Below are positions 1-64,000 of a stretch of 64,000 nucleotides of DNA, in pieces. Under the pieces are notes generated by a model that ran no database searches, was not told the DNA's origin, and saw only the letters and a program-made list of their open reading frames with translations. Location of the stretch: assembly GCA_020353215.1 (NCBI GenBank), contig CP070692.1, positions 139 through 64,138 of the forward strand. The letters are read 5' to 3'. How positions within the stretch are numbered: the stretch's first letter is position 1; each line of letters starts with the position of its first letter. Source of the stretch: Deltaproteobacteria bacterium. Its GTDB lineage: Bacteria > Desulfobacterota > Syntrophobacteria > BM002. The translations under genes were made by a program, and so were the position numbers.

Positions 1-151
1 CGCGAATTGCTCGTTGCGGAGTAGCCTTCCCCTATGCCGGGCTCGCTAATGACATGTTTGGGGAAAGTCCTGTCGTTTTCCTTCTTGCCAGGGGACATGA
101 ACTTACAGTATATGAAGCACTCTACCTTGTAGTTGAAAGAGTTGAGGTCAG

Positions 152-320
152 GTCTTGAATTATAAGTTTTTCGGAGATGACATTTTACTATTTTGCTACG
201 GGCTGAGTAATGGATATCAAATGTCTAGCTAATCCTGAGTCACAGTAGTGTCGCCATGTTGGAGGATCTTGGGGGAATCCTGTTTTGTGAGAACTTATGA
301 TTCAAGACTTTTATTTTTTG
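152..320 (+). other. Long-range hairpin (about 20-bp stem, about 120-nt interior) followed by a T-tract; candidate sRNA 3' end or MITE-like element
   Basis: GTCTTGAATTATAAGTT (152-168) pairs with AACTTATGATTCAAGAC (292-308). The only imperfection is a U:G wobble on the + strand. TTTTATTTTTT follows at 309-319. The flank is AT-rich and non-coding. Confidence 0.3.
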
Positions 321-430
321 CTTTGGAGTTCGCTTTATTGGCAGGCACAGAGGCCTGCCCTACCATGATAAGGTAGAGCGGGCGTTTCGCGCGACTACCT
401 TGAGACCAGATCCGATTTTGAGTTCATTTC

Positions 431-1036
431 ATGATTCGGGCCATCATCTTCGATTTCGGGAGGGTCATTTCGGCCCCAAAGCCCCCATTCCTGTTTCAGT
501 GCTACGAGGAGGATCTGAGACTGACTCCCGGCACCATAAACCGGATCATGTTCTCCAGTCAGGCCTGGCAGGACGCCCTGCTCGGCCAGAAAACGGCAAA
601 AGAGTTCTGGTATGCCATCGGACCGAAGCTTGGGTTGAAAAATCCGGCAGCAATAGAGTCCTTCCGCCGCCGCTACCATGATGACGAGGCCATCAACGAG
701 GGAGTACTGGAGCTGCTAAATAGTTTGCGCGGCCGTTACAGGCTAGCCGTACTCTCCAACTCACCGCCGGGGCTGTCCCGCTGGCTGGCGGAGTGGCGAA
801 TACAAGAGCTGTTCCAGGTGGTGTTCTGCTCCGGAGACGAGGGTTTGGCCAAACCGAATCCGGCTGCTTTCGAGGTAACACTGGAACGATTGGGTGTGGA
901 GGCTGAGGAAGCTGTTTTTATCGACGATACCCTGGAACACGTGGAGGCCGCCCGGAAGCTGGGACTTCACGGGATACACTTCACAACCGCCGAGGACCTG
1001 AGGGAGGAGCTGAAGGATTTACTCGCTCTGCAATGA
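431..1036 (+). CDS. HAD-superfamily hydrolase (subfamily IA-like)
   Basis: 201-aa ORF. HAD motifs are IIFDFGRVI (motif I), VLSNS (motif II), K...GLAKPNP and FIDD (motif IV). Confidence 0.85.
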   Translation: MIRAIIFDFGRVISAPKPPFLFQCYEEDLRLTPGTINRIMFSSQAWQDALLGQKTAKEFWYAIGPKLGLKNPAAIESFRRRYHDDEAINEGVLELLNSLRGRYRLAVLSNSPPGLSRWLAEWRIQELFQVVFCSGDEGLAKPNPAAFEVTLERLGVEAEEAVFIDDTLEHVEAARKLGLHGIHFTTAEDLREELKDLLALQ

Positions 1037-1039
1037 GGC

Positions 1040-1687
1040 GTGGGCATGAGACCTTTTCTGATTGTTGTGTCAGCCTTCATGTTGGGTTTTGTCGCCGCAA
1101 TCCCGGCCGGCCCGGTACAGATCGAGGTGGCCAGAAGATCGATCAACGGCCGTCTTGAGTCTTCCCTTATGGTCATCCTTGGTGCTTTTGTCGTCGATAT
1201 TTTCTATGGTGTCATCGCATTTTTCGGCATCGCTCCCTTTTTGGAGAAAAAGGCGGTAATGGCCGTGTTTTGGTTAGTTGGAGCCGCTTTCCTGCTGACT
1301 CTTTCATTTGTCGTAATCAAGGACAGCGCAAAACACTCTGAATTCGATGCGGAGGTAAAACATTTAACGAAGAAGAGATGGGGTCTTGTTAGCGGGTTGA
1401 CCCTTTCGGTGGTAAATCCCATGATGATATTATGGTGGCTCATGGGACAACGTCTGTTCATGGATATTGGATTGATAACAGACTTCACTGATTATATTGC
1501 TGTTTCGTTTCTTCTGGCTGGTGGGGTCGGTCTTGCTTCTTACCTTACACTGTTGTCTGTCTTCCTTTACTGGACAAAAAGATTCATTTCATTGCCTAAA
1601 ATGCGTTGGATCAACTTGTCCTTTGGAGTTGTTCTATTTTTGCTAGCAGTGTATTTTGCCGTGATGTCTATTCAAGCCCTTGTATGA
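1040..1687 (+). CDS. LysE/RhtB-type translocator-like membrane protein
   Basis: 215-aa ORF with about 6 hydrophobic helices. The N-terminus FMLGFVAAIPAGPVQ resembles the LysE-family signature. It starts 4 nt after the HAD gene. Confidence 0.65.
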   Translation: MGMRPFLIVVSAFMLGFVAAIPAGPVQIEVARRSINGRLESSLMVILGAFVVDIFYGVIAFFGIAPFLEKKAVMAVFWLVGAAFLLTLSFVVIKDSAKHSEFDAEVKHLTKKRWGLVSGLTLSVVNPMMILWWLMGQRLFMDIGLITDFTDYIAVSFLLAGGVGLASYLTLLSVFLYWTKRFISLPKMRWINLSFGVVLFLLAVYFAVMSIQALV

Positions 1688-1740
1688 GGATGGCCTCTGC
1701 TGCCTACCTCTTCTTACCTCTACTCGGTTGGTACCCGAGA

Positions 1741-2766
1741 TTAGTCTTTCTTCGGAGTGTTATCTCTTTGGAACCCGTTGGCGACGAGATCTCCTTTTTC
1801 ATTAAAGATCACCTCGTATAGGAACGGCTTTCGCCCTTGGACGGAACCGAAGCGCAAATCAAAAAAAGTAACCCTCTGTTGGCCGTTGACAGCTCCCTCA
1901 TCCCTGACGATTGGAAAGCGGGCAAACCAGAGGAAGGTCTCAACGCCTTCCACCGTTAGAGCCCGTTTTACCCAAGGGGAATCGTCGAACTGATTGAAAG
2001 CCTCATAGACGACTAGTGGAGTGGGCTGATACTTGGCCCACACCCGGGCGAAAAAGTTTCCAGCTTCACTGGGGTCCCGCTCCTGGGTGCCAATCAGGCG
2101 TACCAACCCTTTGTAAATCTTGTCCTGGGTGACAACATAGTTCGCCCAATGAAAAGGTGAGAGGGGCTGAGGCAGGGATGCGATCTCCTCGGCATGAAGG
2201 CCCCGCTCACGAGCGTGGTTTTCGGCCAAAGACAAGGCCCAAAAATGACTCCCCGCGCATATCGAAATATACAGGGCTGCTAGGGTCACTGAGATCCTCG
2301 CAATGGTTCTACTTCTGTTTCGCCATATTAAGACGGCAATCGTGGAAGAAAAAAGGATACCGGTTAGGAATAAATCGATGATGAAAACCCAGTCCAAGGC
2401 GAAGCGTTGAGTGGACAGGGGGCTAAGGATCATCGTGCCAAACGAGGTGATGAGGTCCAGGAAGGTATGGATCAAGATCTCCACTAGCCAGATGACGAAG
2501 AATGTCCAGAATCTCCTCTTGCCTGAGATTCTTGTAAACAGCCAGGCAAAAAGGAGGGAAAACGGAACAACCAGAAAGATCGAGTTGGTCAATCCCCGAT
2601 GGTGTCGCAGGACAAACTCAGTGCCGAAAAATCCACCGACGAGGTTGTCGACATCCGGGAAGAGGGAAGCGGTGACGCCGGCGATCACTCCCCATCTTCC
2701 GGTATCCTTGGTCAAACCAGTCTTGGCAACAATGTAGCCGGCAAAGCCGTGGGTGACGGTATCCAT
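1741..2766 (-). CDS. Membrane-bound metal-dependent hydrolase (YdjM/DUF457-like) with C-terminal soluble extension
   Basis: 341-aa ORF. The N-terminus MDTVTHGFAGYIV is followed by His-rich TM helices (RHHRGLTNS, HTFLDLITSFG), typical of DUF457. Confidence 0.7.
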   Translation of the reverse strand: MDTVTHGFAGYIVAKTGLTKDTGRWGVIAGVTASLFPDVDNLVGGFFGTEFVLRHHRGLTNSIFLVVPFSLLFAWLFTRISGKRRFWTFFVIWLVEILIHTFLDLITSFGTMILSPLSTQRFALDWVFIIDLFLTGILFSSTIAVLIWRNRSRTIARISVTLAALYISICAGSHFWALSLAENHARERGLHAEEIASLPQPLSPFHWANYVVTQDKIYKGLVRLIGTQERDPSEAGNFFARVWAKYQPTPLVVYEAFNQFDDSPWVKRALTVEGVETFLWFARFPIVRDEGAVNGQQRVTFFDLRFGSVQGRKPFLYEVIFNEKGDLVANGFQRDNTPKKD

Positions 2767-2841
2767 GCAAAAGAATATAATGCTTCACTGGGGTAGATTT
2801 CAATCCCGTCCGGTAAACTGATCTTTACCCACAAGTGGGAC

Positions 2842-3101
2842 TGCTGGACACAGGGGGTGGTGGAACCATTGGAGTGGCAATGGGGTCTCTTCTTTCGTTC
2901 CGAGGCTCCCAACCCGGCCACTTCTAACGCGTCTGCGGCCAGGGGAAGGCGTCCCCGCCTTGTTTCCCGTTCCTATGGAACGGGACCAAGGGCTCCCCTA
3001 GCCGCAAACGCGGAAGTGGCACGGGCCTCCCGCCAGTCACTGCAGAAGAGGCTCCATTGCCCCTCTTGAGGGAGCAGATGAGGCACCCCCTGTGTCCAGC
3101 A
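2842..3101 (+). ncRNA. Candidate structured RNA or long imperfect palindrome (rod-like; closing stems, large internal loop, terminal stem with 3-way apex)
   Basis: Nested helices are 2842-2859/3084-3101 (18 bp, perfect), 2871-2892/3045-3066 (22 bp with 3 G:U wobbles that only pair on the + strand), and 2917-2924/3013-3020, 2928-2939/3001-3012 and 2941-2946/2994-2999. Apical hairpins lie at 2947-2960 and 2965-2985. No credible ORF is present. Confidence 0.3.
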
Positions 3102-3244
3102 CCAATGTGGGATATGGTCAGTCCGGAAGAGGGGGGCAGAAGGTAAACCCAGTTGTGGCACCACTGATAGGGCGATGCCCACACTTGTGACAGTAAGCAA
3201 ATGTTATCGTTGGCAGTGACATGGCTCAAGGAGGATCAATCAGC

Positions 3245-4315
3245 ATGAGAAAGACGATCATTGTTGTATTGACAACCTTCCTACTGTCGGGATGTGTGAG
3301 AGAAGATCGCTCGCTGGAACGCGATGATGGTCGTTTTGTGGACCGGCAGATGAAAAACGTTACCCAGTTGACATTCGAGGGTGACAACGGCGAGGCCTAC
3401 TTCAGCCGCGACGGTCTCAGACTCATCTACCAATCAAACCGGGACGCGTATGGTTGCGATAAAATCTGGATCATGAACGTTGACGGTTCTGACAAACGGA
3501 TGGTCAGTCCTCCACATGGAGCCCACACCTGTTCTTTCTTTTTTCCAGACGGAGAGAAGATACTCTTTGCCTCAACCAGTCATCTTCCCGGGGATTGTCC
3601 ACCGAGACCCAAACGTCCGCACACCGTTCACTTTATCTGGCCGCTGTTTCCGTACGATATCTTTGTTGCCAATGCTGACGGATCCGGCTTGAAACGGATC
3701 ACCGATAGCCCCAAGTACGATGCCGAACCTATTGTTTCTCCTGATGGGAGCCAGATCGTGTTCGGCTCTCAGAGGGACGGGGATTTCGATATCTATATTA
3801 TGAACGCGGACGGCTCACGTGTGCGAAGGTTGACGGATCGGGTGGGATACGACGGGGGCCCCTGGTTTTCACCGGATGGGAAGAGGATCGTCTGGCGGGC
3901 CTGGTATCCGGAGACCGAAGAAGAATTGGCCTTATGGCGAGACTGCATGGAAAACGACTACATCGTCGGGGTCCCTCTGGACATCTGGGTCATGGATGTA
4001 GACGGTGGGAACAAGGTGAGACTGACGCAAAATGGTGCTACTAACTGGGCACCTTCATGGCATCCAGACGGAAACCGGATCATCTTTTCAAGCAACATGG
4101 ACGATTGGCACGCTGATATAGAGAAGTTCGGCCATAACTTTGAACTCTACCTGATCAAGGTTGACCGCACGGGTCTGGAAAGAATCACGTTCAACAATGT
4201 GTTCGACAGCTTCCCGATGTTCTCCCCGGATGGGAGGAAACTCGTATTTGCCTCGAACAGAAACCCTGAAAAACCCCGTGCCACAGATATCTTCATCGCC
4301 GACTGGGTTGAGTAG
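3245..4315 (+). CDS. TolB-like WD40/PD40 beta-propeller lipoprotein
   Basis: AAGGAGG lies 10 nt upstream of the ATG at 3245. The lipobox is LLSGC. PD40 signatures repeat (FSRDG, FFPDG, VSPDG, FSPDG, WHPDG, FSPDG). Confidence 0.85.
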   Translation: MRKTIIVVLTTFLLSGCVREDRSLERDDGRFVDRQMKNVTQLTFEGDNGEAYFSRDGLRLIYQSNRDAYGCDKIWIMNVDGSDKRMVSPPHGAHTCSFFFPDGEKILFASTSHLPGDCPPRPKRPHTVHFIWPLFPYDIFVANADGSGLKRITDSPKYDAEPIVSPDGSQIVFGSQRDGDFDIYIMNADGSRVRRLTDRVGYDGGPWFSPDGKRIVWRAWYPETEEELALWRDCMENDYIVGVPLDIWVMDVDGGNKVRLTQNGATNWAPSWHPDGNRIIFSSNMDDWHADIEKFGHNFELYLIKVDRTGLERITFNNVFDSFPMFSPDGRKLVFASNRNPEKPRATDIFIADWVE

Positions 4316-4344
4316 TCTTGAGATCACTTCCATTGAGAGAAAAT

Positions 4345-7300
4345 ATGAAGCGACTGTATTCAGCAATATTGTTCCTGCTGACGCTGACCCTTAGCCCAGA
4401 CTGCTTGGAGGCCCACGAGTTGGTCCGACACCACCTTAGGATCATGCTCTATCCGGACGAGAACAGACTCGTTGCGGAAGACACGATCACCGTACCCGCA
4501 GGTCTCGTCAAGGGAGCACGATTTCTCTTGCACGAGGGACTGAACCCCTCGTCTCCCACCCCGGGTGTTGAGATTGCACGAGAGACGCGGATGACCGGAG
4601 ACGTTCCGGTGGAATCGTTCAAGATTCGTCTCCCGCCGGGTAAAAATGCGTTTGTACTCAGATACGGTGGAAAGATTCACCACCCCCTCGAAGGTTACGG
4701 CAAGGAGCGAGCTCGAGGTTTCAGGCGGACTTCGGGTATCATCGCCGGAAACGGCGTCTATCTGGCCGGTAGTTCCTCCTGGTATCCGAGGTTTAGTGAG
4801 TCACTGGTGACCTTTACCCTTAGAGTCGAGTTGCCAGGAAATTGGGATGCGGTAGGCCAGGGTAGTAGGACCCTACATGTTCGCAACGAGGATCAGACTT
4901 TGGTGCAGTGGGAATCGCCAGAGCCGCAGGAAGGTATCTTTGTGGTTGCCGCACCTTTCGTGGAGTACACCCAGGCGGCAGGCAGGGTTGAAGCCATGGT
5001 CTTTCTGCGCGCTCCGGACGAAGAGCTGGCAGACAAGTACCTGGACGCCACGGTGCGATACCTGGCTCTGTACGAGAAGCTCATCGGTCCTTACCCGTAC
5101 AAGAAATTTGCCCTGGTGGAGAACTTCTGGGAGACAGGTTTTGGAATGCCCTCCTTTACGCTCCTCGGGTCTAAGATCATCCGATTTCCTTTCATACTTT
5201 ACTCCTCCTACCCTCACGAAATCCTTCATAACTGGTGGGGAAACAGTGTTTTTCCCGATTACAACAGGGGAAATTGGGCCGAAGGACTGACCGCCTATCT
5301 CTCCGACCACCTTCTGAAGGAGATGCGAGGCAATGGCGGGGAGTACCGACAGCAGACACTTCAGAAATACGCGGACTATGTGCTGAAAGAGCGGGATTTT
5401 CCCCTTACCCAATTCCTTTCCAGACACAGCTCTTCCTCCGAGGCCGTGGGTTACGGGAAATCCCTCATGTTCTTTCACATGCTGCGCCAAGAACTAGGCG
5501 ATGAAACCTTTGTGCGAGGTCTTCAAGAGTTCTTCAAAACACACAAGTTCAAGCTGGCGTCGTTTGAAGATCTTGGTAAGAGTTTCGAGGCGGTTTCCGG
5601 AAAGGAGTTGGGGGATTATTTGGGCCAGTGGCTGACTCGGGCAGGTGCACCGGCGCTGAAGGTAAGTCGTGCAGAAGCCAGGATTGAAGGAGACGGCTAT
5701 GTTCTAACCGGACTTTTGGAACAGGTGCAGTCAGAGAGTCCATACCGTCTGCGCATTCCGGTCGCCATTACCATGGAAGGTCAGGCCCAAACCCATCAGA
5801 CTGTCGTGGTTATGGAGAAGAGAAAACGGCGGCTGGAACTCAACCTGCCTGCCCGGCCCTTGAGGCTCGATGTGGACCCTGAGTTCGACGTGTTCCGCAG
5901 GTTGGACCGTGACGAGATTCCCCCTGCCTTGACTCAGGCCTTTGGAGCGAGGAAGATGCTCATACTTCTGCCCTCTAGAGCCGAGAGAGGTCAGCTTCGC
6001 GGATACTGGAAGCTTGCCGAAGCCCTTGGTCAGTCCGGGCCGGGTGAAGTGGAGGTAAAGCTCGATACTCAGGTGGATCAACTTCCGTCGGAGCGTGGAG
6101 TGATCCTATTAGGGTGGGATAACCTTTTCTTAAGCGAGATTCTCTCTGCGTTGTCAGAATATGATCTGACCATCAGAGACAACATAGTGTCCATCGACTC
6201 GACTCAAATCCCACGAGATAACCACTCAGTAGTACTAACTGCAAGGCAACCCAAGAGTAAGGATCTGTCCCTGATGTGGGTTGCGTCAGACGTGCTTGAA
6301 GCCCTCCCGGGCCTGGGACGGAAACTACCACACTACCACAAGTACAGCTATCTTGCCTTCCGAGGCCAGGAGCCCACCATTGTGACCAAGGGCAGATGGC
6401 CGGTCCGTTCATCACCCATGACCGTATTCTTGCCCCACGAAAACGGCACAATATCTGGGGTGGAAAGGGGAAGACTGGCCTCTCGGGAGCCTCTGGCAAC
6501 CCTTCCCCCCGTCTTTTCCACAAAGCGGATGATGGAGACGGTGCGCATCCTCTCCAATGACGCACTCCGTGGACGGGGGTTTGGCACTGAAGGGCTTGAC
6601 CGCGCGGCTGAATTTATCGCGGCGAGATTCAGACAGGCTGGTCTCAAGCCGGCGGGGGACGCAAGCGGGAACTATTTTCAGACCTGGGAAGATATGGGGG
6701 GAGATCCAGAGCGCAGGGTCACCATGAGAAACGTTGTGGGGGTAATCCCGGCGAAAAATGGTGAGCATGAAGCCCAGAGCGTTGTCGTGGGAGCCCATTA
6801 CGACCACCTTGGGTTGGGCTGGCCGGATGTGAGACAACAAAACAGAGGGAAAATCCATCATGGTGCCGACGATAATGGTAGTGGGGTCGCAGTGCTCATT
6901 GAACTTGCTCGGGTGCTAGGCGAGAGTCCGAAGCCACACCGCAGTGTGGTGTTTGTGGCTTTCACCGGAGAGGAAGCAGGAAGGAAGGGCTCTAGGTACT
7001 ATGTGGCCCACCAGCAGAGGTACCCTTTGGAGCAATGCGTCGGGATGCTCAATCTGGATACGGTAGGACGCCTCGGCAAAAACAAACTGCTCGTGCTGGG
7101 AACCGGTTCGGCTAGGGAGTGGATGCACATCTTTAGAGGGGTCGGTTTTGCTACCGGTGTCCAAGTTGAAACCGTGTCCGAGGAACTGGATTCCAGCGAC
7201 CAAAGAAGTTTCCAAGAGGCTGGAATTCCGGCGGTCCAGCTATTTACAGGACCTCATTCGGACTACCACCGTCCCAGCGATACAGTGGACAGAATAGATG

Positions 7301-7689
7301 CTGAGGGACTCGCAAAAGTGGCGGCCATCGCCAAGGAGGTAGTTGAATATCTTGCTGGGCGCGAGGAACCTATGACAAGCTCGTTAACACCTGGCAGAGA
7401 AGTTGAGTCAACTACCAAAAGAAAGCGGAACGTCAGCCTCGGCACCATCCCTGACTTCGCTTACCGCGGACATGGTTTTCGCCTCTCCGGCGTGGTGCCG
7501 GGTTCTCCGGCTGAGTCTTCCGGTCTCAAGGAAGGAGATGTGATCGTAAGAATCGATGCAGATGCTGTCTCCAGCCTGCAAGATTTCTCCAATATCCTCA
7601 AGGCATTAAAGCCCGGCGACCGGATTTCCATCACCTTCATGCGCGCTGGGAGGAAAACGACCGTGGAGGCGACTTTAAAGGCGAGGTAG
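4345..7689 (+). CDS. Secreted fusion peptidase: M1 (gluzincin) domain + M28 aminopeptidase domain + C-terminal PDZ
   Basis: Signal peptide MKRLYSAILFLLTLTL. The M1 motif is HEILHNWWGN...WAEGLT. The M28 motifs are GAHYDHLG, DDNGSGVAVLIELAR and FTGEEAG. The PDZ motif is GSPAESSGLKEGDVIV. The ORF frame opens 2 nt after the TolB-like stop. Confidence 0.85.
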   Translation: MKRLYSAILFLLTLTLSPDCLEAHELVRHHLRIMLYPDENRLVAEDTITVPAGLVKGARFLLHEGLNPSSPTPGVEIARETRMTGDVPVESFKIRLPPGKNAFVLRYGGKIHHPLEGYGKERARGFRRTSGIIAGNGVYLAGSSSWYPRFSESLVTFTLRVELPGNWDAVGQGSRTLHVRNEDQTLVQWESPEPQEGIFVVAAPFVEYTQAAGRVEAMVFLRAPDEELADKYLDATVRYLALYEKLIGPYPYKKFALVENFWETGFGMPSFTLLGSKIIRFPFILYSSYPHEILHNWWGNSVFPDYNRGNWAEGLTAYLSDHLLKEMRGNGGEYRQQTLQKYADYVLKERDFPLTQFLSRHSSSSEAVGYGKSLMFFHMLRQELGDETFVRGLQEFFKTHKFKLASFEDLGKSFEAVSGKELGDYLGQWLTRAGAPALKVSRAEARIEGDGYVLTGLLEQVQSESPYRLRIPVAITMEGQAQTHQTVVVMEKRKRRLELNLPARPLRLDVDPEFDVFRRLDRDEIPPALTQAFGARKMLILLPSRAERGQLRGYWKLAEALGQSGPGEVEVKLDTQVDQLPSERGVILLGWDNLFLSEILSALSEYDLTIRDNIVSIDSTQIPRDNHSVVLTARQPKSKDLSLMWVASDVLEALPGLGRKLPHYHKYSYLAFRGQEPTIVTKGRWPVRSSPMTVFLPHENGTISGVERGRLASREPLATLPPVFSTKRMMETVRILSNDALRGRGFGTEGLDRAAEFIAARFRQAGLKPAGDASGNYFQTWEDMGGDPERRVTMRNVVGVIPAKNGEHEAQSVVVGAHYDHLGLGWPDVRQQNRGKIHHGADDNGSGVAVLIELARVLGESPKPHRSVVFVAFTGEEAGRKGSRYYVAHQQRYPLEQCVGMLNLDTVGRLGKNKLLVLGTGSAREWMHIFRGVGFATGVQVETVSEELDSSDQRSFQEAGIPAVQLFTGPHSDYHRPSDTVDRIDAEGLAKVAAIAKEVVEYLAGREEPMTSSLTPGREVESTTKRKRNVSLGTIPDFAYRGHGFRLSGVVPGSPAESSGLKEGDVIVRIDADAVSSLQDFSNILKALKPGDRISITFMRAGRKTTVEATLKAR

Positions 7690-7790
7690 GGAAGTGTGAA
7701 GGGCAGTATTGCGGTAGATGTGGGGCTGCCCCGTGTACCACGCGGAGTGCTTTTGGAAGCTGTTCAGATCAGGCAACGATACGGAGAGGT

Positions 7791-9119
7791 TCAAAGATGC
7801 TTTGACAGGGATATTTGGAATATGGTGCCCCGCTCCACGCCAGGAGTCGCCCAAACCATGCCCTGGTGCCGCTCTGCAATCTCTCTTACGATGGCCAACC
7901 CAAGTCCAGCGCCATCGACAGCCTTGGATGCCTCATCCCGCCGAAAGGCCCTGAAAATCCCTTCGTAGTCTCCCCCTCGAATGCCGGCACCGTTGTCGCT
8001 TACGGCAAGGATGTGGTGCTCCTTTGATTGCTCATAAGCAATTCTGATCTCACTCAAGGTGTCTCCGCCGTGTTTCAGTGCGTTTTCTACAAAATTCCTG
8101 AAAACCCGGAGCAGGGACGGCTTGTCCGCCTTGATGCTGCCCGGGGCTTCAGGTTCCAACCACTCGATTTGACGGCTGGTTAATTGAGGAGAGAATTCGT
8201 CTCTAATGACCTTGAAAATCTCTTTAAGGCTAATTTTCTCCAGTTCAAGCGGTGCCTCCTTGGCTGCGATATACACATTGATCTTTTCTACTAGGGCAGC
8301 AACATGTTCGGAAGCCTTCAATATTTGAGCACAGTAGTTGCTGCCCCTTTCGTCGAGACCGTGGCTGTAGTTTCTATGAAGAAGCTCTGTCAGCCCGTAG
8401 ATGGCCGTTGCCGGACTCTTAAGATCGTGTATTACCGAATAGGCGAAAAACCTGAGTTTCTCTGAACTGTTTCGTAAAGCTTGCTCGACAAGTTTTCGCT
8501 CCGCGATCTCAAGCCGCAATTCGTCATTGGCTCTCGCAAGCTCAGCCGTTCGCTCCTCAATGCGAATCTCCAGTTCGTCATGCGCCTGGAGCAACGCCTC
8601 CTCTGCTAGTCTACGCCCATCTATTTCGCGCTTCAGTTGTTCGTTGGCTTGAGTCAGCTCTGTGGTCCGTTCCTCAACTCTCCTTTCCAACTGGTCATGA
8701 GCTTGCTGGAGTGCTTTTTCCGCCTTTTTCCTTTCGTAGTCCAACTTCTTCATGCTGAGGGCGTTTTCTACCGTGGTTAGCAATTCCTCGAGGTCAAAAG
8801 GTTTTCTTAGGTAGTCATAGACACCTTTGCGCAACGATTCTACGACTGAATCTGTTGAAGCATAGCCGGTCATGACAATAATGGAGGTGGTCAGACCTTG
8901 GCCACGAATAAAATCCATGACTTGATCACCTCCCACCTTCGGCATAACCATGTCCAGCAGGATAAGATCGAAGTCACCTTGGGCAACCAATTCAATGGCT
9001 TCTTTGCCACCATTTACTGCAGTTATCTCGTAGCCGCGACCGCTCAAGAATGTCTTCAAGCTATCACACAGCCGGGGTTCATCATCAACAATCAAGACCT
9101 TGGACGTAACCGACATCAT
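7791..9119 (-). CDS. Hybrid response regulator / histidine kinase (REC - duplicated coiled coil - HisKA - HATPase_c)
   Basis: REC motifs VLIVDDE...ILLDMVMP. Two ERTxEL..AN..L..EI coiled-coil repeats. H-box SVIHDLKSP. N/G boxes ENALKHGG, DNGAGI and GAGLGLAIV. Confidence 0.85.
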   Translation of the reverse strand: MMSVTSKVLIVDDEPRLCDSLKTFLSGRGYEITAVNGGKEAIELVAQGDFDLILLDMVMPKVGGDQVMDFIRGQGLTTSIIVMTGYASTDSVVESLRKGVYDYLRKPFDLEELLTTVENALSMKKLDYERKKAEKALQQAHDQLERRVEERTTELTQANEQLKREIDGRRLAEEALLQAHDELEIRIEERTAELARANDELRLEIAERKLVEQALRNSSEKLRFFAYSVIHDLKSPATAIYGLTELLHRNYSHGLDERGSNYCAQILKASEHVAALVEKINVYIAAKEAPLELEKISLKEIFKVIRDEFSPQLTSRQIEWLEPEAPGSIKADKPSLLRVFRNFVENALKHGGDTLSEIRIAYEQSKEHHILAVSDNGAGIRGGDYEGIFRAFRRDEASKAVDGAGLGLAIVREIAERHQGMVWATPGVERGTIFQISLSKHL

Positions 9120-10814
9120 TTACCCTTCGTAGTCAGCCAGTTTCCGTATGCCGTAACGCATCGGCAGCCAGACCACAGCAAGATTGACCACTACCCCCAG
9201 GAAGAAACAGCCGCCGATATACAGCCACTGGACGAAACTAAGGGAACGTTGTTGCACCTGGGCCATGAACAGAGTGTATACGGGTCCCGCCTCCAGGACG
9301 ACTATCAAAACAATGAAGCTCATAGCCAGAATCATATAGAGTAGGCCACCAAAACCAGTGGCCACCTGCGCCACGTTCTCGGCTTTAAAGTTGGGGAAAA
9401 CCGCCCCCATGCCGATGCCAAGAGCAGTGATGCCAAAGACCATCCAAAAGATAGTGATGGGCGTCAGCCAGCGCATCAACGGGGCCACCTGGAGTAATTC
9501 GTTAGAGGCGATGGCGAGAATCTGACCAAGAAGAAGCAAGGGAGCCAGGTAGAAAAAGAATTTGCTCCACAGCAAACGTCCGAGTGTTATCGGTGAAGTC
9601 TGCATGATCCAGAAGGAAAAGCCCTCGGCGCTTACCGCCGGAAAAATGAAGCGAACGCCGATGGAGGCGAGGACAAATCCAGCCAAACCCATGTTCAGGA
9701 ATGCGATGAGATTCTGGAGATAGAAGGTGGGCATGCGAGCACGCTCTAGAGGCAGGACACTATAGTTGTATAGGTACACAACGATTAGCGCAAAAATCAG
9801 GAGAAGCTGAGACCACTGGGAATTGTCACGAAAGAAAGTCTTGAAGTCCTTGCCCATCAAGGCGGTGAACTGAGACCCACGCCTTGGTCCGAGTACGGCA
9901 GCAAGCGGGGTCCTATTTATGAGCCGCCCAATCACAATACGGCGAGCCTCCTGGGACTTGGACCAGCTTTGGGGATAGACCAGAAAGGTTACAAATGCGC
10001 TAACCACCACACTGGCCCCGGCCGTCATCCAGAGAAAGCCCTGGTAGAAACCACCTGGAGTGGAGGACGGTCGCAAAAACGGCCAAACTGACTCAGTGGC
10101 CCAGGTGCTTGGTAGATAAGCCGAAGATGGTGCACTCAAAGCGCGGAAGTAGATGACCACGTCGGTAAAGGCATCCGGGTCCACAAGCCGTTCCGGTCGC
10201 ATGAATCGAAAGAGAAAGTAGAGCAGAATTCCCAGCAAAATGAAGAGGAGAAAGAGGATGTCGCGGGTGCGTTGGGCAGGAAAGATCTGCACCAGGAGCA
10301 TGGTGAGGGTTACACCAATTGAGCCAGCCAGCACCAGATAAGGAATCATCACACTGAGCAGACTGAGATAGTACAATCCTGATCCCCGGTAAGTAAGACC
10401 ATACGCCGTGAAAATAGGGATGCCGAAAAGAAGCACCATCCAGGAGCTCTCCAGCAGTGTCTCCACAAAACGGGCCGCAAAGAGCTCGCCCAGGGAAACT
10501 GGTGTGGCGTGGATGGTACTCAAGTCCTGGGAGAGAAAAAAAGTGCTGAGGGCGACGAGCACATTGCTGAAGATCAGCAAACCAAAAAAGGTTAGGAAAA
10601 CCATGGAAAGGAGCTTGTATGCCAGGATGTCTCCAAACTCCTGCACCGCCTGGAAGTAGCTGAGGACCCGGTAAAAAATGACATAGATGCCCACCCAAAA
10701 ACCAATTGCCATGGCTAGCAAAGAGGTGGTCTTGATTAGAGTCCGCCTCCCTCCGAAGAGAAAGCCGTTCTTTAAAGCCCACCAACGTGGAGCAAGCAAG
10801 GTCAATACGTTCAT
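9120..10814 (-). CDS. Multi-pass ABC exporter permease (ABC-2-like)
   Basis: 564-aa ORF with at least 12 hydrophobic helices. It lies downstream of an ABC ATPase, and its stop directly abuts the start of the hybrid kinase (9119/9120). Confidence 0.7.
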   Translation of the reverse strand: MNVLTLLAPRWWALKNGFLFGGRRTLIKTTSLLAMAIGFWVGIYVIFYRVLSYFQAVQEFGDILAYKLLSMVFLTFFGLLIFSNVLVALSTFFLSQDLSTIHATPVSLGELFAARFVETLLESSWMVLLFGIPIFTAYGLTYRGSGLYYLSLLSVMIPYLVLAGSIGVTLTMLLVQIFPAQRTRDILFLLFILLGILLYFLFRFMRPERLVDPDAFTDVVIYFRALSAPSSAYLPSTWATESVWPFLRPSSTPGGFYQGFLWMTAGASVVVSAFVTFLVYPQSWSKSQEARRIVIGRLINRTPLAAVLGPRRGSQFTALMGKDFKTFFRDNSQWSQLLLIFALIVVYLYNYSVLPLERARMPTFYLQNLIAFLNMGLAGFVLASIGVRFIFPAVSAEGFSFWIMQTSPITLGRLLWSKFFFYLAPLLLLGQILAIASNELLQVAPLMRWLTPITIFWMVFGITALGIGMGAVFPNFKAENVAQVATGFGGLLYMILAMSFIVLIVVLEAGPVYTLFMAQVQQRSLSFVQWLYIGGCFFLGVVVNLAVVWLPMRYGIRKLADYEG

Positions 10815-10906
10815 GGTGCCTTAGATTCCCCGGTGTCCGTATTATCCATCATAGCCGGATGGACACTGACAAAAGAACTAGGCCCGGAGGACCAGATTTC
10901 TCAGAG

Positions 10907-11662
10907 TCAAATGAAGTCTAGTGGTTCCGGGCTAACAGCGTCGGCGCCGGTGAGATGCAAAAATACCGACTCCAAGTGAGGGTCTTCCTGGCCTGCGGCC
11001 TGTTTCAACTCTGCGACCGTTCCCTCGGCCACCAGTTTGCCTTTCTGGATTATACCGATGCGATCACAAAGCTCCTCGGCAATGCCCAGCGTATGAGTGG
11101 ACATGAAAACAGTCATTTCGCTGCGCCTGAGTTCTCTAAATATTCTCTTAATCAGGCGGGCTCCTTTAGGATCCAGTCCCACCATGGGTTCATCCACAAT
11201 AAATACCCGAGGTCCATGGAGCAGGGCTGAACTCATAATTAGCCTCTGTTTCATGCCGTGGGAAAAGCTACCCACAAGCTCGTTGCCCCATTCGGCCAAT
11301 TCGAAAAGCTCCAGCAGCCGCTGCACCCGCCTATCCAGGTGCTCCCCGTTGATCCCGTAGATGTTCGCTATGAAGGTCATGAATTCCAGGCCGGTCAATT
11401 TCTCATAGAGAAAGGGACGGTCAGGTATGAAACCCACACGTCGCTTAACCTCGACCGCATGTTGTCGCAAGTCCAAACCGTCTATGGAAATTCGGCCGGA
11501 GGTGGGCCGAAGTACGCCGGCGAGCATCTTGATGGTGGTCGTCTTACCTGCACCGTTTGGGCCGAGAAATCCGTAGATCTCACCACGGTTGACCCGGAGG
11601 CTCACGTTGTCAACCGCAGTAACCTGCTGGTAGCACTTGGTCAGGTTTTCCAACTGAATCAT
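10907..11662 (-). CDS. ABC transporter ATP-binding protein
   Basis: Walker A GPNGAGKTT, signature SHGMKQRL, Walker B FIVDEP, H-loop STH. Confidence 0.9.
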   Translation of the reverse strand: MIQLENLTKCYQQVTAVDNVSLRVNRGEIYGFLGPNGAGKTTTIKMLAGVLRPTSGRISIDGLDLRQHAVEVKRRVGFIPDRPFLYEKLTGLEFMTFIANIYGINGEHLDRRVQRLLELFELAEWGNELVGSFSHGMKQRLIMSSALLHGPRVFIVDEPMVGLDPKGARLIKRIFRELRRSEMTVFMSTHTLGIAEELCDRIGIIQKGKLVAEGTVAELKQAAGQEDPHLESVFLHLTGADAVSPEPLDFI

Positions 11663-11840
11663 GGCTCATTCCCAATGAAGTAGTGTGTCCACTCGGTGGT
11701 TCCAATTCCGTTGCCACTGTCCGATCCATCCCCTGTAGTGGAAGTCTGAAAGTCGTGGCGTCTCGCGGCTGCTTCTCTTGTCCACGGACGACTGTGCGAT
11801 TCATGAAACGGAAACACCTTGCAGGGAAAAGGGGATGGAT

Positions 11841-13337
11841 TCATTCGTATTCAAGGACCTGGATTCGAAGTCGTCCGATTACTCTCACCAACTGGACCTG
11901 GCGGTCCAGATTCCCGATGACGAGCCGGACATGAGTAGGATCCGCAGGTACTTGATTCATGAGGCTGTCCACGGCAACCCATTCTCCCACAAAAACCTCG
12001 TTCCAGGCATGGTAAAAGAAACGGCCATCAACGTAAACCAGGCCTGCAGCTATCCGCGTGGGAATACCTACGGCACGAGCGAGAGCTGCAAAAAGAACGC
12101 TGTGTTCATTGCAATCGCCAGCCCGTCGCTTATAGACCTCCAGGGCGTTCGGAATCGAGAGAGTCGGCCGTTTCTCCAGGTAATCGTAAACCCAGTCGCT
12201 TAGTAAAACCGTGGCACGCAAGCCATCTCTCTCACCGTCAACGATGGCGGCAGCCTGCTCTCTAATTTCCCGAGTATCACTTTGTATAAGCAAGTCGGGC
12301 TGCAAATCCCGGGCCATCTCTGATCTGTTCCAAGGAATGCTGACAGAAGGAATTTCTTGCACCGACTCGCGGACAATGGTCAATTCATCCTTATTCCACC
12401 ATTGTCTACCACCGGTCAAGTCCCAGTCATCTCCTGTGATGCCCTTGATTCGCAATCGTACACGAGTCAATTTCCTCGGTTTGCCAATGGCTCGGTCAGG
12501 CACCACGGCTGCCTCTCGCACTAGCTCGGCGGCAGTTGCCTCTGTCAAACTCCTGAGGGCGTCTTCGCCGTCGGTTCGAACCATCGTCATGCCCAGGAAC
12601 CCCTCCTCCTTTAGGAGTTCACCGTAAGGGCTGATCCATGTCCTGAGCTTTATGCCGTGAAATTCCGTGACTACGCGATAGGCTTCCAGATTGCGGGAAC
12701 GAACACGGATGGTTTCCCTGGCCTCCACGTGCACAGGCACAGCGGTGCGACTCATGGTGGCAGGGTCGAAGAGCATTAGCCTGTAAGTGTTCCCCACCTG
12801 TAACTTCTGTTCACACACGAATGATTTCATTCCACTGCCGAGATAGATTGGTTGAGAAAGGGGTAGCTGTTGGCTCTGCTCCTGCCCGGCCATCGTGCTC
12901 ACCAGGGTCAACTGTCCATCGTCTACCCTTCCGTTCAGACGAAAGGAGATGAGACCAGCCTGGAGGCGAAAAGCAAACGATCTAACGGAGAAGTCGGGTG
13001 CAAGTTGAGCCTCGATTGTGGAGAATACATCCTGAATCTCGTCCAAGAAATCCAAGCGTAAAAAAAGCTCCTCATGGAGCGCATAGCCATCCCTTTCGGG
13101 GCGCAGCCGGGTATGACTATAACCGGCCCTGAGACCATTTTGGAAGATGGCAAACCATTCCTCTTTGTACTCCTGCTCGGCCAGTTGTTTGACCTCAGGT
13201 GTCAGGACCTCTGGTCTACCTCGATGAATTCGGTGGACGAAGATGGACGCATATGCAAGCCATCCCACCAAAACCGCAATTCCCAGAGATAAGGCCACCC
13301 ATCTCTTGAGGCGGCCTTTACTAGCGATTTTCGGCAT
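11841..13337 (-). CDS. Membrane-anchored transglutaminase-like cysteine protease family protein
   Basis: N-terminal TM helix. The C-terminal transglutaminase core is GDCNEHSVLFAALARAVGIP...YHAWNEV...AVDS (Cys-His-Asp). Confidence 0.8.
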   Translation of the reverse strand: MPKIASKGRLKRWVALSLGIAVLVGWLAYASIFVHRIHRGRPEVLTPEVKQLAEQEYKEEWFAIFQNGLRAGYSHTRLRPERDGYALHEELFLRLDFLDEIQDVFSTIEAQLAPDFSVRSFAFRLQAGLISFRLNGRVDDGQLTLVSTMAGQEQSQQLPLSQPIYLGSGMKSFVCEQKLQVGNTYRLMLFDPATMSRTAVPVHVEARETIRVRSRNLEAYRVVTEFHGIKLRTWISPYGELLKEEGFLGMTMVRTDGEDALRSLTEATAAELVREAAVVPDRAIGKPRKLTRVRLRIKGITGDDWDLTGGRQWWNKDELTIVRESVQEIPSVSIPWNRSEMARDLQPDLLIQSDTREIREQAAAIVDGERDGLRATVLLSDWVYDYLEKRPTLSIPNALEVYKRRAGDCNEHSVLFAALARAVGIPTRIAAGLVYVDGRFFYHAWNEVFVGEWVAVDSLMNQVPADPTHVRLVIGNLDRQVQLVRVIGRLRIQVLEYE

Positions 13338-14058
13338 GTCTTCGCCTCACCAAAGCTTCAGCGTTCTTGATCATCTGTTGAAAACCACGGATATTGATAC
13401 CCGCCCCCAGAGCGATCCTTTCAGCGCTCTCAGTGGTTATCAAGTCTCCAGGTGCGTGGGCGTCTGAATTGATCACCAGGCTTGCTCCCTCTTCCTGGGC
13501 CATCCGGACTACGTGCCCGTTGGTAAAGGAATGGCCCTTGCGGCCTGATATCTCAAGAAGAATGGACCGTTCTGCCGCCAAGGCGACCTCCTCCCGTGTA
13601 ATTAGACCCGGATGGGCGAGAATATCAATGTCCGCTTCAAGTCCGGCCCGGTTGGTCCCAGGTAACACCGGTTCTACGATGGTCTCACCGTGGACAACCA
13701 CCAAACTCGCCCCTAGCTGTCTGGCCTCTGTGGCCAAAGGACCGATGGTGGCCGGCGGTACGTGTGTGAGCTCAATACCCGCAACTGCCTGAATGCGATT
13801 GTGACGATTGATTTCTGCCACAACTCTAGCAACCCGGGGAACGATGAAATCCAGATTGCCCCGGTCAGCATGGTCGGTGATACCTATATAACGGTACCCT
13901 ATCTCCTCGGCGCGCCGCACCAGTTCGCTAACCACAAGTACACCGTCGCTGAACAAAGAATGCGTGTGCAGGTCGATCAAAGCGTCTCTCCTTTCGTCCT
14001 GCAAATCGCCCGCACTCTCCCCCCTGGGGCAGAAAGCCAGAGGCGTGTGCAACACCAT
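13321..14058 (-). CDS. PHP-domain (histidinol-phosphatase-like) metal-dependent phosphoesterase
   Basis: IDLHTHSLFSDG, GITDHAD, VVHGE and NSDAH motifs. It overlaps the transglutaminase-like gene by 17 nt. Confidence 0.8.
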   Translation of the reverse strand: MVLHTPLAFCPRGESAGDLQDERRDALIDLHTHSLFSDGVLVVSELVRRAEEIGYRYIGITDHADRGNLDFIVPRVARVVAEINRHNRIQAVAGIELTHVPPATIGPLATEARQLGASLVVVHGETIVEPVLPGTNRAGLEADIDILAHPGLITREEVALAAERSILLEISGRKGHSFTNGHVVRMAQEEGASLVINSDAHAPGDLITTESAERIALGAGINIRGFQQMIKNAEALVRRRHAENR

Positions 14059-14222
14059 GCAGGATCCATTCCGAATTTAAGATTACAAACTACAAGTGTC
14101 AGCCTGCAGATAATCACTGAAAAAGATCGGGGAGAGTTCTGGTTGGACGTATTTCGGGTTAGGGTCTTCAATTGCGCGCAAGTGACACGTTACTTACCAC
14201 ACGTTTCACCTGACAAGTTGGG

Positions 14223-14720
14223 TCACATCTTGTACTTGCCGAAGTCTTCCGGCGAAAGATTTTCCAGGATGTCGGTCCATTTTTTGGCGTCTTTGTCCCG
14301 GATTTCCGCCTTGCCGACCGTCTCAACCTTGCCGGATTTCTCGATCACTTTCTCACTGACGAAAATCCTGGCGTTTGCCCTTAGGGCGATGGCCAGGGCA
14401 TCACTGGGCCGGGCGTCGATCCTGGTCTCCTTGCCATTCACTAGCAGGTAGATCCAGGCATAAAAGGTATTATCCCGTAAATCGCAGACCTCTACTCTAT
14501 CCACCTTAGCTCCCAGGTGGCCCATCAGATTCTTGATCAAATCGTGAGTCATCGGTCGAGCGAACTGGACCTGTTCGAGCTCCGTGGCAATAGCAGTGGC
14601 TTCCAACAGTCCGATCCAAATGGGTACCGAAGTATCACTGTTGGTATCTTTCAAGACAACAATCGGTGTATTGGTATGTGGATCCATAGTGAGACCCGAA
14701 ATCTTCATTTCCCGCACCAT
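14223..14720 (-). CDS. Bifunctional nuclease (BFN/DUF151) family protein
   Basis: PIVVLKD...VPIWIGLLEATAIA...RPMTHDL...FYAWIYL...IDARPSDALAIALR matches the BFN pattern. The start is placed at MVREMKISG; the longer ORF to 14765 would run into miaB. Confidence 0.8.
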   Translation of the reverse strand: MVREMKISGLTMDPHTNTPIVVLKDTNSDTSVPIWIGLLEATAIATELEQVQFARPMTHDLIKNLMGHLGAKVDRVEVCDLRDNTFYAWIYLLVNGKETRIDARPSDALAIALRANARIFVSEKVIEKSGKVETVGKAEIRDKDAKKWTDILENLSPEDFGKYKM

Positions 14721-16099
14721 GATCTCTCCTTCACAGCATGCAAGCTCGAACTCTCTTTCACACATACCACACCCTCCAACGAGTGGGCATGCGCGGCGGT
14801 AATTAGCACTGGTAACTCTTCACCCACTAGTTGGGGCGTGCCGAGAAAATTAACCACCCGGTTGTGCGGCGTTCGGCCGCTGAGCTGGGAACCTCCAGCC
14901 TGACTCGGGCCTTCCACCAACACCTGGGAGATCTCCCCCACCTGGGCCTTATTGCGCTCCATAGTCAACCGTTCCTGCAAGCTTTGCAGCGTTTGTAGTC
15001 GCCGCAACTTAACCTCTTCCGGCACTTTGCCGCCCAGACGGCTGGCCGCCGTCTGGGGTCGATCCGAATACTTGAAGGAGAAGATTGATTCGAATGAAAC
15101 TTCCTCCATCAGACTCAGAGTCTGTTGAAAATCATCTTCACCCTCTCCTGGAAAACCAACGATCATGTCGGAGGATATGGCCACGTCCTCGCGTATGGCT
15201 CTCAATCGTCTCACCTGTTGCAAGTAATGGGCCCGCGTGTAGCCACGTTTCATCAGCTGCAGAATCGGATCGGATCCAGATTGCACTGGGAGATGAATAT
15301 GGGGGCACAAAGGCTCTAGGTCAGCGAAGCAGTGCATTAGCGACGACGACAGATCTTTGGGGTGTGAAGTGGTGAAGCGAATCCGGAGCAACCCTTCAAC
15401 CCGGGCCAGCAAACGAAGCAATCCAGCAAAGTCGGGCTCCCCTGTAACTCTTAAGCCGTAAGAGTTCACGTTCTGGCCCAACAGAGTTACCGCCCGGACG
15501 CCGCGTTCAACAAGGCTTTCCACTTCTCGGATAATTTCCTTACTCGGCCTACTGACTTCTCTACCGCGAACGATGGGCACGATGCAATACGTGCAGAAGT
15601 TATCGCAGCCCCGCATAATCGTCACGTAAGCAGATACCTCGGGTCGCGATGCCAGAGATCTGCCGTCGACCTCATCCCCGAAATCGTAAGAGAAGCCCAC
15701 AGATGCCTGCCGTTCCCCGGTAGTTTCGTATCGGGCGATCATGGCAGGCACTTCCCGGATGGAGTGGGTCCCCACCACCAAATCCAAATGCGGCAGTCTT
15801 CGCAGCAGTTCCTCACCATGCTGCTGAGCAACACACCCACCCAGAGCGACGACGAGATCCGGCCGCGACCGTTTCAGTGGTTTCAGTCGGCCAAGGTAAC
15901 TGAATGCTTTCTGTTCGGCTTTGTCGCGAACAGTGCAGGTGTTGATAAAAATCAGGTCGGCCTGACGATAATCTTCCACTAGCTCCCACTGGTGTTTGCC
16001 AAGGATCTCCACCAGCCGCTCGCTGTCGTAACGGTTCATTTGGCAGCCAAAGGTTCTGATGAAAAGTCGTCCGACCTTGCTATCATTGGGTAGTCTCAT
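14705..16099 (-). CDS. miaB: tRNA-2-methylthio-N6-dimethylallyladenosine synthase
   Basis: UPF0004 domain FIRTFGCQMN, radical-SAM motif CDNFCTYC, C-terminal TRAM domain. Confidence 0.9.
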   Translation of the reverse strand: MRLPNDSKVGRLFIRTFGCQMNRYDSERLVEILGKHQWELVEDYRQADLIFINTCTVRDKAEQKAFSYLGRLKPLKRSRPDLVVALGGCVAQQHGEELLRRLPHLDLVVGTHSIREVPAMIARYETTGERQASVGFSYDFGDEVDGRSLASRPEVSAYVTIMRGCDNFCTYCIVPIVRGREVSRPSKEIIREVESLVERGVRAVTLLGQNVNSYGLRVTGEPDFAGLLRLLARVEGLLRIRFTTSHPKDLSSSLMHCFADLEPLCPHIHLPVQSGSDPILQLMKRGYTRAHYLQQVRRLRAIREDVAISSDMIVGFPGEGEDDFQQTLSLMEEVSFESIFSFKYSDRPQTAASRLGGKVPEEVKLRRLQTLQSLQERLTMERNKAQVGEISQVLVEGPSQAGGSQLSGRTPHNRVVNFLGTPQLVGEELPVLITAAHAHSLEGVVCVKESSSLHAVKERSWCGK

Positions 16100-16107
16100 G
16101 ATATCAT

Positions 16108-16953
16108 TCAGTTATCTGCTTCGAGTACCTCTTGCAGTCTTGAAATCTTCTTTATGGAATGTGAAAGTCGCTTTGCCAGAGCGCTGATCATACGTCTGGC
16201 AATTTCCGGGTGGTCCTCAATCATATCTTGGATATGCTCTGCTGAATAGACCTGAACCACGCTATTTCCTCTGGACGTGACAGTTGCGGAGCGTTCCTGG
16301 TTGAGCACGCTGGCCATTTCGCCGAAAAACTCACCAGGGGTTAGAATGAGCCCCACTTCTCGACCATTCTTACTGACAACCAACCCCTGCTCCGTGGATA
16401 CCAGCTTAAAAATGTCTGTCTCTCTAAGTCCCTCCCTTATTATGACCTCTCCATCAACGTAGAAGCGAATATTAACATCGTCCAGGGCCGGCTCATTGTC
16501 GTTCCGCACCACAGCTCGGACGGTCTGAGACATTTGCCCGAGAACCGACAGCAGGATGGACCGGCCCAGCTGTGGTCGCTCGTACAAGATAAAGTCCATG
16601 GCGTCTCTACTGTAGGTAGCGATCCTGGCACTGTCTACAGCCCTAGCAGTAATGGTTGAAGGGTGATTGAGGAAGCTGCTCTCCAGACCAAATACGTCTC
16701 CTACCTCTAAGATACTCAGCTGTCGCCCCCGGCGGACGATCTTCACTTTGCCGCTGAGCACAACATAGAAACGATCAGTGTGGTCACCTTCCAAGATGAT
16801 TTCTTGGTCATCCTGATAAGTGCTGATCTCCAGGGCGGTAGGCCCCTGTTCCAGGTCCACTCCTGTACGCTCCTCCTTATCAACCACCGGTCCACCTAAC
16901 CTGTACCCAAACGCCAGGACCTTCGACCGCAGCGGACAGGTGTCTATAGTCAC
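16108..16953 (-). CDS. Protein with two cyclic-nucleotide-binding (CAP_ED) domains and no output domain
   Basis: Two cNMP-like beta-rolls (GDVFGLES; GEFFGEMASV...RSATV). It lies 8 nt upstream of miaB. Confidence 0.8.
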   Translation of the reverse strand: MTIDTCPLRSKVLAFGYRLGGPVVDKEERTGVDLEQGPTALEISTYQDDQEIILEGDHTDRFYVVLSGKVKIVRRGRQLSILEVGDVFGLESSFLNHPSTITARAVDSARIATYSRDAMDFILYERPQLGRSILLSVLGQMSQTVRAVVRNDNEPALDDVNIRFYVDGEVIIREGLRETDIFKLVSTEQGLVVSKNGREVGLILTPGEFFGEMASVLNQERSATVTSRGNSVVQVYSAEHIQDMIEDHPEIARRMISALAKRLSHSIKKISRLQEVLEADN

Positions 16954-17069
16954 ACGCTTATTACCCGCGGCCCCGCTCGCTTGCTGCGTTCAAACGTATG
17001 ACCGTGCTGGCGCCTGGACCCTAAGAAGCACGTAGTGTGCGGTCGAGCAAGCTGGCTAATTCACTCTCG

Positions 17070-17351
17070 TCACTCATACGCGATTTGCTCAGGTCGTGGC
17101 GTGTGATGATGGTCACCACTTTCATCATCCGCGGTGACCCGATGCAGTTCGAGTTCCTTGGCGAGGGCTTCCATCAAATCCTTCAGCGGACCATGGCTGC
17201 CAGGCGGAACCGAAAGCTGGACCAATCCACGATTGGGTTCGAGTGTAGTGAGAGTTGCCAACCCCTCATAACCCTCCAGGATAAACTTGAGATAGTGAAT
17301 TTCGTATGGGTTGATCCTGTAGAGCCAAAGGTCTGAACGCATAGAATTCAT
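17070..17351 (-). CDS. DUF4911-like small protein
   Basis: The sequence INPYEIHYLKFILEGYEGLATLTTLEP...VQLSVPPG matches my memory of DUF4911. Confidence 0.55.
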   Translation of the reverse strand: MNSMRSDLWLYRINPYEIHYLKFILEGYEGLATLTTLEPNRGLVQLSVPPGSHGPLKDLMEALAKELELHRVTADDESGDHHHTPRPEQIAYE

Positions 17352-17597
17352 AGTAATGACCTTAGCCCGGATATTTCATGATTTCACGCCTTGGCGTGAC
17401 TCCGACCGTTTTACTTGTCATCACGCTTCGCTGTCACTCATAGTCACTGGGTCACTGTGTCGTCCAATGCCAAGATCACGACACCATGGCTTTGCCATTC
17501 CTGGTGATGGGTTTATGGAAGCGACCGAATGACTTGATGACGGGCGTTCGCCCAAATGACCTGATGACAGCCTTGTCAGGTACGGCTCGGATTCGAG

Positions 17598-17704
17598 TCC
17601 CGCGGGATGGGTGCCCGGTTGCCCGCTCATCCTCTTCGCACTCACTCCGCTCCGCTCAGTCCCCACCCCTTTGGGTCGGGTCCCCGGTTACACGGTCTCG
17701 CGAC
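17598..17704 (+). repeat. Dispersed intergenic repeat, copy A
   Basis: Shares TCCCGCGGGAT...TCTTCGC.CTC..TCCGCTCCGCT..AGTC.CCACCCCTTT.GGG.GG.TCCCCG..TACACGGT.TCG.GAC with 37321-37425 and 44971-45097. Confidence 0.7.
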
Positions 17705-17991
17705 ACAAAATCATCAAATATCCGGGCTAGGAGACCTCTCGCAAATCGCCTAAACACGTTACCATGTTTGGTTGACGGTGACAAGGACAAAGCCCTGTGA
17801 GGATATACCCAAAACCCCCACTATTCAAGAGATGATACGCGATCAGGCGACCGTGCGATCTTGACTTGGCGGAACAGTTGCGATTTATTGTCAAGGTCAC
17901 AATAAAGGGACAGCGGGAGTTGCTCCATTTACTATCCGCTTGCGTTTCGTCTCCATAACCGCTGTGACGCAGTTCACAAAGGTGGGCAGAA

Positions 17992-19734
17992 GTGGGAAGC
18001 GTGAACGACATGGCAGAGCCGATTCAAGGAGTGCGTTATCTCTGGCGCTTCGAGATTCCGGATCATGAAGCTACTGCCCAAATCAGCAAAACCCTAGGAC
18101 TGCCTCCGCTGATGGCAGCGATTCTCGCTCGTCGGCAGATCACATCTGCCGCGAAGGCGCGCGAATTCCTCGAACCAAACCTGCGGAACCTGCCTTCCCC
18201 GCATCAATTGCCTGACATAGCTAAGGCCGTGGAGCGCATCGCGAGAGCTCTGAAGCGAGATGAACAAATTGTGGTCTATGGGGACTACGATGTGGATGGC
18301 CTTACGGCCACGGCTGTTCTCGTCCAGTTCATTTCGAAATTGGGAGGGCAGGTGCGTTGGTATGTGCCGCACCGTGTCCGCGAAGGCTATGGCCTCAACA
18401 GCGAAGCATTGCGTTACTTCAGCCGCGAGGGCGTCGGCCTGGTCATCACCGTGGACTGCGGCATCGGGGATCATAAGGAGATCCAGGAGGCACGCGAGCT
18501 CGGTCTCGATGTTGTCGTCACAGACCACCATCAACCCCCCAGCATTCTTCCAGAAGCCAGTGCACTGGTAAATCCCAAACAGGGCGACGGCGGCAAAGAC
18601 CACCGTGATATGGCCGGTGTTGGCGTCGCCTTCTACCTTGCCACTGCACTCAGGGCGCACTTGCGCGGGTCTGGACGCTGGCGGACCTCTAACGAGCCCA
18701 ACCTCAAGGCGTATCTCGACTTGGTGGCTATTGGCACTCTGGCAGATATGGCGCCTCTCACATCCACCAATCGTATCCTCGCCAGCATCGGACTTGAGGT
18801 CCTCGCTCGGACTCCCAGAGCTGGTCTGAGAGCGCTCAAGGAAATCTGTGGTCTGCAGGAAAGCCGAGTGAGTGAGGGGGATGTACTATTTCGGTTAGGA
18901 CCGCGGCTCAATGCCGCAGGACGGTTGGGAAGTGCCGACCTCTCCCTGCGCCTCCTGCTTAGCTCCGATCTCGAAAAGGCTCGTCTACTGGCTCGCGAAC
19001 TAGACAAAAGCAACGCCCGGCGACAAGCTGCGGAAGAAAAGCTATTCGCCGAGGCGTCGGACGCGATCGAGGGGGATGGTTCCGCGCATGAAAGCAGATC
19101 TTTAGTACTCGCCTCATCGGGCTGGCCAAAGGGACTCTTGGGCCTCGTCGCCTCCCGTCTGGCGGAACGGTTCGGCAAACCCACCATACTTCTGACTCGC
19201 GCAGATCAGGGTTGGGAAGGCTCCGGCCGCAGCCGCGACCCCTTCGATCTCTATCAAGCACTGGATTCCTGTAAGCAACATCTGGTGCGCTTCGGTGGTC
19301 ATCGGCTAGCAGCGGGCGTCGCACTCACACACCAGCAACTGGGCGTATTTCGGTCTGCATTTGAAAAGATTGCGCAAGAGAAACTCATTCACGGCGGAAT
19401 ACCACAGTCTTGGCCAGTTGACGTTCTAGCCCGACTGGAGGAGATTACTCCGGCACTGATGGCGTATCTTGACCAGTTGCGCCCTTTCGGTGAGGGCAAT
19501 CCTGAGCCGACTTTCTATTGTGAAGACTTCCGGGTGGAGAATCCTCGCGTACTCAAGGACAAGCATTTGAAGATGACGCTCCGTCAAGGGAAGGTACGCT
19601 TTGATGCCATCGGTTTCAACCTGGTGCGGTCGAATCGCCCGCCGCCAATCCCAAAGCGACTGCTCTACAGCCCCGCATGGAACTACTGGCGGGGTGAGAA
19701 ACGCATTCAGCTGCAGATCCTTGACTACTGTTGA
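17992..19734 (+). CDS. recJ: Single-stranded-DNA-specific exonuclease RecJ
   Basis: DHH motifs (VVYGDYDVDGLTA, TVDCG, VVVTDHH) and a DHHA1 region (GGHRLAAG). The start may be the ATG at 18010. Confidence 0.9.
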   Translation: MGSVNDMAEPIQGVRYLWRFEIPDHEATAQISKTLGLPPLMAAILARRQITSAAKAREFLEPNLRNLPSPHQLPDIAKAVERIARALKRDEQIVVYGDYDVDGLTATAVLVQFISKLGGQVRWYVPHRVREGYGLNSEALRYFSREGVGLVITVDCGIGDHKEIQEARELGLDVVVTDHHQPPSILPEASALVNPKQGDGGKDHRDMAGVGVAFYLATALRAHLRGSGRWRTSNEPNLKAYLDLVAIGTLADMAPLTSTNRILASIGLEVLARTPRAGLRALKEICGLQESRVSEGDVLFRLGPRLNAAGRLGSADLSLRLLLSSDLEKARLLARELDKSNARRQAAEEKLFAEASDAIEGDGSAHESRSLVLASSGWPKGLLGLVASRLAERFGKPTILLTRADQGWEGSGRSRDPFDLYQALDSCKQHLVRFGGHRLAAGVALTHQQLGVFRSAFEKIAQEKLIHGGIPQSWPVDVLARLEEITPALMAYLDQLRPFGEGNPEPTFYCEDFRVENPRVLKDKHLKMTLRQGKVRFDAIGFNLVRSNRPPPIPKRLLYSPAWNYWRGEKRIQLQILDYC

Positions 19735-20053
19735 GATGAATCCAGTAGTCAGCGATCAGCCATCAGTAGGAGGTGAATCAGTAACTGAGGGAGAACTGTT
19801 TTTGGCTAGTAACTTGTTGAGGGGCTGACCGTTAGCCGAGGTAATCGTTTGCAGCTTGCGACCAGCGACGATGCGTCTGTTCCGGCTTAGTTGAGGCAAC
19901 GGCTTGAACGGAGTAGATGCCCGACAGCCAGGGCGAAAAATCCTTGCCAATAAGTGCATGGCTGTGCTAGTAAAATATAGCTCTGGCAAGTGCCCAAGAC
20001 CCTTAGGGCAGTGGCGACCGGACCGGACAAACGGATTCTGTAACCGAGACAAA

Positions 20054-21262
20054 GTGCCATCGAAACAGACAATAAAGCCCACGCTACCGACGGTCCATGT
20101 TTTCCTTCTAATCGCGTTCCTGTTTCTCATCACTGCTCCTTTTGTGGTTGAAGCCCAGGAAGGAGATTTGGACAGGCCGCTGGTGGCCTCGGGTATCAGT
20201 TCCGCGCTACAACCGGAAAGCGCAGACGCAAGGAGTCTGGCGTTGGAGGAAGCCCTGCGGGCTGCTGTAGAGCAAGCCTTGGGTTGGCTCCTACCGGCAG
20301 AACGCATCGTCAGCTACTATCCGGTCTTGCGTGATCGAATCCTGACCGAACCCATGGCTTACGTCCAGGACTATCAGATAATCCATGAGGATGCAGAGTC
20401 TGGACTGCATCGGGTCACCGTCCAAACCACCCTCTACACCGAAGGGCTGAAGCGAGATCTGCGTCGGCTGGGTCTGTTTCTGGCAGCGAGTGAACGCCCT
20501 CGTGTAGTGGTCTTGGTTGCAGAACGGGCAAGCCCTCAGGCTCAATGGGAGTGGTGGTGGGGTCTTCCTACTTCCGAGGATCGTGAGTTTGCCTTTTCCC
20601 AGGCCCTGATGCAACTTTTGGCGGCAAGGGGACTCATCCCCCTTGACCCCGCAGTCCTGGCAATGAAGATTCCTGCAGATCCAATCTACCAAGCGCCGCT
20701 ACTGGACAATCAGCTGGGCGCAGCTCTGGCACGGCAGTTAGGCGCCGAAGTCGCAGTGCTCGGCCAGGCGAATTTGCAGATTGGGAGTGCCGAGGGAAAG
20801 ACCATGGCCAGCGGGTCACTCCGTGCCCTGCGAGTGGATGACGGTAAGATCCTGGCCAAAGTCTCTGCCGCCCTGGATGTCAATTCTGCCAATGATCAAC
20901 CGCAATCTATAGCTGGATTGGCTGCCTTAGCCGAACGTATGGCACCGCAACTGGTGGACGGGGTTTTGGCCCCATTTACCGCAGTATCCCAACCGCCCAG
21001 GCATGTCACAGTGCAGGTTTTGGGGGTGCGCAGCTACGGAGATCTCATCCAAATCAAGGAGTACCTGCAGCGCGCCCCTGGGGTAGAAGAGATCAGCCAG
21101 ATGCTGCTGCAATCTGGTGCGGGCTCTTTCGGAGTAATTTTGAAGGGAAACCTCAACGGGCTCACGGATGCTTTCGCGGGTCACGACTTCGGCTCTTTCA
21201 CCACCAACGCCAATTTGACAGGCGAAGATCTCGTGACTGTCACGATCATGAGCAAATGGTAG
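20054..21262 (+). CDS. Secreted hypothetical protein (signal peptide; FlgT_N/LPP20-like alpha/beta repeats?)
   Basis: An in-frame GTG at 20054 gives K-rich n-region + LLIAFLFLITAPFVVEA|QE. The longer ORF from 19904 has no signal-peptide logic. No family recognised. Confidence 0.55.
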   Translation: MPSKQTIKPTLPTVHVFLLIAFLFLITAPFVVEAQEGDLDRPLVASGISSALQPESADARSLALEEALRAAVEQALGWLLPAERIVSYYPVLRDRILTEPMAYVQDYQIIHEDAESGLHRVTVQTTLYTEGLKRDLRRLGLFLAASERPRVVVLVAERASPQAQWEWWWGLPTSEDREFAFSQALMQLLAARGLIPLDPAVLAMKIPADPIYQAPLLDNQLGAALARQLGAEVAVLGQANLQIGSAEGKTMASGSLRALRVDDGKILAKVSAALDVNSANDQPQSIAGLAALAERMAPQLVDGVLAPFTAVSQPPRHVTVQVLGVRSYGDLIQIKEYLQRAPGVEEISQMLLQSGAGSFGVILKGNLNGLTDAFAGHDFGSFTTNANLTGEDLVTVTIMSKW

Positions 21263-21274
21263 TCCTCCCTCCCT

Positions 21275-21829
21275 ATGACCATTCCTAACCTGTTCACTAT
21301 CCTACGAGTCCTGCTGACCCCGGTCTTGGTAATTCTCCTCTTGGAAAACAGGCTTGAATACGCTCTGTTCGTCTTTGTGGTGGCTGGAGTCACGGACGGC
21401 CTCGACGGCCTCATAGCCCGTCTCTATAAGCAGAAATCACGGTTGGGAGCCTATCTGGATCCGTTGGCGGACAAACTGCTGTTGGCAACGACCTATATAA
21501 TGCTGGCTGTGTTGCGTCTAGTGCCAAGCTGGCTTACGGTGATTGTGCTCAGTCGCGATGTTCTCATCGTTATGGGAGTATTCATTCTCTTCATGCAAGA
21601 CCTACCCTTTGAGATTAAACCCTCGCTTTCCAGCAAATTGACTACTTTCACCCAGATCATTACAGTCATTATCACCATGACAACTGCTATTGTGGGGCCA
21701 CATCAAATTGTCCTTAACGTGATGTTTTACCTCACCGGGGCAGTCACTATTGTCTCCTGGGTTCAGTATATGGGCAGGGGACTGCGCATAATGCAAGAGG
21801 CCGGGAACAGTCAGCGAGGCGGCGAGTAA
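21275..21829 (+). CDS. pgsA: CDP-diacylglycerol--glycerol-3-phosphate 3-phosphatidyltransferase
   Basis: CDP-alcohol phosphatidyltransferase motif DGLDGLIAR...G..LDPLADKL, with 4-5 TM helices. Confidence 0.85.
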   Translation: MTIPNLFTILRVLLTPVLVILLLENRLEYALFVFVVAGVTDGLDGLIARLYKQKSRLGAYLDPLADKLLLATTYIMLAVLRLVPSWLTVIVLSRDVLIVMGVFILFMQDLPFEIKPSLSSKLTTFTQIITVIITMTTAIVGPHQIVLNVMFYLTGAVTIVSWVQYMGRGLRIMQEAGNSQRGGE

Positions 21830-21951
21830 AAAACGAGCAGTAATTAGGGAGTAGGTGGCTGGAGCCGCCTGAGAAAAGCCAGTACAGCATGATCTGCTAC
21901 CCTTTCCCTCTTGGTCGCGGTCTATTAGCGCTGGCCTTCGGGAAATTTCTC

Positions 21952-21980
21952 TTGACAGGGACTGACAGTCTTGATACTTA
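21952..21980 (+). promoter_or_regulatory. Putative sigma70-type promoter of tRNA-Val
   Basis: TTGACA (21952-21957), a 17-nt spacer, then TACTTA (21975-21980), about 15 nt before the mature tRNA 5' end. The -10 element is weak. Confidence 0.35.
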
Positions 21981-21995
21981 GTAAGAGCTTTTCGC

Positions 21996-22070
21996 AGGCA
22001 CGTAGCTCAGGGGGAGAGCACTACCTTGACGCGGTAGGGGTCTGGGGTTCAAATCCCCACGTGCCTACCA
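21996..22070 (+). tRNA. tRNA-Val(GAC): tRNA-Val (anticodon GAC), CCA encoded
   Basis: Manual cloverleaf of 75 nt. Acceptor AGGCACG/CGTGCCT, D arm GCTC-AGGGGGA-GAGC, anticodon arm CTACC-TTGACGC-GGTAG, variable loop GGGTC, T arm TGGGG-TTCAAAT-CCCCA, then A-CCA. Confidence 0.9.
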
Positions 22071-22131
22071 ACTAACGCGTGAGGAGTTGATAACTTTATT
22101 CATGGGAAGTGACAATTAGGAGTTATTAGGA

Positions 22132-22170
22132 GGCATCGGAGGGCGCGAGCTCGGATGCCTTTTCTTATTT
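22132..22170 (+). terminator. Rho-independent terminator after tRNA-Val, abutting the thrS RBS
   Basis: GGCATCGGAG...CTCGGATGCC stem (9/10 bp) followed by TTTTCTTATTT. The thrS SD GGAAGGAG starts about 6 nt later. Confidence 0.6.
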
Positions 22171-22184
22171 AGACTGGAAGGAGC

Positions 22185-24113
22185 ATGGACGAAATACGGA
22201 TATCGCTAGAAAACGGAGAGAGCCAAAGCTTTCCGAAGGGTATAACCGCGGGAGAGGCTCTGGAACGGTTGGGTTTCGAGATGGTTGGTTCTGCGGTTGC
22301 TGCCAAGGCAAACGGTGAAATGGTCGACCTCAATCGGCCGCTGAAGGAAGACTCCAGTGTAGAGGCGGTCATCCGCAACAGCAAAGAGGGCATAGAGGTC
22401 CTCCGTCATACCGCCTCCCACGTCATGGCCCAAGCTGTCCAAAGGCTCTATCCGGCAGCAAGAATCACTATTGGACCGGCCATCGAAAACGGCTTCTACT
22501 ACGATTTTGACATCCCGGATCCCATCAGTGTGGACGATCTTCCTCAAATCGAAGCCAAAATGCAAGAGATTATCCAGCAAGCCGTTCCCGTCGAGCGCCA
22601 GGAACTGGATCGACAGGACGCAATCCGGCTTTTTTCAGAACGCAACGAGCCGTACAAGGTGGAAATGCTAGAAGAAATAGACGAACCACGGGTATCGGTC
22701 TATGGCCAGGAGGATTGGCTGGATCTCTGCCGTGGGCCGCACCTTCTGAATACGGCCGAGGTCAAATCCTTCAAGCTTACCGGAGTGGCCGGGGCCTACT
22801 GGCGCGGGGACGAACGTAATCCAATGCTGCAGCGCATCTACGGCACTGCTTTCTTTTCAAAAAAGGATCTTAAGAGATATCTGCAACTCCTAGAAGAGGC
22901 GCGGAAACGAGACCATCGGAAGTTGGGGCGAGAGTTGGATCTCTTTAGCGTCAGCGATGAAGCAGGGCCAGGGCTGGTCATCTACCATCCCAAGGGGGCT
23001 CGGCTTCGCCACATCATTGAGACCTTTGAAAAGGAAGCGCACCTTCGCCGAGGCTATCAAATGGTCATGGGGCCACAACTGCTGAAAACCGAAATGTGGA
23101 AAAAATCCGGCCATTTCGAAAACTACCGGGAAAATATGTACTTTACTGAGGTGGAAGACCAATCCTACGGTATCAAGCCGATGAACTGCTTGGCACATAT
23201 GCTCATCTATAAGTCCACGATCCGCTCCTACCGGGACTTGCCGATCAGGTATTTTGAGATGGGAATGGTTCATCGACACGAGAAATCCGGCGTACTTCAC
23301 GGGCTGACACGTGTACGCCAATTCACCCAGGACGATGCTCATCTGATTTGCACGCCAGAACAACTCAACGGTGAAATAAATGGTATCATTGATTTCGCTT
23401 TAGATATGCTGGAGCTGTTCGGGTTTGAATACGAAATTGAGCTAAGCACCCAACCAGAAAGACGAATCGGTACCGACGAGGACTGGGAAAGGGCAACCAA
23501 CGCGCTGGTTAAGGCGCTCGAAGATAAACAGATATCTTACGAGCTCTGTGCCGGTGAGGGTGCGTTCTATGGACCCAAAATCGACATTCTGCTCAAAGAC
23601 GCTTTGAGCAGACGGTGGCAGTGCTCCACCATCCAGTGCGATTTCACTCTGCCGGAAAGGTTCGACTTGACCTATATCGGTGCGGACGGAGAAAAGCACC
23701 GCCCCGTTATGCTACACCGGACTCTTCTCGGCAGTATGGAAAGATTCTTGGGAGTCCTGATTGAACATTACGCCGGGGCTTTTCCGACCTGGCTGGCACC
23801 GGTGCAGGCCATTATTCTCACGGTGACTGATCGACATCAGCAGTACGCCGAAGAGCTTTACCGCCAGCTTCTCAATGCTGGCATACGGGTGGAAAAGGAT
23901 TTTAAAAACGAGAAGTTGGGGTACAAGATCAGGGAAGCCCAGTTGCAAAAGATTCCTTACATGCTAGTGGTGGGCGACCGAGAGGTCGAGGCGGGCGGAG
24001 CCTCACCCAGACGAAGGGACGGCAAGGACTTGAAGCTAATGGAGGTGCAAGAGTTCATCCGGCTAGTCCAGGGGGAAAATGCGGTAACCGAATCAATTCT
24101 GAAAGCAAACTAG
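22185..24113 (+). CDS. thrS: Threonine--tRNA ligase
   Basis: 642 aa with TGS N-terminus, editing domain ([10 protein letters not shown]), class II core ([20 protein letters not shown]) and anticodon-binding C-terminus. Confidence 0.95.
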
Positions 24114-24326
24114 TCTCCTGCGGCACACAAAATGCTTGTCCTTCGATTCATGAATGCTATGCGGAATACATCAGACGTGGGCTGAGTTCAGTTTTCGAAA
24201 CTCGGATGTCAAAGCTGAATCAATTATTCGATGAGTAGTCTGCTGGACTGAAACTTCGGCAAGGCAGAATTCAGCCGGGCTCAGGCTCTGGCAAATTGAA
24301 TTCAGCGCGGAAAGGAGGGAAACGAT

Positions 24327-24836
24327 ATAATCAAGCAGGTCAATGTCAATCATAAGATCAGGGCGCCCCAGGTCCGTCTTATCGGTGTGGACGGTACTCA
24401 ATTGGGGATTGTGCCGCTTGCCGATGCATTGGCTCGCGCTGCGGACGAGAAACTAGATCTGGTGGAGGTGGCACCAAAAGCGAGCCCTCCCGTATGCAAA
24501 ATTATGGACTACGGCAAGTACAAGTACTTGCAGAGCAAGAAGTTGCAGGAGGCCAAGAAGAAACAAGCCACCATCCAGGTGAAGGAAGTGAAGATACGCC
24601 CCAAGACTGAGGAACATGATTATCAGTTCAAACTGCGTCACATCAAACGCTTTCTCGGTGAAAAAAACAAGGCAAAGGTGACGATCATGTTTCGGGGGCG
24701 AGAAATCGCCCACTCGGAGTTGGGTCTGAAGGTTCTGCAGCGGGTCGTCGCTGATACGGAAGAGGTGGCCGTTGTGGAACAGGAGCCCAAGCTCGAGGGC
24801 AGGAACATGACTATGATCCTGTGTCCTCGTTCTTAG
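24327..24836 (+). CDS. infC: Translation initiation factor IF-3, non-canonical AUA/AUC start
   Basis: The conserved IF3 N-terminus (VNHKIRAPQVRLIGVDGTQLGIV) lies upstream of the first canonical start (GTG 24387). The frame is open only from 24300 (TGA at 24297). No ATG/GTG/TTG occurs in 24300-24386. GGAGG at 24314-24318 precedes ATA 24327 / ATC 24330. Confidence 0.88.
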   Translation: MIKQVNVNHKIRAPQVRLIGVDGTQLGIVPLADALARAADEKLDLVEVAPKASPPVCKIMDYGKYKYLQSKKLQEAKKKQATIQVKEVKIRPKTEEHDYQFKLRHIKRFLGEKNKAKVTIMFRGREIAHSELGLKVLQRVVADTEEVAVVEQEPKLEGRNMTMILCPRS

Positions 24837-25282
24837 GCTCTTTGAGAGAACCCTACCCTCGGGCTGCCGGGATTGATAGCGAGATTCGCAGACGCGTTGC
24901 CTTCATTCGACAACATACTTCCATGGCATTGTACACTCTCCATGATTGCCGCCGGCAAGGCACTCCATTGGTATTTAGGGTTTGGTCAAACGTCGCCACC
25001 AAGGGACTTAAATGAGGTCAACGAGGGTTCGTTGAAGTTTCGGTAGCGTCAGTGGTCCAGTCCGTGAATCGATCGGCCATGGCCACCGGTATTAGTTGAA
25101 TTCCTGACTGAATATCCAGTCGCGAGTGGAGACAGTGGACCAATGATCTGCAGGACTTCGTCAGCGAACATTGCCCCATGTTTCCCTTTGCCCCGGTTTC
25201 CAAAAACATCTTGACAATCGTTACCCTTGGGGATAACTTACACCATTTGTCTATCGGAACTGTGTGCAGGTGGGAGAGGGAC

Positions 25283-25480
25283 ATGCCTAAGATGAAAACC
25301 AATCGCGGCGCGGCTAAGCGTTTCAAGACAACAGGTACAGGGAAACTCCGCCGTTGGAAGGCGAATAAGAGCCATATTCTGACCAAGAAGGCAGCGAAAC
25401 GAAAACGAAACCTACGCCAGCCCGGACTCGTTGACTCCACCAACATGCGGGGAATCCAGCGGCTATTGCCGTATGGCTAG
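25283..25480 (+). CDS. rpmI: 50S ribosomal protein L35
   Basis: [24 protein letters not shown]... The SD GGGAGAGGG lies upstream of the ATG at 25283. Confidence 0.92.
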
Positions 25481-25551
25481 ATCTGTTACGGCGCTGTTGA
25501 TCCCGAGGTCCGACAGACCAGGAATTTCCACTAACCTTTAGAGGGTGCAAC

Positions 25552-25905
25552 ATGGCACGGGTTACGAATGCGGCGTCTTCCAGAAGGCGACGTAAAAAGA
25601 TACTGAAACAGGCGAAGGGATATCGGGGAGCTCGGGGGAATCTGCTTCGGGCCGCCAGGTTAAACCTAGAGCGGGCGCTCAAGTATGCTTACCGCGATCG
25701 GCGGGTTCGCAAGCGTCAATTCCGCTCTCTTTGGATTACCCGTATTAATGCAGCTGCCCGGATGCATGGCCTCTCTTATAGCCGGTTCATGAGCGGCCTC
25801 AAAGAGGCCGGGGTCGAACTGGATCGGAAGGTTCTTGCCGACCTCGCTATTAGCGATCCTAAGGGATTCGCCCAGATAGTAGAACTTGCCCGCAGAGGTG
25901 TATAG
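25552..25905 (+). CDS. rplT: 50S ribosomal protein L20
   Basis: [28 protein letters not shown]... Confidence 0.95.
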
Positions 25906-26340
25906 GCCTCCTTCTTTCCCAGGGCGTGAGATTTATCCGTTGGCAGTTGCAGGTCGGTGAAGTCAATATCAACGTTTGTCGTTTACCAACGATCGCCTGT
26001 TACTGGGTCGTTACGGGTCGCCCACACATCAGAGCCATACCGCCCCGAAAATACTTAGCCAGGACTTCAACCACTTCGACCCGCTGAAGTTACTTTCCGA
26101 CGACTATGGAAATGACACGGGCCACTTACGACAAAGAACGGTTGCCCGAAATCCAATCAGGATAAACTTGGCAGGTGTGAGCAAGTATGTTACGTGGACT
26201 GAACCACAAAGAGCACAAAGTAGACAAAGAGAACACCTTCAGAGATGAGAAATTCTTTGTGGTCCCTGTGACTTTTGTGGTGTTCAAACAGCTCGTCACC
26301 CTTTAAACGCCAGCCTGTAGCTGGCTGACAACAACGAGCT

Positions 26341-27345
26341 ATGAAAAGAGAAATTGACACTCTCATTCGAGAAACCTTTGGGAGACTGACTCAAGTCGAC
26401 AGCGCGTCAGCGCTGGAGAAGCTGCACATTGAGGTGCTTGGACGCAAGGGGGCGTTGGCAGGCCTGTTCAAGAAGCTCGGCAGCAGGCCAGAGTCGGAGC
26501 GGCCCGCATTGGGCAAGGCGTTGAACGAGGCACGGGTGCAGCTGGAAAGTGCCTTGGAGGAGGCCAGGGTTCGGACTGTCTCGGTTCCGTCTGTGGCTTC
26601 AACCATTGATATCACTCTGCCAGGCAGGACGCCGAACCTAGGCCACTTGCACCCAATCACTCAGGTGGGCATGGAAATAACAGAAGTTTTTCGAGGTCTG
26701 GGTTTCGAAGTGGTTGAGGGCCCCGATGTGGAATTGGACTATTATAACTTCGAAGCCCTCAACATCCCCAAAGACCATCCGGCCCGAGACATGCAGGATA
26801 CCTTTTACATTACTGATAACATCGTGTTGCGGACGCATACATCTCCCATTCAAGTGCGGGTAATGGAAAAACAGAAACCACCGGTAAGAATCATTGCTCC
26901 AGGCAAGGCATACCGCTGCGATTCTGATATGACTCATACCCCGATGTTCCACCAAGTCGAGGGGCTTATGGTGGATAAGGATGTCCGCTTTGCGGATCTC
27001 AAGGGTATCCTTACCATTTTCGTGCGGCAGATGTTCGGTTCAGATGTCGACCTTCGGTTTCGTCCCAGTTTCTTTCCGTTTACTGAACCCAGTGCCGAGG
27101 TGGATATGAAGTGCGTGATGTGCATGGGCGAAGGCTGTAGGGTTTGTTCGGAAACGGGCTGGCTGGAGATTTTGGGCTCTGGGATGGTAGACCCGGAAGT
27201 GTTCAAAATGGTTGGCTACGATCCTGAGGAGGTTACCGGGTTTGCATTTGGGATGGGCATCGAGCGTATCGCCATGCTCAAGTATGGGATCAACGATCTT
27301 CGACTGTTTTTCGACAACGACCTGCGTTTTTTGGAGCAGTTTTGA
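26341..27345 (+). CDS. pheS: Phenylalanine--tRNA ligase alpha subunit
   Basis: 334 aa with class II motifs ([34 protein letters not shown]). Confidence 0.95.
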
Positions 27346-27507
27346 ATTTTATCGGTTTGGCGTGTCAGATGTGTGTCGGCTCCCTGGGTTGACGAGTGGA
27401 AAGCTATAGACGTTTTCAGCACAAAGCAATAGACAGGCAGGTTACTCCCATCCGGACTTGGGTCACCGCGTTTTGCAGTCTGAATTCTAGACTTTGAGGA
27501 TGAGTGT

Positions 27508-29916
27508 ATGTTGGTCAGCCTGAAATGGCTCCGCGATTACGTGCGGTTTGATGCATCACCAGATGAGATAGCACGCCGGCTTACCATGGCGGGGTTGGAA
27601 GTGGAGGCGGTGGAGGTTGACCATTTCGGGCTGGAATCGGTGGTTGTGGGGCGTATCCATAAGGTCAAACAGCATCCCAATGACCACCGGTTGAAGATTT
27701 GTGAGGTACAGGTCCGTGGTGCAATGTACCAGGTTGTCTGCGGTGCTCCCAACGTAGTGGAGGGACAGACAGTACCTCTCGCGCTCGAGGGGGCTTGTTT
27801 GGCTGATGGTACGGAGATTCGCGCGGCCGAAATCCAGGGTGTTCCTTCCCAAGGCATGGTTTGCTCCGAAAAGGAACTCGGTCTTGGACAAGAAGAGAGT
27901 GGCATCATGGTCCTGCCGTCCCACCTAGAAGCTGGAACCCCCCTTGCCCAGGCTTTGGAGCTTGACGACATCGTTCTGGATATCGGTATAACTCCAAATC
28001 GGCCCGATTGTCTCAGTATCGTTGGAATTGCACGAGAGGTAGGGGCTCTCTTTGGAGTGGAGTGGTCGCCGCCGCGAATTCGTCTCCAACAGAGCAGTCC
28101 CCCAGTGGAGAGTTTGGCCTCGGTCACGATTGAGGATCCTGACCTGTGTCCGCGCTACACTGCCCGAGTGGTTCAGAATGTTACCATTGGGCCTTCTCCG
28201 CTCTGGATGCGACAACGTCTGGAAGCTCTGGGCGTGAGATCCATCAACAACATTGTGGACATTACCAACTACGTGATGCTTGCATTGGGCCAGCCCCTCC
28301 ATGCCTTCGACTATCATCGTCTGGACGGCCACCGCATCGTGGTGCGCCGAGCCAGACCGCAAGAAACCTTCGTCACTCTGGATGGCCGGAATCACGAACT
28401 TCGGCAAGATATGCTCCTCATCTGCGACGCCAGCCAGGGGGTGGCCTTGGCGGGAATCATGGGTGGCCTCAACTCGGAAATCACCAACGAGACCGATGCT
28501 GTTCTAATCGAGAGCGCCTATTTCGACCCTACTAGCACGCGACGCACCGCCAAGACCCTCGGATTGAGCACCGAATCATCGTACCGGTTTGAGCGCGGGG
28601 TGGATCCCGAGGGAGTAATCGCCGCTTTGGATCTGGCCGCCCAGCTGATGGTCGAGCTGGCTGACGGGGAACTGGCCACCGGGTATCTGGACGTCTATCC
28701 GGTTCCAATCCGTCGAGAACCAGTGCAACTTCGCGTCTCCAAGACCAATCGCTTTCTCGGTACCGATCTCACCGGGGCGGAGATTCACCGGCACTTAGAA
28801 TCCATTCAGTTGGCAGTCCGCATGGTAACGGACGACGTAATGGAGGTTGTTCCCCCCTCGTTCCGTGGGGATTTGAGTCGCGAAGTGGACCTCATCGAAG
28901 AGGTGGCTCGGCTGGCCGGATTCGATCGTATCCCCAGCGGACTGCCCCTGGCCCGGGTGAACTCGACCAAGCCGGCCACTGATCAGGCCATCAGATATCA
29001 AGTCAAACAGATCTTGGCTAATCTTGGTTTCTGCGAGATTATTTCGTACTCATTCATCAATCCGGAGGCCCTTGAGCTGCTAGACCTGACTCCCTCCGAC
29101 CGGCGCAGACGGCCATTGTCGCTTCGCAATCCATTGAGCGAGGAGCAGGCGGCGATGCGCACCTCGCTTGTTCCCGGCATGTTGGAGACCGCTGCCAGAA
29201 ACCAGCGCCAGAACAATTTTGACTTGCGGTTGGTTGAACTGAGCAAGGTCTTCTTCCCTAAAGGTGAAAGTGATCTCCCTGATGAGCGGCTAAATCTCTG
29301 TGGCCTGCTTTCGGGACTTAGGCGACCGACGGCGTGGAATGAACCTGCGGTAGCAGTTGACTTTTTCGACATTAAGGGTGCAGTTGAGGCACTTATGCTA
29401 GAGCTTGGGATCACAGGTGCTCGTTGGGAAACTGTGGAGACTGCACCGTACCTGCGGCCCGACGTCTCGGCCCGCATCCTCGTGGACGGCACCCCTTTGG
29501 GAGATCTTGGCCAGGTGCGTCCTCGAGTGGCGCAAGCGTTCGACCTCAGTGGTGACGTGTACATCTTCGATATGGACTTCGATTTCTTTCTAGAGAAAAC
29601 AGAAACTTGGAAAGCCTTCCACCCGCTCCCAAGGTTTCCGGCGGTAAACCGGGATCTGGCTCTTGTGGTTGAGCAGAGTGTGGCTGCTCAAAACTTGCTC
29701 GACTTCCTTGAGGCCCATCGGTCGGAATTGGTTGAATCCATTGCACTTTTTGATCAGTATCACGGCGATCAGGTGGGAAAAGGCAAGAAGAGTCTGGGCT
29801 TCCGTGTCACCTATAGGTCTCCCGATCGGAGTCTTACGGACCGGGAAGTCAACCAGATTCACACCGAATTCAGCAAGAAAGTCGTAGACGCCTTCAAGGC
29901 AGCATTGCGTTCCTAG
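27508..29916 (+). CDS. pheT: Phenylalanine--tRNA ligase beta subunit
   Basis: 802 aa with tRNA-binding N-domain, B3/4, B5 and FDX-ACB C-terminal domains, recognisable by similarity to PheT. Confidence 0.95.
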   Translation: MLVSLKWLRDYVRFDASPDEIARRLTMAGLEVEAVEVDHFGLESVVVGRIHKVKQHPNDHRLKICEVQVRGAMYQVVCGAPNVVEGQTVPLALEGACLADGTEIRAAEIQGVPSQGMVCSEKELGLGQEESGIMVLPSHLEAGTPLAQALELDDIVLDIGITPNRPDCLSIVGIAREVGALFGVEWSPPRIRLQQSSPPVESLASVTIEDPDLCPRYTARVVQNVTIGPSPLWMRQRLEALGVRSINNIVDITNYVMLALGQPLHAFDYHRLDGHRIVVRRARPQETFVTLDGRNHELRQDMLLICDASQGVALAGIMGGLNSEITNETDAVLIESAYFDPTSTRRTAKTLGLSTESSYRFERGVDPEGVIAALDLAAQLMVELADGELATGYLDVYPVPIRREPVQLRVSKTNRFLGTDLTGAEIHRHLESIQLAVRMVTDDVMEVVPPSFRGDLSREVDLIEEVARLAGFDRIPSGLPLARVNSTKPATDQAIRYQVKQILANLGFCEIISYSFINPEALELLDLTPSDRRRRPLSLRNPLSEEQAAMRTSLVPGMLETAARNQRQNNFDLRLVELSKVFFPKGESDLPDERLNLCGLLSGLRRPTAWNEPAVAVDFFDIKGAVEALMLELGITGARWETVETAPYLRPDVSARILVDGTPLGDLGQVRPRVAQAFDLSGDVYIFDMDFDFFLEKTETWKAFHPLPRFPAVNRDLALVVEQSVAAQNLLDFLEAHRSELVESIALFDQYHGDQVGKGKKSLGFRVTYRSPDRSLTDREVNQIHTEFSKKVVDAFKAALRS

Positions 29917-30016
29917 TGGCTGGATGTGGATGCTGAGATTCTGTTATACGGCGGAAAGGCAACGCATGTAAGAAGCGACTGCAAGGGAGTAACGCTTTCA
30001 ACCTTGCGAGTTGGTG

Positions 30017-30337
30017 ATGGCGGAGATCATTCCCAATAAGAGGTTTTTTAGAATCGGTGAAGTTAGTCGGATCGTCGGTGTGCCAGCCCATGTGCTGCGC
30101 TATTGGGAACGAGAATTTTCTTTGGTTCGACCTCGGCGTAATCGATCAAAACAACGGTTGTACCGTCGGAGCGATTTAGAAATACTTCTGCACATCAAGA
30201 ATTTGCTCCATCACCAGAAATACACGATCGCCGGAGCGCGGAAGAAACTGAAGCCTGAGACCACCTCCGAATCCCTGGAAAAAACCCTAGAGGAGATCAA
30301 GGGTGAACTCGTGATCCTAAGACGATTGCTGGATTGA
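30017..30337 (+). CDS. MerR-family transcriptional regulator (small, HTH only)
   Basis: FRIGEVSRIVGVPAHVLRYWEREF is a MerR HTH. The start is taken at ATG 30017; the ORF opens at TTG 30011. Confidence 0.8.
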   Translation: MAEIIPNKRFFRIGEVSRIVGVPAHVLRYWEREFSLVRPRRNRSKQRLYRRSDLEILLHIKNLLHHQKYTIAGARKKLKPETTSESLEKTLEEIKGELVILRRLLD

Positions 30338-30916
30338 ATCCACTTTTTCAGCAAGAGACATATGAATCATAAGTCTATGAGTTGCATATCGTTTGTATTC
30401 TAGCCGTCCGGCCTCGATAACAATAAATCTAAATCCTTCATCATCCGTTTGCTCAACTGCAAACTCCAGCTCAAGATCTAAGCTGTTGAGGTGACAACTG
30501 GGCATGACATTGCATGCTTTACGGATGTTGGTCTTGATTTGCCGGATCGCAGGTAATAGTCCCAAATTGGAATATCCCGTTGTCACTGAGGAGTCTTGAG
30601 ACGGAGTCATCTTGAGCTTCACGAGATGTATCGTTCCTTTGGAAAATCCATCTTCTGCTCCTACTTCCAGACCAGCGACTTCAAATCTTACATCGGATTT
30701 CGAGTTCCTGACAGCTACAACGGCTAAATGAAGTTCAAATCTTTCAATTACTATCTTGAAATCCGCTGATTCAACGCCCTGTGCTGCCATAACTTCATCT
30801 TTTACTGCACGCACAATCTCTTCTACACTGAAGGTTAGTCCCTCTGCATAGCCTAGTGAAAGCCCTGAAACAAGGCTCAATACAATCAATGTTAATCCTA
30901 GTTTTACGCGTAACAT
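30317..30916 (-). CDS. Secreted/lipoprotein-like protein with two tandem Trypco2-like domains
   Basis: Signal peptide MLRVKLGLTLIVLSLVSG. Two about 80-aa units each show 'helix - hydrophobic beta pair (FELHLAVVAV / LDLELEFAV) - acidic loop - ...H.VKLKMTP / HRLMIHMS'. The gene is noticeably AT-rich relative to its neighbours (by eye). Confidence 0.5.
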   Translation of the reverse strand: MLRVKLGLTLIVLSLVSGLSLGYAEGLTFSVEEIVRAVKDEVMAAQGVESADFKIVIERFELHLAVVAVRNSKSDVRFEVAGLEVGAEDGFSKGTIHLVKLKMTPSQDSSVTTGYSNLGLLPAIRQIKTNIRKACNVMPSCHLNSLDLELEFAVEQTDDEGFRFIVIEAGRLEYKRYATHRLMIHMSLAEKVDSIQQSS

Positions 30917-31798
30917 AGAATACTCCAATACATTCGCCTGTGGATTGAAGACAGACTATGCTGTTAACTCACGCTAGCACGTTTGTCCTCGATATGGGTC
31001 GGCAACATTAGGTTCTAGTCTCTTCCAAGTCCTTGATTCTAGCTCTCCATGGACAGAGGAGCAATCCGGAGAAAGTATGGTTTTTATCTCATCCGTGAAT
31101 CTGTACGTTCTAGATACGCCCAGATAGGGGTGTTCAAGCACGAGAGTCCTGGCCCCCATTAGTCCCAAAGCGCCTGCTGACACCTGATTTATGGGTGTCC
31201 TGCCGGATGTCCACCTCGCAACCTTCGAGGTACTGGCGAGATAGGCCTCTGATCCGGGGCCCTGCAGTTGGTGGAACGTCCATCCTCACGGTCCCGCGAC
31301 ACCGGTTTGTGGATAGCACGGACCAGCTGACCTCCGCCCCAACTGCGGCTCTGCCGGCTCCTAGCATAGTTGGAGATTACTGAGGTCTGCTTTATATGCA
31401 GCATTAGTTAGAGACTCTAGATCGCACAGGGCAAGTGAGCTTGACCAAGTCAATTACAGACGAGACTGGGAAACTGTATTCTGCTTGCATGTGCTCTTAT
31501 AACCAGCCGTACGATTAGGTTTCGTGATCAGTACAATACTGGCCCCAGTGTGGTCTAACATTTGCATGGATGAGGCAACCGAGACCCAATCAATGAGAAT
31601 CATTACCGTAATACTACAGCACCCAATCTGTGCCTTAGGGCGGTAAATCATTGTATTCATTGCCTTACAGAAAAGTAATTGCATTTTGATTTCAATATTG
31701 CTATAGATACCCATGGCTCGTTTTACTAACGAAATTAAACGTATACGGGCAAAACCATCGCCTTGAGTTATGTTGCGGGCGTAAAGAGCGGGGTGCTT

Positions 31799-32194
31799 AT
31801 GGATCTTGTCTTGTCTAAAGAAGCAATAAACAATATCGTTGGCGTTCTTGATGAAGATCTGCTCAGAGCTGGCGCTGATTGCGCCCTTCTGGTCGACCGC
31901 TCCGGCAACCTCATTGTCACCCGCGGCGATCCAGCCAACCTTGATGTGGTGGCTCTTGCCGCGCTGTCCGCGGCGAATTTCGGCGCAACTTCCGAAATAG
32001 CTAAACTCATTGGCGAAGATGATTTTGCGCTGCTCTTCCACAAAGGGAAGAATGAGAATATCCATTTCACCAAAGTCGGGAAGGGTTTCATTCTGATCAC
32101 CCTTTTTGGCAAGGACGTGTCTCTGGGGTTGATTCGATTGAAGACAGCTAAGGTGACGGACCAGCTAATACCCATTCTGACCGGAGAGCAGTAA
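31799..32194 (+). CDS. mglB: Roadblock/LC7 GTPase-activating protein MglB
   Basis: LLVDRSGNLI...LAALSAANFGATSEIAKLIGEDDF...FH.G...SLGLIRL is colinear with Myxococcus MglB as I remember it. It ends 2 nt before mglA. The start is uncertain (TTG 31763 or ATG 31799). Confidence 0.85.
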   Translation: MDLVLSKEAINNIVGVLDEDLLRAGADCALLVDRSGNLIVTRGDPANLDVVALAALSAANFGATSEIAKLIGEDDFALLFHKGKNENIHFTKVGKGFILITLFGKDVSLGLIRLKTAKVTDQLIPILTGEQ

Positions 32195-32196
32195 CC

Positions 32197-32808
32197 GTGT
32201 CATTTATTGATCTGAGTAAGAACGAAGTACAGTGCAAAGTCGTTTACTACGGTCCTGGACGTGGCGGTAAGACCACGAATCTGCTTTACGTTCACCAGGC
32301 AATGACAGAGGCGGTACGTGGCAAGATGGTCACAATCGACACCAAGGGCGATCGAACGCTCTTTTTTGATTTTCTCCCCTTGGCACTAGGCAAGATTCAG
32401 AACCTTAGCATCAAGATCCAACTTTATACGGTGCCCGGTCAGGTAATGTATAACGCCACTCGCAAACTGGTGCTGAAAGGGGTGGACGGTGTGGTGTTTG
32501 TGGCGGATTCCCTCAAAGTCCAGAAGGAAAAGAACGTTGAGAGCTTAGACAATCTTAGACAGAATCTCGCAGAGGATAACATTGACATTGGGGAGATTCC
32601 GCTTGTCCTTCAGTACAACAAGAGAGACCTGGGAGGTTCCAATATTCCCATCCTGTCCGTGGAGGAGATGGAAGAAGATCTCAACAATAGACTTCAGGTC
32701 CCCTGGTTTACAGGAAGTGCGCTGAAGGGTGACGGTGTGTTTGAGACCTTGAGGGAGATCAGCAAGCGAACCGTGAAACAAGTGAGCCGCAAGCTGCTCT
32801 CCCGTTAG
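32197..32808 (+). CDS. mglA: Ras-like polarity GTPase MglA
   Basis: MSFIDLSKNEVQCKVVYYGPGRGGKTTNL (P-loop), DRTLFFDFLP, LYTVPGQ (MglA-type switch 2), KGVDGVVFVADS, QYNKRDL. It is near-colinear with M. xanthus MglA. Confidence 0.93.
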   Translation: MSFIDLSKNEVQCKVVYYGPGRGGKTTNLLYVHQAMTEAVRGKMVTIDTKGDRTLFFDFLPLALGKIQNLSIKIQLYTVPGQVMYNATRKLVLKGVDGVVFVADSLKVQKEKNVESLDNLRQNLAEDNIDIGEIPLVLQYNKRDLGGSNIPILSVEEMEEDLNNRLQVPWFTGSALKGDGVFETLREISKRTVKQVSRKLLSR

Positions 32809-32836
32809 AAACCACCATTGCCCGGGAGGAGGGTAC

Positions 32837-34882
32837 ATGGATTTAACCGACGACACTCTGGCGAGTGTTGATGCCAGAGAGCTCGAGGCCGACATTGACA
32901 GGGCAATAGACGAACTCTTCGTACAGAAGGGAGGGGCACCGGACCCTGCATCTCTCGAAGAAGAGCCGCCAGAAAAGGCAGAAGAAAAGCCCGCGGAAGA
33001 ATCAACCTTAGACCTGGTAACTGAACCAGCAGTCGAGCTTTTGGCGCCGTTGAAAGAGAGCCTCCTCACTCTGGACTGGGAGATCAGCACCCACAATATC
33101 AGGGCCTTCGAGAAAGAGTTGCAGGTCGTCAGCGAAGACTTCGGTGAAGACCGTCACGGCATGGCAGTGATAAAGATGACCCAGGGGGTCCTTAAATACC
33201 TGCATGCCACCAAGGGTTCGGCTGCGCCCATATCGATCCAGTTTCTTCATGCGGCCACACGTGGCCTTGACCTTTTTCTGCGCGAGCCAGGGGCAGAATC
33301 CAGCGAGCGTGGTCGAGTCATGGAGGAGTTGCTTGGCCAGTTTCGGCGGTTAAAAGCCGAGATCCAGAAGTTGAAGCCGAGGGCGACGCCACCAGCTGAA
33401 GAGGTGGCAGCGGTGCCAGCGGTCGAGCCGGTTGCTCAGCCAGTGACACCGGAGGAGCCAGAGCCGGAACCATCAGTGAAAGAAGAGCTCAGCTTTGAGG
33501 AGCTTCCCGAAGAAAGACCATTGATGGATACACTTCCAGAGCACGAGCCGCTCCTAGAGGAATTCCTCGAGGATGAAGCATTCCCTGAGGAGACGCAAAC
33601 GGAGGACTCGCCATTCGATGACTTTCTCGAAACAGAGCAGTTACTTGAGGGTCTGCCCGAGGAAGAGCCGTTACTTGAGGATCTGCCCGAGGAAGAGCCG
33701 ATCCTTGAACAGGTAGTGGAGGAAGAGTTGGCTAGCGCACCGCTCGGAGGAGAAAAGCCAAAGCTAGACGAACTTCCGGAAGAAGAACCAGTCATAGAGC
33801 TTTCTTTTGAACCGGCGGAAGCGACTCCCGCAGGCGCAACAGCCCGAGTAGAGATTCCAGGGGCATTGCGGCAATTGACCCAGGAAACCAGACGCCACAG
33901 CAAGGAGCTGTCCACTGCGCTGGCGGCACTTACTCAAGAAACCGGCAATTTCTTTGGCCATCTGATGCAGACAGTCGCAGGCAAACCGGGTCTTGAGAAA
34001 CTTGAGAGTCTCTTTGGCAATGTCGAGAAAACCCTGGGAGAAAAGCTGACCAATGCACAGGCGCTTTCTGGGAATCTGGACGCAGCAGTAAGGAAACTGG
34101 AGCAGAGTTTGGGCCAATTGCAGGAAGGAGCTATTGCTCCAGGTTCGCAGGCTGTCATGAAGTCAGAAGTGGAGAGAATCCAGCAGGCGGTCCAGATTTT
34201 GACTAAGGTGGCGTCAAGACTGAAACAGAACCCGAGCGATATAGACGCCGAACAGGTACCGAACTCAGAGGATGCAAACCCTGATAGTCGGATTGACACC
34301 CCTGAGTTCAGCGTGGACTCATTGGAGTCCGAAGAAGCTAAAGAGACATTCACTCTCGAGCTGACAGACCAGTTGCCACCAGAGCCGAGTGGCGCTGCAC
34401 CGCCGTCACTGGACGCGATTTACCTCGCCAATGTCGCGGCCAGTACTTTGGGCCTTCCTACAGACAGGGTCGCGAATGTCTTCAAGATCTCAAAGGGAAA
34501 GGCGAAGGCTTTGCGCAAGAGAGGGTACGCAAGGTTGACCGACTTCAAAGCGGCGTTCCGCAGCCTCAAGCGAGGCATGACGGGCCCACTCGCCGACCAA
34601 GAGGTCAAGTCATTGAAAAGAATAAGATTTCCTCTGGTCACTCTCAGTCCGGAAACCTTGGGTAGCCATGGCATCAAAGCGACGGGCTCCGCCAGAGGTA
34701 TCGTCCTGTTCAGTACCGGCGAGCGTCACGGCGCCTTGTTTACTGATGAAGTCATGCAAAGGATACCTTACGATGTGATGAGCTACAGAGAAGCTGGCCT
34801 CTCCGGAGAAGTGAGCGGTACGGCGATCATTGAAGGAGACTTTGAGATAAGTGTGATTGATCCGGACTACGTGATCCAATAG
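32837..34882 (+). CDS. Acidic scaffold protein: Hpt-like N-domain - Glu/Pro-rich repeats - coiled coil - CheW-like C-domain (no kinase core)
   Basis: The Hpt-like helix VLKYLHATKGSAAPISIQFLHAATRGLDLFL has its His at 33203-33205. LPEEEPLLEDLPEEEPILE repeats follow. The C-terminal 157 aa (34409-34879) carry a CheW-like pattern (GIVLFSTGERHGALFTDEVMQ...GTAIIEGDFEISVIDPDYV). No HATPase motifs are present. Confidence 0.65.
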   Translation: MDLTDDTLASVDARELEADIDRAIDELFVQKGGAPDPASLEEEPPEKAEEKPAEESTLDLVTEPAVELLAPLKESLLTLDWEISTHNIRAFEKELQVVSEDFGEDRHGMAVIKMTQGVLKYLHATKGSAAPISIQFLHAATRGLDLFLREPGAESSERGRVMEELLGQFRRLKAEIQKLKPRATPPAEEVAAVPAVEPVAQPVTPEEPEPEPSVKEELSFEELPEERPLMDTLPEHEPLLEEFLEDEAFPEETQTEDSPFDDFLETEQLLEGLPEEEPLLEDLPEEEPILEQVVEEELASAPLGGEKPKLDELPEEEPVIELSFEPAEATPAGATARVEIPGALRQLTQETRRHSKELSTALAALTQETGNFFGHLMQTVAGKPGLEKLESLFGNVEKTLGEKLTNAQALSGNLDAAVRKLEQSLGQLQEGAIAPGSQAVMKSEVERIQQAVQILTKVASRLKQNPSDIDAEQVPNSEDANPDSRIDTPEFSVDSLESEEAKETFTLELTDQLPPEPSGAAPPSLDAIYLANVAASTLGLPTDRVANVFKISKGKAKALRKRGYARLTDFKAAFRSLKRGMTGPLADQEVKSLKRIRFPLVTLSPETLGSHGIKATGSARGIVLFSTGERHGALFTDEVMQRIPYDVMSYREAGLSGEVSGTAIIEGDFEISVIDPDYVIQ

Positions 34883-34952
34883 ACCTCCAACGGCCGAGTT
34901 GGTCGGCCTCCTCCCTTGCGAGCCGGGTTGTTACTAGGGGTCGTCTCTGACC

Positions 34953-37208
34953 ATGCAATCGGAAAACGCTAACCAGCCAATCTCTAGTGACCTGTCTCAG
35001 ATCCAAGGGAAGATCGAGGAGGCCGAACTTTACTTAACTCAAGGACTCTTCGAAGAAGCCCGCCAAATCTACCAGAACCTTCTGGACCACATTGGTCCTT
35101 CGAGTCAAGAAGCTGGAATCAATACTTCCGCCCATCACGCCGGCGAAATGCAGCGCTCATTCATTAAAGAACAATTGGCGCTCATTGACCGTCAGGAGGC
35201 AGACTTTCTCGGAAAACCTCCAAGAGCCGAACCAGAAAAGCCAGCCGTCCCAGGAAAAGAAGGAGCTGCCCTCTTCAATCGAGGCTGGGCACTTCTGGAC
35301 ATCGGGATTTTCGCCGATGCGATCCAACAGTTTCATAGTGCCGCCAGGCTGAATTATCGGCCGGTTGAATGCCTGATGGAAATCGGCAAGGCACACATTC
35401 AACTCGGTCAACATAAGAAGGGAATCAAAGTGCTTGAAGAGGCCTCACGGCGCAAGGACATTAGTGCCGAGGACCGCGACCGCTTGTTGGGGCAGATGGC
35501 AAGAGCCTATGAAGCAGCGGCTGACAAGAAAAGAGCCCTTGAGCTTTATCGTCAGTTGGCTGTGCGGGATCCGTATGACGAGGAGGCAGCGAGCAAAGTC
35601 CAAAGCTTGAGGGAGGAAGGCCATCGATATCAACTCAATATGGCAAAGGTTCATCTGCAAAATGGACAGTTTCCGAAAGCAATCGAGACGCTGCGCTCTT
35701 TGCAGCAGAAGAAGGAGGCTCCAGGGCAGAAGCTAGTGCCTGTGTATGAGCAAATCATGCAACAAGATCCGAGTAATCTCGACGCGGTGATGGATCTGGT
35801 CGAAATTTGTAAAAATCAAGGTAACTTGCTACAGGCCAGCCAGTATCTGGAAAGAGTTCAAGAAGCCCGCCCACAGGACGGTTGGTGCCAGCAACAGCTC
35901 ACAGACATTTATACGATGATGCTCGACAGCGGCGCGGCCGGCCCCAACATCCGACTCAAGCTCGCCGGTCACCTTCTCCGATCTGACCAATTGGCCCGGG
36001 CCCTAGAAGAGTATCTGGAGGTGATGCTGGAGGACGGTGCTTACAAGATGGCCGCTTTGAACCAGTTGGGAGAGGCACTGCTGGAGCGCCAAGACTACGA
36101 TCGCCTTCTGGAGATATTGGGAGATGCGTGTCCATGGGTGGAGTCCACCGAGGAAGGAGCTGACGCCCTAAATTATTACTACCTATTGGGGATCGCCTGT
36201 GAAAAGAAACACTTCTACGATCAAGCTCAGGCTTACTTTCAGCGCGCCGTTTCCATTGATCCAGACCACAAGGGAGTACGCGCAAAAGTAGAAAACCAGT
36301 CCAAAGGACCGCTTATTTCCCATGGCAAGTCTTTCCTCCCTGTCCGGTTGCCCGAGAGCCTGGAGTACCAGATACAGGAGGACCTTGGACAAGACGAGAT
36401 TCACCAGGTTTTCAAAGTCCGCGAGGTCCCCGGGGGAGACTTTCGGTTGGCGAAAACCCTTTTGCACAATCATTCTGGGTCAGGCAAAATCAAAAATTTT
36501 GTTGCCCAATGGGCTTACCAACAGGTAACCATGGAAAACCGGAATATCATCCAGGTGTTGGACGTGGCTGGACGGGAGGGGCAGTTCTATATAATAACGG
36601 AAGATCTCCCGGGCAGCCTGGAGGAGTTGCTTAAAGAAAAGACACACTTGCCTTTGGCCGCGGCGGTTTGCATGGCGAGAGGTCTGCTCAACGCCCTCGC
36701 ATATGCCCATTCTCATAGAGGCACCGACGATACCTTGAGGAAAATCTTTCATCTCGCCCTGAATCCAAAACGGGTGTTCATCAGCGCCGATGGCGTAGTT
36801 CCGAAGATTGCCGATTTCGGCTTAACCCTCATGCTGGAGAAACAGCTAGGTTGGGCCCCCAACTACCAGGATCTAGCACCGTTCCAGCTGCAGTACCTGG
36901 CACCGGAACAGTTTGACCGCGTTCCTTCACGGATGCCTGATAAGATGAAACAAGCCGCAGATCTGTATACCTTTGGGGTATTATTCTACCAGATGGTCAC
37001 TGGGAAGGTGCCCTTCGAAGGGCCATCACCTGATGACTTCAAGACCCAGCATGCTGAACGATATCCGGTGCCGCCACGAGTGTTTATTTCTAGCATTCCC
37101 GCTAAACTGGATGAAGCCATCCTCAAATGCCTCCACAAAGATCCGAAGAAGCGGTGGCGCACGCCAACTGAACTAGATCTAGCCCTAGAGAAGATCCACC
37201 TGGGCTGA
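34953..37208 (+). CDS. TPR-repeat protein fused to a degenerate Ser/Thr protein-kinase (pseudokinase) domain
   Basis: About 450 aa of TPR-like helices come first, then a kinase fold. LAKTL stands in for VAIK, HLALNPKRV replaces HRDLKPxN, and ADFG, YLAPEQ, DLYTFGVLFYQMVTG and KRWRTP are retained. Confidence 0.8.
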   Translation: MQSENANQPISSDLSQIQGKIEEAELYLTQGLFEEARQIYQNLLDHIGPSSQEAGINTSAHHAGEMQRSFIKEQLALIDRQEADFLGKPPRAEPEKPAVPGKEGAALFNRGWALLDIGIFADAIQQFHSAARLNYRPVECLMEIGKAHIQLGQHKKGIKVLEEASRRKDISAEDRDRLLGQMARAYEAAADKKRALELYRQLAVRDPYDEEAASKVQSLREEGHRYQLNMAKVHLQNGQFPKAIETLRSLQQKKEAPGQKLVPVYEQIMQQDPSNLDAVMDLVEICKNQGNLLQASQYLERVQEARPQDGWCQQQLTDIYTMMLDSGAAGPNIRLKLAGHLLRSDQLARALEEYLEVMLEDGAYKMAALNQLGEALLERQDYDRLLEILGDACPWVESTEEGADALNYYYLLGIACEKKHFYDQAQAYFQRAVSIDPDHKGVRAKVENQSKGPLISHGKSFLPVRLPESLEYQIQEDLGQDEIHQVFKVREVPGGDFRLAKTLLHNHSGSGKIKNFVAQWAYQQVTMENRNIIQVLDVAGREGQFYIITEDLPGSLEELLKEKTHLPLAAAVCMARGLLNALAYAHSHRGTDDTLRKIFHLALNPKRVFISADGVVPKIADFGLTLMLEKQLGWAPNYQDLAPFQLQYLAPEQFDRVPSRMPDKMKQAADLYTFGVLFYQMVTGKVPFEGPSPDDFKTQHAERYPVPPRVFISSIPAKLDEAILKCLHKDPKKRWRTPTELDLALEKIHLG

Positions 37209-37320
37209 TAGCCTAGCGGTATTATTCACCAGACGCCTAGTTCAACCACAGATATGAGCATCATTCCTGGCGTCCTCGGGCCTCAGACCCTGTGACGTAC
37301 TGTGGAAGTAGGTCACGCGT

Positions 37321-37425
37321 TCCCGCGGGATTGGACGGTGACAAGCCTATCTTCTTTGCGCTCTTTCCGCTCCGCTTGAGTCTCCACCCCTTTAGGGCGG
37401 ATCCCCGAGTACACGGTATCGTGAC
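37321..37425 (+). repeat. Dispersed intergenic repeat, copy B
   Basis: Aligns over its full length with 17598-17704. It lies between the convergent TPR-pseudokinase and PATAN genes. Confidence 0.7.
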
Positions 37426-37531
37426 GCCATTTGGTGAATGATTCGGACGAAGTGTCATTGCAGGCAGCTGCTGGGAATTGGCCAAAACCGTCGACTACCA
37501 GCAACTGACAACCGAATCCACGGATAAAGGG

Positions 37532-38761
37532 CTATTTTCTTTTGAGGAAGGAAAGGATACCCCCAGCCTTCTCTTTGCCGCCGACTGCTTGGAGGGCTTC
37601 CTGTTGAAACTGTTCCACGGTTTGATTGATGGCGCTGAGAATTGTCCCTTTGAGCTGGGGCTTTACAGGGAGTTTTTGCCAGGCGGCGCCTGGCTTTATC
37701 AAGGCCTGGATGCTCGCCGTCATCTCCTTCTCATTAAGCACCTCTGTCTGCTTGTGCAGGATTACAAGGATCCAGGCATTGAAAGAGTTGAGAATTGCCT
37801 CCTTACCAGGGGCAGAATCAGCTGCTGACTGAAGCATCCTGTGAATGTTGGTCTTGGCGTCTTTCGAGCAATCGTAGGTTCGCAGCAGTTCCAGTTGGTG
37901 GTCTGGCAACTGATTTTTCGCCTCTTGCAGCAGGGGGAGGGCTTGTGTGCCCACCGCCTTTTCCGAGATCTTCCGCATATTCTGCAGCACTTCATGATAA
38001 ATCTGGATGATGATGGAAGACTCGTTCCGGTCCCCCGGGGCGGCTGTGGGGCCGGACTCGCTCTTCTCGATTATGCCGGAGGAGATCAAAGAGTTGATCA
38101 CGCGGTAGACAACAAACTCGTCGTGCCCGCTGTCAACGATGATCTGCTGGACCGACCTTTTCCCGTCCACGAGTGAAATAACACGCCATTCGTTGGCGGT
38201 GAGGTTGACCGAGCTTTTCTGTTGCTCCACACTTCTGTTAATTTTGAAAACGACTTGGGGGTGTGGAATATTCTTCTTGAGAATGGCCCATTCATCTACT
38301 CGACGAGTGCCCTCCAGAATAATCTCCATGTGATTTAGCTCGGTACTAAATTCTGCGTCCACACTGATCTCCTGGTCCACATACTCAAAATCGCCCTGTG
38401 GCCACAAGAACAAGTCATAGAGAATGTCCCGTACCTGCTGATGAAGGAATTTTTTTAACGTGTCTAACGATATATAACCCTTTTCCACCAGGATCTTCCC
38501 AAGTCGCTCTTGCTTGTGTTTAGCTAGAGTCAGCGCTTTTTGGAGTTCCTGAGCCGAGATGATACCTTTGGCGCGCAGTAGGTAACCAAGCCTTACCTCC
38601 TTCTGGTTTCCAACTGCGTGGATGATACTGCCATTCTTGAAGTAGACCTTCGCCAATCGCCCCTTTTCAGCGATGGTGAGAATCCCTGTTTTCTTATCTC
38701 CGGAGAGTAGCTGAAGGATGCTGGCGAGATTGAAGGTCTCAATGTTGCCCTTCAGTGACAT
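37532..38761 (-). CDS. PATAN (DUF4388) domain protein with inserted MshEN/T2SSE_N-type c-di-GMP-binding motifs
   Basis: The N-terminus GNIETFNLASILQLLSGDKKTGILTI...VYFKNGSIIHA is DUF4388-like. Residues 57-109 read RLGYLLRAKGIISAQELQKALTLA-KHKQE-RLGKILVEKGYISLDTLKKFLHQQ. The PATAN second half follows (DILYDLFLWPQGDFEY). Confidence 0.8.
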   Translation of the reverse strand: MSLKGNIETFNLASILQLLSGDKKTGILTIAEKGRLAKVYFKNGSIIHAVGNQKEVRLGYLLRAKGIISAQELQKALTLAKHKQERLGKILVEKGYISLDTLKKFLHQQVRDILYDLFLWPQGDFEYVDQEISVDAEFSTELNHMEIILEGTRRVDEWAILKKNIPHPQVVFKINRSVEQQKSSVNLTANEWRVISLVDGKRSVQQIIVDSGHDEFVVYRVINSLISSGIIEKSESGPTAAPGDRNESSIIIQIYHEVLQNMRKISEKAVGTQALPLLQEAKNQLPDHQLELLRTYDCSKDAKTNIHRMLQSAADSAPGKEAILNSFNAWILVILHKQTEVLNEKEMTASIQALIKPGAAWQKLPVKPQLKGTILSAINQTVEQFQQEALQAVGGKEKAGGILSFLKRK

Positions 38762-38860
38762 GCAGGACCGCCCTCTGTAAACCGACGTAATTTCAAACGA
38801 GTGCGCAGGATTAAGGTTAACTGTCGAACTGCCGATATATATAGTAGTTGAGGGGTTTTG

Positions 38861-39862
38861 TCAACTCTTATGTCTGAATGCAAACCTCTCAGTCGGTCGA
38901 GACAGACGCAGAAATTGGTGGGCCAGTGTGGCAACACGATGCACATCTTGGGGGTGAAACCAGTGAATCCCCGAATCCCGGCGAAACCAGGTAAGCTGTC
39001 TCTTGGCGTAGCGACGGGTATCCCGCTTCAATGTCCGCAACGCTTCAGACAGTGGCAAATCGGCTGTTACATGCTCCAACAAATGTCGGTAGCCTAATGC
39101 CTGCATGCTCTTGAGCTGCGGTCCATACCCAAGCTTCACAAGCTCTTTGACCTCTTGGAGAAATCCCTGCGCCATCATTTCTTCCACCCGCCGATCAATT
39201 CGGTCATAGAGTTCACGCCGGGGAAGGTTCAGGCCGATTTTCAGAGCCTGAAACGGCCGTTCTCGAAAACCGTGCTCGCGGCGCAGTGCGGAGACAGGCT
39301 TTCCCGTGCACTCCCACACCTCCAGAGCACGGATGATCCTGAACAGATCGTTGGGATGGAGTCTTTGACCGGTTAGAGGATCCACCTCCTGCAGTCTGCG
39401 ATACAGACTTTTTCCGTTGTCCTTCTTCGCCTCCTCGCGCAACCGCTGCCGCACCTGTCTGTTAGAAGGAGCTCCAGGAAAGATCCCGTGAAAAACGGCT
39501 TTCAGGTATAGACCGGTACCTCCCACTACGAGAGCCAACTTTCCATGGCTTGCCAGGTTCTCAATCAGCGCTCGAGCCATCGTGCTGTATCGGCACACGT
39601 CAAAGTCTTCATCAGGATCCAAGATGTCCAGGAGATGATGAGACACCTCCGCCCGTTCCGCAGCCGTCGGTTTTGCGGTACCAACGTTCAGGAATCGATA
39701 TACTTGTACAGAGTCGGCGTTGATAATCTCAGCATCGAGGTCTTTGGCCAACTGGAGAGCGAGCCTGCTTTTCCCCACCCCGGTAGGGCCCATTATTGCG
39801 ATGACCCTCGGTCGTTCGTCCATCTTCCGTCCCGGCTGATCTTCCTGGCAAGAATTCACCAT
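38861..39862 (-). CDS. miaA: tRNA dimethylallyltransferase
   Basis: VIAIMGPTGVGKSRLALQLA, DSVQVYR, ERHHLLD. The true start is possibly at MDERPRV (39823). Confidence 0.9.
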   Translation of the reverse strand: MVNSCQEDQPGRKMDERPRVIAIMGPTGVGKSRLALQLAKDLDAEIINADSVQVYRFLNVGTAKPTAAERAEVSHHLLDILDPDEDFDVCRYSTMARALIENLASHGKLALVVGGTGLYLKAVFHGIFPGAPSNRQVRQRLREEAKKDNGKSLYRRLQEVDPLTGQRLHPNDLFRIIRALEVWECTGKPVSALRREHGFRERPFQALKIGLNLPRRELYDRIDRRVEEMMAQGFLQEVKELVKLGYGPQLKSMQALGYRHLLEHVTADLPLSEALRTLKRDTRRYAKRQLTWFRRDSGIHWFHPQDVHRVATLAHQFLRLSRPTERFAFRHKS

Positions 39863-40025
39863 TTCTCCAGTGGTGCTCGGACGCCCTACGGTATAGAGCG
39901 CCGGTCAGCAAGCTGAGGCAGGGCGGTACCACCCAAATTGGGGAGCGAAATTAGGGCGCATGGCAATTAAGCATGCGAACAGGACTCAAGCTACTAAGGG
40001 TCCACGCTCTGCGACTGCACTATTG

Positions 40026-41813
40026 CTACGACCTATTGAAAATCCGCTCCAATTCGGCCTTAGTGAGCTTCCACCACAGCGGGCGGCCGTGTGGACAAGT
40101 GGCGCATTGCTGCAAGCCGTCAAGTTGTCGCAACAATGCTACCATCTCTTCATTTGTCAGCCGTTGTCCGGCTTTGATGGCCAGCCGGCAGGCCATTGAT
40201 TGCAGTAGGTCCTCGAGTACTTCCCCTGACGTCGGGTAACTCCCACGGCTGCATCCGGTAGCCACTATTTCACGCAGAAGAACGAGTGGTTCCTGCCGCA
40301 GTGCCACCGCCGGTACCGACCTTACCACAAGGGTATGATCGCCGAATGGATCAAGACTGAACCCCAGTTGCTGAAACAGTGACAAAGTCTCTTCCAACCA
40401 GACTGCCTCCTCGGCAGTAACTTCCACGGTGGCCGGAGCCATCAGAATCTGGCTCGCCAACGGTCCCTTAGTTGACTCCCTCCGAAGAGCTTCATAATGC
40501 GCACGCTCGTGCGCTGCATGCTGATCGATGAGAATCAAACCATCTGGGGTTTCACAAAGTATATAGGTGTTGTGCAACTGCCCAATCACGGTTAGTTCCC
40601 CGAAAAATGGACCAATATCCTTTGGCTCTTCCTCCGCGACTTTGGTGGTCTCCTCCTCTGCAAGCATCTCATACCGCACCGAGTCTTTTATCATGAAGCC
40701 TGGAGTTCCGGGCTCTGCGATCTGCTGCTTTTCTCCCAAAGAGAAACCCAATCTCTGGGGGGTCGGCACCACAGCGGGTTGCAGTCTCGTGTCGGTGCCA
40801 AGCCGGCGCTGCCACCGTCTTCTCTCCATACCAACCAAGGCATTTTCTGCTGCACTGGTCACCGCCTTGAAAACAGCACCGGGATTGTGAAAACGCACTT
40901 CAGCTTTGGCTGGATGAACATTCACGTCCACCAGCTCTGCTGACAACTCCAAGAACAAAACTCCCATGGGGAATTGCCCCTTGGGGATCAATGTTCTGTA
41001 AGCTTCCATAAGCGCAACGCTTAGAAGCCGATCTCGAATCGGTCTACCATTTACGTACAGGAAGAGCATTCGACTGTTGGGTCTCCGCACCTCCGGTGGG
41101 CTCAGGTATCCCGAGATGTTCACTGGGGTTTCGTTGTGTGAACAAGACAGCCAAGACTGTGCCAGCCCCTTGGGGAAGACCTGTTCTAGACGCTGCTGCA
41201 AACTCGTTGCCGCTGGCCAATCATGCCCCTGACGGTTTCCATGACGTAGAGAAAAATGGATATCCGCTCTAGCTAGGGCTAACCGGGTGACCGTATCTAG
41301 CACGTGAGCGAACTCGGTTCTCTCCCTCCTTAGAAACTTGCGTCTTGCTGGTTGATTGAAGAACAAATCGCGAATCCAGAGCTGAGTTCCGGGCGGGCAG
41401 CCACATTGTCGGACCTCCTTGACAACCCCGGCGGCAACGCGCAAACATGTGCCTGCGGTAGACTCCCTGGTTCTGCTCTGGAGCTCAACTCTCGATACTG
41501 CTGCCAGACTTGGCAACGCTTCGCCACGAAAGCCGAGAGTCTTAATGGCGACCAAGTCTTCCTCAGTGCAAATCTTGCTTGTTGCATGCCGCTCCAAGGC
41601 CAAAAGAACGTCGTCTTCTTCCATCCCAGTACCGTTGTCTATTACCCGAATGTTCCGACAGACTGGCCCTTCTATTTCCACAATTATCTTCTTCGCCTGT
41701 GCATCTATGGCATTCTCTACGAGCTCTTTGACCACAGAGGCTGGTCTCTCCACAACCTCGCCAGCGGCGATTTTGTTGGCTAAGTTTTCCGCCATGACGC
41801 GAATCTTGGCCAT
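40026..41813 (-). CDS. mutL: DNA mismatch repair protein MutL
   Basis: The start is at MAKIRVMAENLANKIAAGEVVERPASVVKELVENAIDA (GHKL ATPase). The C-terminal dimerisation/endonuclease region includes QHAAHER. The annotated ORF extends 30 codons further upstream. Confidence 0.92.
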   Translation of the reverse strand: MAKIRVMAENLANKIAAGEVVERPASVVKELVENAIDAQAKKIIVEIEGPVCRNIRVIDNGTGMEEDDVLLALERHATSKICTEEDLVAIKTLGFRGEALPSLAAVSRVELQSRTRESTAGTCLRVAAGVVKEVRQCGCPPGTQLWIRDLFFNQPARRKFLRRERTEFAHVLDTVTRLALARADIHFSLRHGNRQGHDWPAATSLQQRLEQVFPKGLAQSWLSCSHNETPVNISGYLSPPEVRRPNSRMLFLYVNGRPIRDRLLSVALMEAYRTLIPKGQFPMGVLFLELSAELVDVNVHPAKAEVRFHNPGAVFKAVTSAAENALVGMERRRWQRRLGTDTRLQPAVVPTPQRLGFSLGEKQQIAEPGTPGFMIKDSVRYEMLAEEETTKVAEEEPKDIGPFFGELTVIGQLHNTYILCETPDGLILIDQHAAHERAHYEALRRESTKGPLASQILMAPATVEVTAEEAVWLEETLSLFQQLGFSLDPFGDHTLVVRSVPAVALRQEPLVLLREIVATGCSRGSYPTSGEVLEDLLQSMACRLAIKAGQRLTNEEMVALLRQLDGLQQCATCPHGRPLWWKLTKAELERIFNRS

Positions 41814-42177
41814 GCAAACCTCCCTTACTACCTCATGTATCGCATTCACTCTTGTTTGACAAGTTTCAAGGAAGTCAAAGGACGACTTCTTTCCAATCAG
41901 CACAAACCACTCAACTCAAGCCTAAATTCTTGTGGGTTAGAGTATGCGAGATGAATTCAGTTGACCACTTATGACAACCAACCAAGATTCCTTGCGGTTA
42001 AAGGTTGACACACTTTTTGAAATAGGCTATTCATGGACCGAATTTCGGCCACAGAGTGAGATAACATCCGGTAACAATTACCAATCTCACCTGACCTATG
42101 CCTACTAATGGCACCTATAGGTATGGCTACAGAGTTCGCTTCTCCGATATCCTTCTGTCACCCACCTGTAGGTCAAT

Positions 42178-43617
42178 ATGCCAGCTGATCGTGAACTCAC
42201 CGATATCACTGCGCTGTTGAGTAACTGTCTTGATGCATTTACCGCTGCTCTGTTTGTCTGGGACGATCGCAAAAGACTCCTAACCATGAGGGCATTTCAT
42301 AGTCTGAGCAAGCAAATTATTCCCAACGTACAGTTCACCCCAGAAGATGGAGGTCTGGTAGGGTGGGTAGCTAAGAGCAAGCAGCCGCTTGCCATCGACC
42401 ACTTTGATCGCCGCAATAAGACCATTCCTTACTACCACAAAGATGAAAACATCAAGTCTTTCTTGGCTACGCCTTTGGGAAAAAGCGGAGGCGTGCTGTG
42501 TGTAGACAGTAAACGCCAGTATGTCTTTACCAATAAGGATCAGAAGCTTCTTTCCGGCTTTGCGACTGTGGTGTCCAACACACTCAGTGGGGAACGGACG
42601 AACCGCCGTCAGCAACTTATGCGCCAGTTGATGACCTTGTGGTATCGTGCTGACCCCTTGCCAGCCGACTCGGATGATCCGGTACCTTATCTCACCCGTC
42701 TTCTGGACTCTGCTCGGCCGTACTTACGAGCCGATGCCGGCTTAGTTGCGGTGCCCATCAAGGAAGGGAAATTTCTGCAATTAGTTGCCACGTCCGGGGA
42801 AGTTCCAGAGCATTTGCTGAACAGGGCCCAACCGACACACCAAGGAATCGCCGGCTGGATCTTCCAGAACCGCAAGTCCCTTGTTGTTCCCAAGTTCAGA
42901 TCCCGCACTCGAATTCCTTTCCTTTTCGGTCCGTCGGACGGCATGGGGAAGATAGGCGCCCTGATCGGTATGCCCCTAGCCTGGGAAGCAGATGAGGTGG
43001 GGGGAGTGATTTGTTTCATCCGCCGTGCGGAGGCTAGTTGGAACAGAGAAGAGATAGATGCCATAACTTCTGTAGTTAGACGGGCCACCCTGGTCCTACA
43101 GAACTTCAGTCTCCGACGCGAACTGGCCATAGTTCGCAATTTAGATCCGATCACCGAGGTGTGCAACGCCTATGCCTTCGACCGGGTTCTCAACAAGAGA
43201 CTCCAAGGCTGCCTAGATGCCAGTGTCACCCTTGGCCTCGGCATCATCACCATCGAGGGACTCGAGGCTTTGAGCACTAAGGTAGCGCTGTCAGATATGG
43301 CTGTCTTGCGCCAACGTGTCGCGGCAATCCTGCTTCAGCGGATGAAAGGCAAACAACTAATGGGCTCTCTCGATCCTGGGCGCTTTGCCGTTCTATTTGA
43401 GGATGAAACTTCGGGAGAAATCAGAGCGCAGCTCACAGACATGACGAGAGCCGTAAATCGGGAACTCCTGGAACGGCTGGAGGAGCCAGCACCAATGCAT
43501 GCGTTTTTCGGCTTTGCGCTGTATCCTCGAGACGCAACTGTATCGCGTGAACTGTGGACCGTGGCTTTTCAGGCGCTGAACACCCGAAGAAACAGTGTCT
43601 CTCTTGGCGCAACTTGA
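42178..43617 (+). CDS. GAF-GAF-degenerate GGDEF domain protein (catalytically inactive)
   Basis: Two GAF-like domains are followed by a GGDEF fold. DPGRF replaces GGDEF and TIEGLE replaces DxDxFK. No RxxD I-site lies 5 residues upstream. Confidence 0.75.
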   Translation: MPADRELTDITALLSNCLDAFTAALFVWDDRKRLLTMRAFHSLSKQIIPNVQFTPEDGGLVGWVAKSKQPLAIDHFDRRNKTIPYYHKDENIKSFLATPLGKSGGVLCVDSKRQYVFTNKDQKLLSGFATVVSNTLSGERTNRRQQLMRQLMTLWYRADPLPADSDDPVPYLTRLLDSARPYLRADAGLVAVPIKEGKFLQLVATSGEVPEHLLNRAQPTHQGIAGWIFQNRKSLVVPKFRSRTRIPFLFGPSDGMGKIGALIGMPLAWEADEVGGVICFIRRAEASWNREEIDAITSVVRRATLVLQNFSLRRELAIVRNLDPITEVCNAYAFDRVLNKRLQGCLDASVTLGLGIITIEGLEALSTKVALSDMAVLRQRVAAILLQRMKGKQLMGSLDPGRFAVLFEDETSGEIRAQLTDMTRAVNRELLERLEEPAPMHAFFGFALYPRDATVSRELWTVAFQALNTRRNSVSLGAT

Positions 43618-43747
43618 GGTGACGGAAATCGAAGCATAGAGCCGCCGGACAACATGATGCGCAGCGCAAGTGACGCGTAAGAATCAAGAACTCATGAATC
43701 GAGTGGCCGGGATTTAGCGAAAGAAGCCTCTCGGCAAATAGATCGTT

Positions 43748-44776
43748 ATGAGACTTTTGGATATACTTTCTGGTTTCTTTGCCAAAGACATGGCTATGGA
43801 TCTGGGTACAGCAAACACCCTCATCTATGTGAAAGGGGAGGGGATTGTGCTCAATGAGCCTTCGGTGGTGGCCCTCAGCCGCAACACTGGAAGGGTTATA
43901 GCGGTGGGTCGTGAGGCCAAGGAGTATCTTGGCCGTACGCCGCAGAAGATCATGGCCATTCGTCCCATGAAAGATGGAGTGATCGCCGATTTTGAAGTGA
44001 CCAGTGTTATGATCACCTACTTTCTTAACAAAGTATACAAGCGCACTTTTCTTTTCCGACCACGGCTTGTCGTCGCAGTGCCCAGTGGCATAACACAGGT
44101 GGAAAAACGAGCAGTTATTGACGCAGCAGAACAGGCTGGCGCACGCCGTGTGCACCTAATCGAAGAACCCATGGCCGCCGCTATTGGTATTGGCCTTCCC
44201 ATCAGCGAGCCCATGGGTAACATGGTGGTCGATATAGGAGGCGGTACCACTGAGGTTGCGGTGATTTCGCTGTCAGCTGTGGCCCATGCTGAGTCGGTGC
44301 GAGTGGCGGGAGATGAGGCCGATCAGGCCATAATTCGGTACATTCAGCAGCATCACCAAATCGCGATCGGTGAAAACGAGGCTGAACGGATAAAGCTGGC
44401 TATCGGTTCGGCCTGCCCACTCGATGAACCGATGACTCTGGAGGTGGCGGGTAAAGAAATCCTTACGGGCATACCCAGATCCTTCCGGGTTCATGATCAG
44501 GAGATCAGACGCGCCCTGAGGGAACCGGTTAATGTGATCATCGAAAGCGTCAAGCGCGCTTTCGAACGGACGCCGCCTGAACTGGCAACGGATATCTCTG
44601 ACAACGGCGTATGGTTGGCAGGCGGTGGCGCGCTTCTCAAGAGATTGGACGTCCTACTGAGTGACATACTGCAGCTCCCGGTTAAGGTGGACCCGGATCC
44701 TCTTACTGCAGTGACCCGTGGCGCGGGTCAGGTGATGGAATCTATAGGTGATTTCAGGCAGGTTTTCATCAACTGA
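43748..44776 (+). CDS. mreB: Rod-shape-determining actin homologue MreB
   Basis: DMAMDLGTANTLIYV, EPSVVA, IEEPMAAAIG, VVDIGGGTTEVAV. No mreC/mreD lies downstream. Confidence 0.95.
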   Translation: MRLLDILSGFFAKDMAMDLGTANTLIYVKGEGIVLNEPSVVALSRNTGRVIAVGREAKEYLGRTPQKIMAIRPMKDGVIADFEVTSVMITYFLNKVYKRTFLFRPRLVVAVPSGITQVEKRAVIDAAEQAGARRVHLIEEPMAAAIGIGLPISEPMGNMVVDIGGGTTEVAVISLSAVAHAESVRVAGDEADQAIIRYIQQHHQIAIGENEAERIKLAIGSACPLDEPMTLEVAGKEILTGIPRSFRVHDQEIRRALREPVNVIIESVKRAFERTPPELATDISDNGVWLAGGGALLKRLDVLLSDILQLPVKVDPDPLTAVTRGAGQVMESIGDFRQVFIN

Positions 44777-44970
44777 GATCGCAACTGCGTCAGCAGCTCC
44801 TCTCTTTTGTGTGTTTAGGTAGAGTCTGTTTACCTGCTGCGAGAGTCAAGACGGAGCCCTAGCTCACATTATTTGCCAAACGGTTGCTGCGACCGGAGAT
44901 TTGGTCGTTTTTCGAGACGTCCTCGGCCCACTTACTCTTCGATGTTCTATTCAAGTACGGGTCGGGTGCG

Positions 44971-45097
44971 AGCCCCTGCGGTGGCAGCTCATCTTTTTCG
45001 CGCTCGCTCCGCTTCGGCCTTCGTTTAAACTTCGGCGAGACAAGCCGCACAGTCTCCACCCCTTTAGGGCGGGTCCCCGGTTACAGGGCCTTGCGAA
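44971..45097 (+). repeat. Dispersed intergenic repeat, copy C (with an internal insertion of about 37 nt)
   Basis: The 3' core AGTCTCCACCCCTTTAGGGCGGGTCCCCGGTTACAGGG and the 5' part TCTTTTTCGCGCTCGCTCCGCT match copies A and B. Confidence 0.65.
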
Positions 45098-45196
45098 ATC
45101 GATTCGTCGATAATGCGGGCTGGAAATGCTCGACTGTAGGGTATAATTCTGATCATTTTCGGACCGCTACGAGTATACAGCATCAAGGAGAAATCG

Positions 45197-45388
45197 ATGC
45201 CCTCTATCCTGAGTGAGTCAGACGTGGAAGGTCGTCTCAACTGCTTTGGGGAGTTCGATCCAAAAGACAGGATCTGTATGAACCACTGCGCGGTGAGTAT
45301 TGGGTGTGCCATAGCCAAGAGTCGGTACTTTACCCTCCAGAGCTTCGAGGATTCCCTCTCCAGCCTAATTCAGTTTGATATTGACTAG
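45197..45388 (+). CDS. Small Cys-rich hypothetical protein (63 aa)
   Basis: A strong RBS AAGGAG lies 7 nt upstream of the ATG. The Cys pattern is C-x10-C-x3-C-x5-C (CFGEFDPKDRICMNHCAVSIGC). No family recognised. Confidence 0.5.
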   Translation: MPSILSESDVEGRLNCFGEFDPKDRICMNHCAVSIGCAIAKSRYFTLQSFEDSLSSLIQFDID

Positions 45389-45556
45389 CCGCAGCAGTCA
45401 CGATTTGCCCGTTGGAATCGCGCCTTTGATCTTCCTTCCGGGCATTCTCAGGCCTTCCTTCGCTTGGCTCCCCGCCCCCTTTACGTCAGGCGGGAGATCA
45501 AAGCTTAATTGAACCGTATTGGGGCTGGATATGCCTCGGGTAATATGCTTGGTGAG

Positions 45557-46288
45557 CTACAAGATTTGACTAAGAAATAGCTTGGTGCGCTCATGGGTGG
45601 GATCCTTGAAGAAGTGCTCCGGGGTGCCCACTTCGACTATCTGCCCTTCGTCCATAAAGATAACCTTGTCTGCCACCTCTCGGGCGAAGCCCATTTCATG
45701 GGTCACCACTACCATGGTCATTCCCTCCCGAGCCAGGGTCTTCATGACATCCAGCACCTCCCCGATCATCTCGGGATCCAGGGCCGAGGTGGGCTCGTCA
45801 AAGAGCATCACTTTGGGATCCATCGCCAAGGCTCTAGCAATGGCGACCCGCTGCTGCTGCCCCCCGGAAAGGTTGTCCGGATAGGAGTCTGCCTTGTCGG
45901 GAATGCCCACCTTGCGCAATAGGGCCATGGCCTTTTCTTGTGCCTCCTCTTTGGAGCGCCGGCGCACCACATTCTGGGCCAGGGTGAGGTTTCCCAAAGC
46001 CGTCTTGTGGGCAAAGAGGTTGAATGATTGGAACACCATGCCCAGTTCCGCCCGGACTTTGTTGATATTGGTCTTGGGATCAAGAATGTCAACGCCGTCT
46101 ATATAGATATGGCCGCTGTCAGCCTTCTCCAGACGATTCAAACATCGCAGGATGGTGCTTTTCCCTGATCCAGATGGGCCTATGATCACCACCACCTCGC
46201 CCTTGTCCACCTGACATGAGACATCGACCAGTGCCTCGATCTTATGGGTAGTGTAGAAGGTCTTGTAAACGTTTTCTGCTCTAACCAC
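45557..46288 (-). CDS. Polar amino-acid ABC transporter ATP-binding protein (GlnQ/HisP-like)
   Basis: [45 protein letters not shown]. Confidence 0.92.
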
Positions 46289-47294
46289 CGATCGCGGTCC
46301 TCCTCTCCAGATATTGCACGAACATGGACAGGGAAAAGGTCAGCACTAGATAAAGCAAGGCACAGACAAACCAGAGCTCGAAGGGCTGTAAACTGGTGGT
46401 GACCACCTCCCTGGTTGCCTTGGTGAGCTCACGAATGGCAATGATTCCCAGAAGCGACGAGTCTTTAATGAGACTGATGAACTGCCCCGCCAGAGGCGGC
46501 AGAATGCGCCGGAATGCCTGGGGCAAGATGATGTGGCGCATGGCCCGGGGGTATGTCATCCCCAGGGACCGGGCCGCCTCCATCTGCCCCCGGTGGATGG
46601 ACTGGATACCGGCTCGGACGATTTCAGCCACATAGGCGCCGGCGAAAACGGCCAGCGCTGTCACACCGAACCAGAGAGGTGGCAGCTGGCTGAACCCCTT
46701 TTGGGCCAGCATGGCATTGATCATGGTGCCCAGGACAAAGTACCAGATAAAAATCTGCACCAACAGGGGTGAACCCCGGATCAGTTCGATGTAAGTGATT
46801 GCCGACCATCTCAAGGCGGGATTGGAGGAAATCCTGGCCAATCCAGTGAACAGGCCAATCACTATGCCCAGCAACACCCCGATGACACTGACCGCCATGG
46901 TGAGCCAGAGCCCCTGAATGAGAATGCCCACCTTCCACTTCTGATAGGATCCCAGGACATCGCCTGGATAGATAAAATCCCCCTCATCAACTCGCAGCGA
47001 ATCTGCCGGAACGAGATAGACCTCTTCCTCGCCATCCCCGCGGACCGTGACCTCTACCTGGTCACCCTTTGCAACCAGAGATGCTACCTCGCCCTCTATC
47101 TCCGCCCTGGTCTCAATAGTATCTTTATAATAGAAGTACTGTGGTACCCGGTACCAGCGCCACACATACTCCACCCTCTGGGTGGCTACGTAAATGCCGC
47201 CGACAACTGCCCCTACCATCACAAAAAAGAGGATAATGGAGATGTGGCGCCAACCCCGGGTCCGGAGGTAATCAGTTATGGAAAAATTGCTCAT
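46281..47294 (-). CDS. Polar amino-acid ABC transporter permease (HisM/GlnP family) with N-terminal extension
   Basis: The EAA-like loop is [22 protein letters not shown]. The start is placed at MSNFSITDY. It overlaps the ATPase gene by 8 nt. Confidence 0.85.
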
Positions 47295-47407
47295 TGCCAC
47301 GAGCTCATGGAGGTGGGGCCCGGTAGTCAGATAATGACCATCGCGCCCCCCCCGCCTCAATGGACTTTCTGGTTTAAGAATATCAGCGACTTCATTTCAC
47401 TGCCGAC

Positions 47408-48238
47408 CTACTCCTGAATGTCCTGGATCCAGGCCGTACCTTTGATCCACTTGTTGTAGATGCGCTCATAACGGCCGTCGTTTTTCACCTGTCTAAGGAA
47501 GTTGTTGAGCCAGTTCAGAAAATCCGGGTCGCCCTTGTTGATCGCCCAGGCCAGCGGCTCATACGTGAAAGGCTTGTCCAGGAAGACCAGTTTGCCCTTG
47601 CCCTGCTGCGCATTGAAGACCACACAGTATGGCAGGTCGTAGACAAAGGCATCGGCCTTGCCGTTGACCACCTCCAGGGCGGCCTCCGGTTCGGTCTCGA
47701 AGGACTTATAATTGCACTTGGGTATGAGCCGTTTTACTGCCTGCTCGCCGGTGGTACCCAGTTTGGAAGTTACGATGTACTTAGGGTTGTTCAAATCTTT
47801 ATAGGACTTGATCTTGCCCTCGTGCTTCTTGGCCAGCAAGATGGCCTGCCCGATTACAATATAGGGATCGGCGAAGTTAATCTTCAGATTGCGCTCCTGG
47901 GTGACGGTCATACCGCTCATGATTATGTCAAACTTGTTGGTGTTCAGAGCCGGGATGATACCATCCCAGGCGGTGTTGATCTGTTTCAACTTTACGTCCA
48001 TGGCCTTGGCCATCTCTTTGGCCATGTCCATGTCGAACCCGACAAACCTGCCCTTCTTGTCAGTCATCTCAAAGGGCATGTACCCCGCCTCAAAGCCGAC
48101 CCGGAGCTCACCCCGTTTCAAAATGGTCTCCAACGTGGACTTTTTGGCCAAGTCGATATCAGCCGCCAAAACCTGAACCTGCAAAACACCTAAAAGAAGT
48201 GCTGCGACGACTGCCAAAACAACTGCGAACCTTTTCAT
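47408..48238 (-). CDS. Amino-acid ABC transporter substrate-binding protein (family 3 SBP)
   Basis: Signal peptide MKRFAVVLAVVAALLLG (start 48238), then RVGFEAGYMPFE...FDIIMSGMT... Confidence 0.88.
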   Translation of the reverse strand: MKRFAVVLAVVAALLLGVLQVQVLAADIDLAKKSTLETILKRGELRVGFEAGYMPFEMTDKKGRFVGFDMDMAKEMAKAMDVKLKQINTAWDGIIPALNTNKFDIIMSGMTVTQERNLKINFADPYIVIGQAILLAKKHEGKIKSYKDLNNPKYIVTSKLGTTGEQAVKRLIPKCNYKSFETEPEAALEVVNGKADAFVYDLPYCVVFNAQQGKGKLVFLDKPFTYEPLAWAINKGDPDFLNWLNNFLRQVKNDGRYERIYNKWIKGTAWIQDIQE

Positions 48239-48311
48239 GTCATCCTCCTTTCTCAACTGCGTCGGCAAAAATGGCTGTCTGATTACTCCTTCCAACCTCT
48301 TCCAGGCAAAC

Positions 48312-48473
48312 TCAGTATGATTTGCCCTCATCCAAAAGCTCTTCAATGTTCATTTGGATCCTGCAATCGGGACACTTGGGGATCTCTTCCTGGGGGATAT
48401 ATACGATTTGCGTTCGTTTACATTTGGGGCACTTTACCTGGACGGGCTCTCTTTTGTCTCGCATGGCTGACAT
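48312..48473 (-). CDS. Small zinc-ribbon protein
   Basis: CPKC-x18-CPDC. The start is uncertain: ATG 48473 or ATG 48464, the latter having AAGGA 9 nt upstream. Confidence 0.45.
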   Translation of the reverse strand: MSAMRDKREPVQVKCPKCKRTQIVYIPQEEIPKCPDCRIQMNIEELLDEGKSY

Positions 48474-48697
48474 TCCTTCTTCTGCACCTATTACCACAAG
48501 GTGAAGAGTAGAACAAGAAAGAAAATGGACCGATTAACTCACAGGCGAGATCTTGCCGGCTTTCTTTCCCAGATTTTGAAATGAGGAAAACTTGATTGGG
48601 CTCATTGGTTTTCGCCACATCAAGGCGAGGACCAGAACGAACTATAAACTGACGTAACCAATAACAATAGCAAAAACACTGGCGTGAAATCCCATTG

Positions 48698-48988
48698 CTA
48701 TTTGGCGAGAAGCTGGTGAACTTCGGATGCAGAGATTCCCCTAATGACAATACATTTCACTCTGGAAGTGGCACCCGTGTGTATGATCAGTTGATTGCGG
48801 GGAACCTTGAGTTTCTTGGCTAGAAATCTGAGCAAGTGTTTGTTGGCCGCCCCACCCACGGGCGGCGAAGTAATCCTAATCTTGAGGGCTTTACCGTGCA
48901 AACCGACCACCTCATCCCGAGACGAACGCGTCTGCACCTGTACTCTGAGGGTTACCCCTTGTTCGCTTTCGCTCACATAGGAAGACAT
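48698..48988 (-). CDS. YggU/DUF167 family protein
   Basis: L.V.VQTRSSRDEVVG.HG.ALKIRITSPPVGGAANKHL..FLAK.L.V is the DUF167 pattern. Confidence 0.8.
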   Translation of the reverse strand: MSSYVSESEQGVTLRVQVQTRSSRDEVVGLHGKALKIRITSPPVGGAANKHLLRFLAKKLKVPRNQLIIHTGATSRVKCIVIRGISASEVHQLLAK

Positions 48989-49014
48989 ACTGAAGCCCCA
49001 TCATTTACTGTCTA

Positions 49015-49878
49015 CTAGCTGGAATCCGGCCACAGTCGCATGTTATCAATCAGCCTGGCCTGCCCCACAAAGACGGCCATAGCCATCACCGCGGCCGGTG
49101 TTACTGCGGTGAGGTCGGTCATGGTCTCCTCGTCAACCACCTGAAGGTACTGAATGCGGGTGTGCGGCTCAGCTTCGATCATCATCTCGGCTCGTTGCAC
49201 CAAAACATCCGCCCTCAGCTCACCTTCAGCCACCATCTTGCGAGCCTCCAGCAGAGAGAGCGATAGTGATAGGGCCGAGCGTCGTTCTTCTTCTGAGAGA
49301 TAAGTGTTGCGGCTGCTCATGGCCAGACCATCAGATTCACGAACTGTGGGGTGAGCGATGACTTCCACCCCCAGGTTCAGATCCTTGCTAAGTCTCCTGA
49401 CCACGACAAGCTGTTGGAAGTCCTTTTCTCCGAAAAACGCCAAATGGGGGCGGACCAAACAAAAAAGTTTGGTGACCACCAGAGTGACACCGGAAAAAAA
49501 ATCTGACCTGTACAGACCGCAAAGATGCTGGGTTAAATGCTGCACCTCCACTCGAGTCTGGAATCCTGGCGGGTACATCTCTTCCACTGCAGGAGCAAAG
49601 ACGACGTGGACCCCAAGTTCATGGCAGAGCTTCAGGTCGCGATCCAAATCACGAGGATACTGTTCCAGATCTTCGCCAGGACTGAACTGGGTCGGATTAA
49701 CAAATATGCTGACCACCACCTGCTCGGAACGCCGCATCGCCTCTTCCATAAGGGCAAGGTGTCCCCGATGCAGAAAACCCATGGTGGGCACAAACCCAAT
49801 AGTCTTGCCTTCACGCCAGCGCTCATCTCGCCACTTATTTATCTCGGCATTGGTTCTAAATAGTTCCATTAAGGGCAA
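49015..49878 (-). CDS. panC: Pantoate--beta-alanine ligase
   Basis: GFVPTMGFLHRGHLALM, SIFVNPTQF, FGEKDFQQ. Confidence 0.92.
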   Translation of the reverse strand: MPLMELFRTNAEINKWRDERWREGKTIGFVPTMGFLHRGHLALMEEAMRRSEQVVVSIFVNPTQFSPGEDLEQYPRDLDRDLKLCHELGVHVVFAPAVEEMYPPGFQTRVEVQHLTQHLCGLYRSDFFSGVTLVVTKLFCLVRPHLAFFGEKDFQQLVVVRRLSKDLNLGVEVIAHPTVRESDGLAMSSRNTYLSEEERRSALSLSLSLLEARKMVAEGELRADVLVQRAEMMIEAEPHTRIQYLQVVDEETMTDLTAVTPAAVMAMAVFVGQARLIDNMRLWPDSS

Positions 49879-50023
49879 CTCCTAGGCAACGACTCCAGTT
49901 CTTTGGCAACATAACCAACAGAAGTCGCTGCCCTCAAAGGGACAGGCCGACTTGAACCAAATGGGGGGCATTGATCTGATTGAGAAAGGAGAAGCAAAGG
50001 TAAGTGCGAACCGAACGGATCGA

Positions 50024-50527
50024 TCAGGGTTTTTTGAAGAATTTCAACTTGCTTTCCAGGTCTTCGGCCTCGGCTTCCTCTTCCTTGTGCATGTCCAACA
50101 TCTTCTGATAAGTTTCGATGGTAGCACGTAGTTTCAGCTCGAATTGCGTGCGCTGTCTCTTGAGTTCAGCTATATCCTCGTGAATCTGGGCCAATCGGTT
50201 GTGGGCATTGTTGAGAATGCGCTCTGCTCTGACCTCAGCCTCGGAGACCATGAGCTTTGACTCTTTCTCAGCATTTACCTTCATCTGCTCCACCGCCTTC
50301 TGCGCAGTTACCAGCGTGTTTTTCAGCGTCTGTTCGCGCTCACGGTGTTCATTGAGTTGCCGATTCTTTTCATCCAGATCCCGCTTCAACTCATCTATCG
50401 TCTTAAGCAATGCACTCATCTGGTCCGCAACTTTTTGCAGGAACGATTCCACCTCCTTGGCGTCCAGGCCTCTAAAAAACCTGATGCGAAACTGTTTCTG
50501 CTGGATCTCCAGGGGGCTCAATAACAT
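50024..50527 (-). CDS. DivIVA-domain protein
   Basis: LSPLEIQQKQFRIRFFRGLDAKEVESFL is followed by a long coiled coil. Confidence 0.85.
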   Translation of the reverse strand: MLLSPLEIQQKQFRIRFFRGLDAKEVESFLQKVADQMSALLKTIDELKRDLDEKNRQLNEHREREQTLKNTLVTAQKAVEQMKVNAEKESKLMVSEAEVRAERILNNAHNRLAQIHEDIAELKRQRTQFELKLRATIETYQKMLDMHKEEEAEAEDLESKLKFFKKP

Positions 50528-50577
50528 CTGTTTCTCCTTTTCTCAGGCTGCAAAGGGTGAGGGATAAAAGTCGAGGG

Positions 50578-50880
50578 TCAATGTACCACGTGTCCGGCCA
50601 GATCGTGGAGCGAGGCAACAACGAATCGTTGTAGAAACAGGATGGCGAGAATCACAATTATGGGCGAAAAATCGATACCACCAAAAGAGAGAGGCAAGCG
50701 TCGTCTGATCGCTAGAAGTACAGGATCTGTGATGCTGTAAAGAAACCGAACAATCGGATTGTAGGGATCCGGATTGACCCAGGATATTACCGCTCTGGCA
50801 ATGATGACCCACATGTAGAGATTGAGAACTAAACCGATAACGGTGGCCAGCGCAGTTAACAGATTGCCTACTACAAACAT
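50578..50880 (-). CDS. YggT family membrane protein
   Basis: 100 aa with the YggT pattern (ARAVISWVNPDPYNPI..FLYSITDP.L.PIRR). Confidence 0.85.
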   Translation of the reverse strand: MFVVGNLLTALATVIGLVLNLYMWVIIARAVISWVNPDPYNPIVRFLYSITDPVLLAIRRRLPLSFGGIDFSPIIVILAILFLQRFVVASLHDLAGHVVH

Positions 50881-51286
50881 TTATATTTCCTTTCTGCCTT
50901 CTACTTGTGCAGCTGCAACACTACCTAGATTCTCCAGGTATGTCAAGGAGAATTCCCTTATTTTCAAGAAGATAAAGTCCGGATTCCTGGTTGACTGCGA
51001 GGACTGCATTGACATTTTTCCAGCCTTCTCCAATAATGACAAATTGTGTTGGTAGTTGTCATTTGTTTGGTGACAGATTTGTCATCAACCTATCGTTGTT
51101 TTATCACTAGGCGTCTGTAATTGACCTTTCCACCTTTGTCATTTACCACAAGTCGCAGCCCGAAACCTGCAACTGCGAGAGTTCAATACCAATCCGCCGT
51201 GTAGTGGCCTTCCACTAGACGGCACGAGGCCGAAGCTCGTAAATGCAATTGAAGACGGGACTCTTGATTGGAACGAGGAGATTTTT

Positions 51287-52102
51287 ATGGTGGCATCCAA
51301 GAAAATTGGCTTCGTCGGTGGCGGAAACATGGGTGAGGCACTCATCAAGGGACTGCTGAGTTCCGGACGCTTGCAAGCAGACCAGATCAGGGTCAGTGAC
51401 GTCAGGCAGGATCGACTCCGCTTTCTGCAGGACACGTATCAGGTTCTGACCGTGCCAGACAATGCTGAACTGACCAGAGAAGTGGACGTAATCGTCATCG
51501 CTGTTAAACCCCAGCAAATGGCGGATGTGGTTGCCGACATAAGCGGTAACCTGGAGCACCTGCCCCTGCTGATCTCTATCGCCGCTGGGGTGCCGCTGGC
51601 CATTATCGAACGGGGAATCGGTGAGCCGGTGCCCGTGGTCCGGGTAATGCCCAATACGCCTGCATTGGTCTTGGCGGGCGTATCTGCCATTGCCGGCGGA
51701 ACCCACGCCAATGAAGACCATCTGGCAATTGTTCGGCTGCTCTTTGAGGCAGTTGGTCAGGTTGTGGAGGTGAATGAAGCGAATATGGATGCGGTCACCG
51801 GCTTAAGCGGCAGCGGTCCCGCCTACGTTCTCCTCTTCATCGAGGCTCTGATGGATGCTGGAGTCTTGACGGGACTATCGCGCCAGGTGGCAAGGGAGCT
51901 GGCTGTGCACACAACCCTAGGAGCAGCTAAACTCTTAGCCGAGGGTGATGCACATCCGGCTGCTTTGAAAGACCAGATCACCTCCCCGGGCGGTACGACC
52001 ATTCACGGCCTAGCGGTCCTAGAGCGCGCAGGAATGAGGGGGATGGTGATGGAGGCGGTGGCTGCAGCTACCCAACGGTCCATGGAACTCGGGAAGAAGT
52101 AA
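51287..52102 (+). CDS. proC: Pyrroline-5-carboxylate reductase
   Basis: KIGFVGGGNMGEALIKGL, RVMPNTPA, SPGGTT. Confidence 0.92.
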   Translation: MVASKKIGFVGGGNMGEALIKGLLSSGRLQADQIRVSDVRQDRLRFLQDTYQVLTVPDNAELTREVDVIVIAVKPQQMADVVADISGNLEHLPLLISIAAGVPLAIIERGIGEPVPVVRVMPNTPALVLAGVSAIAGGTHANEDHLAIVRLLFEAVGQVVEVNEANMDAVTGLSGSGPAYVLLFIEALMDAGVLTGLSRQVARELAVHTTLGAAKLLAEGDAHPAALKDQITSPGGTTIHGLAVLERAGMRGMVMEAVAAATQRSMELGKK

Positions 52103-52126
52103 CCACAGACGACGGATACCGGGCGA

Positions 52127-52963
52127 TTAGGCCGTCTCAATTTCCATACTTATATCAACCGCACGGGCAGAATGGGTCAAGGCCCCCACCGAAATCAGAT
52201 CAACACCGGTTGCAGCAACCTCTCCGATATTGTCCAAGGTTATTCCTCCCGAGGCCTCGACCAGGACCTGGCCATCAACTCGTTTCACCGCCTCTGCAAT
52301 GGTTTCAAGATTCATGTTGTCCAGCAATACGGCATCGATACCCGCAGCGAGGGCCTCGTCCAACTGGTCCAGGGTTTCAACCTCCACTTCTACCATGAGA
52401 GTATGCGGTTTACACGTTCTTGCGGCCAACACGGCCTGTTGAATGCCTCCAGCCGCAATAATGTGGTTGTCTTTGATGAGTACGCCATCGTAGAGTCCAA
52501 AACGGTGGTTGTAGCCTCCACCAGCACGTACTGCCTCCTTTTCCAGGAAACGCCAGACAGGGGTAGTCTTCCGTGTGTCCAAGATCCGAGTACGGGTGCC
52601 AGACAACTTGTCCACATAAGTCCGGGTTAGGGTTGCGATTCCAGACAGTCTCTGGAGAAAATTGAGGGCGGTTCGCTCGGCCATGAGTATGGCGGCCAAA
52701 CTTCCGGTTACTTCTAGCAGCGACTGCCCAGGCTTCGCAAGATCGCCATCCTGCAAAGAAGATGCGACCTCCAGAAGGCTATTTGCAGTCCAGAAGACCT
52801 GTTTGGCAACAGCAATACCGGCAAGAATCAGCGACTCACGGGCGACAATACGTCCTTTTCCAACGGCGCTTGAGGGCACGGTGCACAAAGTGGTAATATC
52901 ACCACTACCTACGTCCTCTGCTAAGGCTCTGCGGATCAACGATTCTAGTTCAGCAGGGAGCAA
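52127..52963 (-). CDS. nadC: Nicotinate-nucleotide pyrophosphorylase (carboxylating)
   Basis: EDVGSGDITT, ERTALNFLQRLSGIAT, DTRKTTP, KDNHI, EASGGI. Confidence 0.92.
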   Translation of the reverse strand: MLPAELESLIRRALAEDVGSGDITTLCTVPSSAVGKGRIVARESLILAGIAVAKQVFWTANSLLEVASSLQDGDLAKPGQSLLEVTGSLAAILMAERTALNFLQRLSGIATLTRTYVDKLSGTRTRILDTRKTTPVWRFLEKEAVRAGGGYNHRFGLYDGVLIKDNHIIAAGGIQQAVLAARTCKPHTLMVEVEVETLDQLDEALAAGIDAVLLDNMNLETIAEAVKRVDGQVLVEASGGITLDNIGEVAATGVDLISVGALTHSARAVDISMEIETA

Positions 52964-52966
52964 GCC

Positions 52967-55621
52967 TTACTCCTCGGTGACAAGTTGTTCAAGTCTCTTA
53001 AGCTGTGTACTGAGCTTATTCAGTTTGCCATCCAGACGCTCTGATTTGTCCTTTTGCTTGGCAACAATGTCCGCCGGCGCTCGGGTAAGGAATTCTTCAT
53101 TGGCAAGTTTCTTCTTTGTACGTTCCAGTTCAGGCTCTAACTTGCTGATCTCTTTCTGCAGACGTCTGGTTTCCTCCTTGAAGTCAAGGAGGCCCTCCAG
53201 CGGCACAAAAAGCTCAAGCTCACCAACCACAGCCGAGGCCGCCATGCGCGGCCGTTTCTGATCTCGTCGGAACTCCAAAGCTGAGAGCTTGGCAAGATCA
53301 TTCACGTAGTGGGCCTGATCCCTCAGCAGTTCGGTTAGCCTGTGTGGGCCAAGTACTATTGCCTCCACTTTTGCTGCAGGGGCAATGTTCATCTCGCCTC
53401 GGATATTCCGAATAGCGGTGGTCACATTCATGAGCACCGCCATCTCTTCTTCAGCCTGAGTATCCTCCAGAGATGGGTCGCGTTCAGGAAATTGCGCGGT
53501 CGTGATACTTCCGTCGGTGTTCGGCAGGTGACACCATAACTCCTCGGTGACAAAAGGCATGATTGGATGAAGCAAACGAAGAAGGACAGAGAGCGAGTGG
53601 ACGAGAAACTGCTGGGTTTCCGTGCGTTCCTTCTCGTTGTCGCCATAGAGAACGGGCTTGATCAATTCGAGATACCAGTCACAGAATTCGTGCCAGGCAA
53701 ACTGGTAGCATACGCCAGCAGCCTCGTTGAAATGATAGGAGTCAAGAGCTCCTGTCACCCGCATTATAATTTTCTGTAATCGACTGAGTACCCACCGGTC
53801 CGCCAATCGTTGCGGTCGTGGCAATGGGGCATCTAATGCCGCTCCTGCGACATTCATCAGAGTGAAACGGCTGGCGTTCCAGAGTTTGTTGACAAAGTGT
53901 CTATAACCCTCAATCCGATCTTCTGACAAACGTACGTCTCTTCCCTGCGCCGCAAAAGCGGCCAAGGTAAAGCGGAAGGCATCCGTGCCGTACTGGTCCA
54001 TGATCACTAGAGGGTCGATTACATTCCCTTTGGACTTGCTCATCTTTAGGCCCTCGGCATCCCTCACAAGGGCGTGAATGTAAACATCCCGAAATGGCAC
54101 TTCTTTCATAAAGTGTAGACCCATCATCATCATCCGTGCCACCCAGAAAAAGAGAATGTCGAATCCAGTGACCAGTACAGAAGTGGGGTAGAAGTGCTCC
54201 AGATCGAGAGTCTTATCCGGCCATCCCATTGTGGAAAAAGGCCAAAGCGCCGAACTGAACCAAGTATCAAGCACATCCTTATCTTGAACCAAACTACTAC
54301 TCCCACATTGGTTGCACCGCCGGGGTTCGTCCATGGCGACAATAACCTCGTCGCAGTCCTCGCAGTACCAGGCAGGAATCCTGTGCCCCCACCAAATTTG
54401 CCGGGAGATGCACCAGTCTTCAATGTTTTCCAGCCAGTCAAAGTAATTTTTCTCCCACACACTGGGTATTATCCGAGTACTACCATTACGCACCGCTGCA
54501 ATCGAGGCTTCAGCCAGCTGTTTTACCGCCACGAACCACTGCTTTGACAGCATGGGTTCGATGATTGTCTTGCACCTGTAGCAGTGGCCTACCCGATGCT
54601 GGTAATCTTCGACCTTGATAAGAAACCCCTTTTCCTTGAGATCACCGACGATCTTCTCCCTGCAGGCCTCACGATCCAGCCCAGCGTAGGGACCGGCTTC
54701 CCGGTTCATCACTCCCTGCTCGTCCATTACACTAAGTGGGAATAAGCCGTGTCTCTGGCCGATCTCAAAGTCGTACGGATCGTGGGCTGGCGTTACTTTC
54801 AAGGCACCGGTGCCAAAGTCCTGATCAACATGCTCATCTGCAATCACTGGCAGTTCGCGATTTACCAAGGGCAGCCTTACCTTCTTTCCGACCAAATGCC
54901 GATAGCGTTCATCCGCCGGGTGCACGGCCATACCGGTGTCCCCCAGCATCGTCTCCGGGCGCGTTGTAGCCACAGTGACGCTGCCGGTTCCGTCGACCAG
55001 GTCGTAACGTACGTGGTAAAGGTTGCTCGCTCGGCCTTCGGCTTCTACTTCTAGGTTGGCCAATGCAGTCATACAGCGTGGACACCAGTTGATGATCCGA
55101 TGTCCCCGATAAATAAGCCCCTCATGGTAGAGGGAAACGAAGACTTGTCGCACAGCTCCCGACAGGCCTTCATCCATGGTGAAGCGCTCTCGACTCCAGT
55201 CGCAACTAGCCCCAAGCCTCTTGAGCTGATTAATAATTTTTCCACCGTACAGGCGGCGCCATTCCCAGACTCTGGCAATGAACTTCTCCCGCCCCAAACG
55301 GTGGCGATTTAAACCTTCTTCTCCAAGCTGACGCTCCACCACGTTTTGAGTGGCAATGCCAGCATGGTCGGTCCCGGGCATCCACAGGACATTGTGTCCC
55401 GTCATTCTCTTATAACGGCAGAGGACGTCCTGGAGAGTATTGTTGAGAGCGTGTCCCATATGCAAATCACCGGTCACATTTGGGGGGGGTATGACGATGG
55501 AAAAGGTCGGTGCCGGGCTCTTTTCGGTGGCACGAAACAGTTCGTGTTCCTCCCAATAGCGATACCATCTCGCCTCAACCTCCGCTGGCTCGTACGCTTT
55601 GGGCAAAACTGGGTTGTTCAT
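52967..55621 (-). CDS. valS: Valine--tRNA ligase
   Basis: PPPNVTGDLHMGHA (HIGH), KMSKSKGN (KMSKS) and a C-terminal coiled coil. The start is taken at MNNPVLPKAYEP. Confidence 0.95.
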   Translation of the reverse strand: MNNPVLPKAYEPAEVEARWYRYWEEHELFRATEKSPAPTFSIVIPPPNVTGDLHMGHALNNTLQDVLCRYKRMTGHNVLWMPGTDHAGIATQNVVERQLGEEGLNRHRLGREKFIARVWEWRRLYGGKIINQLKRLGASCDWSRERFTMDEGLSGAVRQVFVSLYHEGLIYRGHRIINWCPRCMTALANLEVEAEGRASNLYHVRYDLVDGTGSVTVATTRPETMLGDTGMAVHPADERYRHLVGKKVRLPLVNRELPVIADEHVDQDFGTGALKVTPAHDPYDFEIGQRHGLFPLSVMDEQGVMNREAGPYAGLDREACREKIVGDLKEKGFLIKVEDYQHRVGHCYRCKTIIEPMLSKQWFVAVKQLAEASIAAVRNGSTRIIPSVWEKNYFDWLENIEDWCISRQIWWGHRIPAWYCEDCDEVIVAMDEPRRCNQCGSSSLVQDKDVLDTWFSSALWPFSTMGWPDKTLDLEHFYPTSVLVTGFDILFFWVARMMMMGLHFMKEVPFRDVYIHALVRDAEGLKMSKSKGNVIDPLVIMDQYGTDAFRFTLAAFAAQGRDVRLSEDRIEGYRHFVNKLWNASRFTLMNVAGAALDAPLPRPQRLADRWVLSRLQKIIMRVTGALDSYHFNEAAGVCYQFAWHEFCDWYLELIKPVLYGDNEKERTETQQFLVHSLSVLLRLLHPIMPFVTEELWCHLPNTDGSITTAQFPERDPSLEDTQAEEEMAVLMNVTTAIRNIRGEMNIAPAAKVEAIVLGPHRLTELLRDQAHYVNDLAKLSALEFRRDQKRPRMAASAVVGELELFVPLEGLLDFKEETRRLQKEISKLEPELERTKKKLANEEFLTRAPADIVAKQKDKSERLDGKLNKLSTQLKRLEQLVTEE

Positions 55622-55814
55622 CGTATAATTCCTTACAAGAGGTCTATAGCTTATCACTCGTGATCAGTAGTCAATTAAGACATTAATCCTCGTCCATTTG
55701 AGACGGATCAGATGATCCAAACCACAGTTCTCAGACAGCACTAGGTGACCGTATCCTACTGCTGAGAGTTGGTAGACAACAACCATGAGACTATCAACTA
55801 CGGATAACAGATGT

Positions 55815-55860
55815 CAAAAATGCAGAAAAGAAAATGGGGATTATCCCAATAACCCCCATT
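55815..55860 (-). terminator. Rho-independent terminator of the acidic-repeat gene
   Basis: The minus strand reads AATGGGGGTTAT-TGGG-ATAATCCCCATT (11/12-bp stem) followed by TTCTTTTCTGCATTTTT. Confidence 0.55.
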
Positions 55861-55897
55861 GGTAACCCGCAACGTTTGCGGCGTGCAATCACTTCCT

Positions 55898-57040
55898 TTA
55901 TTCCACTGTCTCTTTAAGTTTCTCTATCTCCTGCGCGATAATACGCTCCACTATGGCGGGTAGACGTTCCTCAACCAAGCGAGTTACTACCGCCTCCACC
56001 TGGGCGCTCACGAGGCCTGCCAATTCTTCAGCCGCAGCCGGGGTTATTATCTCGACGGGATCGGCAATTTCGGCAGCCATAGCTTCCTGCGAGGGCGCCT
56101 CAGCCTCGACTGCCAAGTCGGCGAAGAGGTCTTCGGGGAAGTCTTGGTCAGCACTGAGATCTTCGCCCACGGGTGTTGGCTCGGCCTCAGCCTCGACCGC
56201 CAAGTCGGTAAAGAGGTCTTCGGGGATGTCTTGGTCTGCACTGAGATCTTCGCCCACGGGTGTTGGCTCGGCCTCAGCCTCGACTGCCAAGTCGGCGAAG
56301 AGGTCTTCGGGGATGTCTTGGTCAGCACTGAGACCTTCGTCCACGGGTGTTGGCTCGGCCTCAGGCTGGACCTCCAAGTCGGTAAAGAGGTCTTCAGGGA
56401 AGTCTTGGTCAACACTGAGATCTTCGTCCACGGGTGTTGGCTCGGCCTCAGGCTGGACCTCCAAGTCGGTAAAGAGGTCTTCGGGGATGTCTTGGTCAGC
56501 ACTGAGATCTTCGCCCACAGGTGTTGGCTCGGCCTCAGGCTCTGGCCGCTGTGCCTCGACGGTCTCGTCTGTGGCTTCGTCCAATAATTGCGCCACATCC
56601 ATCTCGTAAGTTGAGAAAAGCTCAGCTAGCGCTTTGTTGGTCTCGTGATCCACATCTCCTTCGGCAGTATCGCTTACCGCCTCTTCGCCTGGTTCTTTGT
56701 CTTGGGCCTCTCCTTCTTGCTCCGGCTGAACTTCTGCAGTAGATTCTTCCCAGCTCTCTTGAGGGTCTACAGACGCTCCTACGCTTGGATCTTCATCCCT
56801 CAATTCCATATCCAGATCCAGCTCATCCAGCGAGAAGTCTTTATCATCGTCCGCAGATGCTGGAGGTGTTTCTCCTATACGGGGGGAGGTATCCTCAGAG
56901 GCCGAAGACTCTTCCTCGAAGACATCCACCAGTTCAATGATTTCGTCCTCTAGTTCATCCAATTGGAGATCAAGGTCTTCGCCAGACGACGCCTGCGAAT
57001 CCTTGTCCTCCAAATCGTGGCTGTTTGATTCTTTTTCCAT
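55898..57040 (-). CDS. Highly acidic Pro/Glu/Asp-rich repeat protein with PopZ-like C-terminal helix
   Basis: 380 aa with five 29-aa repeats (PEAEPTPVGEDLSADQDIPEDLFTDLAVE). The C-terminus is LVSAQVEAVVTRLVEERLPAIVERIIAQEIEKLKETVE. Confidence 0.8.
   Translation of the reverse strand: MEKESNSHDLEDKDSQASSGEDLDLQLDELEDEIIELVDVFEEESSASEDTSPRIGETPPASADDDKDFSLDELDLDMELRDEDPSVGASVDPQESWEESTAEVQPEQEGEAQDKEPGEEAVSDTAEGDVDHETNKALAELFSTYEMDVAQLLDEATDETVEAQRPEPEAEPTPVGEDLSADQDIPEDLFTDLEVQPEAEPTPVDEDLSVDQDFPEDLFTDLEVQPEAEPTPVDEGLSADQDIPEDLFADLAVEAEAEPTPVGEDLSADQDIPEDLFTDLAVEAEAEPTPVGEDLSADQDFPEDLFADLAVEAEAPSQEAMAAEIADPVEIITPAAAEELAGLVSAQVEAVVTRLVEERLPAIVERIIAQEIEKLKETVE
56101..56535. repeat. 5 x 87-bp in-frame tandem repeat inside the acidic protein gene
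   Basis: Units begin at 56101, 56188, 56275, 56362 and 56449. Identity is roughly 90 % by eye. Two sub-variants are visible at the unit 5' end (CAGCCTCGAC.GCC vs CAGGCTGGACCTCC). Confidence 0.9.
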
Positions 57041-57493
57041 CGCTACAAGTTACAAGTTAGTTAGAAATCTTAATCAGTTATAGAGTTAAATTAGCAATAG
57101 CATAACGCCTCAGCCGCTGTCAAGCGATTTTAACCTTCAGTGTATACCGGTTAATTCCGTTTACAAACCACTCCCCATTCGTTAAACTCGAAACTCGGCG
57201 CGGGACCTTGCAGTGGTCCGAACCGGTAAGAACCATATACCGGTATTCCAAGAATTCGTGGAATCTTCGTTACAAGATGAGTGGTTCGAGTGTGCAACAG
57301 TGAGTGGAAGTGGAGCGATTTATCATGTGGAGTAAGGGAACAAGGGGACCATCAGGACAGTATCGGGATTTCAGTCTCTGGTCGTTACCAGAATGTATCA
57401 TCTTTCCGGAGCTGCGTAGACAATCCGTAGGGAGATTGCCATCAAGCTTCGCCCCCCCCTCTCCCGAATCCCATTCTAGGTCTTTAAGTAGCC

Positions 57494-58573
57494 ATGCGGG
57501 TCATTAGCCGCTACATCAGTCGAGAACTCACCAAGATCATTGCCATCTGCCTCGGGGCATTCGCCGCAATATATCTAGTGATCGACTTTTTCGAAAAAAT
57601 AGATGATTTCCTCGAGGCTCGCGTTCCCATTTTCCTGGCACTGCAATACTTCGTTCTGAAGATCCCTCTGATTATACAGCAGGGTGTCCCTATGGCTGTT
57701 CTTATGGGTACCCTCATCACCCTCGGTCTGAGTGCTCGCAACAATGAGCTTACCGCTTTGAAGGCTAGTGGTGTAAGTCCTATCCTTTTTGCCGGGCCAA
57801 TCGTTATGGTTGCGTTAATGCTGAGCCTAATGGACTTCGTAATGTCCGAATATGTGGTGCCACTTACCAGCGGTCAAGCGAATCATATTTGGAAGAGCGA
57901 GGTCAAGCATCGTTCCAGCCCAGGGGGATTCACCCAAGAAAGTTTATGGTACAAAAGTGGACGGGTGCTCTACAATATTCGCGTGTTCCACCCGAAACGC
58001 AAAATGTTGGAGGGAGTTACCATTTACTTCTTTGACAGCACGTTCGGTCTGGTAAAGAGGCTTGACGCCCGGAGAGGAGAATGGGATGGCGAGGCGTGGG
58101 TCTTGACTGACGGCATCCTTCTCCAGCGCGGCACTGAGGGAAACTTCACCATGGTGCGTTTTCAACGCCGACGCCTGGAACTGGAAGAACGCCCTGAGAA
58201 CTTCCAGCACCTTGAGAGAGCGCCTGAAGAGATGACGGTTGCTGAACTCGGACGTTATGTAGATAAGATCCAAAGCGAAGGATACAACGCCACTCGCTAT
58301 CGGGTTGATTTTCACGCCAAGATCGCCTTCCCTTTCATTTCGGTCATCATGGCGCTGTTGGGCATCGGTGTCGCGCTCTATCAGGGAAAACGGGGTGGTA
58401 TTGCTGTGGGTGTGGCTGCGAGCGTTGCTTTGGCCTTTGTTTATATCCTGGTCTTTCAACTCGTACTGTCGCTTGGCTATGCCGGTAGACTCCAACCCAT
58501 TCTAGCCGCCTGGGCATCCAACATCTTTTTTGGCGTAGTAGCCCTGTTTTTGTTAGCACATGCAAGGCATTGA
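57494..58573 (+). CDS. LptF/LptG-family LPS export permease (YjgP/YjgQ)
   Basis: MRVISRYISRELTKI..., six TM helices with a large periplasmic loop. No partner lptF/G is adjacent. Confidence 0.85.
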   Translation: MRVISRYISRELTKIIAICLGAFAAIYLVIDFFEKIDDFLEARVPIFLALQYFVLKIPLIIQQGVPMAVLMGTLITLGLSARNNELTALKASGVSPILFAGPIVMVALMLSLMDFVMSEYVVPLTSGQANHIWKSEVKHRSSPGGFTQESLWYKSGRVLYNIRVFHPKRKMLEGVTIYFFDSTFGLVKRLDARRGEWDGEAWVLTDGILLQRGTEGNFTMVRFQRRRLELEERPENFQHLERAPEEMTVAELGRYVDKIQSEGYNATRYRVDFHAKIAFPFISVIMALLGIGVALYQGKRGGIAVGVAASVALAFVYILVFQLVLSLGYAGRLQPILAAWASNIFFGVVALFLLAHARH

Positions 58574-58712
58574 TTGAGCTTGGGTGGGTCGCGGTCGGGA
58601 GGAAGTAGGGTTGTTACTTTTGGCCGTGGATAGTCTCGCTCCCCGTGTCGGACGAGAGTCGGTGGCCGCTCTGCTCCTCGGCGCGGAAGAAGGAGAGGAG
58701 GTAATCCCCCGT

Positions 58713-59093
58713 TCAGGAGGCAATACTTGCTTCCAGGGCCATTTTGATTTTCTTTTTCAGTTCAGTTAAATCAAATGATTTTACCACGTAAAAGTCAGCT
58801 GCAATGGACTTCATATCCTCCTTGAAGGTGTCGTAAGCAGTGGAGAGAATAACAGGCAAGTCGTAGAATTGGTTGCGGATATCCTGCAGCAAATCCAGAC
58901 CGTCATAGTCCACCATTTTGATATCCAGAACCACTAGATCCGGCTTTTCGTTCTCAATCCGTTCCAATAATTTATACCCGCCTTCTGCAGTACTGACGTC
59001 GTAGCCCTCTTCCTTGAGTTCCTCAGAGTAGAGCAGTCGGATGTGCTCTTCGTCGTCCACGACCATTATTTTCGCCATTATCTTTCCCTCCAA
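58713..59093 (-). CDS. Single-domain response regulator (CheY-like)
   Basis: IMVVDDEEH...DLVVLDIKM...ILSTAY...K are the REC hallmarks. Confidence 0.88.
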   Translation of the reverse strand: MEGKIMAKIMVVDDEEHIRLLYSEELKEEGYDVSTAEGGYKLLERIENEKPDLVVLDIKMVDYDGLDLLQDIRNQFYDLPVILSTAYDTFKEDMKSIAADFYVVKSFDLTELKKKIKMALEASIAS

Positions 59094-59132
59094 ACCGGAA
59101 GAGCTAGTGCAGTGAAGCTCCGCAAGAACAAC

Positions 59133-60398
59133 CTAACTGAGATTTCCCCATTTACCAAGCAGGTACGGTTTTGTTTCTTCGAAAATCATGCACTCGTTTT
59201 CAATGTATTCCTCTGCTTGCTGTATGGACATCCTTTCCGTTTTCTTGACAAAGGACAAGGTCTTTCCCAAAAATAGGGGGAGGAGCGACTTCAGCAGTTC
59301 CTGGCGATCCGCCACCTCTTTTTTGTAAGCTACCGAGTAAGTGAAAAGAATTCGAGCCCAGAGTTCTGAAGGAAAGCTGAAATGGGCCATGGGAAGTTCC
59401 CTAATTTCGCCGAGCTTGTTGTAAATGTTGTTCTCCAGAACGGTTTCCCATAATTGCTGATATCGGTCAAAGCATTGGACAAAGCCTTGATGGAGTTCAT
59501 CCTCCGATACCTCGATGGGCGCCGGTGTCTCCACCTCACCGACTCCAAAACCATAAATCGCGGTGGGTTTACTCCATTTCACTCGGCCCCAAAAGTCCTG
59601 AAAGAGCATCATCAGGTCCAAAAGGGTGCCCACAGTGTGAGTGAAAGCTGGCTCCGGAGGAACAAAAGGCCCGTCATTCTGATGGTTCTTTGGTCGACCG
59701 ACGAAAGACTGGCAGATAGGAATACCCTGATAGATAGCCAGAGTAGTCATCCAGATATCCACGCCGCACTGGGCCACCGTGTCATTCCAGGTGGGATGAG
59801 TGAGGTAAGTCTCTGCCAGGTTGGCAGCGAAGGCGCAATCCCCCCCGATTGGTTGGCGAACGCGGCGTCCGTAAAGCGCTCGAGTAAGCGGATATACGAT
59901 ACTATTGCCCACTGCACCTTCGTACTTGTGTTGTAGGTATAGGGGTGCAACAAAGCCAAAGCCTGCAAAAATGGGTTCGCCTAGGTTCTTGATCCACAAA
60001 GGTGTAATTCCGTTAAGATCGCCGCTGACAACAATTACGGCCTGGGCTTGGAGTTCGACAGCCTTGGCGATGAGGTTCTTTAGATTATAACCCCGGCCTA
60101 CGATCCCAGGCGGTGTCGACAAGTATACTTTGGGAACCTCACTGGTTGTCTGGAGGAAAACTTCTTTGGTTCCGTCCTCTGAGTGGTTGTCGCAGTTTAT
60201 GATCACCGAGTTCCTGCCACCAAAATGGTCCAAAAGCCCTTTGGCAGCCTGCGCCGTTGAGTGACCGATGTTTTTCGCCTCGTTGTGAGAAGGTATTCCC
60301 ACAACCAGATCAGCACGTTCTACCTTGTCAGGATTCTCTTCGTACGCGAGCATGGATGTTCCCTTCACGGCCGACGCTTTTCTGTCAAAGCGGTACAA
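59133..60398 (-). CDS. GT-A-fold glycosyltransferase (family 2-like)
   Basis: LVVGIPSHNEAKNI...IINCDNHSEDGT... is typical of GT2-like enzymes. The start is possibly at MLAYEEN (60353). Confidence 0.6.
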   Translation of the reverse strand: MYRFDRKASAVKGTSMLAYEENPDKVERADLVVGIPSHNEAKNIGHSTAQAAKGLLDHFGGRNSVIINCDNHSEDGTKEVFLQTTSEVPKVYLSTPPGIVGRGYNLKNLIAKAVELQAQAVIVVSGDLNGITPLWIKNLGEPIFAGFGFVAPLYLQHKYEGAVGNSIVYPLTRALYGRRVRQPIGGDCAFAANLAETYLTHPTWNDTVAQCGVDIWMTTLAIYQGIPICQSFVGRPKNHQNDGPFVPPEPAFTHTVGTLLDLMMLFQDFWGRVKWSKPTAIYGFGVGEVETPAPIEVSEDELHQGFVQCFDRYQQLWETVLENNIYNKLGEIRELPMAHFSFPSELWARILFTYSVAYKKEVADRQELLKSLLPLFLGKTLSFVKKTERMSIQQAEEYIENECMIFEETKPYLLGKWGNLS

Positions 60399-60504
60399 AA
60401 ATATAGTAATTCCGGATTATTGACTTGCTGGTGCTTTTAATACACCATAAAGGGGAAAAAGTAAACCGGTTTCTCTTTTCCCTTAACCATGCGGTTTTGC
60501 AGTC

Positions 60505-61320
60505 CTAGGGTGCAGATGGGGTGCGGATGGGTGCAACCTTGTCCAAGTCATCCACCTGAGCCTTATGTTCTCTGCGCAGCCAATGAGCGTATCTCCTGAG
60601 AGTGAACCCAGGGTCATGGTGCCCTAACTGATTGCTCACGTCAACTATATTATCCCCCGTTGCTACCCTAAGAGTAGCGTATGTATGGCGCAGGTCGTGA
60701 GTCCTGATTGATTTCATAGGGACCACACTGCGCAAAGCGTTTAGAGTCGGCTTGTGTTTTAAACGGTTGCCTTTTCTCATCAGCAAATACCGTGCCGGAA
60801 AGTCTCACAACCTTCTGGTTTCTCCTGAGTTCTTTCAGAGCATCTACCACCATTGGAGTAAGGTCAATCTTGCGCGGTTTCTTGTTTTTCGGAGGCACAA
60901 TTCTCTTTCGTCGGTAGTCATAGCCTTTGGTAATCTCAGCAGTGCTTGCCTCAAAGCCAATGTCAGGCCACTCCAGTGCTAGGATTTCACCTATTCTGAG
61001 TTCTGTTCTCACTGTCAACAGGAGCAGTGCACAGAGGGTTTTCGATAGTGCTAGAGGCTTGTTCCAGCAGGGTGCTCACCTCATCTGCTGTGAGAGGGTC
61101 TACGCCCTTACTGTTTTCATTTCCAGCATACTTGCCCCTTTTGGAGCACGGATTAGCCGTTACGATTTCATCCTCTATGGCACTGCCAGACATGCCACTC
61201 AGGACAGCAATAACCGTGTCAATCCGCCTTTTGGAGAGACCGGACCAATATTGCCACTGGTAAAAGAGTCTTTCTTGTCACCGGCCTCGCCCCCTTCCAC
61301 TCCTCCATGCTACCCACCTT
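60505..61320 (-). pseudogene. Tyrosine recombinase/phage integrase, disrupted by at least 2 frameshifts
   Basis: Three minus-strand fragments lie in different frames. 60987-61193 carries ...LTADEVSTLLE. 60668-61018 carries TVRTELRIGEILALEWPDI. 60505-60786 carries IRTHDLRHTYATL...LGHHDPGFTLRRYAHW. A possible start MEEWK lies at 61308. Confidence 0.75.
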
Positions 61321-61671
61321 TTGGCAAGGCTTTTGCATGGAAACATCATGCGAGGTAGTGCGCTGCTGCCTCTTTTGTATCAACCACCCTCCTTTCTCCC
61401 CCATCGGCCGACCGCCTAAACCAGGCAGGGCCAATACAGGTCGATGGGGGTTTTATTTGTGCAACTGTCGCAACTATCATTCACTGATTCTTTCCCCACA
61501 CACTGAGCATTCGTTAAATGGGTAGGAGTTTAAATCTCCTAAGTAACCCTATCCAAAAGATGAGAACAAAACCATGCCTTCTCCCGATTGTGTGCGACTC
61601 AGTCGAGAAATAGTATTAGAGTCACAAGGAGGCATAAAGGGCGCGTTTCTTCTCCTCAAACCTCCTTCTTA

Positions 61672-61719
61672 CCCCACTGACTCCCCCCTCTTCCTTCAGT
61701 CGGTGGGGTTTCTTCTTTT
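61672..61719 (+). terminator. Orphan rho-independent terminator-like hairpin
   Basis: CCCCACTGAC (61672-61681) pairs with GTCGGTGGGG (61699-61708), giving a 10-bp stem with one U:G on the + strand. TTTCTTCTTTT follows. Confidence 0.45.
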
Positions 61720-61764
61720 CCACTCCTCCATGTTGCCCATCTACCGTAGCAGGAGCAGGGGTGA

Positions 61765-62235
61765 CTAGTCTTCCAAATCAGAAAAATAGCAGCATCCAGC
61801 GTACCCAGTAAGATTATCCTTTGCCCACTCATGGAACAGTTCAGAATCAACAGCAACTTTAACTGGCACAACAACGCACCAATGATTTCCTCTGTCCACA
61901 GTGACGGCAGGTGGTGCATGTTGTTTTTCCCAAAGCCACAGACGATAGAAAACACCCCTTTTCCTGTAGAGAGCGTTATCTATTAGCTTCCCACTGCACT
62001 CGTAACCAAGTTGCACCATCTGGCAATCGGACCAGACTTTTTCAATACTCCCTACGGGCTTACAACAACAATCTTCCAACCTCCACCCCCTTCGTGCTAA
62101 AGTGAGCTCCAAGGCCAGGGTTCTCTTTTGGTACGGGTAGCCCCGGCCCGGAGCCTCGCGCCTACTGGCCGGCCTGGTCGGTAGGCGCTTCCTTTTCGTC
62201 CAGTTCTTCAGGCCTCTTCCTGTCCTATCACACAA
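61765..62235 (-). CDS. Hypothetical protein (Cys-rich, island-borne)
   Basis: It is the only long ORF in this stretch. No recognisable motif. The start is uncertain (an internal Met is possible). Confidence 0.3.
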   Translation of the reverse strand: MCDRTGRGLKNWTKRKRLPTRPASRREAPGRGYPYQKRTLALELTLARRGWRLEDCCCKPVGSIEKVWSDCQMVQLGYECSGKLIDNALYRKRGVFYRLWLWEKQHAPPAVTVDRGNHWCVVVPVKVAVDSELFHEWAKDNLTGYAGCCYFSDLED

Positions 62236-62433
62236 AGAAATCCCGGCTTTCCCACGTCGACACGTGACGGCCTTGGCCTTCTCCTGTAGTAGTATGTTTC
62301 GCAGAGCCGAAAGTGTGCATTAAGGGATGGGATCTTTACTTTGTCAGCGTTGGGACTTCAACATCACCCAACCTGCGATTGCCTTAGAAATAACCATTCT
62401 GCCCAGCCAGACCTCCAACTCCGTGTCTACCAG

Positions 62434-62538
62434 ATGCCAACTTAGTTACCAGACTGCCAACCAAGTTTGCATTCTCTAACTATTCTAGATTAAATGTATT
62501 TCGTCCACTTACACCAGAAACTGCCAACCTAGTTAGCA
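62434..62538 (+). repeat. Three 18-nt direct repeats (iteron- or arm-site-like)
   Basis: ATGCCAACTTAGTTACCA (62434-62451), CTGCCAACCAAGTTTGCA (62454-62471) and CTGCCAACCTAGTTAGCA (62521-62538). The consensus is TGCCAAC-NN-AGTT-NN-CA. Confidence 0.55.
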
Positions 62539-62973
62539 AATTTCCCAAAATGACCTGCCAGAATCCTCTGCAGCCCAGTTTGTCTAAGCACAAAAATATC
62601 TAAATATATCAACAGGTTAAATTATAAACTGAATCTATAATCCACGTCCAATCATTTGGCATGCAAGTTGCCTAATAGCAAAGTGGTGCCTAACCCCAGT
62701 TACTCAAACACAAAAGGAGGTTGCCATAAAAAAATAGAAGAATTCACACGGGAGATTGAGCTTCTTTTCATCTCGATTATTCTGGCCTCCTGGTTGGGTC
62801 TGCAAGGGATTTTTCTCAAGCAGCTGGTAACACTCTGCTATTGACACTGCTAACAGATTTCTCTTAGTCCGAATATGTATTGCATTCCCTACACTAGCGA
62901 ATACCCACAAAGCCCAATTGGTTTCCAGCTGGACTGCCTGCGATAGATTCACTGAAAGGAAGGAACACTGAAA

Positions 62974-63159
62974 ATGAAAACTGACTCTCAGGCGCAGTGT
63001 GCCAATTGTCAAGCCACCTATTCTTACGTAGAGCAAGGTAGAAGGGACTATTTTGTCTCTTGGGGATCTTACTTTCTCTGTGACATGTGCCACAGACTAG
63101 CTCTTCTGGAAGCATTGCAGCCTGATTCCAAACCGCCGTTTGAACCTGCCAAAGGATGA
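62974..63159 (+). CDS. Small CxxC...CxxC hypothetical protein (61 aa)
   Basis: CANC-x23-CDMC. A purine-rich stretch AAGGAAGGAA lies upstream of the ATG. Confidence 0.4.
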   Translation: MKTDSQAQCANCQATYSYVEQGRRDYFVSWGSYFLCDMCHRLALLEALQPDSKPPFEPAKG

Positions 63160-63225
63160 AGGAAGACTCATTAGATCATTCTGTATGGCCTTGTGGCAGC
63201 TCCTTAAAAACGCTGCCCAGAAAGG

Positions 63226-63534
63226 ATGATGAAAATGAGAAAATGGCCGAAGACGGACTCTGAAGACCTATGGTTTGTGCGCAAGTACTGCTTTGCGAAA
63301 ACATTCCCTGCAAGCGATGTACGCTGTCGCTTTGCAAAAGCAAAGATAATGGCCAAATCTTACGAAATCTCTGCAGGTAGAGGCTACTTCAAGGAAGTGG
63401 ATGGAATCTTCCTTTGTCGTTACCCTGATGAAAAGATGCCTACACACGAAGCACGCCTGACTTCAGAGCTGGACCAATGTCCTAACTCCGAAAGAAGAGA
63501 AATGATTGATGCGCTGTATGCGGGAGAAGTCTAA
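63226..63534 (+). CDS. Hypothetical protein (102 aa)
   Basis: An ORF with GAAAGGA upstream and no recognisable motif. Confidence 0.4.
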   Translation: MMKMRKWPKTDSEDLWFVRKYCFAKTFPASDVRCRFAKAKIMAKSYEISAGRGYFKEVDGIFLCRYPDEKMPTHEARLTSELDQCPNSERREMIDALYAGEV

Positions 63535-63623
63535 CTCTGATTGTATTCTGATTATTATCTTGGCTGTTGTCACTTTTTATCATCAAAAACCATGTCCGAA
63601 GTTCCCAGTGGGATAAGGAGTGA

Positions 63624-63905
63624 ATGCAAGTGAACAGAAGAAGATTCATTAGACACTTCCTTGAATGCCCTGTTACGGTGGCAACACCTCAAGGCACCAT
63701 GTCAGGACAAGCAAGAAACCTTAGTGGAGATGGCGCTCTAATCTGTTGCCAGCAGCCACTAGATCCGAGGGAGGGCATGGATTTAACTATCGAATTCTCT
63801 GATGGGTTCTCTCTGGAAGTGCCATCTGAAGTTGTGTGGTCCTATAAGACTAATTCGGAAGATGAGAAGAACTTGTACAAGATGGGTGTTCGCTTTCTCA
63901 GGTGA
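63624..63905 (+). CDS. Single-domain PilZ protein
   Basis: RRRFIRH (RxxxR) and NLSGDGA (D/NxSxxG) have PilZ spacing. AAGGAG lies at 63615-63620. The start may be GTG 63630. Confidence 0.8.
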   Translation: MQVNRRRFIRHFLECPVTVATPQGTMSGQARNLSGDGALICCQQPLDPREGMDLTIEFSDGFSLEVPSEVVWSYKTNSEDEKNLYKMGVRFLR

Positions 63906-64000
63906 AAGCAATGAGGCGAGCAGTCCAATCAGAGAATTCATCCTCAGGCTCTACCCTAAGTCGCGCCCGTAGCTACCAGTTCCACTCCACAAACGCCCAG

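Follow-up and report, generated by a model that had tools for sequence, protein, structure and literature searches.

MglA-centred systems and their relation to the cassette

The polarity module of Myxococcus xanthus comprises MglA, MglB, RomR/RomX, RomY and MglC as well as the effectors SgmX, FrzS and SopA. Here, we describe a five-gene cassette in a 64,000-nt stretch of DNA (the window), which encodes an orthologous MglA (E 7e-62). As in M. xanthus, the gene of the Roadblock protein MglB is located just upstream of mglA and TPR-containing proteins are among the partners. Docking of an acidic helix on the alpha5 pocket of MglA would be a further common feature, which for the cassette is a proposal. 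However, the MglB of the cassette lacks the C-terminal helix, and the cassette encodes in cis a CheW-like scaffold, a pseudokinase and a PATAN protein as partners. No homology of these partners to RomR, RomX, RomY or SopA and no receiver domain could be detected in them, the 50 listed fold matches did not include RomX (8ZNA), and the 64-kb window contains neither a romR nor a romX gene.

M. xanthus also encodes MasK next to mglBA, a protein that binds MglA and has been reported to be membrane-associated (PMC3546991). Like the cassette, masABK places a Hanks-type kinase-fold protein beside mglBA; in M. xanthus, this protein has genetic and physical links to both MglA and the type IV pili. Thus, the coupling of a kinase to MglA has a precedent in MasK, but the architecture is not homologous: in MasK, the kinase domain is N-terminal, retains HRD, DFG and the beta3 Lys and is followed by a long C-terminal region, whereas the cassette protein consists of N-terminal TPRs and a C-terminal kinase domain that is predicted to be dead. 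Moreover, masABK runs divergently from mglBA. MasA and MasB from Corallococcus did not match the scaffold profile and, given also the different architecture and the intact catalytic motifs of MasK, masABK was rejected as a homologous system.

In Bdellovibrio, the hub formed by MglA, the TPR protein Bd2492, RomR and CdgA likewise has a TPR protein on MglA with c-di-GMP sensing attached (PMC3983030). However, MglB is absent from Bdellovibrio, the TPR partner there carries no kinase domain, a degenerate GGDEF protein rather than a PATAN/MshEN protein serves as c-di-GMP receptor and the hub genes are not clustered with mglA (PMC3983030). The actinobacterial conservons (CvnA-D; MfpA-E) are also conserved multi-gene cassettes around an MglA-like GTPase, a Roadblock protein and signalling partners, and the Mfp conservon is associated with a pentapeptide-repeat protein, as is the cassette of the Syntrophobacter type (see below). 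The conservons differ in that their GTPases belong to another MglA group, they encode an active histidine kinase instead of a Hanks-type pseudokinase and neither a CheW-like nor a PATAN protein is among their components.

A tendency of PATAN genes to lie near mglA and mglB is known (PMC4316618; Makarova 2006; Wuichet 2014), and the PATAN gene of the cassette follows it. The cassette protein has the PATAN domain in common with the cyanobacterial PatA-type regulators PixE and PixG, of which PixE acts on the PilB/PilC motor; in Synechocystis, its PATAN domain binds PilB1 and PilC (bioRxiv 10.1101/2021.06.11.447907). In contrast to the PatA-type regulators, a receiver domain is absent, and the PATAN domain is joined to an MshEN insert in the window clade or to pentapeptide repeats in the Syntrophobacter type. 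The scaffold can finally be compared with the CheW/CheA-P5 adaptors, whose fold it shares according to Foldseek. By eye, its 'RG...D[LF][KR]xxF' stretch is similar to E. coli CheW. However, the scaffold domain is under the Pfam gathering score, superposes with a TM of about 0.5, carries a helical insert and is preceded by a long N-terminal part unlike that of CheA. The cassette contains no MCP, CheA or CheY gene.

The MglA/MglB switch and the proximity of PATAN genes to mglBA are known, and the set of partners, i.e. the scaffold, the TPR-pseudokinase and the PATAN/MshEN protein, is apparently new. Our literature search retrieved no paper describing this set together with MglA, in agreement with the earlier note on this DNA, which knew of no MglA partner with an Hpt+CheW or a TPR-pseudokinase architecture.

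Organisation of the cassette

The five genes and the features of their products are compiled in Table 1. On the + strand of the window, 2 nt separate mglB from mglA, 28 nt separate mglA from the scaffold gene and 70 nt separate the latter from the pseudokinase gene. ATG 31799 is favoured as the start of mglB over the upstream TTG 31763 because the homologues also begin with MDLV. The genes, gaps and motifs given in the earlier note agree exactly with the positions and the sequence. Promoter or terminator evidence that settles the operon structure was not found at the cassette. The mreB gene lies 5 kb downstream.

Table 1 Genes and protein features of the cassette (positions in the window)
Feature	Positions	Strand	Remarks
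mglB	31799..32194	+	ATG 31799, stop 32194; Roadblock/LC7 protein, 131 aa
mglA	32197..32808	+	GTG start; Ras-like polarity GTPase, 203 aa
Acidic scaffold protein, 681 aa	32837..34882	+	Unannotated family; no Pfam family at threshold
N-terminal acidic helix ELEADIDRAIDELF, residues 13-28	32873..32920	+	Predicted helix H13-28; proposed MglA-docking motif
Helical bundle 'LDWE' domain, residues 70-179	33044..33373	+	AlphaFold pLDDT 85-92
Disordered acidic Pro/Glu-rich region	33377..33853	+	pLDDT ~32; EEPxLE decapeptide repeats
Long-helix/coiled-coil region, residues 342-463	33860..34225	+	Three long helices, pLDDT 57-86 (block means)
Divergent CheW-like domain, residues 527-681	34415..34879	+	Modelled fold (AlphaFold + Foldseek)
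TPR-pseudokinase, 751 aa	34953..37208	+	Multiple TPR families; Pkinase 5e-25
Pseudokinase domain, residues 472-748	36366..37196	+	Pkinase match; compared with StkP and MasK
PATAN (DUF4388) protein, 409 aa, with MshEN-type insert	37532..38761	-	Convergent on the operon
Predicted tandem MshEN c-di-GMP motif (24+5+24 residues), residues 57-109	38435..38593	-	Within the PATAN domain; NF053729

The MglA/MglB switch

The window MglB matches Robl_LC7 of Pfam (9e-12) and, under the cut-off of the model, the MglB model of NCBIfam (9e-16). It is identified as MglB by its Roadblock/LC7 domain and by the position of its gene immediately 5' of mglA. The window MglA resembles the solved M. xanthus protein (PDB 6hjh) over residues 1-196 with the E-value given above and contains the motifs GPGRGGKT, DRTLFFDF, YTVPGQ and YNKRD; both this similarity to a characterised MglA and the G motifs assign it to the family. 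The roadblock MglB and the GTG-started MglA with TVPGQ and NKRD motifs, as read from the DNA by the earlier note, were thus confirmed.

The window MglB extends for 17 residues past the LGLIRL motif, as compared to 43 in Corallococcus MglB, and lacks the acidic C-terminal helix of the Myxococcus type (M. xanthus MglB residues 147-157). The tails are short (14-27 residues) and non-acidic in all cassette MglBs. In M. xanthus, the MglA residues K181, K185, 64 and 67 are in contact with the MglB helix, with which they co-evolve (PMC6785124). In the window MglA, K181 and K185 correspond to Arg and Lys, and positions 64 and 67 are Leu and Ile; all 26 distinct cassette MglAs have Arg and Lys at the former and hydrophobic residues at the latter two positions. 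MglA and MglB are orthodox apart from the missing acidic helix of MglB.

A multi-domain scaffold with a putative MglA-docking motif

The scaffold family comprises 161 close homologues, every one of which is named 'hypothetical', and a search with the C-terminal domain yielded 86 cluster representatives at 50% identity. The scaffold is made up of an acidic N-terminal motif, of which the members of the family have one to six copies, a helical-bundle domain, a disordered linker of acidic character, a coiled-coil region and a divergent CheW-like domain.

The ELEADIDRAIDELF helix is invariant across 40 close homologues. The N-terminal consensus of the scaffold, F-x3-[IV]D-x-[EA]-ID-x-LF, resembles the C-terminus of Corallococcus MglB, FAEISDDDIDNLF. 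A scan of six-frame ORFs (373,229 residues) for the motif D.[DE][IVL]D.[LIVM]F gave seven matches, of which two are in MglB C-termini and five in scaffold N-termini. The strict motif F....D.[DE]ID.LF agrees with the MglB helix at the upstream Phe, the Asp and the terminal Phe, a match that is short (13 residues) and less close for the window-clade variant IDRAIDELF than for the Syntrophobacter-type variant IDKEIDSLF. Because the scaffold motif is similar to the MglB helix, the cassette MglBs lack this helix and the cassette MglAs retain the docking residues, we infer that the motif may dock on the alpha5/beta2-beta3 pocket of MglA. The AlphaFold models of the scaffold are single chains.

The bundle domain had been regarded as Hpt-like in the earlier note, and this assignment fails. 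Pfam Hpt matches residues 115-173 of the window protein with an E-value of 0.32 and matches no other member of the family. The hhalign probability of the bundle against Hpt sequences was at most 3%, level with that of the cytochrome b562 control, and the PDB profile search did not retrieve an Hpt domain. There was also no significant match to a PDB fold (best E 0.8), the P1 domain of CheA ranking 16th at E 1.9. The histidine H123 of the 'HATKGS' stretch is peculiar to this genome; the position is an Arg in 38 of the 40 close homologues, and apart from the window protein, none of the 74 distant relatives has a His at this position (position 107, 9/74; position 138, 6/74). In the absence of a family-wide conserved His, together with the hhalign result and the lack of a significant fold match, an Hpt identity was rejected. 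The bundle also occurs in a stand-alone protein with a wHTH domain. In the acidic region that follows, the gene contains a tandem repeat with a 30-nt unit (33634-33708), and the homologues vary in length in steps of 10 aa. All Pfam coiled-coil matches to residues 342-463 are sub-threshold.

The C-terminal end had been called CheW-like in the earlier note, and the predicted fold bears this out. A model of the domain based on a 90-sequence alignment has a pLDDT of 88.9 and a pTM of 0.83. The top 18 PDB matches obtained with Foldseek are all CheA-P5 or CheW structures (E 1.6e-5 to 2e-2, probability 0.99-1.00) and are followed, after a gap, by matches with E>=1. The superposition is loose (rmsd ~6 A). 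At the sequence level, the window protein does not reach the gathering threshold of Pfam CheW (PF01584), and CheW was not retrieved in the PDB profile search either. Among the relatives, CheW is the sole Pfam family matching more than two members, although weakly (8/74, best 3.2e-4). Thus, as judged from the model, the C-terminus folds like CheW/CheA-P5, and the divergent domain may have lost receptor or CheA binding.

The TPR-pseudokinase and the PATAN protein

The 751-aa protein matches TPR_14, TPR_19, TPR_2, TPR_8, TPR_16 and TPR_12 over the cut-offs, with the best matches in residues 109-439. Its Pkinase match spans residues 472-736, and the similarity to StkP has an E-value of 2.7e-19. 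As compared to StkP and MasK, the Gly-rich loop is gone, the alphaC Glu is replaced by Trp, HRD by HLA and the catalytic-loop Asn by Arg, whereas the beta3 Lys, DFG and APE are retained. In all 37 orthologues, the alphaC Glu is Trp and the catalytic-loop Asn is Arg, Lys or Gln, while APE is kept (37/37). The remaining losses complement each other: the HRD Asp is missing from the window clade, and in the other clade, the beta3 Lys is missing and DFG has become NGG or YGG. Going by these residues, the TPR-kinase should be unable to carry out phosphotransfer by the canonical mechanism; the degenerate kinase recognised in the earlier note is a true pseudokinase.

The PATAN protein matches the full DUF4388 profile (PF14332) over residues 4-159 (1e-35) and the MshE-related model NF053729 over its cut-off (3.7e-14), as expected from the earlier note. 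The strict MshEN pattern consists of two motifs, RLGxx(L/V/I)(L/V/I)xxG(L/V/I)(L/V/I)xxxxLxxxLxxQ, with a spacer of five residues (PMC5013675). Motif 2 of the window protein (residues 86-109) fits this pattern exactly, motif 1 deviates at two positions and the spacer has the canonical length. The PATAN protein of the window clade thus carries a predicted c-di-GMP-binding motif. In the cassettes of the Syntrophobacter type, PATAN is fused to pentapeptide repeats and has no MshEN insert. The c-di-GMP input to the module that had been proposed would therefore be confined to the window clade and not extend to the Syntrophobacter type.

Conservation of the cassette

In the window clade, the order mglB-mglA-scaffold-pseudokinase is kept in all 21 genome loci with coverage. 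The PATAN gene lies just past the pseudokinase gene in most loci with enough downstream flank; in three loci, the two genes are 2.6-5 kb apart. A distant set comprises 33 distinct loci, with denominators that differ by partner gene. Near the scaffold gene, MglB is encoded upstream in 25/25 and MglA in 25/27 of these loci, the pseudokinase gene follows downstream in 21/24 and 16/21 also have a PATAN gene nearby, usually upstream and on the same strand. The pseudokinase and PATAN genes are thus frequent but not universal members, and a receiver-domain gene is not conserved in the distant loci. The distant relatives, which are 24-34% identical in the CheW-like domain, retain this set of genes in at least four different genomic contexts. 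For instance, the cassette is flanked by a thiolase gene and, immediately 5', a pseudopilin gene in locus L030, by Q-salvage and ABC transporter genes in the cultured Syntrophobacter fumaroxidans and by proS and relA in another locus. Next to the variant in locus L033 lie genes for two pilus ATPases of the MshEN type, for a PilZ protein and for a GGDEF protein, and receiver-domain genes are also located beside it. Early in co-culture, S. fumaroxidans co-expresses pilus genes with an MglA gene, which is not necessarily the cassette mglA (PMC10787695).

The cassette is conserved in Syntrophobacter-like Desulfobacterota and its five genes travel together across distant genomes. Since the flanks of the 33 distant loci are unrelated, the cassette represents a functional unit rather than an inherited gene order; the coupling of the five genes seen in the earlier note extends far beyond this genome. 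A merR-family gene lies upstream of mglB in the window clade and in locus L027, and pheT, miaA and mutL are also syntenic in the window clade.

Proposed function and alternative explanations

That the genes form a conserved MglA-centred polarity cassette, in which the scaffold tethers MglA and the output goes to type IV pili, has in our view about an even chance of being correct. The scaffold motif would take the MglA pocket that is held by the C-terminal helix of MglB in Myxococcus, thereby tethering MglA to the scaffold and possibly tuning its nucleotide state. The TPR-pseudokinase is comparable to the TPR effectors SgmX and Bd2492 and could by analogy be a non-catalytic adaptor or an effector of MglA-GTP. 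The CheW-like domain would link the complex to a partner lattice, which could be the pseudokinase or an array of the chemoreceptor type. PilB/PilC, the motor of the type IV pilus, would receive the output through the PATAN protein, which would be gated by c-di-GMP in the window clade and by the pentapeptide-repeat domain in the Syntrophobacter type. In this proposal, the scaffold would tether MglA and probably steer type IV pili.

The CheY-docking peptides of FliM and CheZ (EIDALL) resemble the scaffold motif, and the N-terminal FliM peptide LSQxEIDALL is similar to its core E-I-D-x-L-[FL]. The scaffold could hence be a chemosensory adaptor whose 'EIDxLF' motifs dock CheY-like receivers and whose CheW-like domain joins an array, which would wire MglA/MglB to a Che-type pathway via response regulators. 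The CheW-like fold, the one to six motif copies, which suit the recruitment of diffusible regulators, and the receiver-domain genes beside the L033 variant are in line with this explanation. However, FliM lacks the upstream Phe, the Asp and the terminal Phe that are common to the motif and the MglB helix, a receiver-domain gene does not belong to the conserved cassette, and it is specifically the cassette MglBs that have lost the acidic helix while the MglAs retain the docking residues. We consider such an adaptor unlikely. Far less probable still is an origin of the 681-aa protein as a kinase-less derivative of CheA, with an Hpt or degenerate Hpt N-domain that acts in phosphotransfer-type signalling. 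The order of helical bundle and CheW-like domain parallels P1 to P5 of CheA, and both the weak Pfam match and the presence of CheA P1 among the non-significant fold matches point in the same direction, but the missing conserved His, the restriction of the Hpt match to one member and the hhalign and PDB profile searches largely refute a phosphotransfer role of the N-domain.

The cassette might also control a process other than pilus polarity, such as cell-cell adhesion or aggregation with syntrophic partners, placement of the envelope or division site, or gene regulation as in the Cvn/Mfp conservons. In Streptomyces and Mycobacterium, MglA-like GTPases with Roadblock partners do regulate processes other than motility (PMC4316618, PMC9769811), partners with pentapeptide repeats occur in the mfp conservon as well as in the Syntrophobacter-type PATAN protein, and the merR-family gene before mglB and the downstream mreB would be compatible with such a role. 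Against it, the cassette MglA is closely related to the motility MglA over residues 1-196, the pilus motor is the sole experimentally shown PATAN output and pilus-related genes flank some variants (L030, L033), which makes a non-pilus function rather improbable. Finally, the gene order could reflect phylogenetic inertia within one narrow clade and have no functional meaning, as the synteny of pheT, miaA and mutL and the three loci with insertions between the PATAN and pseudokinase genes might suggest. Yet, distant relatives keep the gene set in different contexts in spite of a changed position and architecture of the PATAN component. The neighbourhood counts for the 33 distant loci refute inertia, to which we assign next to no probability.

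Returning to the pilus-directed polarity cassette, a more specific version of this proposal is tentative, and we regard it as possible rather than likely: the scaffold family would be a new class of MglA regulators or scaffolds that present, in trans, one to six mimics of the MglB helix, which would occupy the allosteric alpha5 pocket, and this multivalent MglA platform would be connected via the CheW-like domain and the TPR-pseudokinase to PATAN-controlled pilus motors. If this is true, the GAP function of Myxococcus MglB and its retention/exchange functions would here be split between MglB and the scaffold, and the cassette would represent a RomR/RomX-independent route to a polarity switch.

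Conservation of the five-gene cassette

An earlier note, made from the sequence alone, had described mglB and mglA followed by genes for a 681-aa acidic protein (here called the scaffold) and a 751-aa TPR-pseudokinase, with a gene for a 409-aa PATAN protein converging on them. This layout, including the gaps, was reproduced exactly by the ORF map. A 203-aa minus-strand ORF was judged to be spurious because it overlaps the conserved mglB gene. The cassette is preceded by the housekeeping genes thrS, pheS and pheT and a small merR-family gene, and it is followed by miaA, mutL, a gene for a GAF protein and mreB. An identical 681-aa protein has already been recorded as 'hypothetical protein' on a 4.7-Mb contig of a Deltaproteobacteria bacterium MAG.

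Features of the cassette, its surroundings and the scaffold protein (window positions unless residues are given)
Feature	Position	Strand	Remark
mglB	31799-32194	+	ORF map
mglA	32197-32808	+	GTG start; 2-nt gap after mglB
Scaffold, 681-aa ORF	32837-34882	+	28-nt gap after mglA
TPR-pseudokinase, 751-aa ORF	34953-37208	+	70-nt gap after scaffold ORF
PATAN protein, 409-aa ORF	37532-38761	-	converges on operon
452-aa ORF	19904-21262	+	between recJ and tRNA-Val/thrS
merR-mglB spacer	30317-31798		1.46 kb
Trypco2-domain ORF	30317-30928	-	within spacer
203-aa ORF	31454-32065	-	judged spurious
GAF-domain gene	42178-43617		
mreB	43748-44776		after GAF-domain gene
Scaffold N-terminal motif	32873-32920		
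Scaffold tandem repeat	33634-33708		30-nt unit, 2.5 copies, 91% match
Pseudokinase insert	36660-36720		residues ~570-590
Scaffold short N-terminal helix	residues 13-28		AlphaFold
Scaffold helical bundle ('LDWE' domain)	residues 70-179		AlphaFold, pLDDT 85-92
Scaffold disordered acidic Pro/Glu-rich stretch	residues 181-339		AlphaFold
Scaffold three long helices	residues 342-463		AlphaFold

The order pheT-merR-mglB-mglA-scaffold-pseudokinase-<PATAN-<miaA-<mutL is kept in 21 genome loci of the window clade, the close relatives of the window genome, three of which carry insertions of 2.6-5 kb between the PATAN and pseudokinase genes. By itself, this synteny proves little because the housekeeping genes are conserved there too. 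Distant relatives, with 24-34% identity in the CheW-like domain, were fetched singly and by a metagenome scan using a subgroup alignment, which yielded 33 distinct loci. Here, mglB lies upstream of the scaffold gene in all 25 loci with enough flank and mglA in 25 of 27, while the pseudokinase gene follows in 21 of 24; a PATAN-domain gene is found nearby in 16 of 21, usually immediately upstream of mglB and on the same strand. The flanks vary among these loci, from pseudopilin and thiolase genes or proS and relA to ABC transporter and queuosine salvage genes on one side and an FMN reductase gene on the other. Since the same gene set is kept amid differing flanks in distant relatives, it is a conserved functional cassette, and the neighbourhood check that the earlier note had proposed came out in its favour. 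The MglA of one locus is identical to ABK16019.1 of the cultured Syntrophobacter fumaroxidans MPOB; the other named carriers are MAGs of Syntrophobacteraceae, Syntrophobacterales or 'Deltaproteobacteria'.

The arrangement differs at 8.5-20 kb in two loci (L033 and L041), where a gene for a 1039-aa scaffold homologue comes straight after a Roadblock gene, without mglA in between. Their neighbours are a receiver-GGDEF gene, two genes for MshEN+T2SSE (PilB/MshE-like) ATPases, a PilZ gene and a two-component pair, and a second mglB-mglA pair is located 8 kb away.

The merR-mglB spacer measures ~190 nt in most relatives, compared with 1.46 kb in the window, where it contains a minus-strand Trypco2-domain ORF. 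The other ~870 nt of the spacer contain no ORF, and scans of the 830-nt gap upstream of mglB detected no Rfam match and no tRNA. As insertions of 3.9-4.9 kb are present at the same position in three further loci (L010, L016 and L021), the spacer looks like an insertion hot spot. A promoter and terminator scan gave a result no different from shuffled sequence. Further upstream in the window, the 452-aa ORF has no Pfam match at E<=1e-4. Downstream, the C-terminal third of the GAF-domain protein resembles a degenerate GGDEF domain by eye, with no Pfam GGDEF match, and recalls the degenerate-GGDEF receptor CdgA of the Bdellovibrio MglA hub; the nearby mreB recalls the MglA-MreB link of Myxococcus. 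Both genes are syntenic in the close clade, and their proximity may be plain synteny.

MglB, MglA and the PATAN protein

MglB is a Roadblock/LC7 protein according to Pfam, and MglA matches the solved M. xanthus MglA over residues 1-196 (E 7e-62). The convergent protein contains a full PATAN/DUF4388 domain (1e-35) and, inside it, a 53-residue MshE-related c-di-GMP motif (NF053729, 3.7e-14, above its cut-off), as had been read from the sequence. Compared with the motif as published (PMC5013675), residues 86-109 follow the strict pattern and residues 57-80 do so with two deviations, while the spacer has the canonical five residues. In the Syntrophobacter-type clade, the distant relatives that include S. 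fumaroxidans, the partner is a fusion of HetL-like pentapeptide repeats with a PATAN domain, without the MshEN insert, and its gene lies just upstream of mglB (loci L034, L036, L037, L040, L043-L051, L054, L055, L057, L059, L061 and L064-L066). The version predicted to sense c-di-GMP is specific to the window clade. In the mycobacterial mfp conservon (MfpA/MfpB/MfpD), too, pentapeptide proteins go with pairs of MglA-like and Roadblock proteins, which suggests that pentapeptide repeats and small GTPases are linked recurrently.

A scaffold with a divergent CheW-like end

Searches of the 681-aa protein against Pfam and NCBIfam yielded no family at threshold, only sub-threshold coiled-coil noise, and phmmer and family-profile searches of PDB sequences returned nothing relevant, neither CheW nor Hpt. 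In a first AlphaFold model of the full-length protein, based on 40 close homologues, the C-terminal domain stayed unfolded (pLDDT about 30), and this model had no significant Foldseek match. The C-terminal 167 residues, used as the query of an exhaustive search, gave 86 cluster representatives, and the domain folded confidently when it was modelled alone with 90 diverse sequences (pLDDT 88.9, pTM 0.83). The best 18 PDB matches of this model are exclusively CheA-P5 and CheW (Foldseek probability 0.99-1.00, E 1.6e-5 to 2e-2), followed by a clean gap to E>=1. Moreover, CheW is the only Pfam family matched by more than two of 74 relatives (eight members, best 3.2e-4). The alignment to CheA-P5 by hhalign reached 9.9% probability, with hand-typed reference sequences of little power. 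Given the exclusive fold matches, the weak Pfam matches and a TM of about 0.5 with a helical insert, the CheW-like end that had been proposed is real but divergent.

The Hpt-like end of the earlier note, in turn, found no support in motif, residue, fold or profile tests. Pfam Hpt scored E 0.32 at the HATKGS region, in the window protein alone; 38 of 40 close homologues have Arg in place of the His of this region, and no His position is conserved among 74 distant relatives. A fold search with the helical bundle retrieved generic helical bundles only (best E 0.8), with CheA P1 in 16th place (E 1.9), and the family profile had no Hpt match in the PDB. Comparison with four Hpt sequences by hhalign gave <=3% probability, equal to the cytochrome b562 control, although these hand-typed references have little power. 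The bundle also occurs outside the scaffold family, in ~205-aa proteins with a C-terminal winged helix and without the acidic N-terminal motif, whose genes adjoin an FHA + cNMP-binding gene in five of five loci fetched (L022-L026; L024 gene at 8001-8642).

The tandem repeat in the scaffold gene encodes EEPLLEDLPE-type decapeptides. The lengths of scaffold homologues rise by 10 aa (686, 696, 706, 716 ... 796), so the repeat copy number differs between strains.

A candidate MglA-docking motif

Within the scaffold family, conservation is highest at the N-terminus. In the window clade its motif, ELEADIDRAIDELF, is invariant in 40 sequences, and the family-wide form D[FL]xAFExQIDxEIDSLFVP is found in 45 of 74 representatives, mostly at residues 20-25. 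The candidate MglA-binding peptides are ELEADIDRAIDELF and FEMQIDKEIDSLFVP. A resemblance to MglB was noticed when the scaffold profile was aligned to the Corallococcus protein: its C-terminus, FAEISDDDIDNLF, was paired with the motif, at a score that was not significant. This part of MglB is the 'Ct-helix' (residues 147-157 in M. xanthus). It binds the alpha5/beta2-beta3 pocket of MglA through K181, K185, L64 and I67, retains MglB on MglA-GDP and stimulates exchange, and it has co-evolved with basic residues of alpha5 (PMC6785124, PMC13408092).

When the six-frame ORFs of the window and of loci L001-L035 were scanned (373,229 residues in total), the pattern D.[DE][IVL]D.[LIVM]F had seven matches, in two MglB C-termini and five scaffold N-termini and nowhere else; the stricter F....D.[DE]ID.LF had six. 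In all cassette MglBs, a non-acidic tail of 14-27 residues follows the Roadblock core, compared with 43 residues in Corallococcus, and the positions of K181 and K185 are Arg and Lys in 26 of 26 distinct cassette MglAs, with hydrophobic residues at 64 and 67. This motif distribution, the short MglB tails and the kept docking residues fit a transfer of the helix from MglB to the scaffold. The motif core E-I-D-x-L-F is also similar to the peptides by which FliM (LSQAEIDALL) and CheZ dock CheY, and a CheY-type docking peptide, instead of an MglA-docking helix, is kept as a rival reading. The motif can recur within one protein: at least two copies are present in 36 of 129 distinct family members, with a maximum of six, regular spacing and three copies in S. 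fumaroxidans. Such regular repetition is typical of multivalent docking arrays.

A long-lived pseudokinase family

The 751-aa protein has numerous TPRs and, at its C-terminus, a protein-kinase domain (Pkinase 5e-25). With Corallococcus MasK as the intact reference kinase, an alignment of 37 distinct orthologues revealed that in all of them the alphaC glutamate is replaced by Trp, the catalytic-loop Asn by Arg, Lys or Gln, and the Gly-rich loop is absent, in line with the degenerate kinase described before. Window-clade proteins retain the beta3 Lys and DFG and have HL[A/G] for HRD, whereas the Syntrophobacter-type proteins retain HLD, lack the beta3 Lys and have NGG or YGG for DFG. The losses are thus complementary between the two clades, and APE and the C-lobe are conserved across both. 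These proteins form a long-lived pseudokinase family, whose conserved role is presumably binding or allostery. All orthologues carry an insert, H-x-H-x-G-x-D-x(3-4)-R-K-[IL]-[FY]-H, just before the catalytic loop; as it is missing from the MasK and StkP references, it is a signature of the family.

Relation to known systems and proposed mechanism

The nearest precedent for the cassette comes from M. xanthus, where the masABK operon, divergent from mglBA, affects type IV pili and its product MasK binds MglA (PMC3546991). Comparison with the Corallococcus locus led us to reject identity of the two systems: neither MasA nor MasB matches the scaffold profile, and in MasK the kinase domain is N-terminal, retains its catalytic motifs and precedes a long C-terminal region. 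The likeness is therefore an analogy. PATAN genes in mglA/mglB neighbourhoods have been noted earlier (PMC4316618), and SgmX and Bd2492 are known TPR effectors of MglA (PMC3983030). The fold matches listed for the scaffold included no RomX-like or other known MglA-partner fold, and no paper on this partner set was found in the literature, in agreement with the earlier note, which knew of no described MglA partner of such architecture. Its claim that Hpt/CheW, pseudokinase and c-di-GMP inputs are genetically coupled to mglBA stands for the CheW-like, pseudokinase and PATAN genes, which are conserved as a set; the Hpt part falls, and the c-di-GMP PATAN is limited to the window clade. Thus, the observation was essentially correct, the Hpt call excepted, and the interpretation is partly supported and strengthened by the neighbourhood data.

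With the conservation, folds and residue states of the cassette as observed, we infer all interactions among its proteins. MglB, as the GAP, and MglA would form the switch, and the scaffold would hold MglA by its acidic motif(s). Its CheW-like domain and coiled coil might assemble with the TPR-pseudokinase, a possible MglA-GTP effector or adaptor. A relay to the pilus motor could be provided by the PATAN protein, gated by c-di-GMP in the window organism. A PATAN output to the pilus motor has been shown for PixE with PilB1 and PilC (bioRxiv 10.1101/2021.06.11.447907). A pilus context is suggested by the pseudopilin gene directly upstream of the cassette in L030, by the MshEN-type ATPase, PilZ and GGDEF genes adjoining the L033 variant, and by S. 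fumaroxidans co-cultures, in which pilus genes are co-expressed with an MglA gene, either that of the cassette or another (PMC10787695).

Significance

MglA/MglB is the model system for bacterial cell polarity set by small GTPases and, to our knowledge, almost all mechanistic insight comes from Myxococcus, with a little from Bdellovibrio and Thermus. The cassette represents a second, compact and conserved wiring of MglA/MglB, with all partners encoded in cis, in syntrophic propionate oxidisers, an ecologically important group. Two protein families are defined by it as well: an unannotated one, whose CheW-like domain occurs outside any chemotaxis operon, and one of pseudokinases, which is conserved across long distances. 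Whether the C-terminal helix of MglB has GEF or retention activity is a matter of live debate (PMC6785124, PMC13408092); if the scaffold motif binds MglA, it would bear on this debate because nature would have separated the helix from the GAP. These ideas are testable since the cultured and sequenced S. fumaroxidans MPOB carries the cassette. As a variant of the MglA/MglB polarity system, the cassette includes a scaffold family that lacks annotation and offers a hypothesis on MglA docking that can be tested.

Follow-up and report, generated by a model that had tools for sequence, protein, structure and literature searches.

The chemotaxis adaptor CheW and CheA domain P5 share a double five-stranded beta-barrel (SH3-like) fold; within arrays, such domains bind the tips of chemoreceptors and/or CheA P5 or CheW, and both CheW and P5 use part of the second barrel for contacts. 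FrzB of Myxococcus xanthus is a divergent CheW that lacks the strands that bind CheA; its gene belongs to the frz chemosensory cluster, and the protein is small, with a single domain. In the same organism, the Frz system controls MglA/MglB (PMC3441718). SopA, SgmX and FrzS are polar scaffolds of the MglA module and are tied to MglA and to the recruitment of pilus ATPases (PMC11580455, PMC7519303), and MglA-dependent polar scaffolds made of folded domains and disordered linkers recruit PilB (PMC11580455). A kinase operon, masABK, adjoins mglBA in M. xanthus; it comprises a protein-kinase gene and genes for two uncharacterised proteins (505 and 656 aa), and it is linked genetically to MglA and to the pili (PMC3546991). 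In a published survey, the gene neighbourhoods of group 1 mglA varied, and PATAN proteins were the only ones remarked on (PMC4316618). Beyond Myxococcus, little is understood of how sensory signals and motility machinery connect with the MglA/MglB switch.

Here, we describe a 681-aa protein, called X, that is encoded on the forward strand at 32837..34882 of a 64-kb window (the whole stretch of DNA that was analysed). Its gene is the third of a conserved cluster of four, all read from the forward strand. The first gene, mglB (31763..32194), encodes a Roadblock/LC7 GTPase-activating protein (Pfam Robl_LC7, E 1.1e-11) that matches M. xanthus MglB in the PDB with an E of 1.3e-22. The second, mglA (32197..32808), encodes a Ras-like polarity GTPase that carries the motif LYTVPGQ and matches M. 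xanthus MglA in the PDB over residues 1-196 (E 7e-62). The fourth (34953..37208) encodes a protein that combines TPRs with a protein-kinase-like domain (Pfam Pkinase, E 5e-25), the catalytic loop of which is degenerate (HLALNPKR instead of HRDLKPxN); HL[AG]LN was present at this site in 18/18 orthologous loci. The gaps that flank X measure 28 and 70 nt and are devoid of terminator-like sites; a hairpin that resembles a terminator was found where the fourth gene ends. Upstream of mglB is a syntenic gene for a MerR-family regulator (30011..30337, forward strand; Pfam MerR_1, E 8.7e-21). Convergent with the cluster, on the reverse strand (37532..38761), lies a gene whose PATAN/DUF4388 product carries an MshEN-like motif for c-di-GMP binding (Pfam DUF4388, E 1e-35; NCBIfam NF053729, E 3.7e-14). 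Compared by description, masABK of M. xanthus differs from this cluster in being divergent from mglBA, and its products are reported to be membrane proteins or lipoproteins (PMC3546991). We propose, with a probability of about 0.6, that X serves the MglB/MglA polarity-GTPase module as a modular scaffold or adaptor without catalytic activity.

X is 100% identical to JSU72_00145, a hypothetical protein of a Deltaproteobacteria MAG. It has more than 160 homologues, every one unnamed or 'hypothetical', and the hosts are all uncultured bacteria, mostly Syntrophobacteria/Desulfobacterota MAGs. Homologue searches with a profile of the C-terminal domain yielded fragments only, and those with a wide full-length profile mostly recovered the close family once more; a listing of cluster members contributed one Deltaproteobacteria name for the distant relatives. 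One orthologue carries the JGI name 'CheA'; Pfam returned no match at all on this protein. Full-length X as a query gave no significant match in Pfam, NCBIfam or the PDB, and no Pfam or NCBIfam match to HATPase_c or H-kinase_dim appeared at E values up to 1. From the N terminus, the protein consists of an acidic helix, a five-helix bundle, a Glu/Pro-rich linker, a three-helix coiled coil, a second acidic linker and a CheW-like domain. The bundle and the CheW-like domain occur together in 85 of 128 family representatives, among which the C-terminal position of the CheW-like domain is constant. The first-pass annotation had placed the gene directly after mglA and had described an acidic repeat linker, a coiled coil and a CheW/P5-like region in the last ~157 aa, with no ATPase or dimerisation core; all of these points were borne out, the first by the 28-nt gap to a true mglA and the others by the analyses described here.

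The C-terminal 156 residues (526-681; 34412..34879, forward strand) are predicted to adopt the CheW/CheA-P5 fold with one of the two barrels modified. The full-length AlphaFold model, obtained with 52 close orthologues, left this domain unfolded (pLDDT about 30), and a wider alignment of the isolated domain was therefore needed. With a diverse alignment, residues 521-681 were modelled at a pLDDT of 92 and a pTM of 0.86. When this domain was compared with the PDB by Foldseek, every one of ranks 1-18 was a CheA-P5 or CheW structure (probability 0.99-1.00, E between 1.5e-5 and 3e-2, TM-score normalised to the query 0.44-0.58), with CheA P5 placed ahead of CheW, and rank 19 dropped to an E of 0.65 and a probability of 0.06. 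TM-scores of about 0.5 and rmsd values of 5-7 Å indicate that the fold is divergent. At the level of sequence, 14 of 41 aligned relatives matched Pfam CheW (PF01584; best E 1.4e-5) and other families were matched by at most one relative each; the C-terminal domain of the X encoded in the window gave no match to Pfam CheW. The two best hits of the family profile among PDB sequences were both CheA P5, at weak E values of 0.44 and 0.86. Using hhalign and an approximate sequence of E. coli CheA, we obtained an E of 0.007-0.01 for the C-terminal domain, and the alignment of the X family with this full-length CheA was limited to the end of P5. The hhalign comparisons with E. coli CheW and CheA used single approximate sequences and hence are weak, side evidence.

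DSSP analysis of the model assigned helices where CheW has strands. This helical insertion of roughly 60 residues (about residues 553-615; 34493..34681, forward strand) replaces part of the second barrel in the model, and its motif RGYAxLxDFKxxFRSxKxGxxGP is the most conserved stretch of wide X alignments. X shares the predicted double barrel with CheW and P5 and differs from them in the insertion, in a sequence that lies below Pfam detection, in the fusion of the domain to a bundle, acidic linkers and a coiled coil, and in being encoded in an mglBA operon rather than a chemotaxis cluster. By computation, this arrangement appears to be new for a protein with a CheW-like domain. FrzB, which we compared by description only, resembles X in being CheW-like, in its altered second subdomain and in a host that has the MglA/MglB polarity switch. 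Unlike FrzB, X is large and multidomain and is encoded after mglA.

The N-terminal part of X starts with an acidic amphipathic helix (residues 12-28, ELEADIDRAIDELF; 32870..32920, forward strand) that is invariant in 52 orthologues. AlphaFold modelled it as residues 13-28 with a block-mean pLDDT of 70-77, and it is present one to two times in 32 of 128 distant relatives. The five-helix bundle (residues 66-180; 33032..33376, forward strand) comprises helices 70-81, 85-102, 106-124, 131-148 and 155-179, modelled at a block-mean pLDDT of about 77-92. Its LSLDWE motif contains Trp81 (33077-33079), which was invariant in 75/75 N-domain sequences. A P1-like helical-bundle fold is possible for the modelled domain: the top Foldseek matches in the PDB were to CheA3 P1 (3kyi_A and 3kyj_A; E 0.15-0.32), at a target-normalised TM-score of about 0.5 and an rmsd of about 5 Å, amid many unrelated helical bundles. 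The middle of the protein (residues 341-463; 33857..34225, forward strand) was modelled by AlphaFold as three long helices, 342-381, 386-428 and 435-463, with a block-mean pLDDT of about 61-87, and gave only weak, coiled-coil-type matches in Pfam.

Like CheA (P1-P2-P3-P4-P5), X runs from a helical bundle through long helices to a P5-like domain. It differs from CheA in that it lacks the P4 ATPase and a conserved His that could accept phosphate, and in that neither P3 nor P2 is detectable. It cannot be a kinase, and we rejected membership of CheA itself because the P4 and P3 domains are missing. X could nevertheless be a pseudo-CheA that has lost P2 and P4, retains P1-like, P3-like and P5-like parts and is inserted through its P5/CheW-like domain in chemoreceptor arrays, where it would link the array physically to MglA/MglB without phosphotransfer. 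We consider this rather unlikely. The domain order agrees with P1-P3-P5, CheA domains give the best PDB fold match at either end of X, with P5 ahead of CheW, and the best sequence-profile matches are to CheA P5; a link from array to MglA/MglB also has a precedent in the control exerted by Frz in M. xanthus (PMC3441718). However, the likeness of the N-terminal domain and of the middle helices to CheA is not significant, and the region by which CheW and P5 make contacts is exchanged in X for a family-specific helical insertion. Moreover, the 64-kb window contains no MCP, CheA, CheY or CheB gene, and the nine neighbourhoods examined showed no chemotaxis genes beyond a single PatA_N-REC-CheB gene and a single, faint match to CheC. 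We are likewise doubtful of a proposal in which X would found a new family of pseudo-kinase scaffolds that stem from CheA and combine a His-less P1-like bundle and a P3-like hairpin with a new binding insert in the P5-like domain. Such a protein would connect the MglA/MglB Ras-like polarity switch directly to a receptor array or to the type IV pilus machinery by protein-protein contacts, not phosphotransfer, together with the catalytically dead TPR-kinase and the c-di-GMP-binding PATAN protein.

The gene order mglB-mglA-X-TPR/kinase was found in 15/15 assessable close loci. One locus (L010) seemed to lack mglBA; here, a scaffold gap (N runs) breaks X. The TPR-kinase-like gene is immediately 3' of X in every close locus, mglB is 87-92% identical across the 15 orthologous loci and mglA is 89-95% identical among orthologous loci. 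The MerR gene is kept upstream of mglB in the close loci and in one distant locus, and the PATAN/DUF4388 gene was found in many orthologous loci and near one distant X relative. In seven of eight distant loci, a Roadblock and/or MglA gene lies directly upstream of the X relative, and the vicinity contains kinase-like, TPR, PatA_N, PilZ, PilD or T2SSE/MshEN genes. The exception, P0185, is encoded between prepilin peptidase and PilZ genes and has no adjacent mglA or mglB. This last arrangement, and the frequency of T2SSE/MshEN ATPases in the neighbourhoods, would fit a protein that is merely co-transcribed with mglBA and functionally unrelated to it, such as an acidic coiled-coil or cytoskeletal protein or an accessory factor of pili or secretion. 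We regard this as improbable, since the place after mglB/mglA is retained in X relatives of only about 20-30% identity, which is hard to explain otherwise than by a functional link.

The fixed place in the mglBA operon and the persistence of the linkage at such low identity make X a concrete candidate partner of MglA/MglB. As a scaffold of the polarity module, X would use its CheW-like domain and its bundle as protein-binding modules. To judge from gene linkage, it may tether MglA/MglB to the TPR/degenerate-kinase protein encoded nearby, to PATAN and PilZ proteins and to type IV pilus ATPases. By analogy, this role would resemble that of the polar scaffolds that recruit the pilus and motility machinery in Myxococcus. 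Like SopA, SgmX and FrzS, X is cytoplasmic and non-enzymatic and carries folded interaction domains on disordered linkers (PMC11580455, PMC7519303). Unlike these proteins, to which we detected no homology, X has its gene within the mglBA operon. Foldseek is reported to find no match for SopA (PMC11580455), while the CheW-like domain of X is clear, and we rejected the identification of X as SopA because of the reported lack of fold matches. Throughout a lineage, the third place in the mglBA operon is always taken by the gene of a large protein with a CheW-like domain, and a CheW-type domain is employed outside chemotaxis clusters.

The first-pass annotation had also read an Hpt signature in the N-terminal domain and had proposed a phosphorylatable Hpt tethered to a receptor-coupling domain. 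Hpt domains, which take up and pass on a phosphoryl group, are four-helix bundles, joined in CheA P1 by a fifth helix. The reading of the letters was exact: the string VLKYLHATKGSAAPISIQFLHAATRGLDLFL is present in X, His123 is encoded by a CAT codon at 33203-33205, and the window, translated in six frames, contains the signature HATKGSAA a single time (1.5e-4 occurrences expected for X). The signature is confined, however, to 1 of the 280 family proteins fetched, namely the X of the window. Among the close orthologues, position 123 is Arg in 49/52 and His in 3/52; among 75 wider N-domains, it is most often occupied by K (26), R (17), L (6), Q (5) or A (4). No other His is conserved family-wide. 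Pfam Hpt (PF01627) aligned residues 115-173 with profile positions 26-75, at a score below the cut-off of 24.6 bits both for full-length X (11.7 bits, E 0.32) and for its isolated N-terminal domain (14.1 bits, E 0.057), and of 30 family N-domains, X alone gave any Hpt match. Hpt was absent from the matches of the N-domain profile among PDB sequences, and hhalign against an approximate sequence of E. coli CheA P1 gave an E of 0.17 and did not pair His48 with His123. The model has His123 one residue short of the end of helix 106-124, and the loop that comes next contains the invariant Pro131, whereas the phospho-accepting His of Hpt domains is solvent-exposed and lies in mid-helix. Structure prediction upheld the CheW fold at the C terminus; at the N terminus it yielded a helical bundle with a weak likeness to CheA P1 (E 0.15). 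We rejected an Hpt function of this domain because the His is not conserved. Judged from the family alignments, the supposed phospho-His is a coincidence of a single lineage, and a protein that has neither a kinase core nor a conserved His cannot be a general phosphotransfer protein. Despite the textbook-looking motif, the P1 and P5/CheW likeness of the two ends and the JGI name of one orthologue, it is hardly credible that X is a kinase-less CheA remnant whose His123 is phosphorylated by an orphan CheA or hybrid kinase and whose CheW-like domain delivers the phosphate at receptor arrays. Since His123 is a one-off coincidence, X is most likely an MglA/MglB polarity scaffold and not a phosphorelay protein. 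X also illustrates that an Hpt motif of canonical appearance can arise as a coincidence of one lineage.

The two linkers of X are both acidic and both were modelled by AlphaFold with a pLDDT below 50. The first (residues 181-340; 33377..33856, forward strand) is disordered and Glu/Pro-rich (28% Glu, 16% Pro) and has a net charge of -46. It contains a 30-nt tandem repeat at 33634-33708 (2.5 copies, 91% matches; TRF period 30), its own length of ~160 aa is not constant in the family, and the lengths of X orthologues vary by 10-aa steps. The second (residues 464-525; 34226..34411, forward strand) is rich in Pro, Glu, Ser and Asp and has a net charge of -14. The acidic linker may serve as a flexible spacer. 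The coiled coil between the two linkers gave a weak match to Pfam PilJ (E 0.016).

The open reading frame at 32837–34882 (+ strand) encodes a protein of 681 residues, here called X, that is 100% identical to JSU72_00145, a hypothetical protein of a Deltaproteobacteria MAG. The first-pass annotation had described X as a CheA-like protein without a kinase. Its descriptive part was correct: the reading frame was verified, the peptide that it quoted is present and the His123 codon is CAT (33203–33205). Residues 181–340 form an acidic Glu/Pro linker (28% Glu, 16% Pro, net charge −46) containing a tandem repeat with a 30-nt unit (2.5 copies, 91% matches, 33634–33708), and AlphaFold predicted three long helices within residues 342–463, the proposed coiled-coil region. 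Neither HATPase_c nor H-kinase_dim was found in X using Pfam and NCBIfam, and X begins 28 nt past mglA. The lengths of 120 orthologues (P0001–P0120) step by 10 residues (49 are 6 mod 10 and 26 are 2 mod 10). These steps indicate that a decapeptide unit (EEEPxLEExx) is gained and lost as the acidic linker (33377–33856) evolves.

The C-terminal domain of X (residues 526–681) gave no Pfam match by itself, and a first AlphaFold run using close orthologues left it unfolded. A search of 1.84 billion representative proteins with a profile of this domain yielded 129 relatives, two of which (P0149 and P0208) were set aside as spurious (< 15 bits, match far from the C-terminus); the domain is C-terminal in all others. 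Pfam CheW was matched by 14 of 41 diverse aligned domains (best E 1.4e-5), every other family by at most one. The top two PDB sequence matches of the profile were CheA P5 domains (E 0.44 and 0.86). When residues 521–681 were folded with the diverse alignment, a confident model was obtained (pLDDT 92, pTM 0.86), and its Foldseek ranks 1–18 were CheA-P5 or CheW throughout (probability 0.99–1.00, E 1.5e-5 to 3e-2, query-normalised TM-score 0.44–0.58); rank 19 fell to E 0.65 and probability 0.06. Together, the Pfam, PDB, AlphaFold and Foldseek results provide good support for a predicted CheW-type fold, as the first-pass annotation had proposed for this end of the protein. The domain is divergent, however: where CheW has second-barrel strands, the model of X has helices (residues about 553–615). 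This insert holds the family's best-conserved motif, RGYAxLxDFKxxFRSxKxGxxGP, which points to a putative binding site specific to the X family.

The genes of this family are linked to mglB and mglA. The gene preceding X is a true mglA (E 7e-62 to Myxococcus xanthus MglA, LYTVPGQ motif present), and just before it comes a genuine mglB (E 1.3e-22 against MglB of M. xanthus). The order in the window is pheS, pheT, merR, an inserted Trypco2 gene, mglB, mglA, X and a TPR + kinase-like gene, followed on the opposite strand by PATAN, miaA and mutL, with mreB further on. We compared 18 loci from Syntrophobacteria/Desulfobacterota MAGs, of which two lacked upstream sequence and one had a scaffold gap; the order mglB-mglA-X-TPR/kinase was kept in all 15 assessable loci. 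Among eight distant relatives looked up, five (P0140, P0131, P0163, P0191 and P0155) have MglA, with or without Roadblock, immediately upstream, two (P0144 and P0168) have Roadblock there, and P0185 is flanked by prepilin peptidase and PilZ genes. Kinase-like, TPR, HAMP, PatA_N, PilZ, REC-GGDEF and T2SSE/MshEN proteins are encoded near or downstream of these relatives; pilus-ATPase, PilZ and GGDEF genes lie in the vicinity of P0144. A scan found no terminator-like site in the mglA–X or X–kinase gaps and one such hairpin (37200–37216) where the fourth gene ends, its totals not being above chance.

X lacks any catalytic domain and is built from two conserved folded modules, a coiled coil and long acidic linkers. 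The evidence best supports reading X as a scaffold, adaptor or effector within the MglA/MglB polarity module; on this reading, the CheW-like domain would have been repurposed for protein binding. Candidate partners would be the TPR kinase-like protein, PATAN and PilZ proteins and pilus ATPases, and possibly receptor arrays. In M. xanthus, the masABK kinase operon adjoins mglBA (PMC3546991), and SopA, SgmX and FrzS serve as polar scaffolds that depend on MglA (PMC11580455). In a survey of small GTPases of prokaryotes, group 1 MglA neighbourhoods were found to be variable, and PATAN proteins alone were noted (PMC4316618). A CheW-like partner encoded within the mglBA operon is not described in these three papers. 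On purely computational evidence from uncultured bacteria, X presents a CheW-like domain within a new multidomain architecture that is linked to a Ras-like polarity GTPase, and it is a clear candidate for an MglA/MglB partner that can be put to the test.

A rival and more specific reading takes X for a degenerate CheA composed of P1-like, P3-like and P5-like parts. The domain order fits, and CheA domains are the best fold matches for both terminal domains, but the similarity is non-significant for two of the three parts. The N-terminal domain (residues 66–180) is a helical bundle (five helices, block-mean pLDDT about 77–92); Trp81, within its LSLDWE motif, is the one residue that never varies. 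With the full-length model, Foldseek placed CheA3 P1 first (3kyi_A and 3kyj_A, E 0.15–0.32), at a target-normalised TM-score of about 0.5 and an rmsd of about 5 Å, with many unrelated bundles close behind. Among PDB sequences, the domain profile matched nothing but designed helical repeat proteins, and hhalign against an approximate sequence of Escherichia coli CheA P1 gave E 0.17 with the two histidines not paired. Distant P1 ancestry is possible. The LSLDWE bundle is co-present in 85 of 128 relatives of the C-terminal domain, at times in two or three copies. P0144 (1039 aa, L004 8001–11120) has two copies and P0168 (1287 aa, L026 7001–10864) three, each followed by a single C-terminal CheW-like domain.

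The phosphorelay through His123 that the first-pass annotation had proposed did not hold up. Pfam Hpt scored 11.7 bits (E 0.32) with whole X and 14.1 bits (E 0.057) with the isolated domain, below the family cut-off of 24.6 bits; among 30 diverse N-terminal domains, that of X alone gave any Hpt match. The pattern H[AST].KG.[AS][AG] occurs in one of 280 fetched family proteins, again X itself. Of 52 close orthologues, 49 have Arg at position 123 and 3 have His; across 75 domains from representatives clustered at 50% identity the position is mostly Lys (26) or Arg (17), then Leu (6), Gln (5) and Ala (4). His107 and His138 are invariant among the close family and unconserved in the wider one. Hpt domains carry the phospho-accepting His in mid-helix, whereas His123 is the penultimate residue of helix 106–124 in the AlphaFold model, before a loop with the invariant Pro131. 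Since position 123 is not conserved as His, phosphotransfer is refuted as a function of the family, and it is very unlikely in this X itself. The sole histidine kinase among the scanned ORFs of the window, a REC-HisKA-HATPase_c hybrid (7791–9119, − strand), is some 24 kb away from X and shows no sign of being linked to it. Databases name every member of the family 'hypothetical protein' with the exception of P0274, a 668-aa orthologue automatically labelled 'chemotaxis protein histidine kinase CheA' by JGI; this protein has no Pfam domain at E up to 1, and the label is likely an over-annotation.

The TPR + kinase gene (34953–37208, + strand) has HLALNPKR in its catalytic loop (about 36750–36773) in place of the HRDLKPxN of active Ser/Thr kinases, so that it lacks the catalytic Asp and Asn; the DFG motif is retained. 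HL[AG]LN is common to all 18 orthologous loci, and the protein is probably a pseudokinase scaffold. The PATAN/DUF4388 protein (37532–38761, − strand) has an MshEN-related c-di-GMP-binding motif at residues 57–109 (NCBIfam NF053729, E 3.7e-14), which hints at a c-di-GMP input beside the mgl cluster. In M. xanthus, a connection between MglA and MreB has been reported (PMC4508894); mreB (43748–44776, + strand) is found some 9 kb downstream of the mgl cluster, probably as coincidental housekeeping synteny. Finally, the merR–mglB gap (30337–31763) is about 1.4 kb in the window versus about 0.15–0.19 kb in most orthologous loci. It contains, on the opposite strand, an ORF with a Trypco2 domain (30317–30928, −), its G+C content falls to 0.475, and the extra DNA looks like a lineage-specific insertion.

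Follow-up and report, generated by a model that had tools for sequence, protein, structure and literature searches.

Introduction

The locus described here raises the question of why a protein kinase fold devoid of several catalytic residues is encoded, fused to TPR repeats, in an mglBA operon, and of what such a protein contributes to a Ras-like GTPase switch. In eukaryotes, a pseudokinase scaffold in a small-GTPase pathway is represented by KSR in Ras-Raf-MEK signalling. Bacterial pseudokinases are recognised and, to our knowledge, almost uncharacterised, and we know of none that has been tied to a small GTPase. The window (the whole stretch of 64,000 nucleotides that was analysed) harbors one candidate. 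An earlier note on this DNA had predicted that the mglBA operon encodes a pseudokinase whose fold is probably intact; this prediction is supported, because the degenerate loop is fixed among relatives, the domain is under purifying selection, and the fold is predicted to be intact. With a probability of roughly 60%, the gene product is an ancient, conserved pseudokinase on a cytoplasmic TPR protein, which acts as an effector or scaffold of the MglA switch without phosphotransfer.

The mglBA operon and its surroundings

The genes concerned are arranged as follows.

31799..32194, + strand: mglB, Roadblock/LC7 protein and GTPase-activating partner of MglA, 131 aa (Pfam Robl_LC7, 1.1e-11)
32197..32808, + strand: mglA, Ras-like polarity GTPase, 203 aa (phmmer, E 7e-62 to M. 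xanthus MglA structures)
32837..34882, + strand: gene for a 681-aa acidic protein with a conserved N-terminal domain, a Pro/Glu-rich linker, and a C-terminal CheW-like domain
34953..37208, + strand: TPR-pseudokinase gene (112 orthologues)
37532..38761, - strand: convergent gene for a PATAN (DUF4388) protein with an MshEN-type c-di-GMP-binding motif (Pfam DUF4388, 1e-35)

The four genes on the plus strand are separated by gaps of 2, 28, and 70 nt. The mglB product is 87-90% identical to its orthologues in four of the loci compared and matches the NCBIfam MglB model at 9e-16, below the cut-off. The mglA product aligns to the structures 6hjh and 5ymx and shows the P-loop GPGRGGKTT, the DRTLFFDF segment, and the TVPGQ motif. 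No Pfam match of its own was obtained for the 681-aa protein of the window; Pfam CheW matches the C-terminal domain in 4 of 11 of its orthologues (best E 4e-7), and a profile of this domain retrieved nothing from the PDB sequences. BLASTP yielded no significant alignment between the 681-aa protein and a 219-aa protein encoded after a second mglBA pair, the two having only a short motif in common. In all of the loci compared, the gene for the 681-aa protein separates mglA from the pseudokinase gene.

The gene order mglB-mglA-CheW-like-TPR-pseudokinase is identical in 15 of these loci and extends class-wide in the Syntrophobacteria. Among 122 genomes of the class, MglA and the pseudokinase are both encoded in 77, the pseudokinase only in three, MglA only in ten, and neither in 32 (our own tally, in which the genomes are related and hence not independent). 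Of the 77 genomes encoding both, 68 have the two genes on the same contig and no more than 5 kb apart. An apparent absence of the gene from one further locus was considered as a deletion and rejected, as a scaffold gap (200 N) is found there. The PATAN protein, which also matches NCBIfam NF053729 (3.7e-14, above the cut-off), is encoded next to the pseudokinase in nine loci, all from the window's family, and was not detected by tblastn in ten sister-clade loci. Scans for promoters and terminators gave counts near the shuffled expectation. The genome also encodes the type IV pilus components pilB, pilT, and pilQ.

The wider neighbourhood consists of housekeeping genes (pheST, miaA, mutL, and mreB), with synteny conserved across the class. 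This setting bears on the idea that the protein serves in anti-phage defence as a kinase of the PD-T4-6 or MADS6 type, as might be read from PADLOC matches (PD-T4-6 models, 2e-36; mad6, 1.1e-34) and from an NCBIfam MAD6 match (1.1e-24) far below its cut-off. However, the PD-T4-6 and MADS6 models respond to Hanks kinase domains of any kind, the protein is devoid of the catalytic residues, and the gene resides in this stable, syntenic region rather than in a variable island. The other genes of the module show no meaningful PADLOC matches either (three none, the PATAN gene a marginal one to CasR, 5.7e-4), so that a defence function is very improbable.

Architecture and predicted fold of the TPR-pseudokinase

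The gene is an intact open reading frame of 751 codons plus stop (34953-37208, + strand), whose product consists of a helical/TPR region (residues ~1-450) and a C-terminal kinase-like domain.

34983..35090, + strand: N-terminal helical hairpin, residues 11-46 (AF2 helices 11-29 and 33-46)
35265..35567, + strand: TPR block common to the whole class, residues ~105-205 (class-wide alignment; TPR_16 and TPR_14 matches)
35580..36302, + strand: extra TPR repeats of the window's family only, residues ~210-450 (AF2 helical repeats, pLDDT ~85-95)
36366..37205, + strand: pseudokinase domain, residues 472-751 (Pfam Pkinase, Foldseek, dN/dS 0.127)

The N-terminal hairpin bears the class-wide motif EA-x-LY-xx-QGL, kept in the sister clades as well, and residues E23, A24, Y27, Q30, F33, A36, R37, and Y40 are invariant in the family alignment. 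Matches to many Pfam TPR families fall in the stretch from residue 105 to 440; together with the co-directional mglB and mglA upstream, these matches bear out the earlier description of a TPR-fused protein encoded in an mglBA operon. The extra repeats (~210-450) are missing from the 530-640-aa orthologues of other families. The C-terminal part of the model for SgmX (NF052243), the TPR protein of M. xanthus, gives a weak, generic TPR match (1.1e-6, 27.3 bits against a cut-off of 1800), so that the protein stays below the equivalog cut-off of that model.

Pfam Pkinase (PF00069) covers residues 472-736 (E 5e-25, 88.8 bits against a cut-off of 31.7), and the start of this match at residue 472 corresponds to nt 36366, where the earlier note had placed the start of the domain. 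The AF2 model of the whole protein has a mean pLDDT of 83.9, and its pTM of 0.60 does not define how the TPR and kinase domains are placed relative to each other. The best Foldseek matches are the PknB kinase domains of S. aureus and M. tuberculosis (target TM-scores 0.74-0.85), and the top 30 are all kinase domains, mostly bacterial PknB, PknA, and Stk1 (target TM-scores 0.73-0.85). The bilobal kinase fold is thus predicted by modelling to be intact, as the earlier note had supposed.

Active-site motifs of the kinase-like domain

The positions that matter for catalysis, read by alignment to canonical kinases, are listed below.

36384..36410, + strand: degenerate Gly-rich loop LGQDEIHQV, residues 478-486 (aligned to GxGxxGxV of StkP)
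36453..36455, + strand: β3 Lys K501 (RLAK), retained (aligned to the Lys of VAVK in StkP)
36510..36512, + strand: W520 at the αC Glu position (alignment to StkP and canonical kinases; AF2 helix 513-526)
36711..36743, + strand: SHRGTDDTLRK, residues 587-597, the stretch with a clade-specific 8-residue insertion (8-column gap in canonical kinases)
36750..36773, + strand: degenerate catalytic loop HLALNPKR, residues 600-607 (aligned on HRDLKPQN)
36813..36821, + strand: DFG, residues 621-623, retained (sequence read; family alignment)
36900..36908, + strand: APE, residues 650-652, retained (A, P, and E invariant across the class)

The codons cat ctc gcc ctg aat cca aaa cgg encode H600 to R607, and in the phmmer alignment HLALNPKR falls exactly on HRDLKPQN of StkP and PknB. 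Ala602 thereby occupies the position of the HRD Asp, N604 that of the catalytic-loop Lys, and R607 that of the Mg-binding Asn, which are the three substitutions that had been claimed for this loop. In the family, H600, L601, and R607 are invariant (R607 even across the class), and N604 is at least 90% conserved. The Gly-rich loop, correctly described before as degenerate, keeps G479, and its second and third glycines are replaced by Asp and His484; the family consensus reads LGxDE[IV]HQ[IF]. The motifs said to be retained are all present: D621 and G623 of DFG are invariant in the family, and APE, D670-x4-G675, and the KKRWR stretch (residues 732-736) with the subdomain XI Arg are invariant or nearly so.

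Further features were absent from the earlier note, namely the αC Trp, the insertion, and the retained β3 Lys. K501 is present in 112 of 113 family members and is preceded by A500, conserved in at least 90% of them. The Trp at the αC position (W520) is invariant across the class, which leaves the Lys-Glu pair of competent kinases incomplete. A Glu conserved three residues further on (E523 in orthologues) is Gln in the window protein. The 8-residue insertion falls between αE and the catalytic loop, within HSHRGTDDTLRK (residues 586-597). Around it, the family shows no variation at H586, S587, H588, R589, D592, R596, or K597, and AF2 assigns residues 589-591 a pLDDT below 50.

Taken together, the domain has lost the HRD Asp, the Lys and Asn of the catalytic loop, the αC Glu, and two of the three GxGxxG glycines, and has retained the β3 Lys, the DFG motif with its Asp, APE, the αF Asp, and the subdomain XI Arg. 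A pseudokinase is expected to lack at least one of the β3 Lys, HRD Asp, and DFG Asp on an intact fold, with this state conserved; here, the HRD Asp is missing from a fold predicted to be intact, in a state conserved among the relatives described below. In the six other Pkinase open reading frames of the genome, the Gly-rich loop is standard and the motifs H[RQ]D...N and D[FY]G are present.

Conservation and selection among relatives

A canonical HRD...N loop in orthologues, which the earlier note had named as the sign of strain-specific decay, occurs in none of the 112 orthologues. The motif HL[AGSCT]LN[PSA]xR is present in 113 of 113 family members (the 112 orthologues and the window protein), and the HRD position is occupied by A, G, S, C, or T, never by an acidic residue. 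The orthologues with this degenerate loop come from five genera, and full-length matches are found in 19 of the 21 other genomes of the window's family. Median dN/dS amounts to 0.127 for the pseudokinase domain and 0.116 for its C-lobe, indicating purifying selection. Identity to the orthologues is 67% for the domain and 54% for the TPR part, with the C-lobe being the most conserved part of the protein. More distant orthologues, which take the same operon slot in other families of the class, are devoid of the Asn and of other catalytic residues too. The designation as a predicted pseudokinase is upheld by these observations.

A recently decayed kinase, i.e. strain-specific degeneration or an incipient pseudogene, would be suggested by the degenerate motifs themselves and by nothing else. 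This explanation was rejected and retains practically no probability: the substitutions are identical in 112 orthologues from five genera, dN/dS is ~0.13, the frame is intact, and the domain is the best conserved part. As judged from sequence comparison, the kinase fold is conserved as a pseudokinase and is not a case of strain decay, because all 112 orthologues carry the degenerate loop and the domain is under purifying selection.

Sister clades with the gene in the same operon position exhibit a different set of losses. Their loop reads HLDLRPSR and keeps the Asp, whereas Q, L, or C stands in place of the β3 Lys and N[GQA]G in place of DFG; the αC Trp, the insertion, and the loop Arg are common to them and the window's family. 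Across the class, the β3 Lys and the DFG Asp are either both kept or both lost, and no acidic catalytic-loop residue is conserved together with the DFG Asp, as each clade keeps a different half. Since the sister clades are degenerate in this complementary manner, the shared function should require neither phosphotransfer nor, apparently, ATP binding.

Two further explanations have to be judged against this pattern. An atypical active enzyme, with relocated catalytic residues or with the kinase fold repurposed for other chemistry, has precedents in SelO (AMPylation) and SidJ (glutamylation) (PMC12599244). It would accord with the retained Lys and DFG Asp and with strongly conserved polar residues, namely N604 and R607 of the catalytic loop and the H-x-H-R-G-x-D-D insertion that precedes it. 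However, the distribution of a different half of the active site to each clade and the acidic Gly-rich loop speak against it, and nothing points to an alternative active site; this explanation is considered improbable.

The near-invariance of the β3 Lys and DFG Asp in the window's family counts against a pure scaffold and hints at retained nucleotide or metal binding. A non-catalytic nucleotide-binding switch would hold ATP or another nucleotide via K501 and D621, with occupancy changing the conformation as in STRADα or the JH2 domain of JAK2. Such a module, compatible with the scaffold reading as a variant of it, would sense the nucleotide or energy state in addition to MglA-GTP. The high conservation of K501, A500, and D621 fits this proposal, as does the co-variation of Lys and Asp across the class, which is expected of one shared ligand, but a Lys-Asp salt bridge explains the co-variation equally well. 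Moreover, Asp-Glu stands in the Gly-rich loop where phosphate-binding glycines belong, the αC Glu that positions the Lys is Trp, and the Mg-binding Asn is Arg. Because the sister-clade orthologues of the same operon have lost both Lys and Asp, nucleotide sensing is unlikely as a class-wide function, and overall the switch is regarded as a rather unlikely variant.

Apart from unrelated kinases, a profile search for related loci retrieved members of the family alone (uncultured Syntrophobacteria and 'Deltaproteobacteria' MAGs). Beyond the class, relatives at E 1e-51 to 1e-66 occur in a single further family of the phylum (f62), where none is encoded within ~9 kb of mglBA. Among the genomes sampled, the linkage to mglBA is therefore specific to the Syntrophobacteria.

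Proposed function

Since the catalytic residues are lost in every relative found, the protein is most likely a non-enzymatic adaptor of the GTPase switch, and a scaffold rather than a phosphotransfer role is the best reading of the domain. In the proposed mechanism, the TPR-pseudokinase would serve the MglA-GTP polarity switch as an effector or scaffold devoid of catalysis. MglA-GTP would dock on the conserved N-terminal hairpin and the TPR block; from the analogy with SgmX and Bd2492 (see below) we infer a contact of MglA with the TPR region. The pseudokinase domain, mainly its highly conserved C-lobe, would provide a rigid module, for protein interaction or allostery, through which a partner is recruited or positioned. 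This partner might be the CheW-like protein, the c-di-GMP-binding PATAN protein, or the type IV pilus machinery. Phosphotransfer would play no part in these events.

A broader proposal, put forward tentatively and with odds clearly against it, is that mglB, mglA, and the genes for the CheW-like acidic protein and the TPR-pseudokinase form a new signalling unit. Here, a Ras-like GTPase would gate a pseudokinase scaffold, and polarity would be coupled to a CheW-type assembly and, in the window's family, to c-di-GMP via PATAN-MshEN. The dead fold would predate the divergence of the Syntrophobacteria families, with different halves kept per lineage, and the unit might represent a prokaryotic counterpart of Ras-KSR logic.

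The class-wide operon slot, the purifying selection, and the complementary active-site remnants in two lineages provide an evolutionary argument for a non-catalytic role. In addition, a defined set of candidate partners is available, and MglA biology is extended to the strictly anaerobic, mostly uncultured Syntrophobacteria. The MglA partners described in the literature searched are TPR, response-regulator, Roadblock, and zinc-ribbon proteins, with no catalysis-dead kinase fold among them.

Comparison with known systems

The Hanks kinases of the PknB/Stk1/StkP type (PF00069) share the bilobal fold with the pseudokinase (sequence E ~1e-18). They differ from it in possessing the HRD Asp, the loop Lys and Asn, the αC Glu, and the two glycines, and in lacking the 8-residue insertion. 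Unlike in PknB-type kinases, the domain is located C-terminal to TPR repeats, and neither PASTA nor transmembrane parts are present.

Seven families of bacterial pseudokinases have been reviewed, ActPs1, ActPs2, ActPs3/MviN, GLW, CP1, DYD, and DLHK (PMC12599244, 2025). All resemble the protein described here in their conserved kinase fold, degraded catalytic motifs, and presumed non-catalytic role, and CP1 and DLHK are likewise cytosolic without a transmembrane segment. As far as published motifs can be compared, the set VAK, HL[AG]LNPxR, DFG, and αC Trp matches none of the seven, whose motifs include GLW in place of HRD, DYD, and HRDLRPAS with GFG (PMC12599244). The sister-clade loop HLDLRPSR is superficially similar to the DLHK loop HRDLRPAS. 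For none of the seven is a fusion to TPR repeats or a tie to MglA on record there, and neither 'TPR' nor 'MglA' occurs in the text of that review (PMC12599244).

TPR proteins that bind MglA are known from other bacteria. TPR repeats 12-14 of SgmX of M. xanthus bind MglA-GTP (PMC7668184), and the Bdellovibrio TPR protein Bd2492 forms a 1:1 complex with MglA (PMC3983030). Both are cytoplasmic TPR proteins tied to MglA, and type IV pilus genes are present in the genome studied here as well; in contrast to the TPR-pseudokinase, neither protein has a kinase-like domain or is encoded in an mglBA operon.

Interaction with MglA is known for the kinase MasK of M. xanthus, whose gene adjoins mglBA; MasK shares with the pseudokinase the Hanks-type fold, this gene position, and a link to MglA function (PMC3546991). 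It is, however, described as an active, membrane-associated kinase of the divergent masABK operon, which also encodes a membrane protein and a lipoprotein (PMC3546991). The pseudokinase is soluble, TPR-fused, and catalytically degenerate, and its gene lies co-directionally downstream of mglA.

Apart from the kinase fold itself, the pseudokinase has no specific homology to KSR; their accessory domains are different, and no cascade partner was identified here. The analogy lies in the proposed use of a catalysis-free kinase fold as an allosteric or scaffold element downstream of a Ras-like GTPase.

Operon context of the TPR-pseudokinase gene

The TPR-pseudokinase gene follows mglB, mglA and the gene of an acidic, CheW-like 681-aa protein on the same strand, with intergenic gaps of only 2, 28 and 70 nt, which bears out its earlier placement in an mglBA operon.

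Genes of the operon and its downstream neighbour
31799-32194, + strand: mglB, Roadblock/LC7
32197-32808, + strand: mglA; E 7e-62 to M. xanthus MglA structures, with P-loop, DRTLFFDF segment and TVPGQ aligned
32837-34882, + strand: gene of the 681-aa acidic protein
34953-37208, + strand: TPR-pseudokinase gene, ORF of 751 aa
37532-38761, - strand: gene of a PATAN/DUF4388 protein, convergent, downstream of the TPR-pseudokinase gene

The 681-aa window protein has no Pfam match; the C-terminal domain matches CheW in 4 of 11 of its orthologues (Pfam, best E 4e-7). The PATAN protein, a conserved neighbour in the window's family only, has a c-di-GMP-binding motif of the MshEN type in residues 57-109 (NCBIfam NF053729, 3.7e-14, above cut-off). 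Among metagenomic contigs and MAGs of this family, the order pheS, pheT, merR, mglB, mglA, 681-aa gene, TPR-pseudokinase gene recurs, followed by PATAN, miaA and mutL, which run the opposite way. Profile models also detect pilB, pilT and pilQ in the genome, above or near cut-offs.

The merR-to-mglB spacer of the window (30317-31760, ~1.46 kb) contains an opposite-strand ORF with a Trypco2 domain (Pfam, 5.6e-13), and spans ~190-480 nt in the orthologous loci L001 and L002; judged by this comparison, it looks like an insertion specific to the window's genome. A second mglB-mglA pair is located outside the window (G000:C1:3602852-3604609, G000 being the window's own genome), and its MglA is 56% identical to that of the window. 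The 219-aa protein encoded after this pair has only the short motif LK-x-[ST]-LL-x-[LI]-DWEI in common with the 681-aa protein (BLASTP between the two not significant). Putative CheR and CheY ORFs, judged by their first residues, lie just upstream on the opposite strand.

An intact kinase fold with a degenerate active site

Pfam assigns residues 472-736 to Pkinase (E 5e-25, 88.8 bits versus a cut-off of 31.7) and matches many TPR families to residues 105-440. Nucleotides 36750-36773 (cat ctc gcc ctg aat cca aaa cgg) encode HLALNPKR, the exact partner of HRDLKPQN of the solved StkP and PknB kinase domains in phmmer alignments. The earlier description of a TPR-fused kinase with HLALNPKR in place of the HRD...N loop is correct.

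Kinase motifs of the window protein
Gly-rich loop: LGQDEIHQV, second Gly replaced by Asp, third by His
beta3 Lys: K501, present
alphaC Glu: replaced by Trp (W520)
DFG: residues 621-623, present
APE: residues 650-652, present
alphaF D670-x4-G675: present
KKRWR: residues 732-736, present

The earlier motif inventory, with its degenerate Gly-rich loop and retained DFG, APE, alphaF Asp-Gly and Arg, is reproduced by the motif alignment; it had overlooked the alphaC Trp, the kept beta3 Lys and an 8-residue insertion before the catalytic loop. This insertion lies within HSHRGTDDTLRK and has no counterpart in canonical kinases in the alignment. An AlphaFold2 model built on 46 orthologues (mean pLDDT 83.9) predicts ~20 TPR-like helices, then a complete kinase fold with G-helix, and PknB domains from S. 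aureus and M. tuberculosis rank highest in Foldseek (target TM-score 0.74-0.85), in agreement with the fold having been considered probably intact. Judged by its sequence, the protein is a member of the protein-kinase fold family and falls under the definition of a pseudokinase. In the other six Pkinase ORFs of the same genome, the Gly-rich loop is standard and the motifs H[RQ]D...N and D[FY]G are in place; the TPR-pseudokinase is the exception among them.

Conservation and selection

Queried with the kinase region, a collection of 5.8 billion proteins yielded 112 orthologues (58-69% identity in this region), the next matches dropping sharply to 28%. HL[AGSCT]LN[PSA]xR is found in 113/113 sequences, window protein included; the catalytic Asp position is never acidic, and none carries a canonical HRD...N loop. 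The DFG Asp is invariant, and K501 is Lys in 112/113 sequences. Compared across 13 species from the largest genus, the pseudokinase domain has a median dN/dS of 0.127, the C-lobe of 0.116 and the TPR region of 0.135, with little difference between the parts; identity to the window's orthologues reaches 67% in the pseudokinase domain versus 54% in the TPR part. The same loop in all orthologues together with low dN/dS rules out a strain-specific decay. The kinase fold is conserved and intact, its catalytic residues are degenerate, and it is joined to TPRs and firmly tied to mglBA; a conserved inactive pseudokinase is very probable (roughly 0.85).

Residue 523 (window 36519-36521) is Gln in the window protein versus Glu in at least 90% of orthologues (alphaC motif KWAYEQV), a lineage-specific change at an otherwise conserved site, one helical turn past the invariant Trp.

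Distribution within class and phylum

Full-length orthologues occur in the window's family only, in 19 of 21 other genomes from five genera. Of the two misses, one (G005, locus L054) is an assembly artefact, the gene being interrupted by a 200-N scaffold gap; another artefact, affecting presence counts, is the locus found twice with identical scores in genome G019 (contigs C27 and C51). In three other Syntrophobacteria families, the best kinase-region match resides in a 530-640-aa protein encoded in the same order (mglB, mglA, 681-aa homologue, TPR plus kinase-like protein). These shorter proteins have in common with the window protein an N-terminal hairpin (EA-x-LY-xx-QGL), one TPR block (window residues ~105-205), a linker and the pseudokinase domain; in the window's family, the TPR part is ~230 residues longer.

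Presence of MglA and the pseudokinase in 122 genomes of the class Syntrophobacteria
MglA yes, pseudokinase yes: 77 genomes
MglA no, pseudokinase yes: 3 genomes, each one a gapped or fragmented assembly from the window's family
MglA yes, pseudokinase no: 10 genomes, some with a more divergent second MglA paralogue only
MglA no, pseudokinase no: 32 genomes

By our own tally from hit positions in these 122 related, non-independent genomes, mglA and the pseudokinase gene lie at most 5 kb apart on one contig in 68/77 genomes and never far apart on one contig. Several genera and one family of the class lack both genes throughout.

In Syntrophobacteraceae-type loci, a conserved same-strand ORF of ~290-405 aa directly upstream of mglB begins near ELTREQ-L-x-A-x-IAGRGP-x-YLRGV[DN]LS (L016:2358-3575, L017:3520-4677, L020:13571-14686, L021:3343-4503, L023:13473-14339); it is missing from the window's family.

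Outside the class, a scan of 400 genomes from the phylum detected related degenerate kinases in one other family only (f62, loci L027-L034; class-profile E-values 1e-47 to 1e-66). They come in two sizes, ~470-515 aa and ~1060-1135 aa, and none is near mglBA. An all-against-all profile search extends the group to a broader set in which TPRs are followed by a C-terminal degenerate kinase of the 'HLxL' type, with loops including HLHLQPSQ and HLSLKASN; proteins P0191 and P0219 combine TPRs with an HLHLQPSQ-type loop. The operon-linked clade forms one branch of this set, and the f62 kinases, P0191 and P0219 point to a wider TPR-pseudokinase superfamily in other contexts.

Two patterns of active-site loss

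A class-wide kinase-domain alignment shows what all families have in common: Trp replaces the alphaC Glu, an insertion of the form H-x-H-x-G-x-D-x3-[RK] precedes the catalytic loop, Arg stands in for the Mg-binding Asn, APEQF is present, and the C-lobe is very conserved.

Active-site residues differing between the window's family and other families of the class
beta3 Lys: kept in the window's family; lost elsewhere (Q, L or C)
HRD Asp: lost in the window's family; kept elsewhere (HLD)
DFG Asp: kept in the window's family; lost elsewhere (N[GQA]G)

Most simply read, the pattern points to a common ancestor that had lost catalysis beforehand and lacked alphaC Glu and Asn, with the leftover active-site residues then drifting differently per lineage, so that the shared function of the module needs no phosphotransfer. 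The Lys/Asp pair is apparently dispensable for it. K501 and D621 hardly vary inside the window's family, so nucleotide binding may have been retained there; an internal salt bridge would account for this conservation equally, and the acidic Gly-rich loop speaks against phosphate binding.

Proposed role and comparison with known systems

The TPR-pseudokinase may serve as an effector or scaffold of MglA-GTP, a role that we moderately favour by analogy. The class-conserved hairpin and TPR block are natural candidates for MglA contact, and the conserved pseudokinase C-lobe is a candidate surface for a second partner, possibly the CheW-like protein encoded alongside, the PATAN protein with its c-di-GMP-binding motif (in the window's family) or the type IV pilus machinery.

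Membership in SgmX was rejected (27 bits versus a cut-off of 1800), as was a defence kinase, since defence-kinase models match only generically. A full-text literature search for 'MglA' plus 'pseudokinase' gave nothing relevant. A survey of prokaryotic Ras-like GTPases describes PATAN proteins near some mglA genes and mentions no Ser/Thr kinase-like neighbour. A 2025 review (PMC12599244), whose text names neither TPR nor MglA, lists seven bacterial pseudokinase families (ActPs1-3, GLW, CP1, DYD, DLHK); by their descriptions, these are set apart from the TPR-pseudokinase by motif sets and domain partners. The effector or scaffold reading is supported by three precedents: TPR repeats 12-14 of SgmX bind MglA-GTP (PMC7668184), the TPR protein Bd2492 forms a 1:1 complex with MglA (PMC3983030), and the kinase MasK, encoded beside mglBA, interacts with MglA (PMC3546991).
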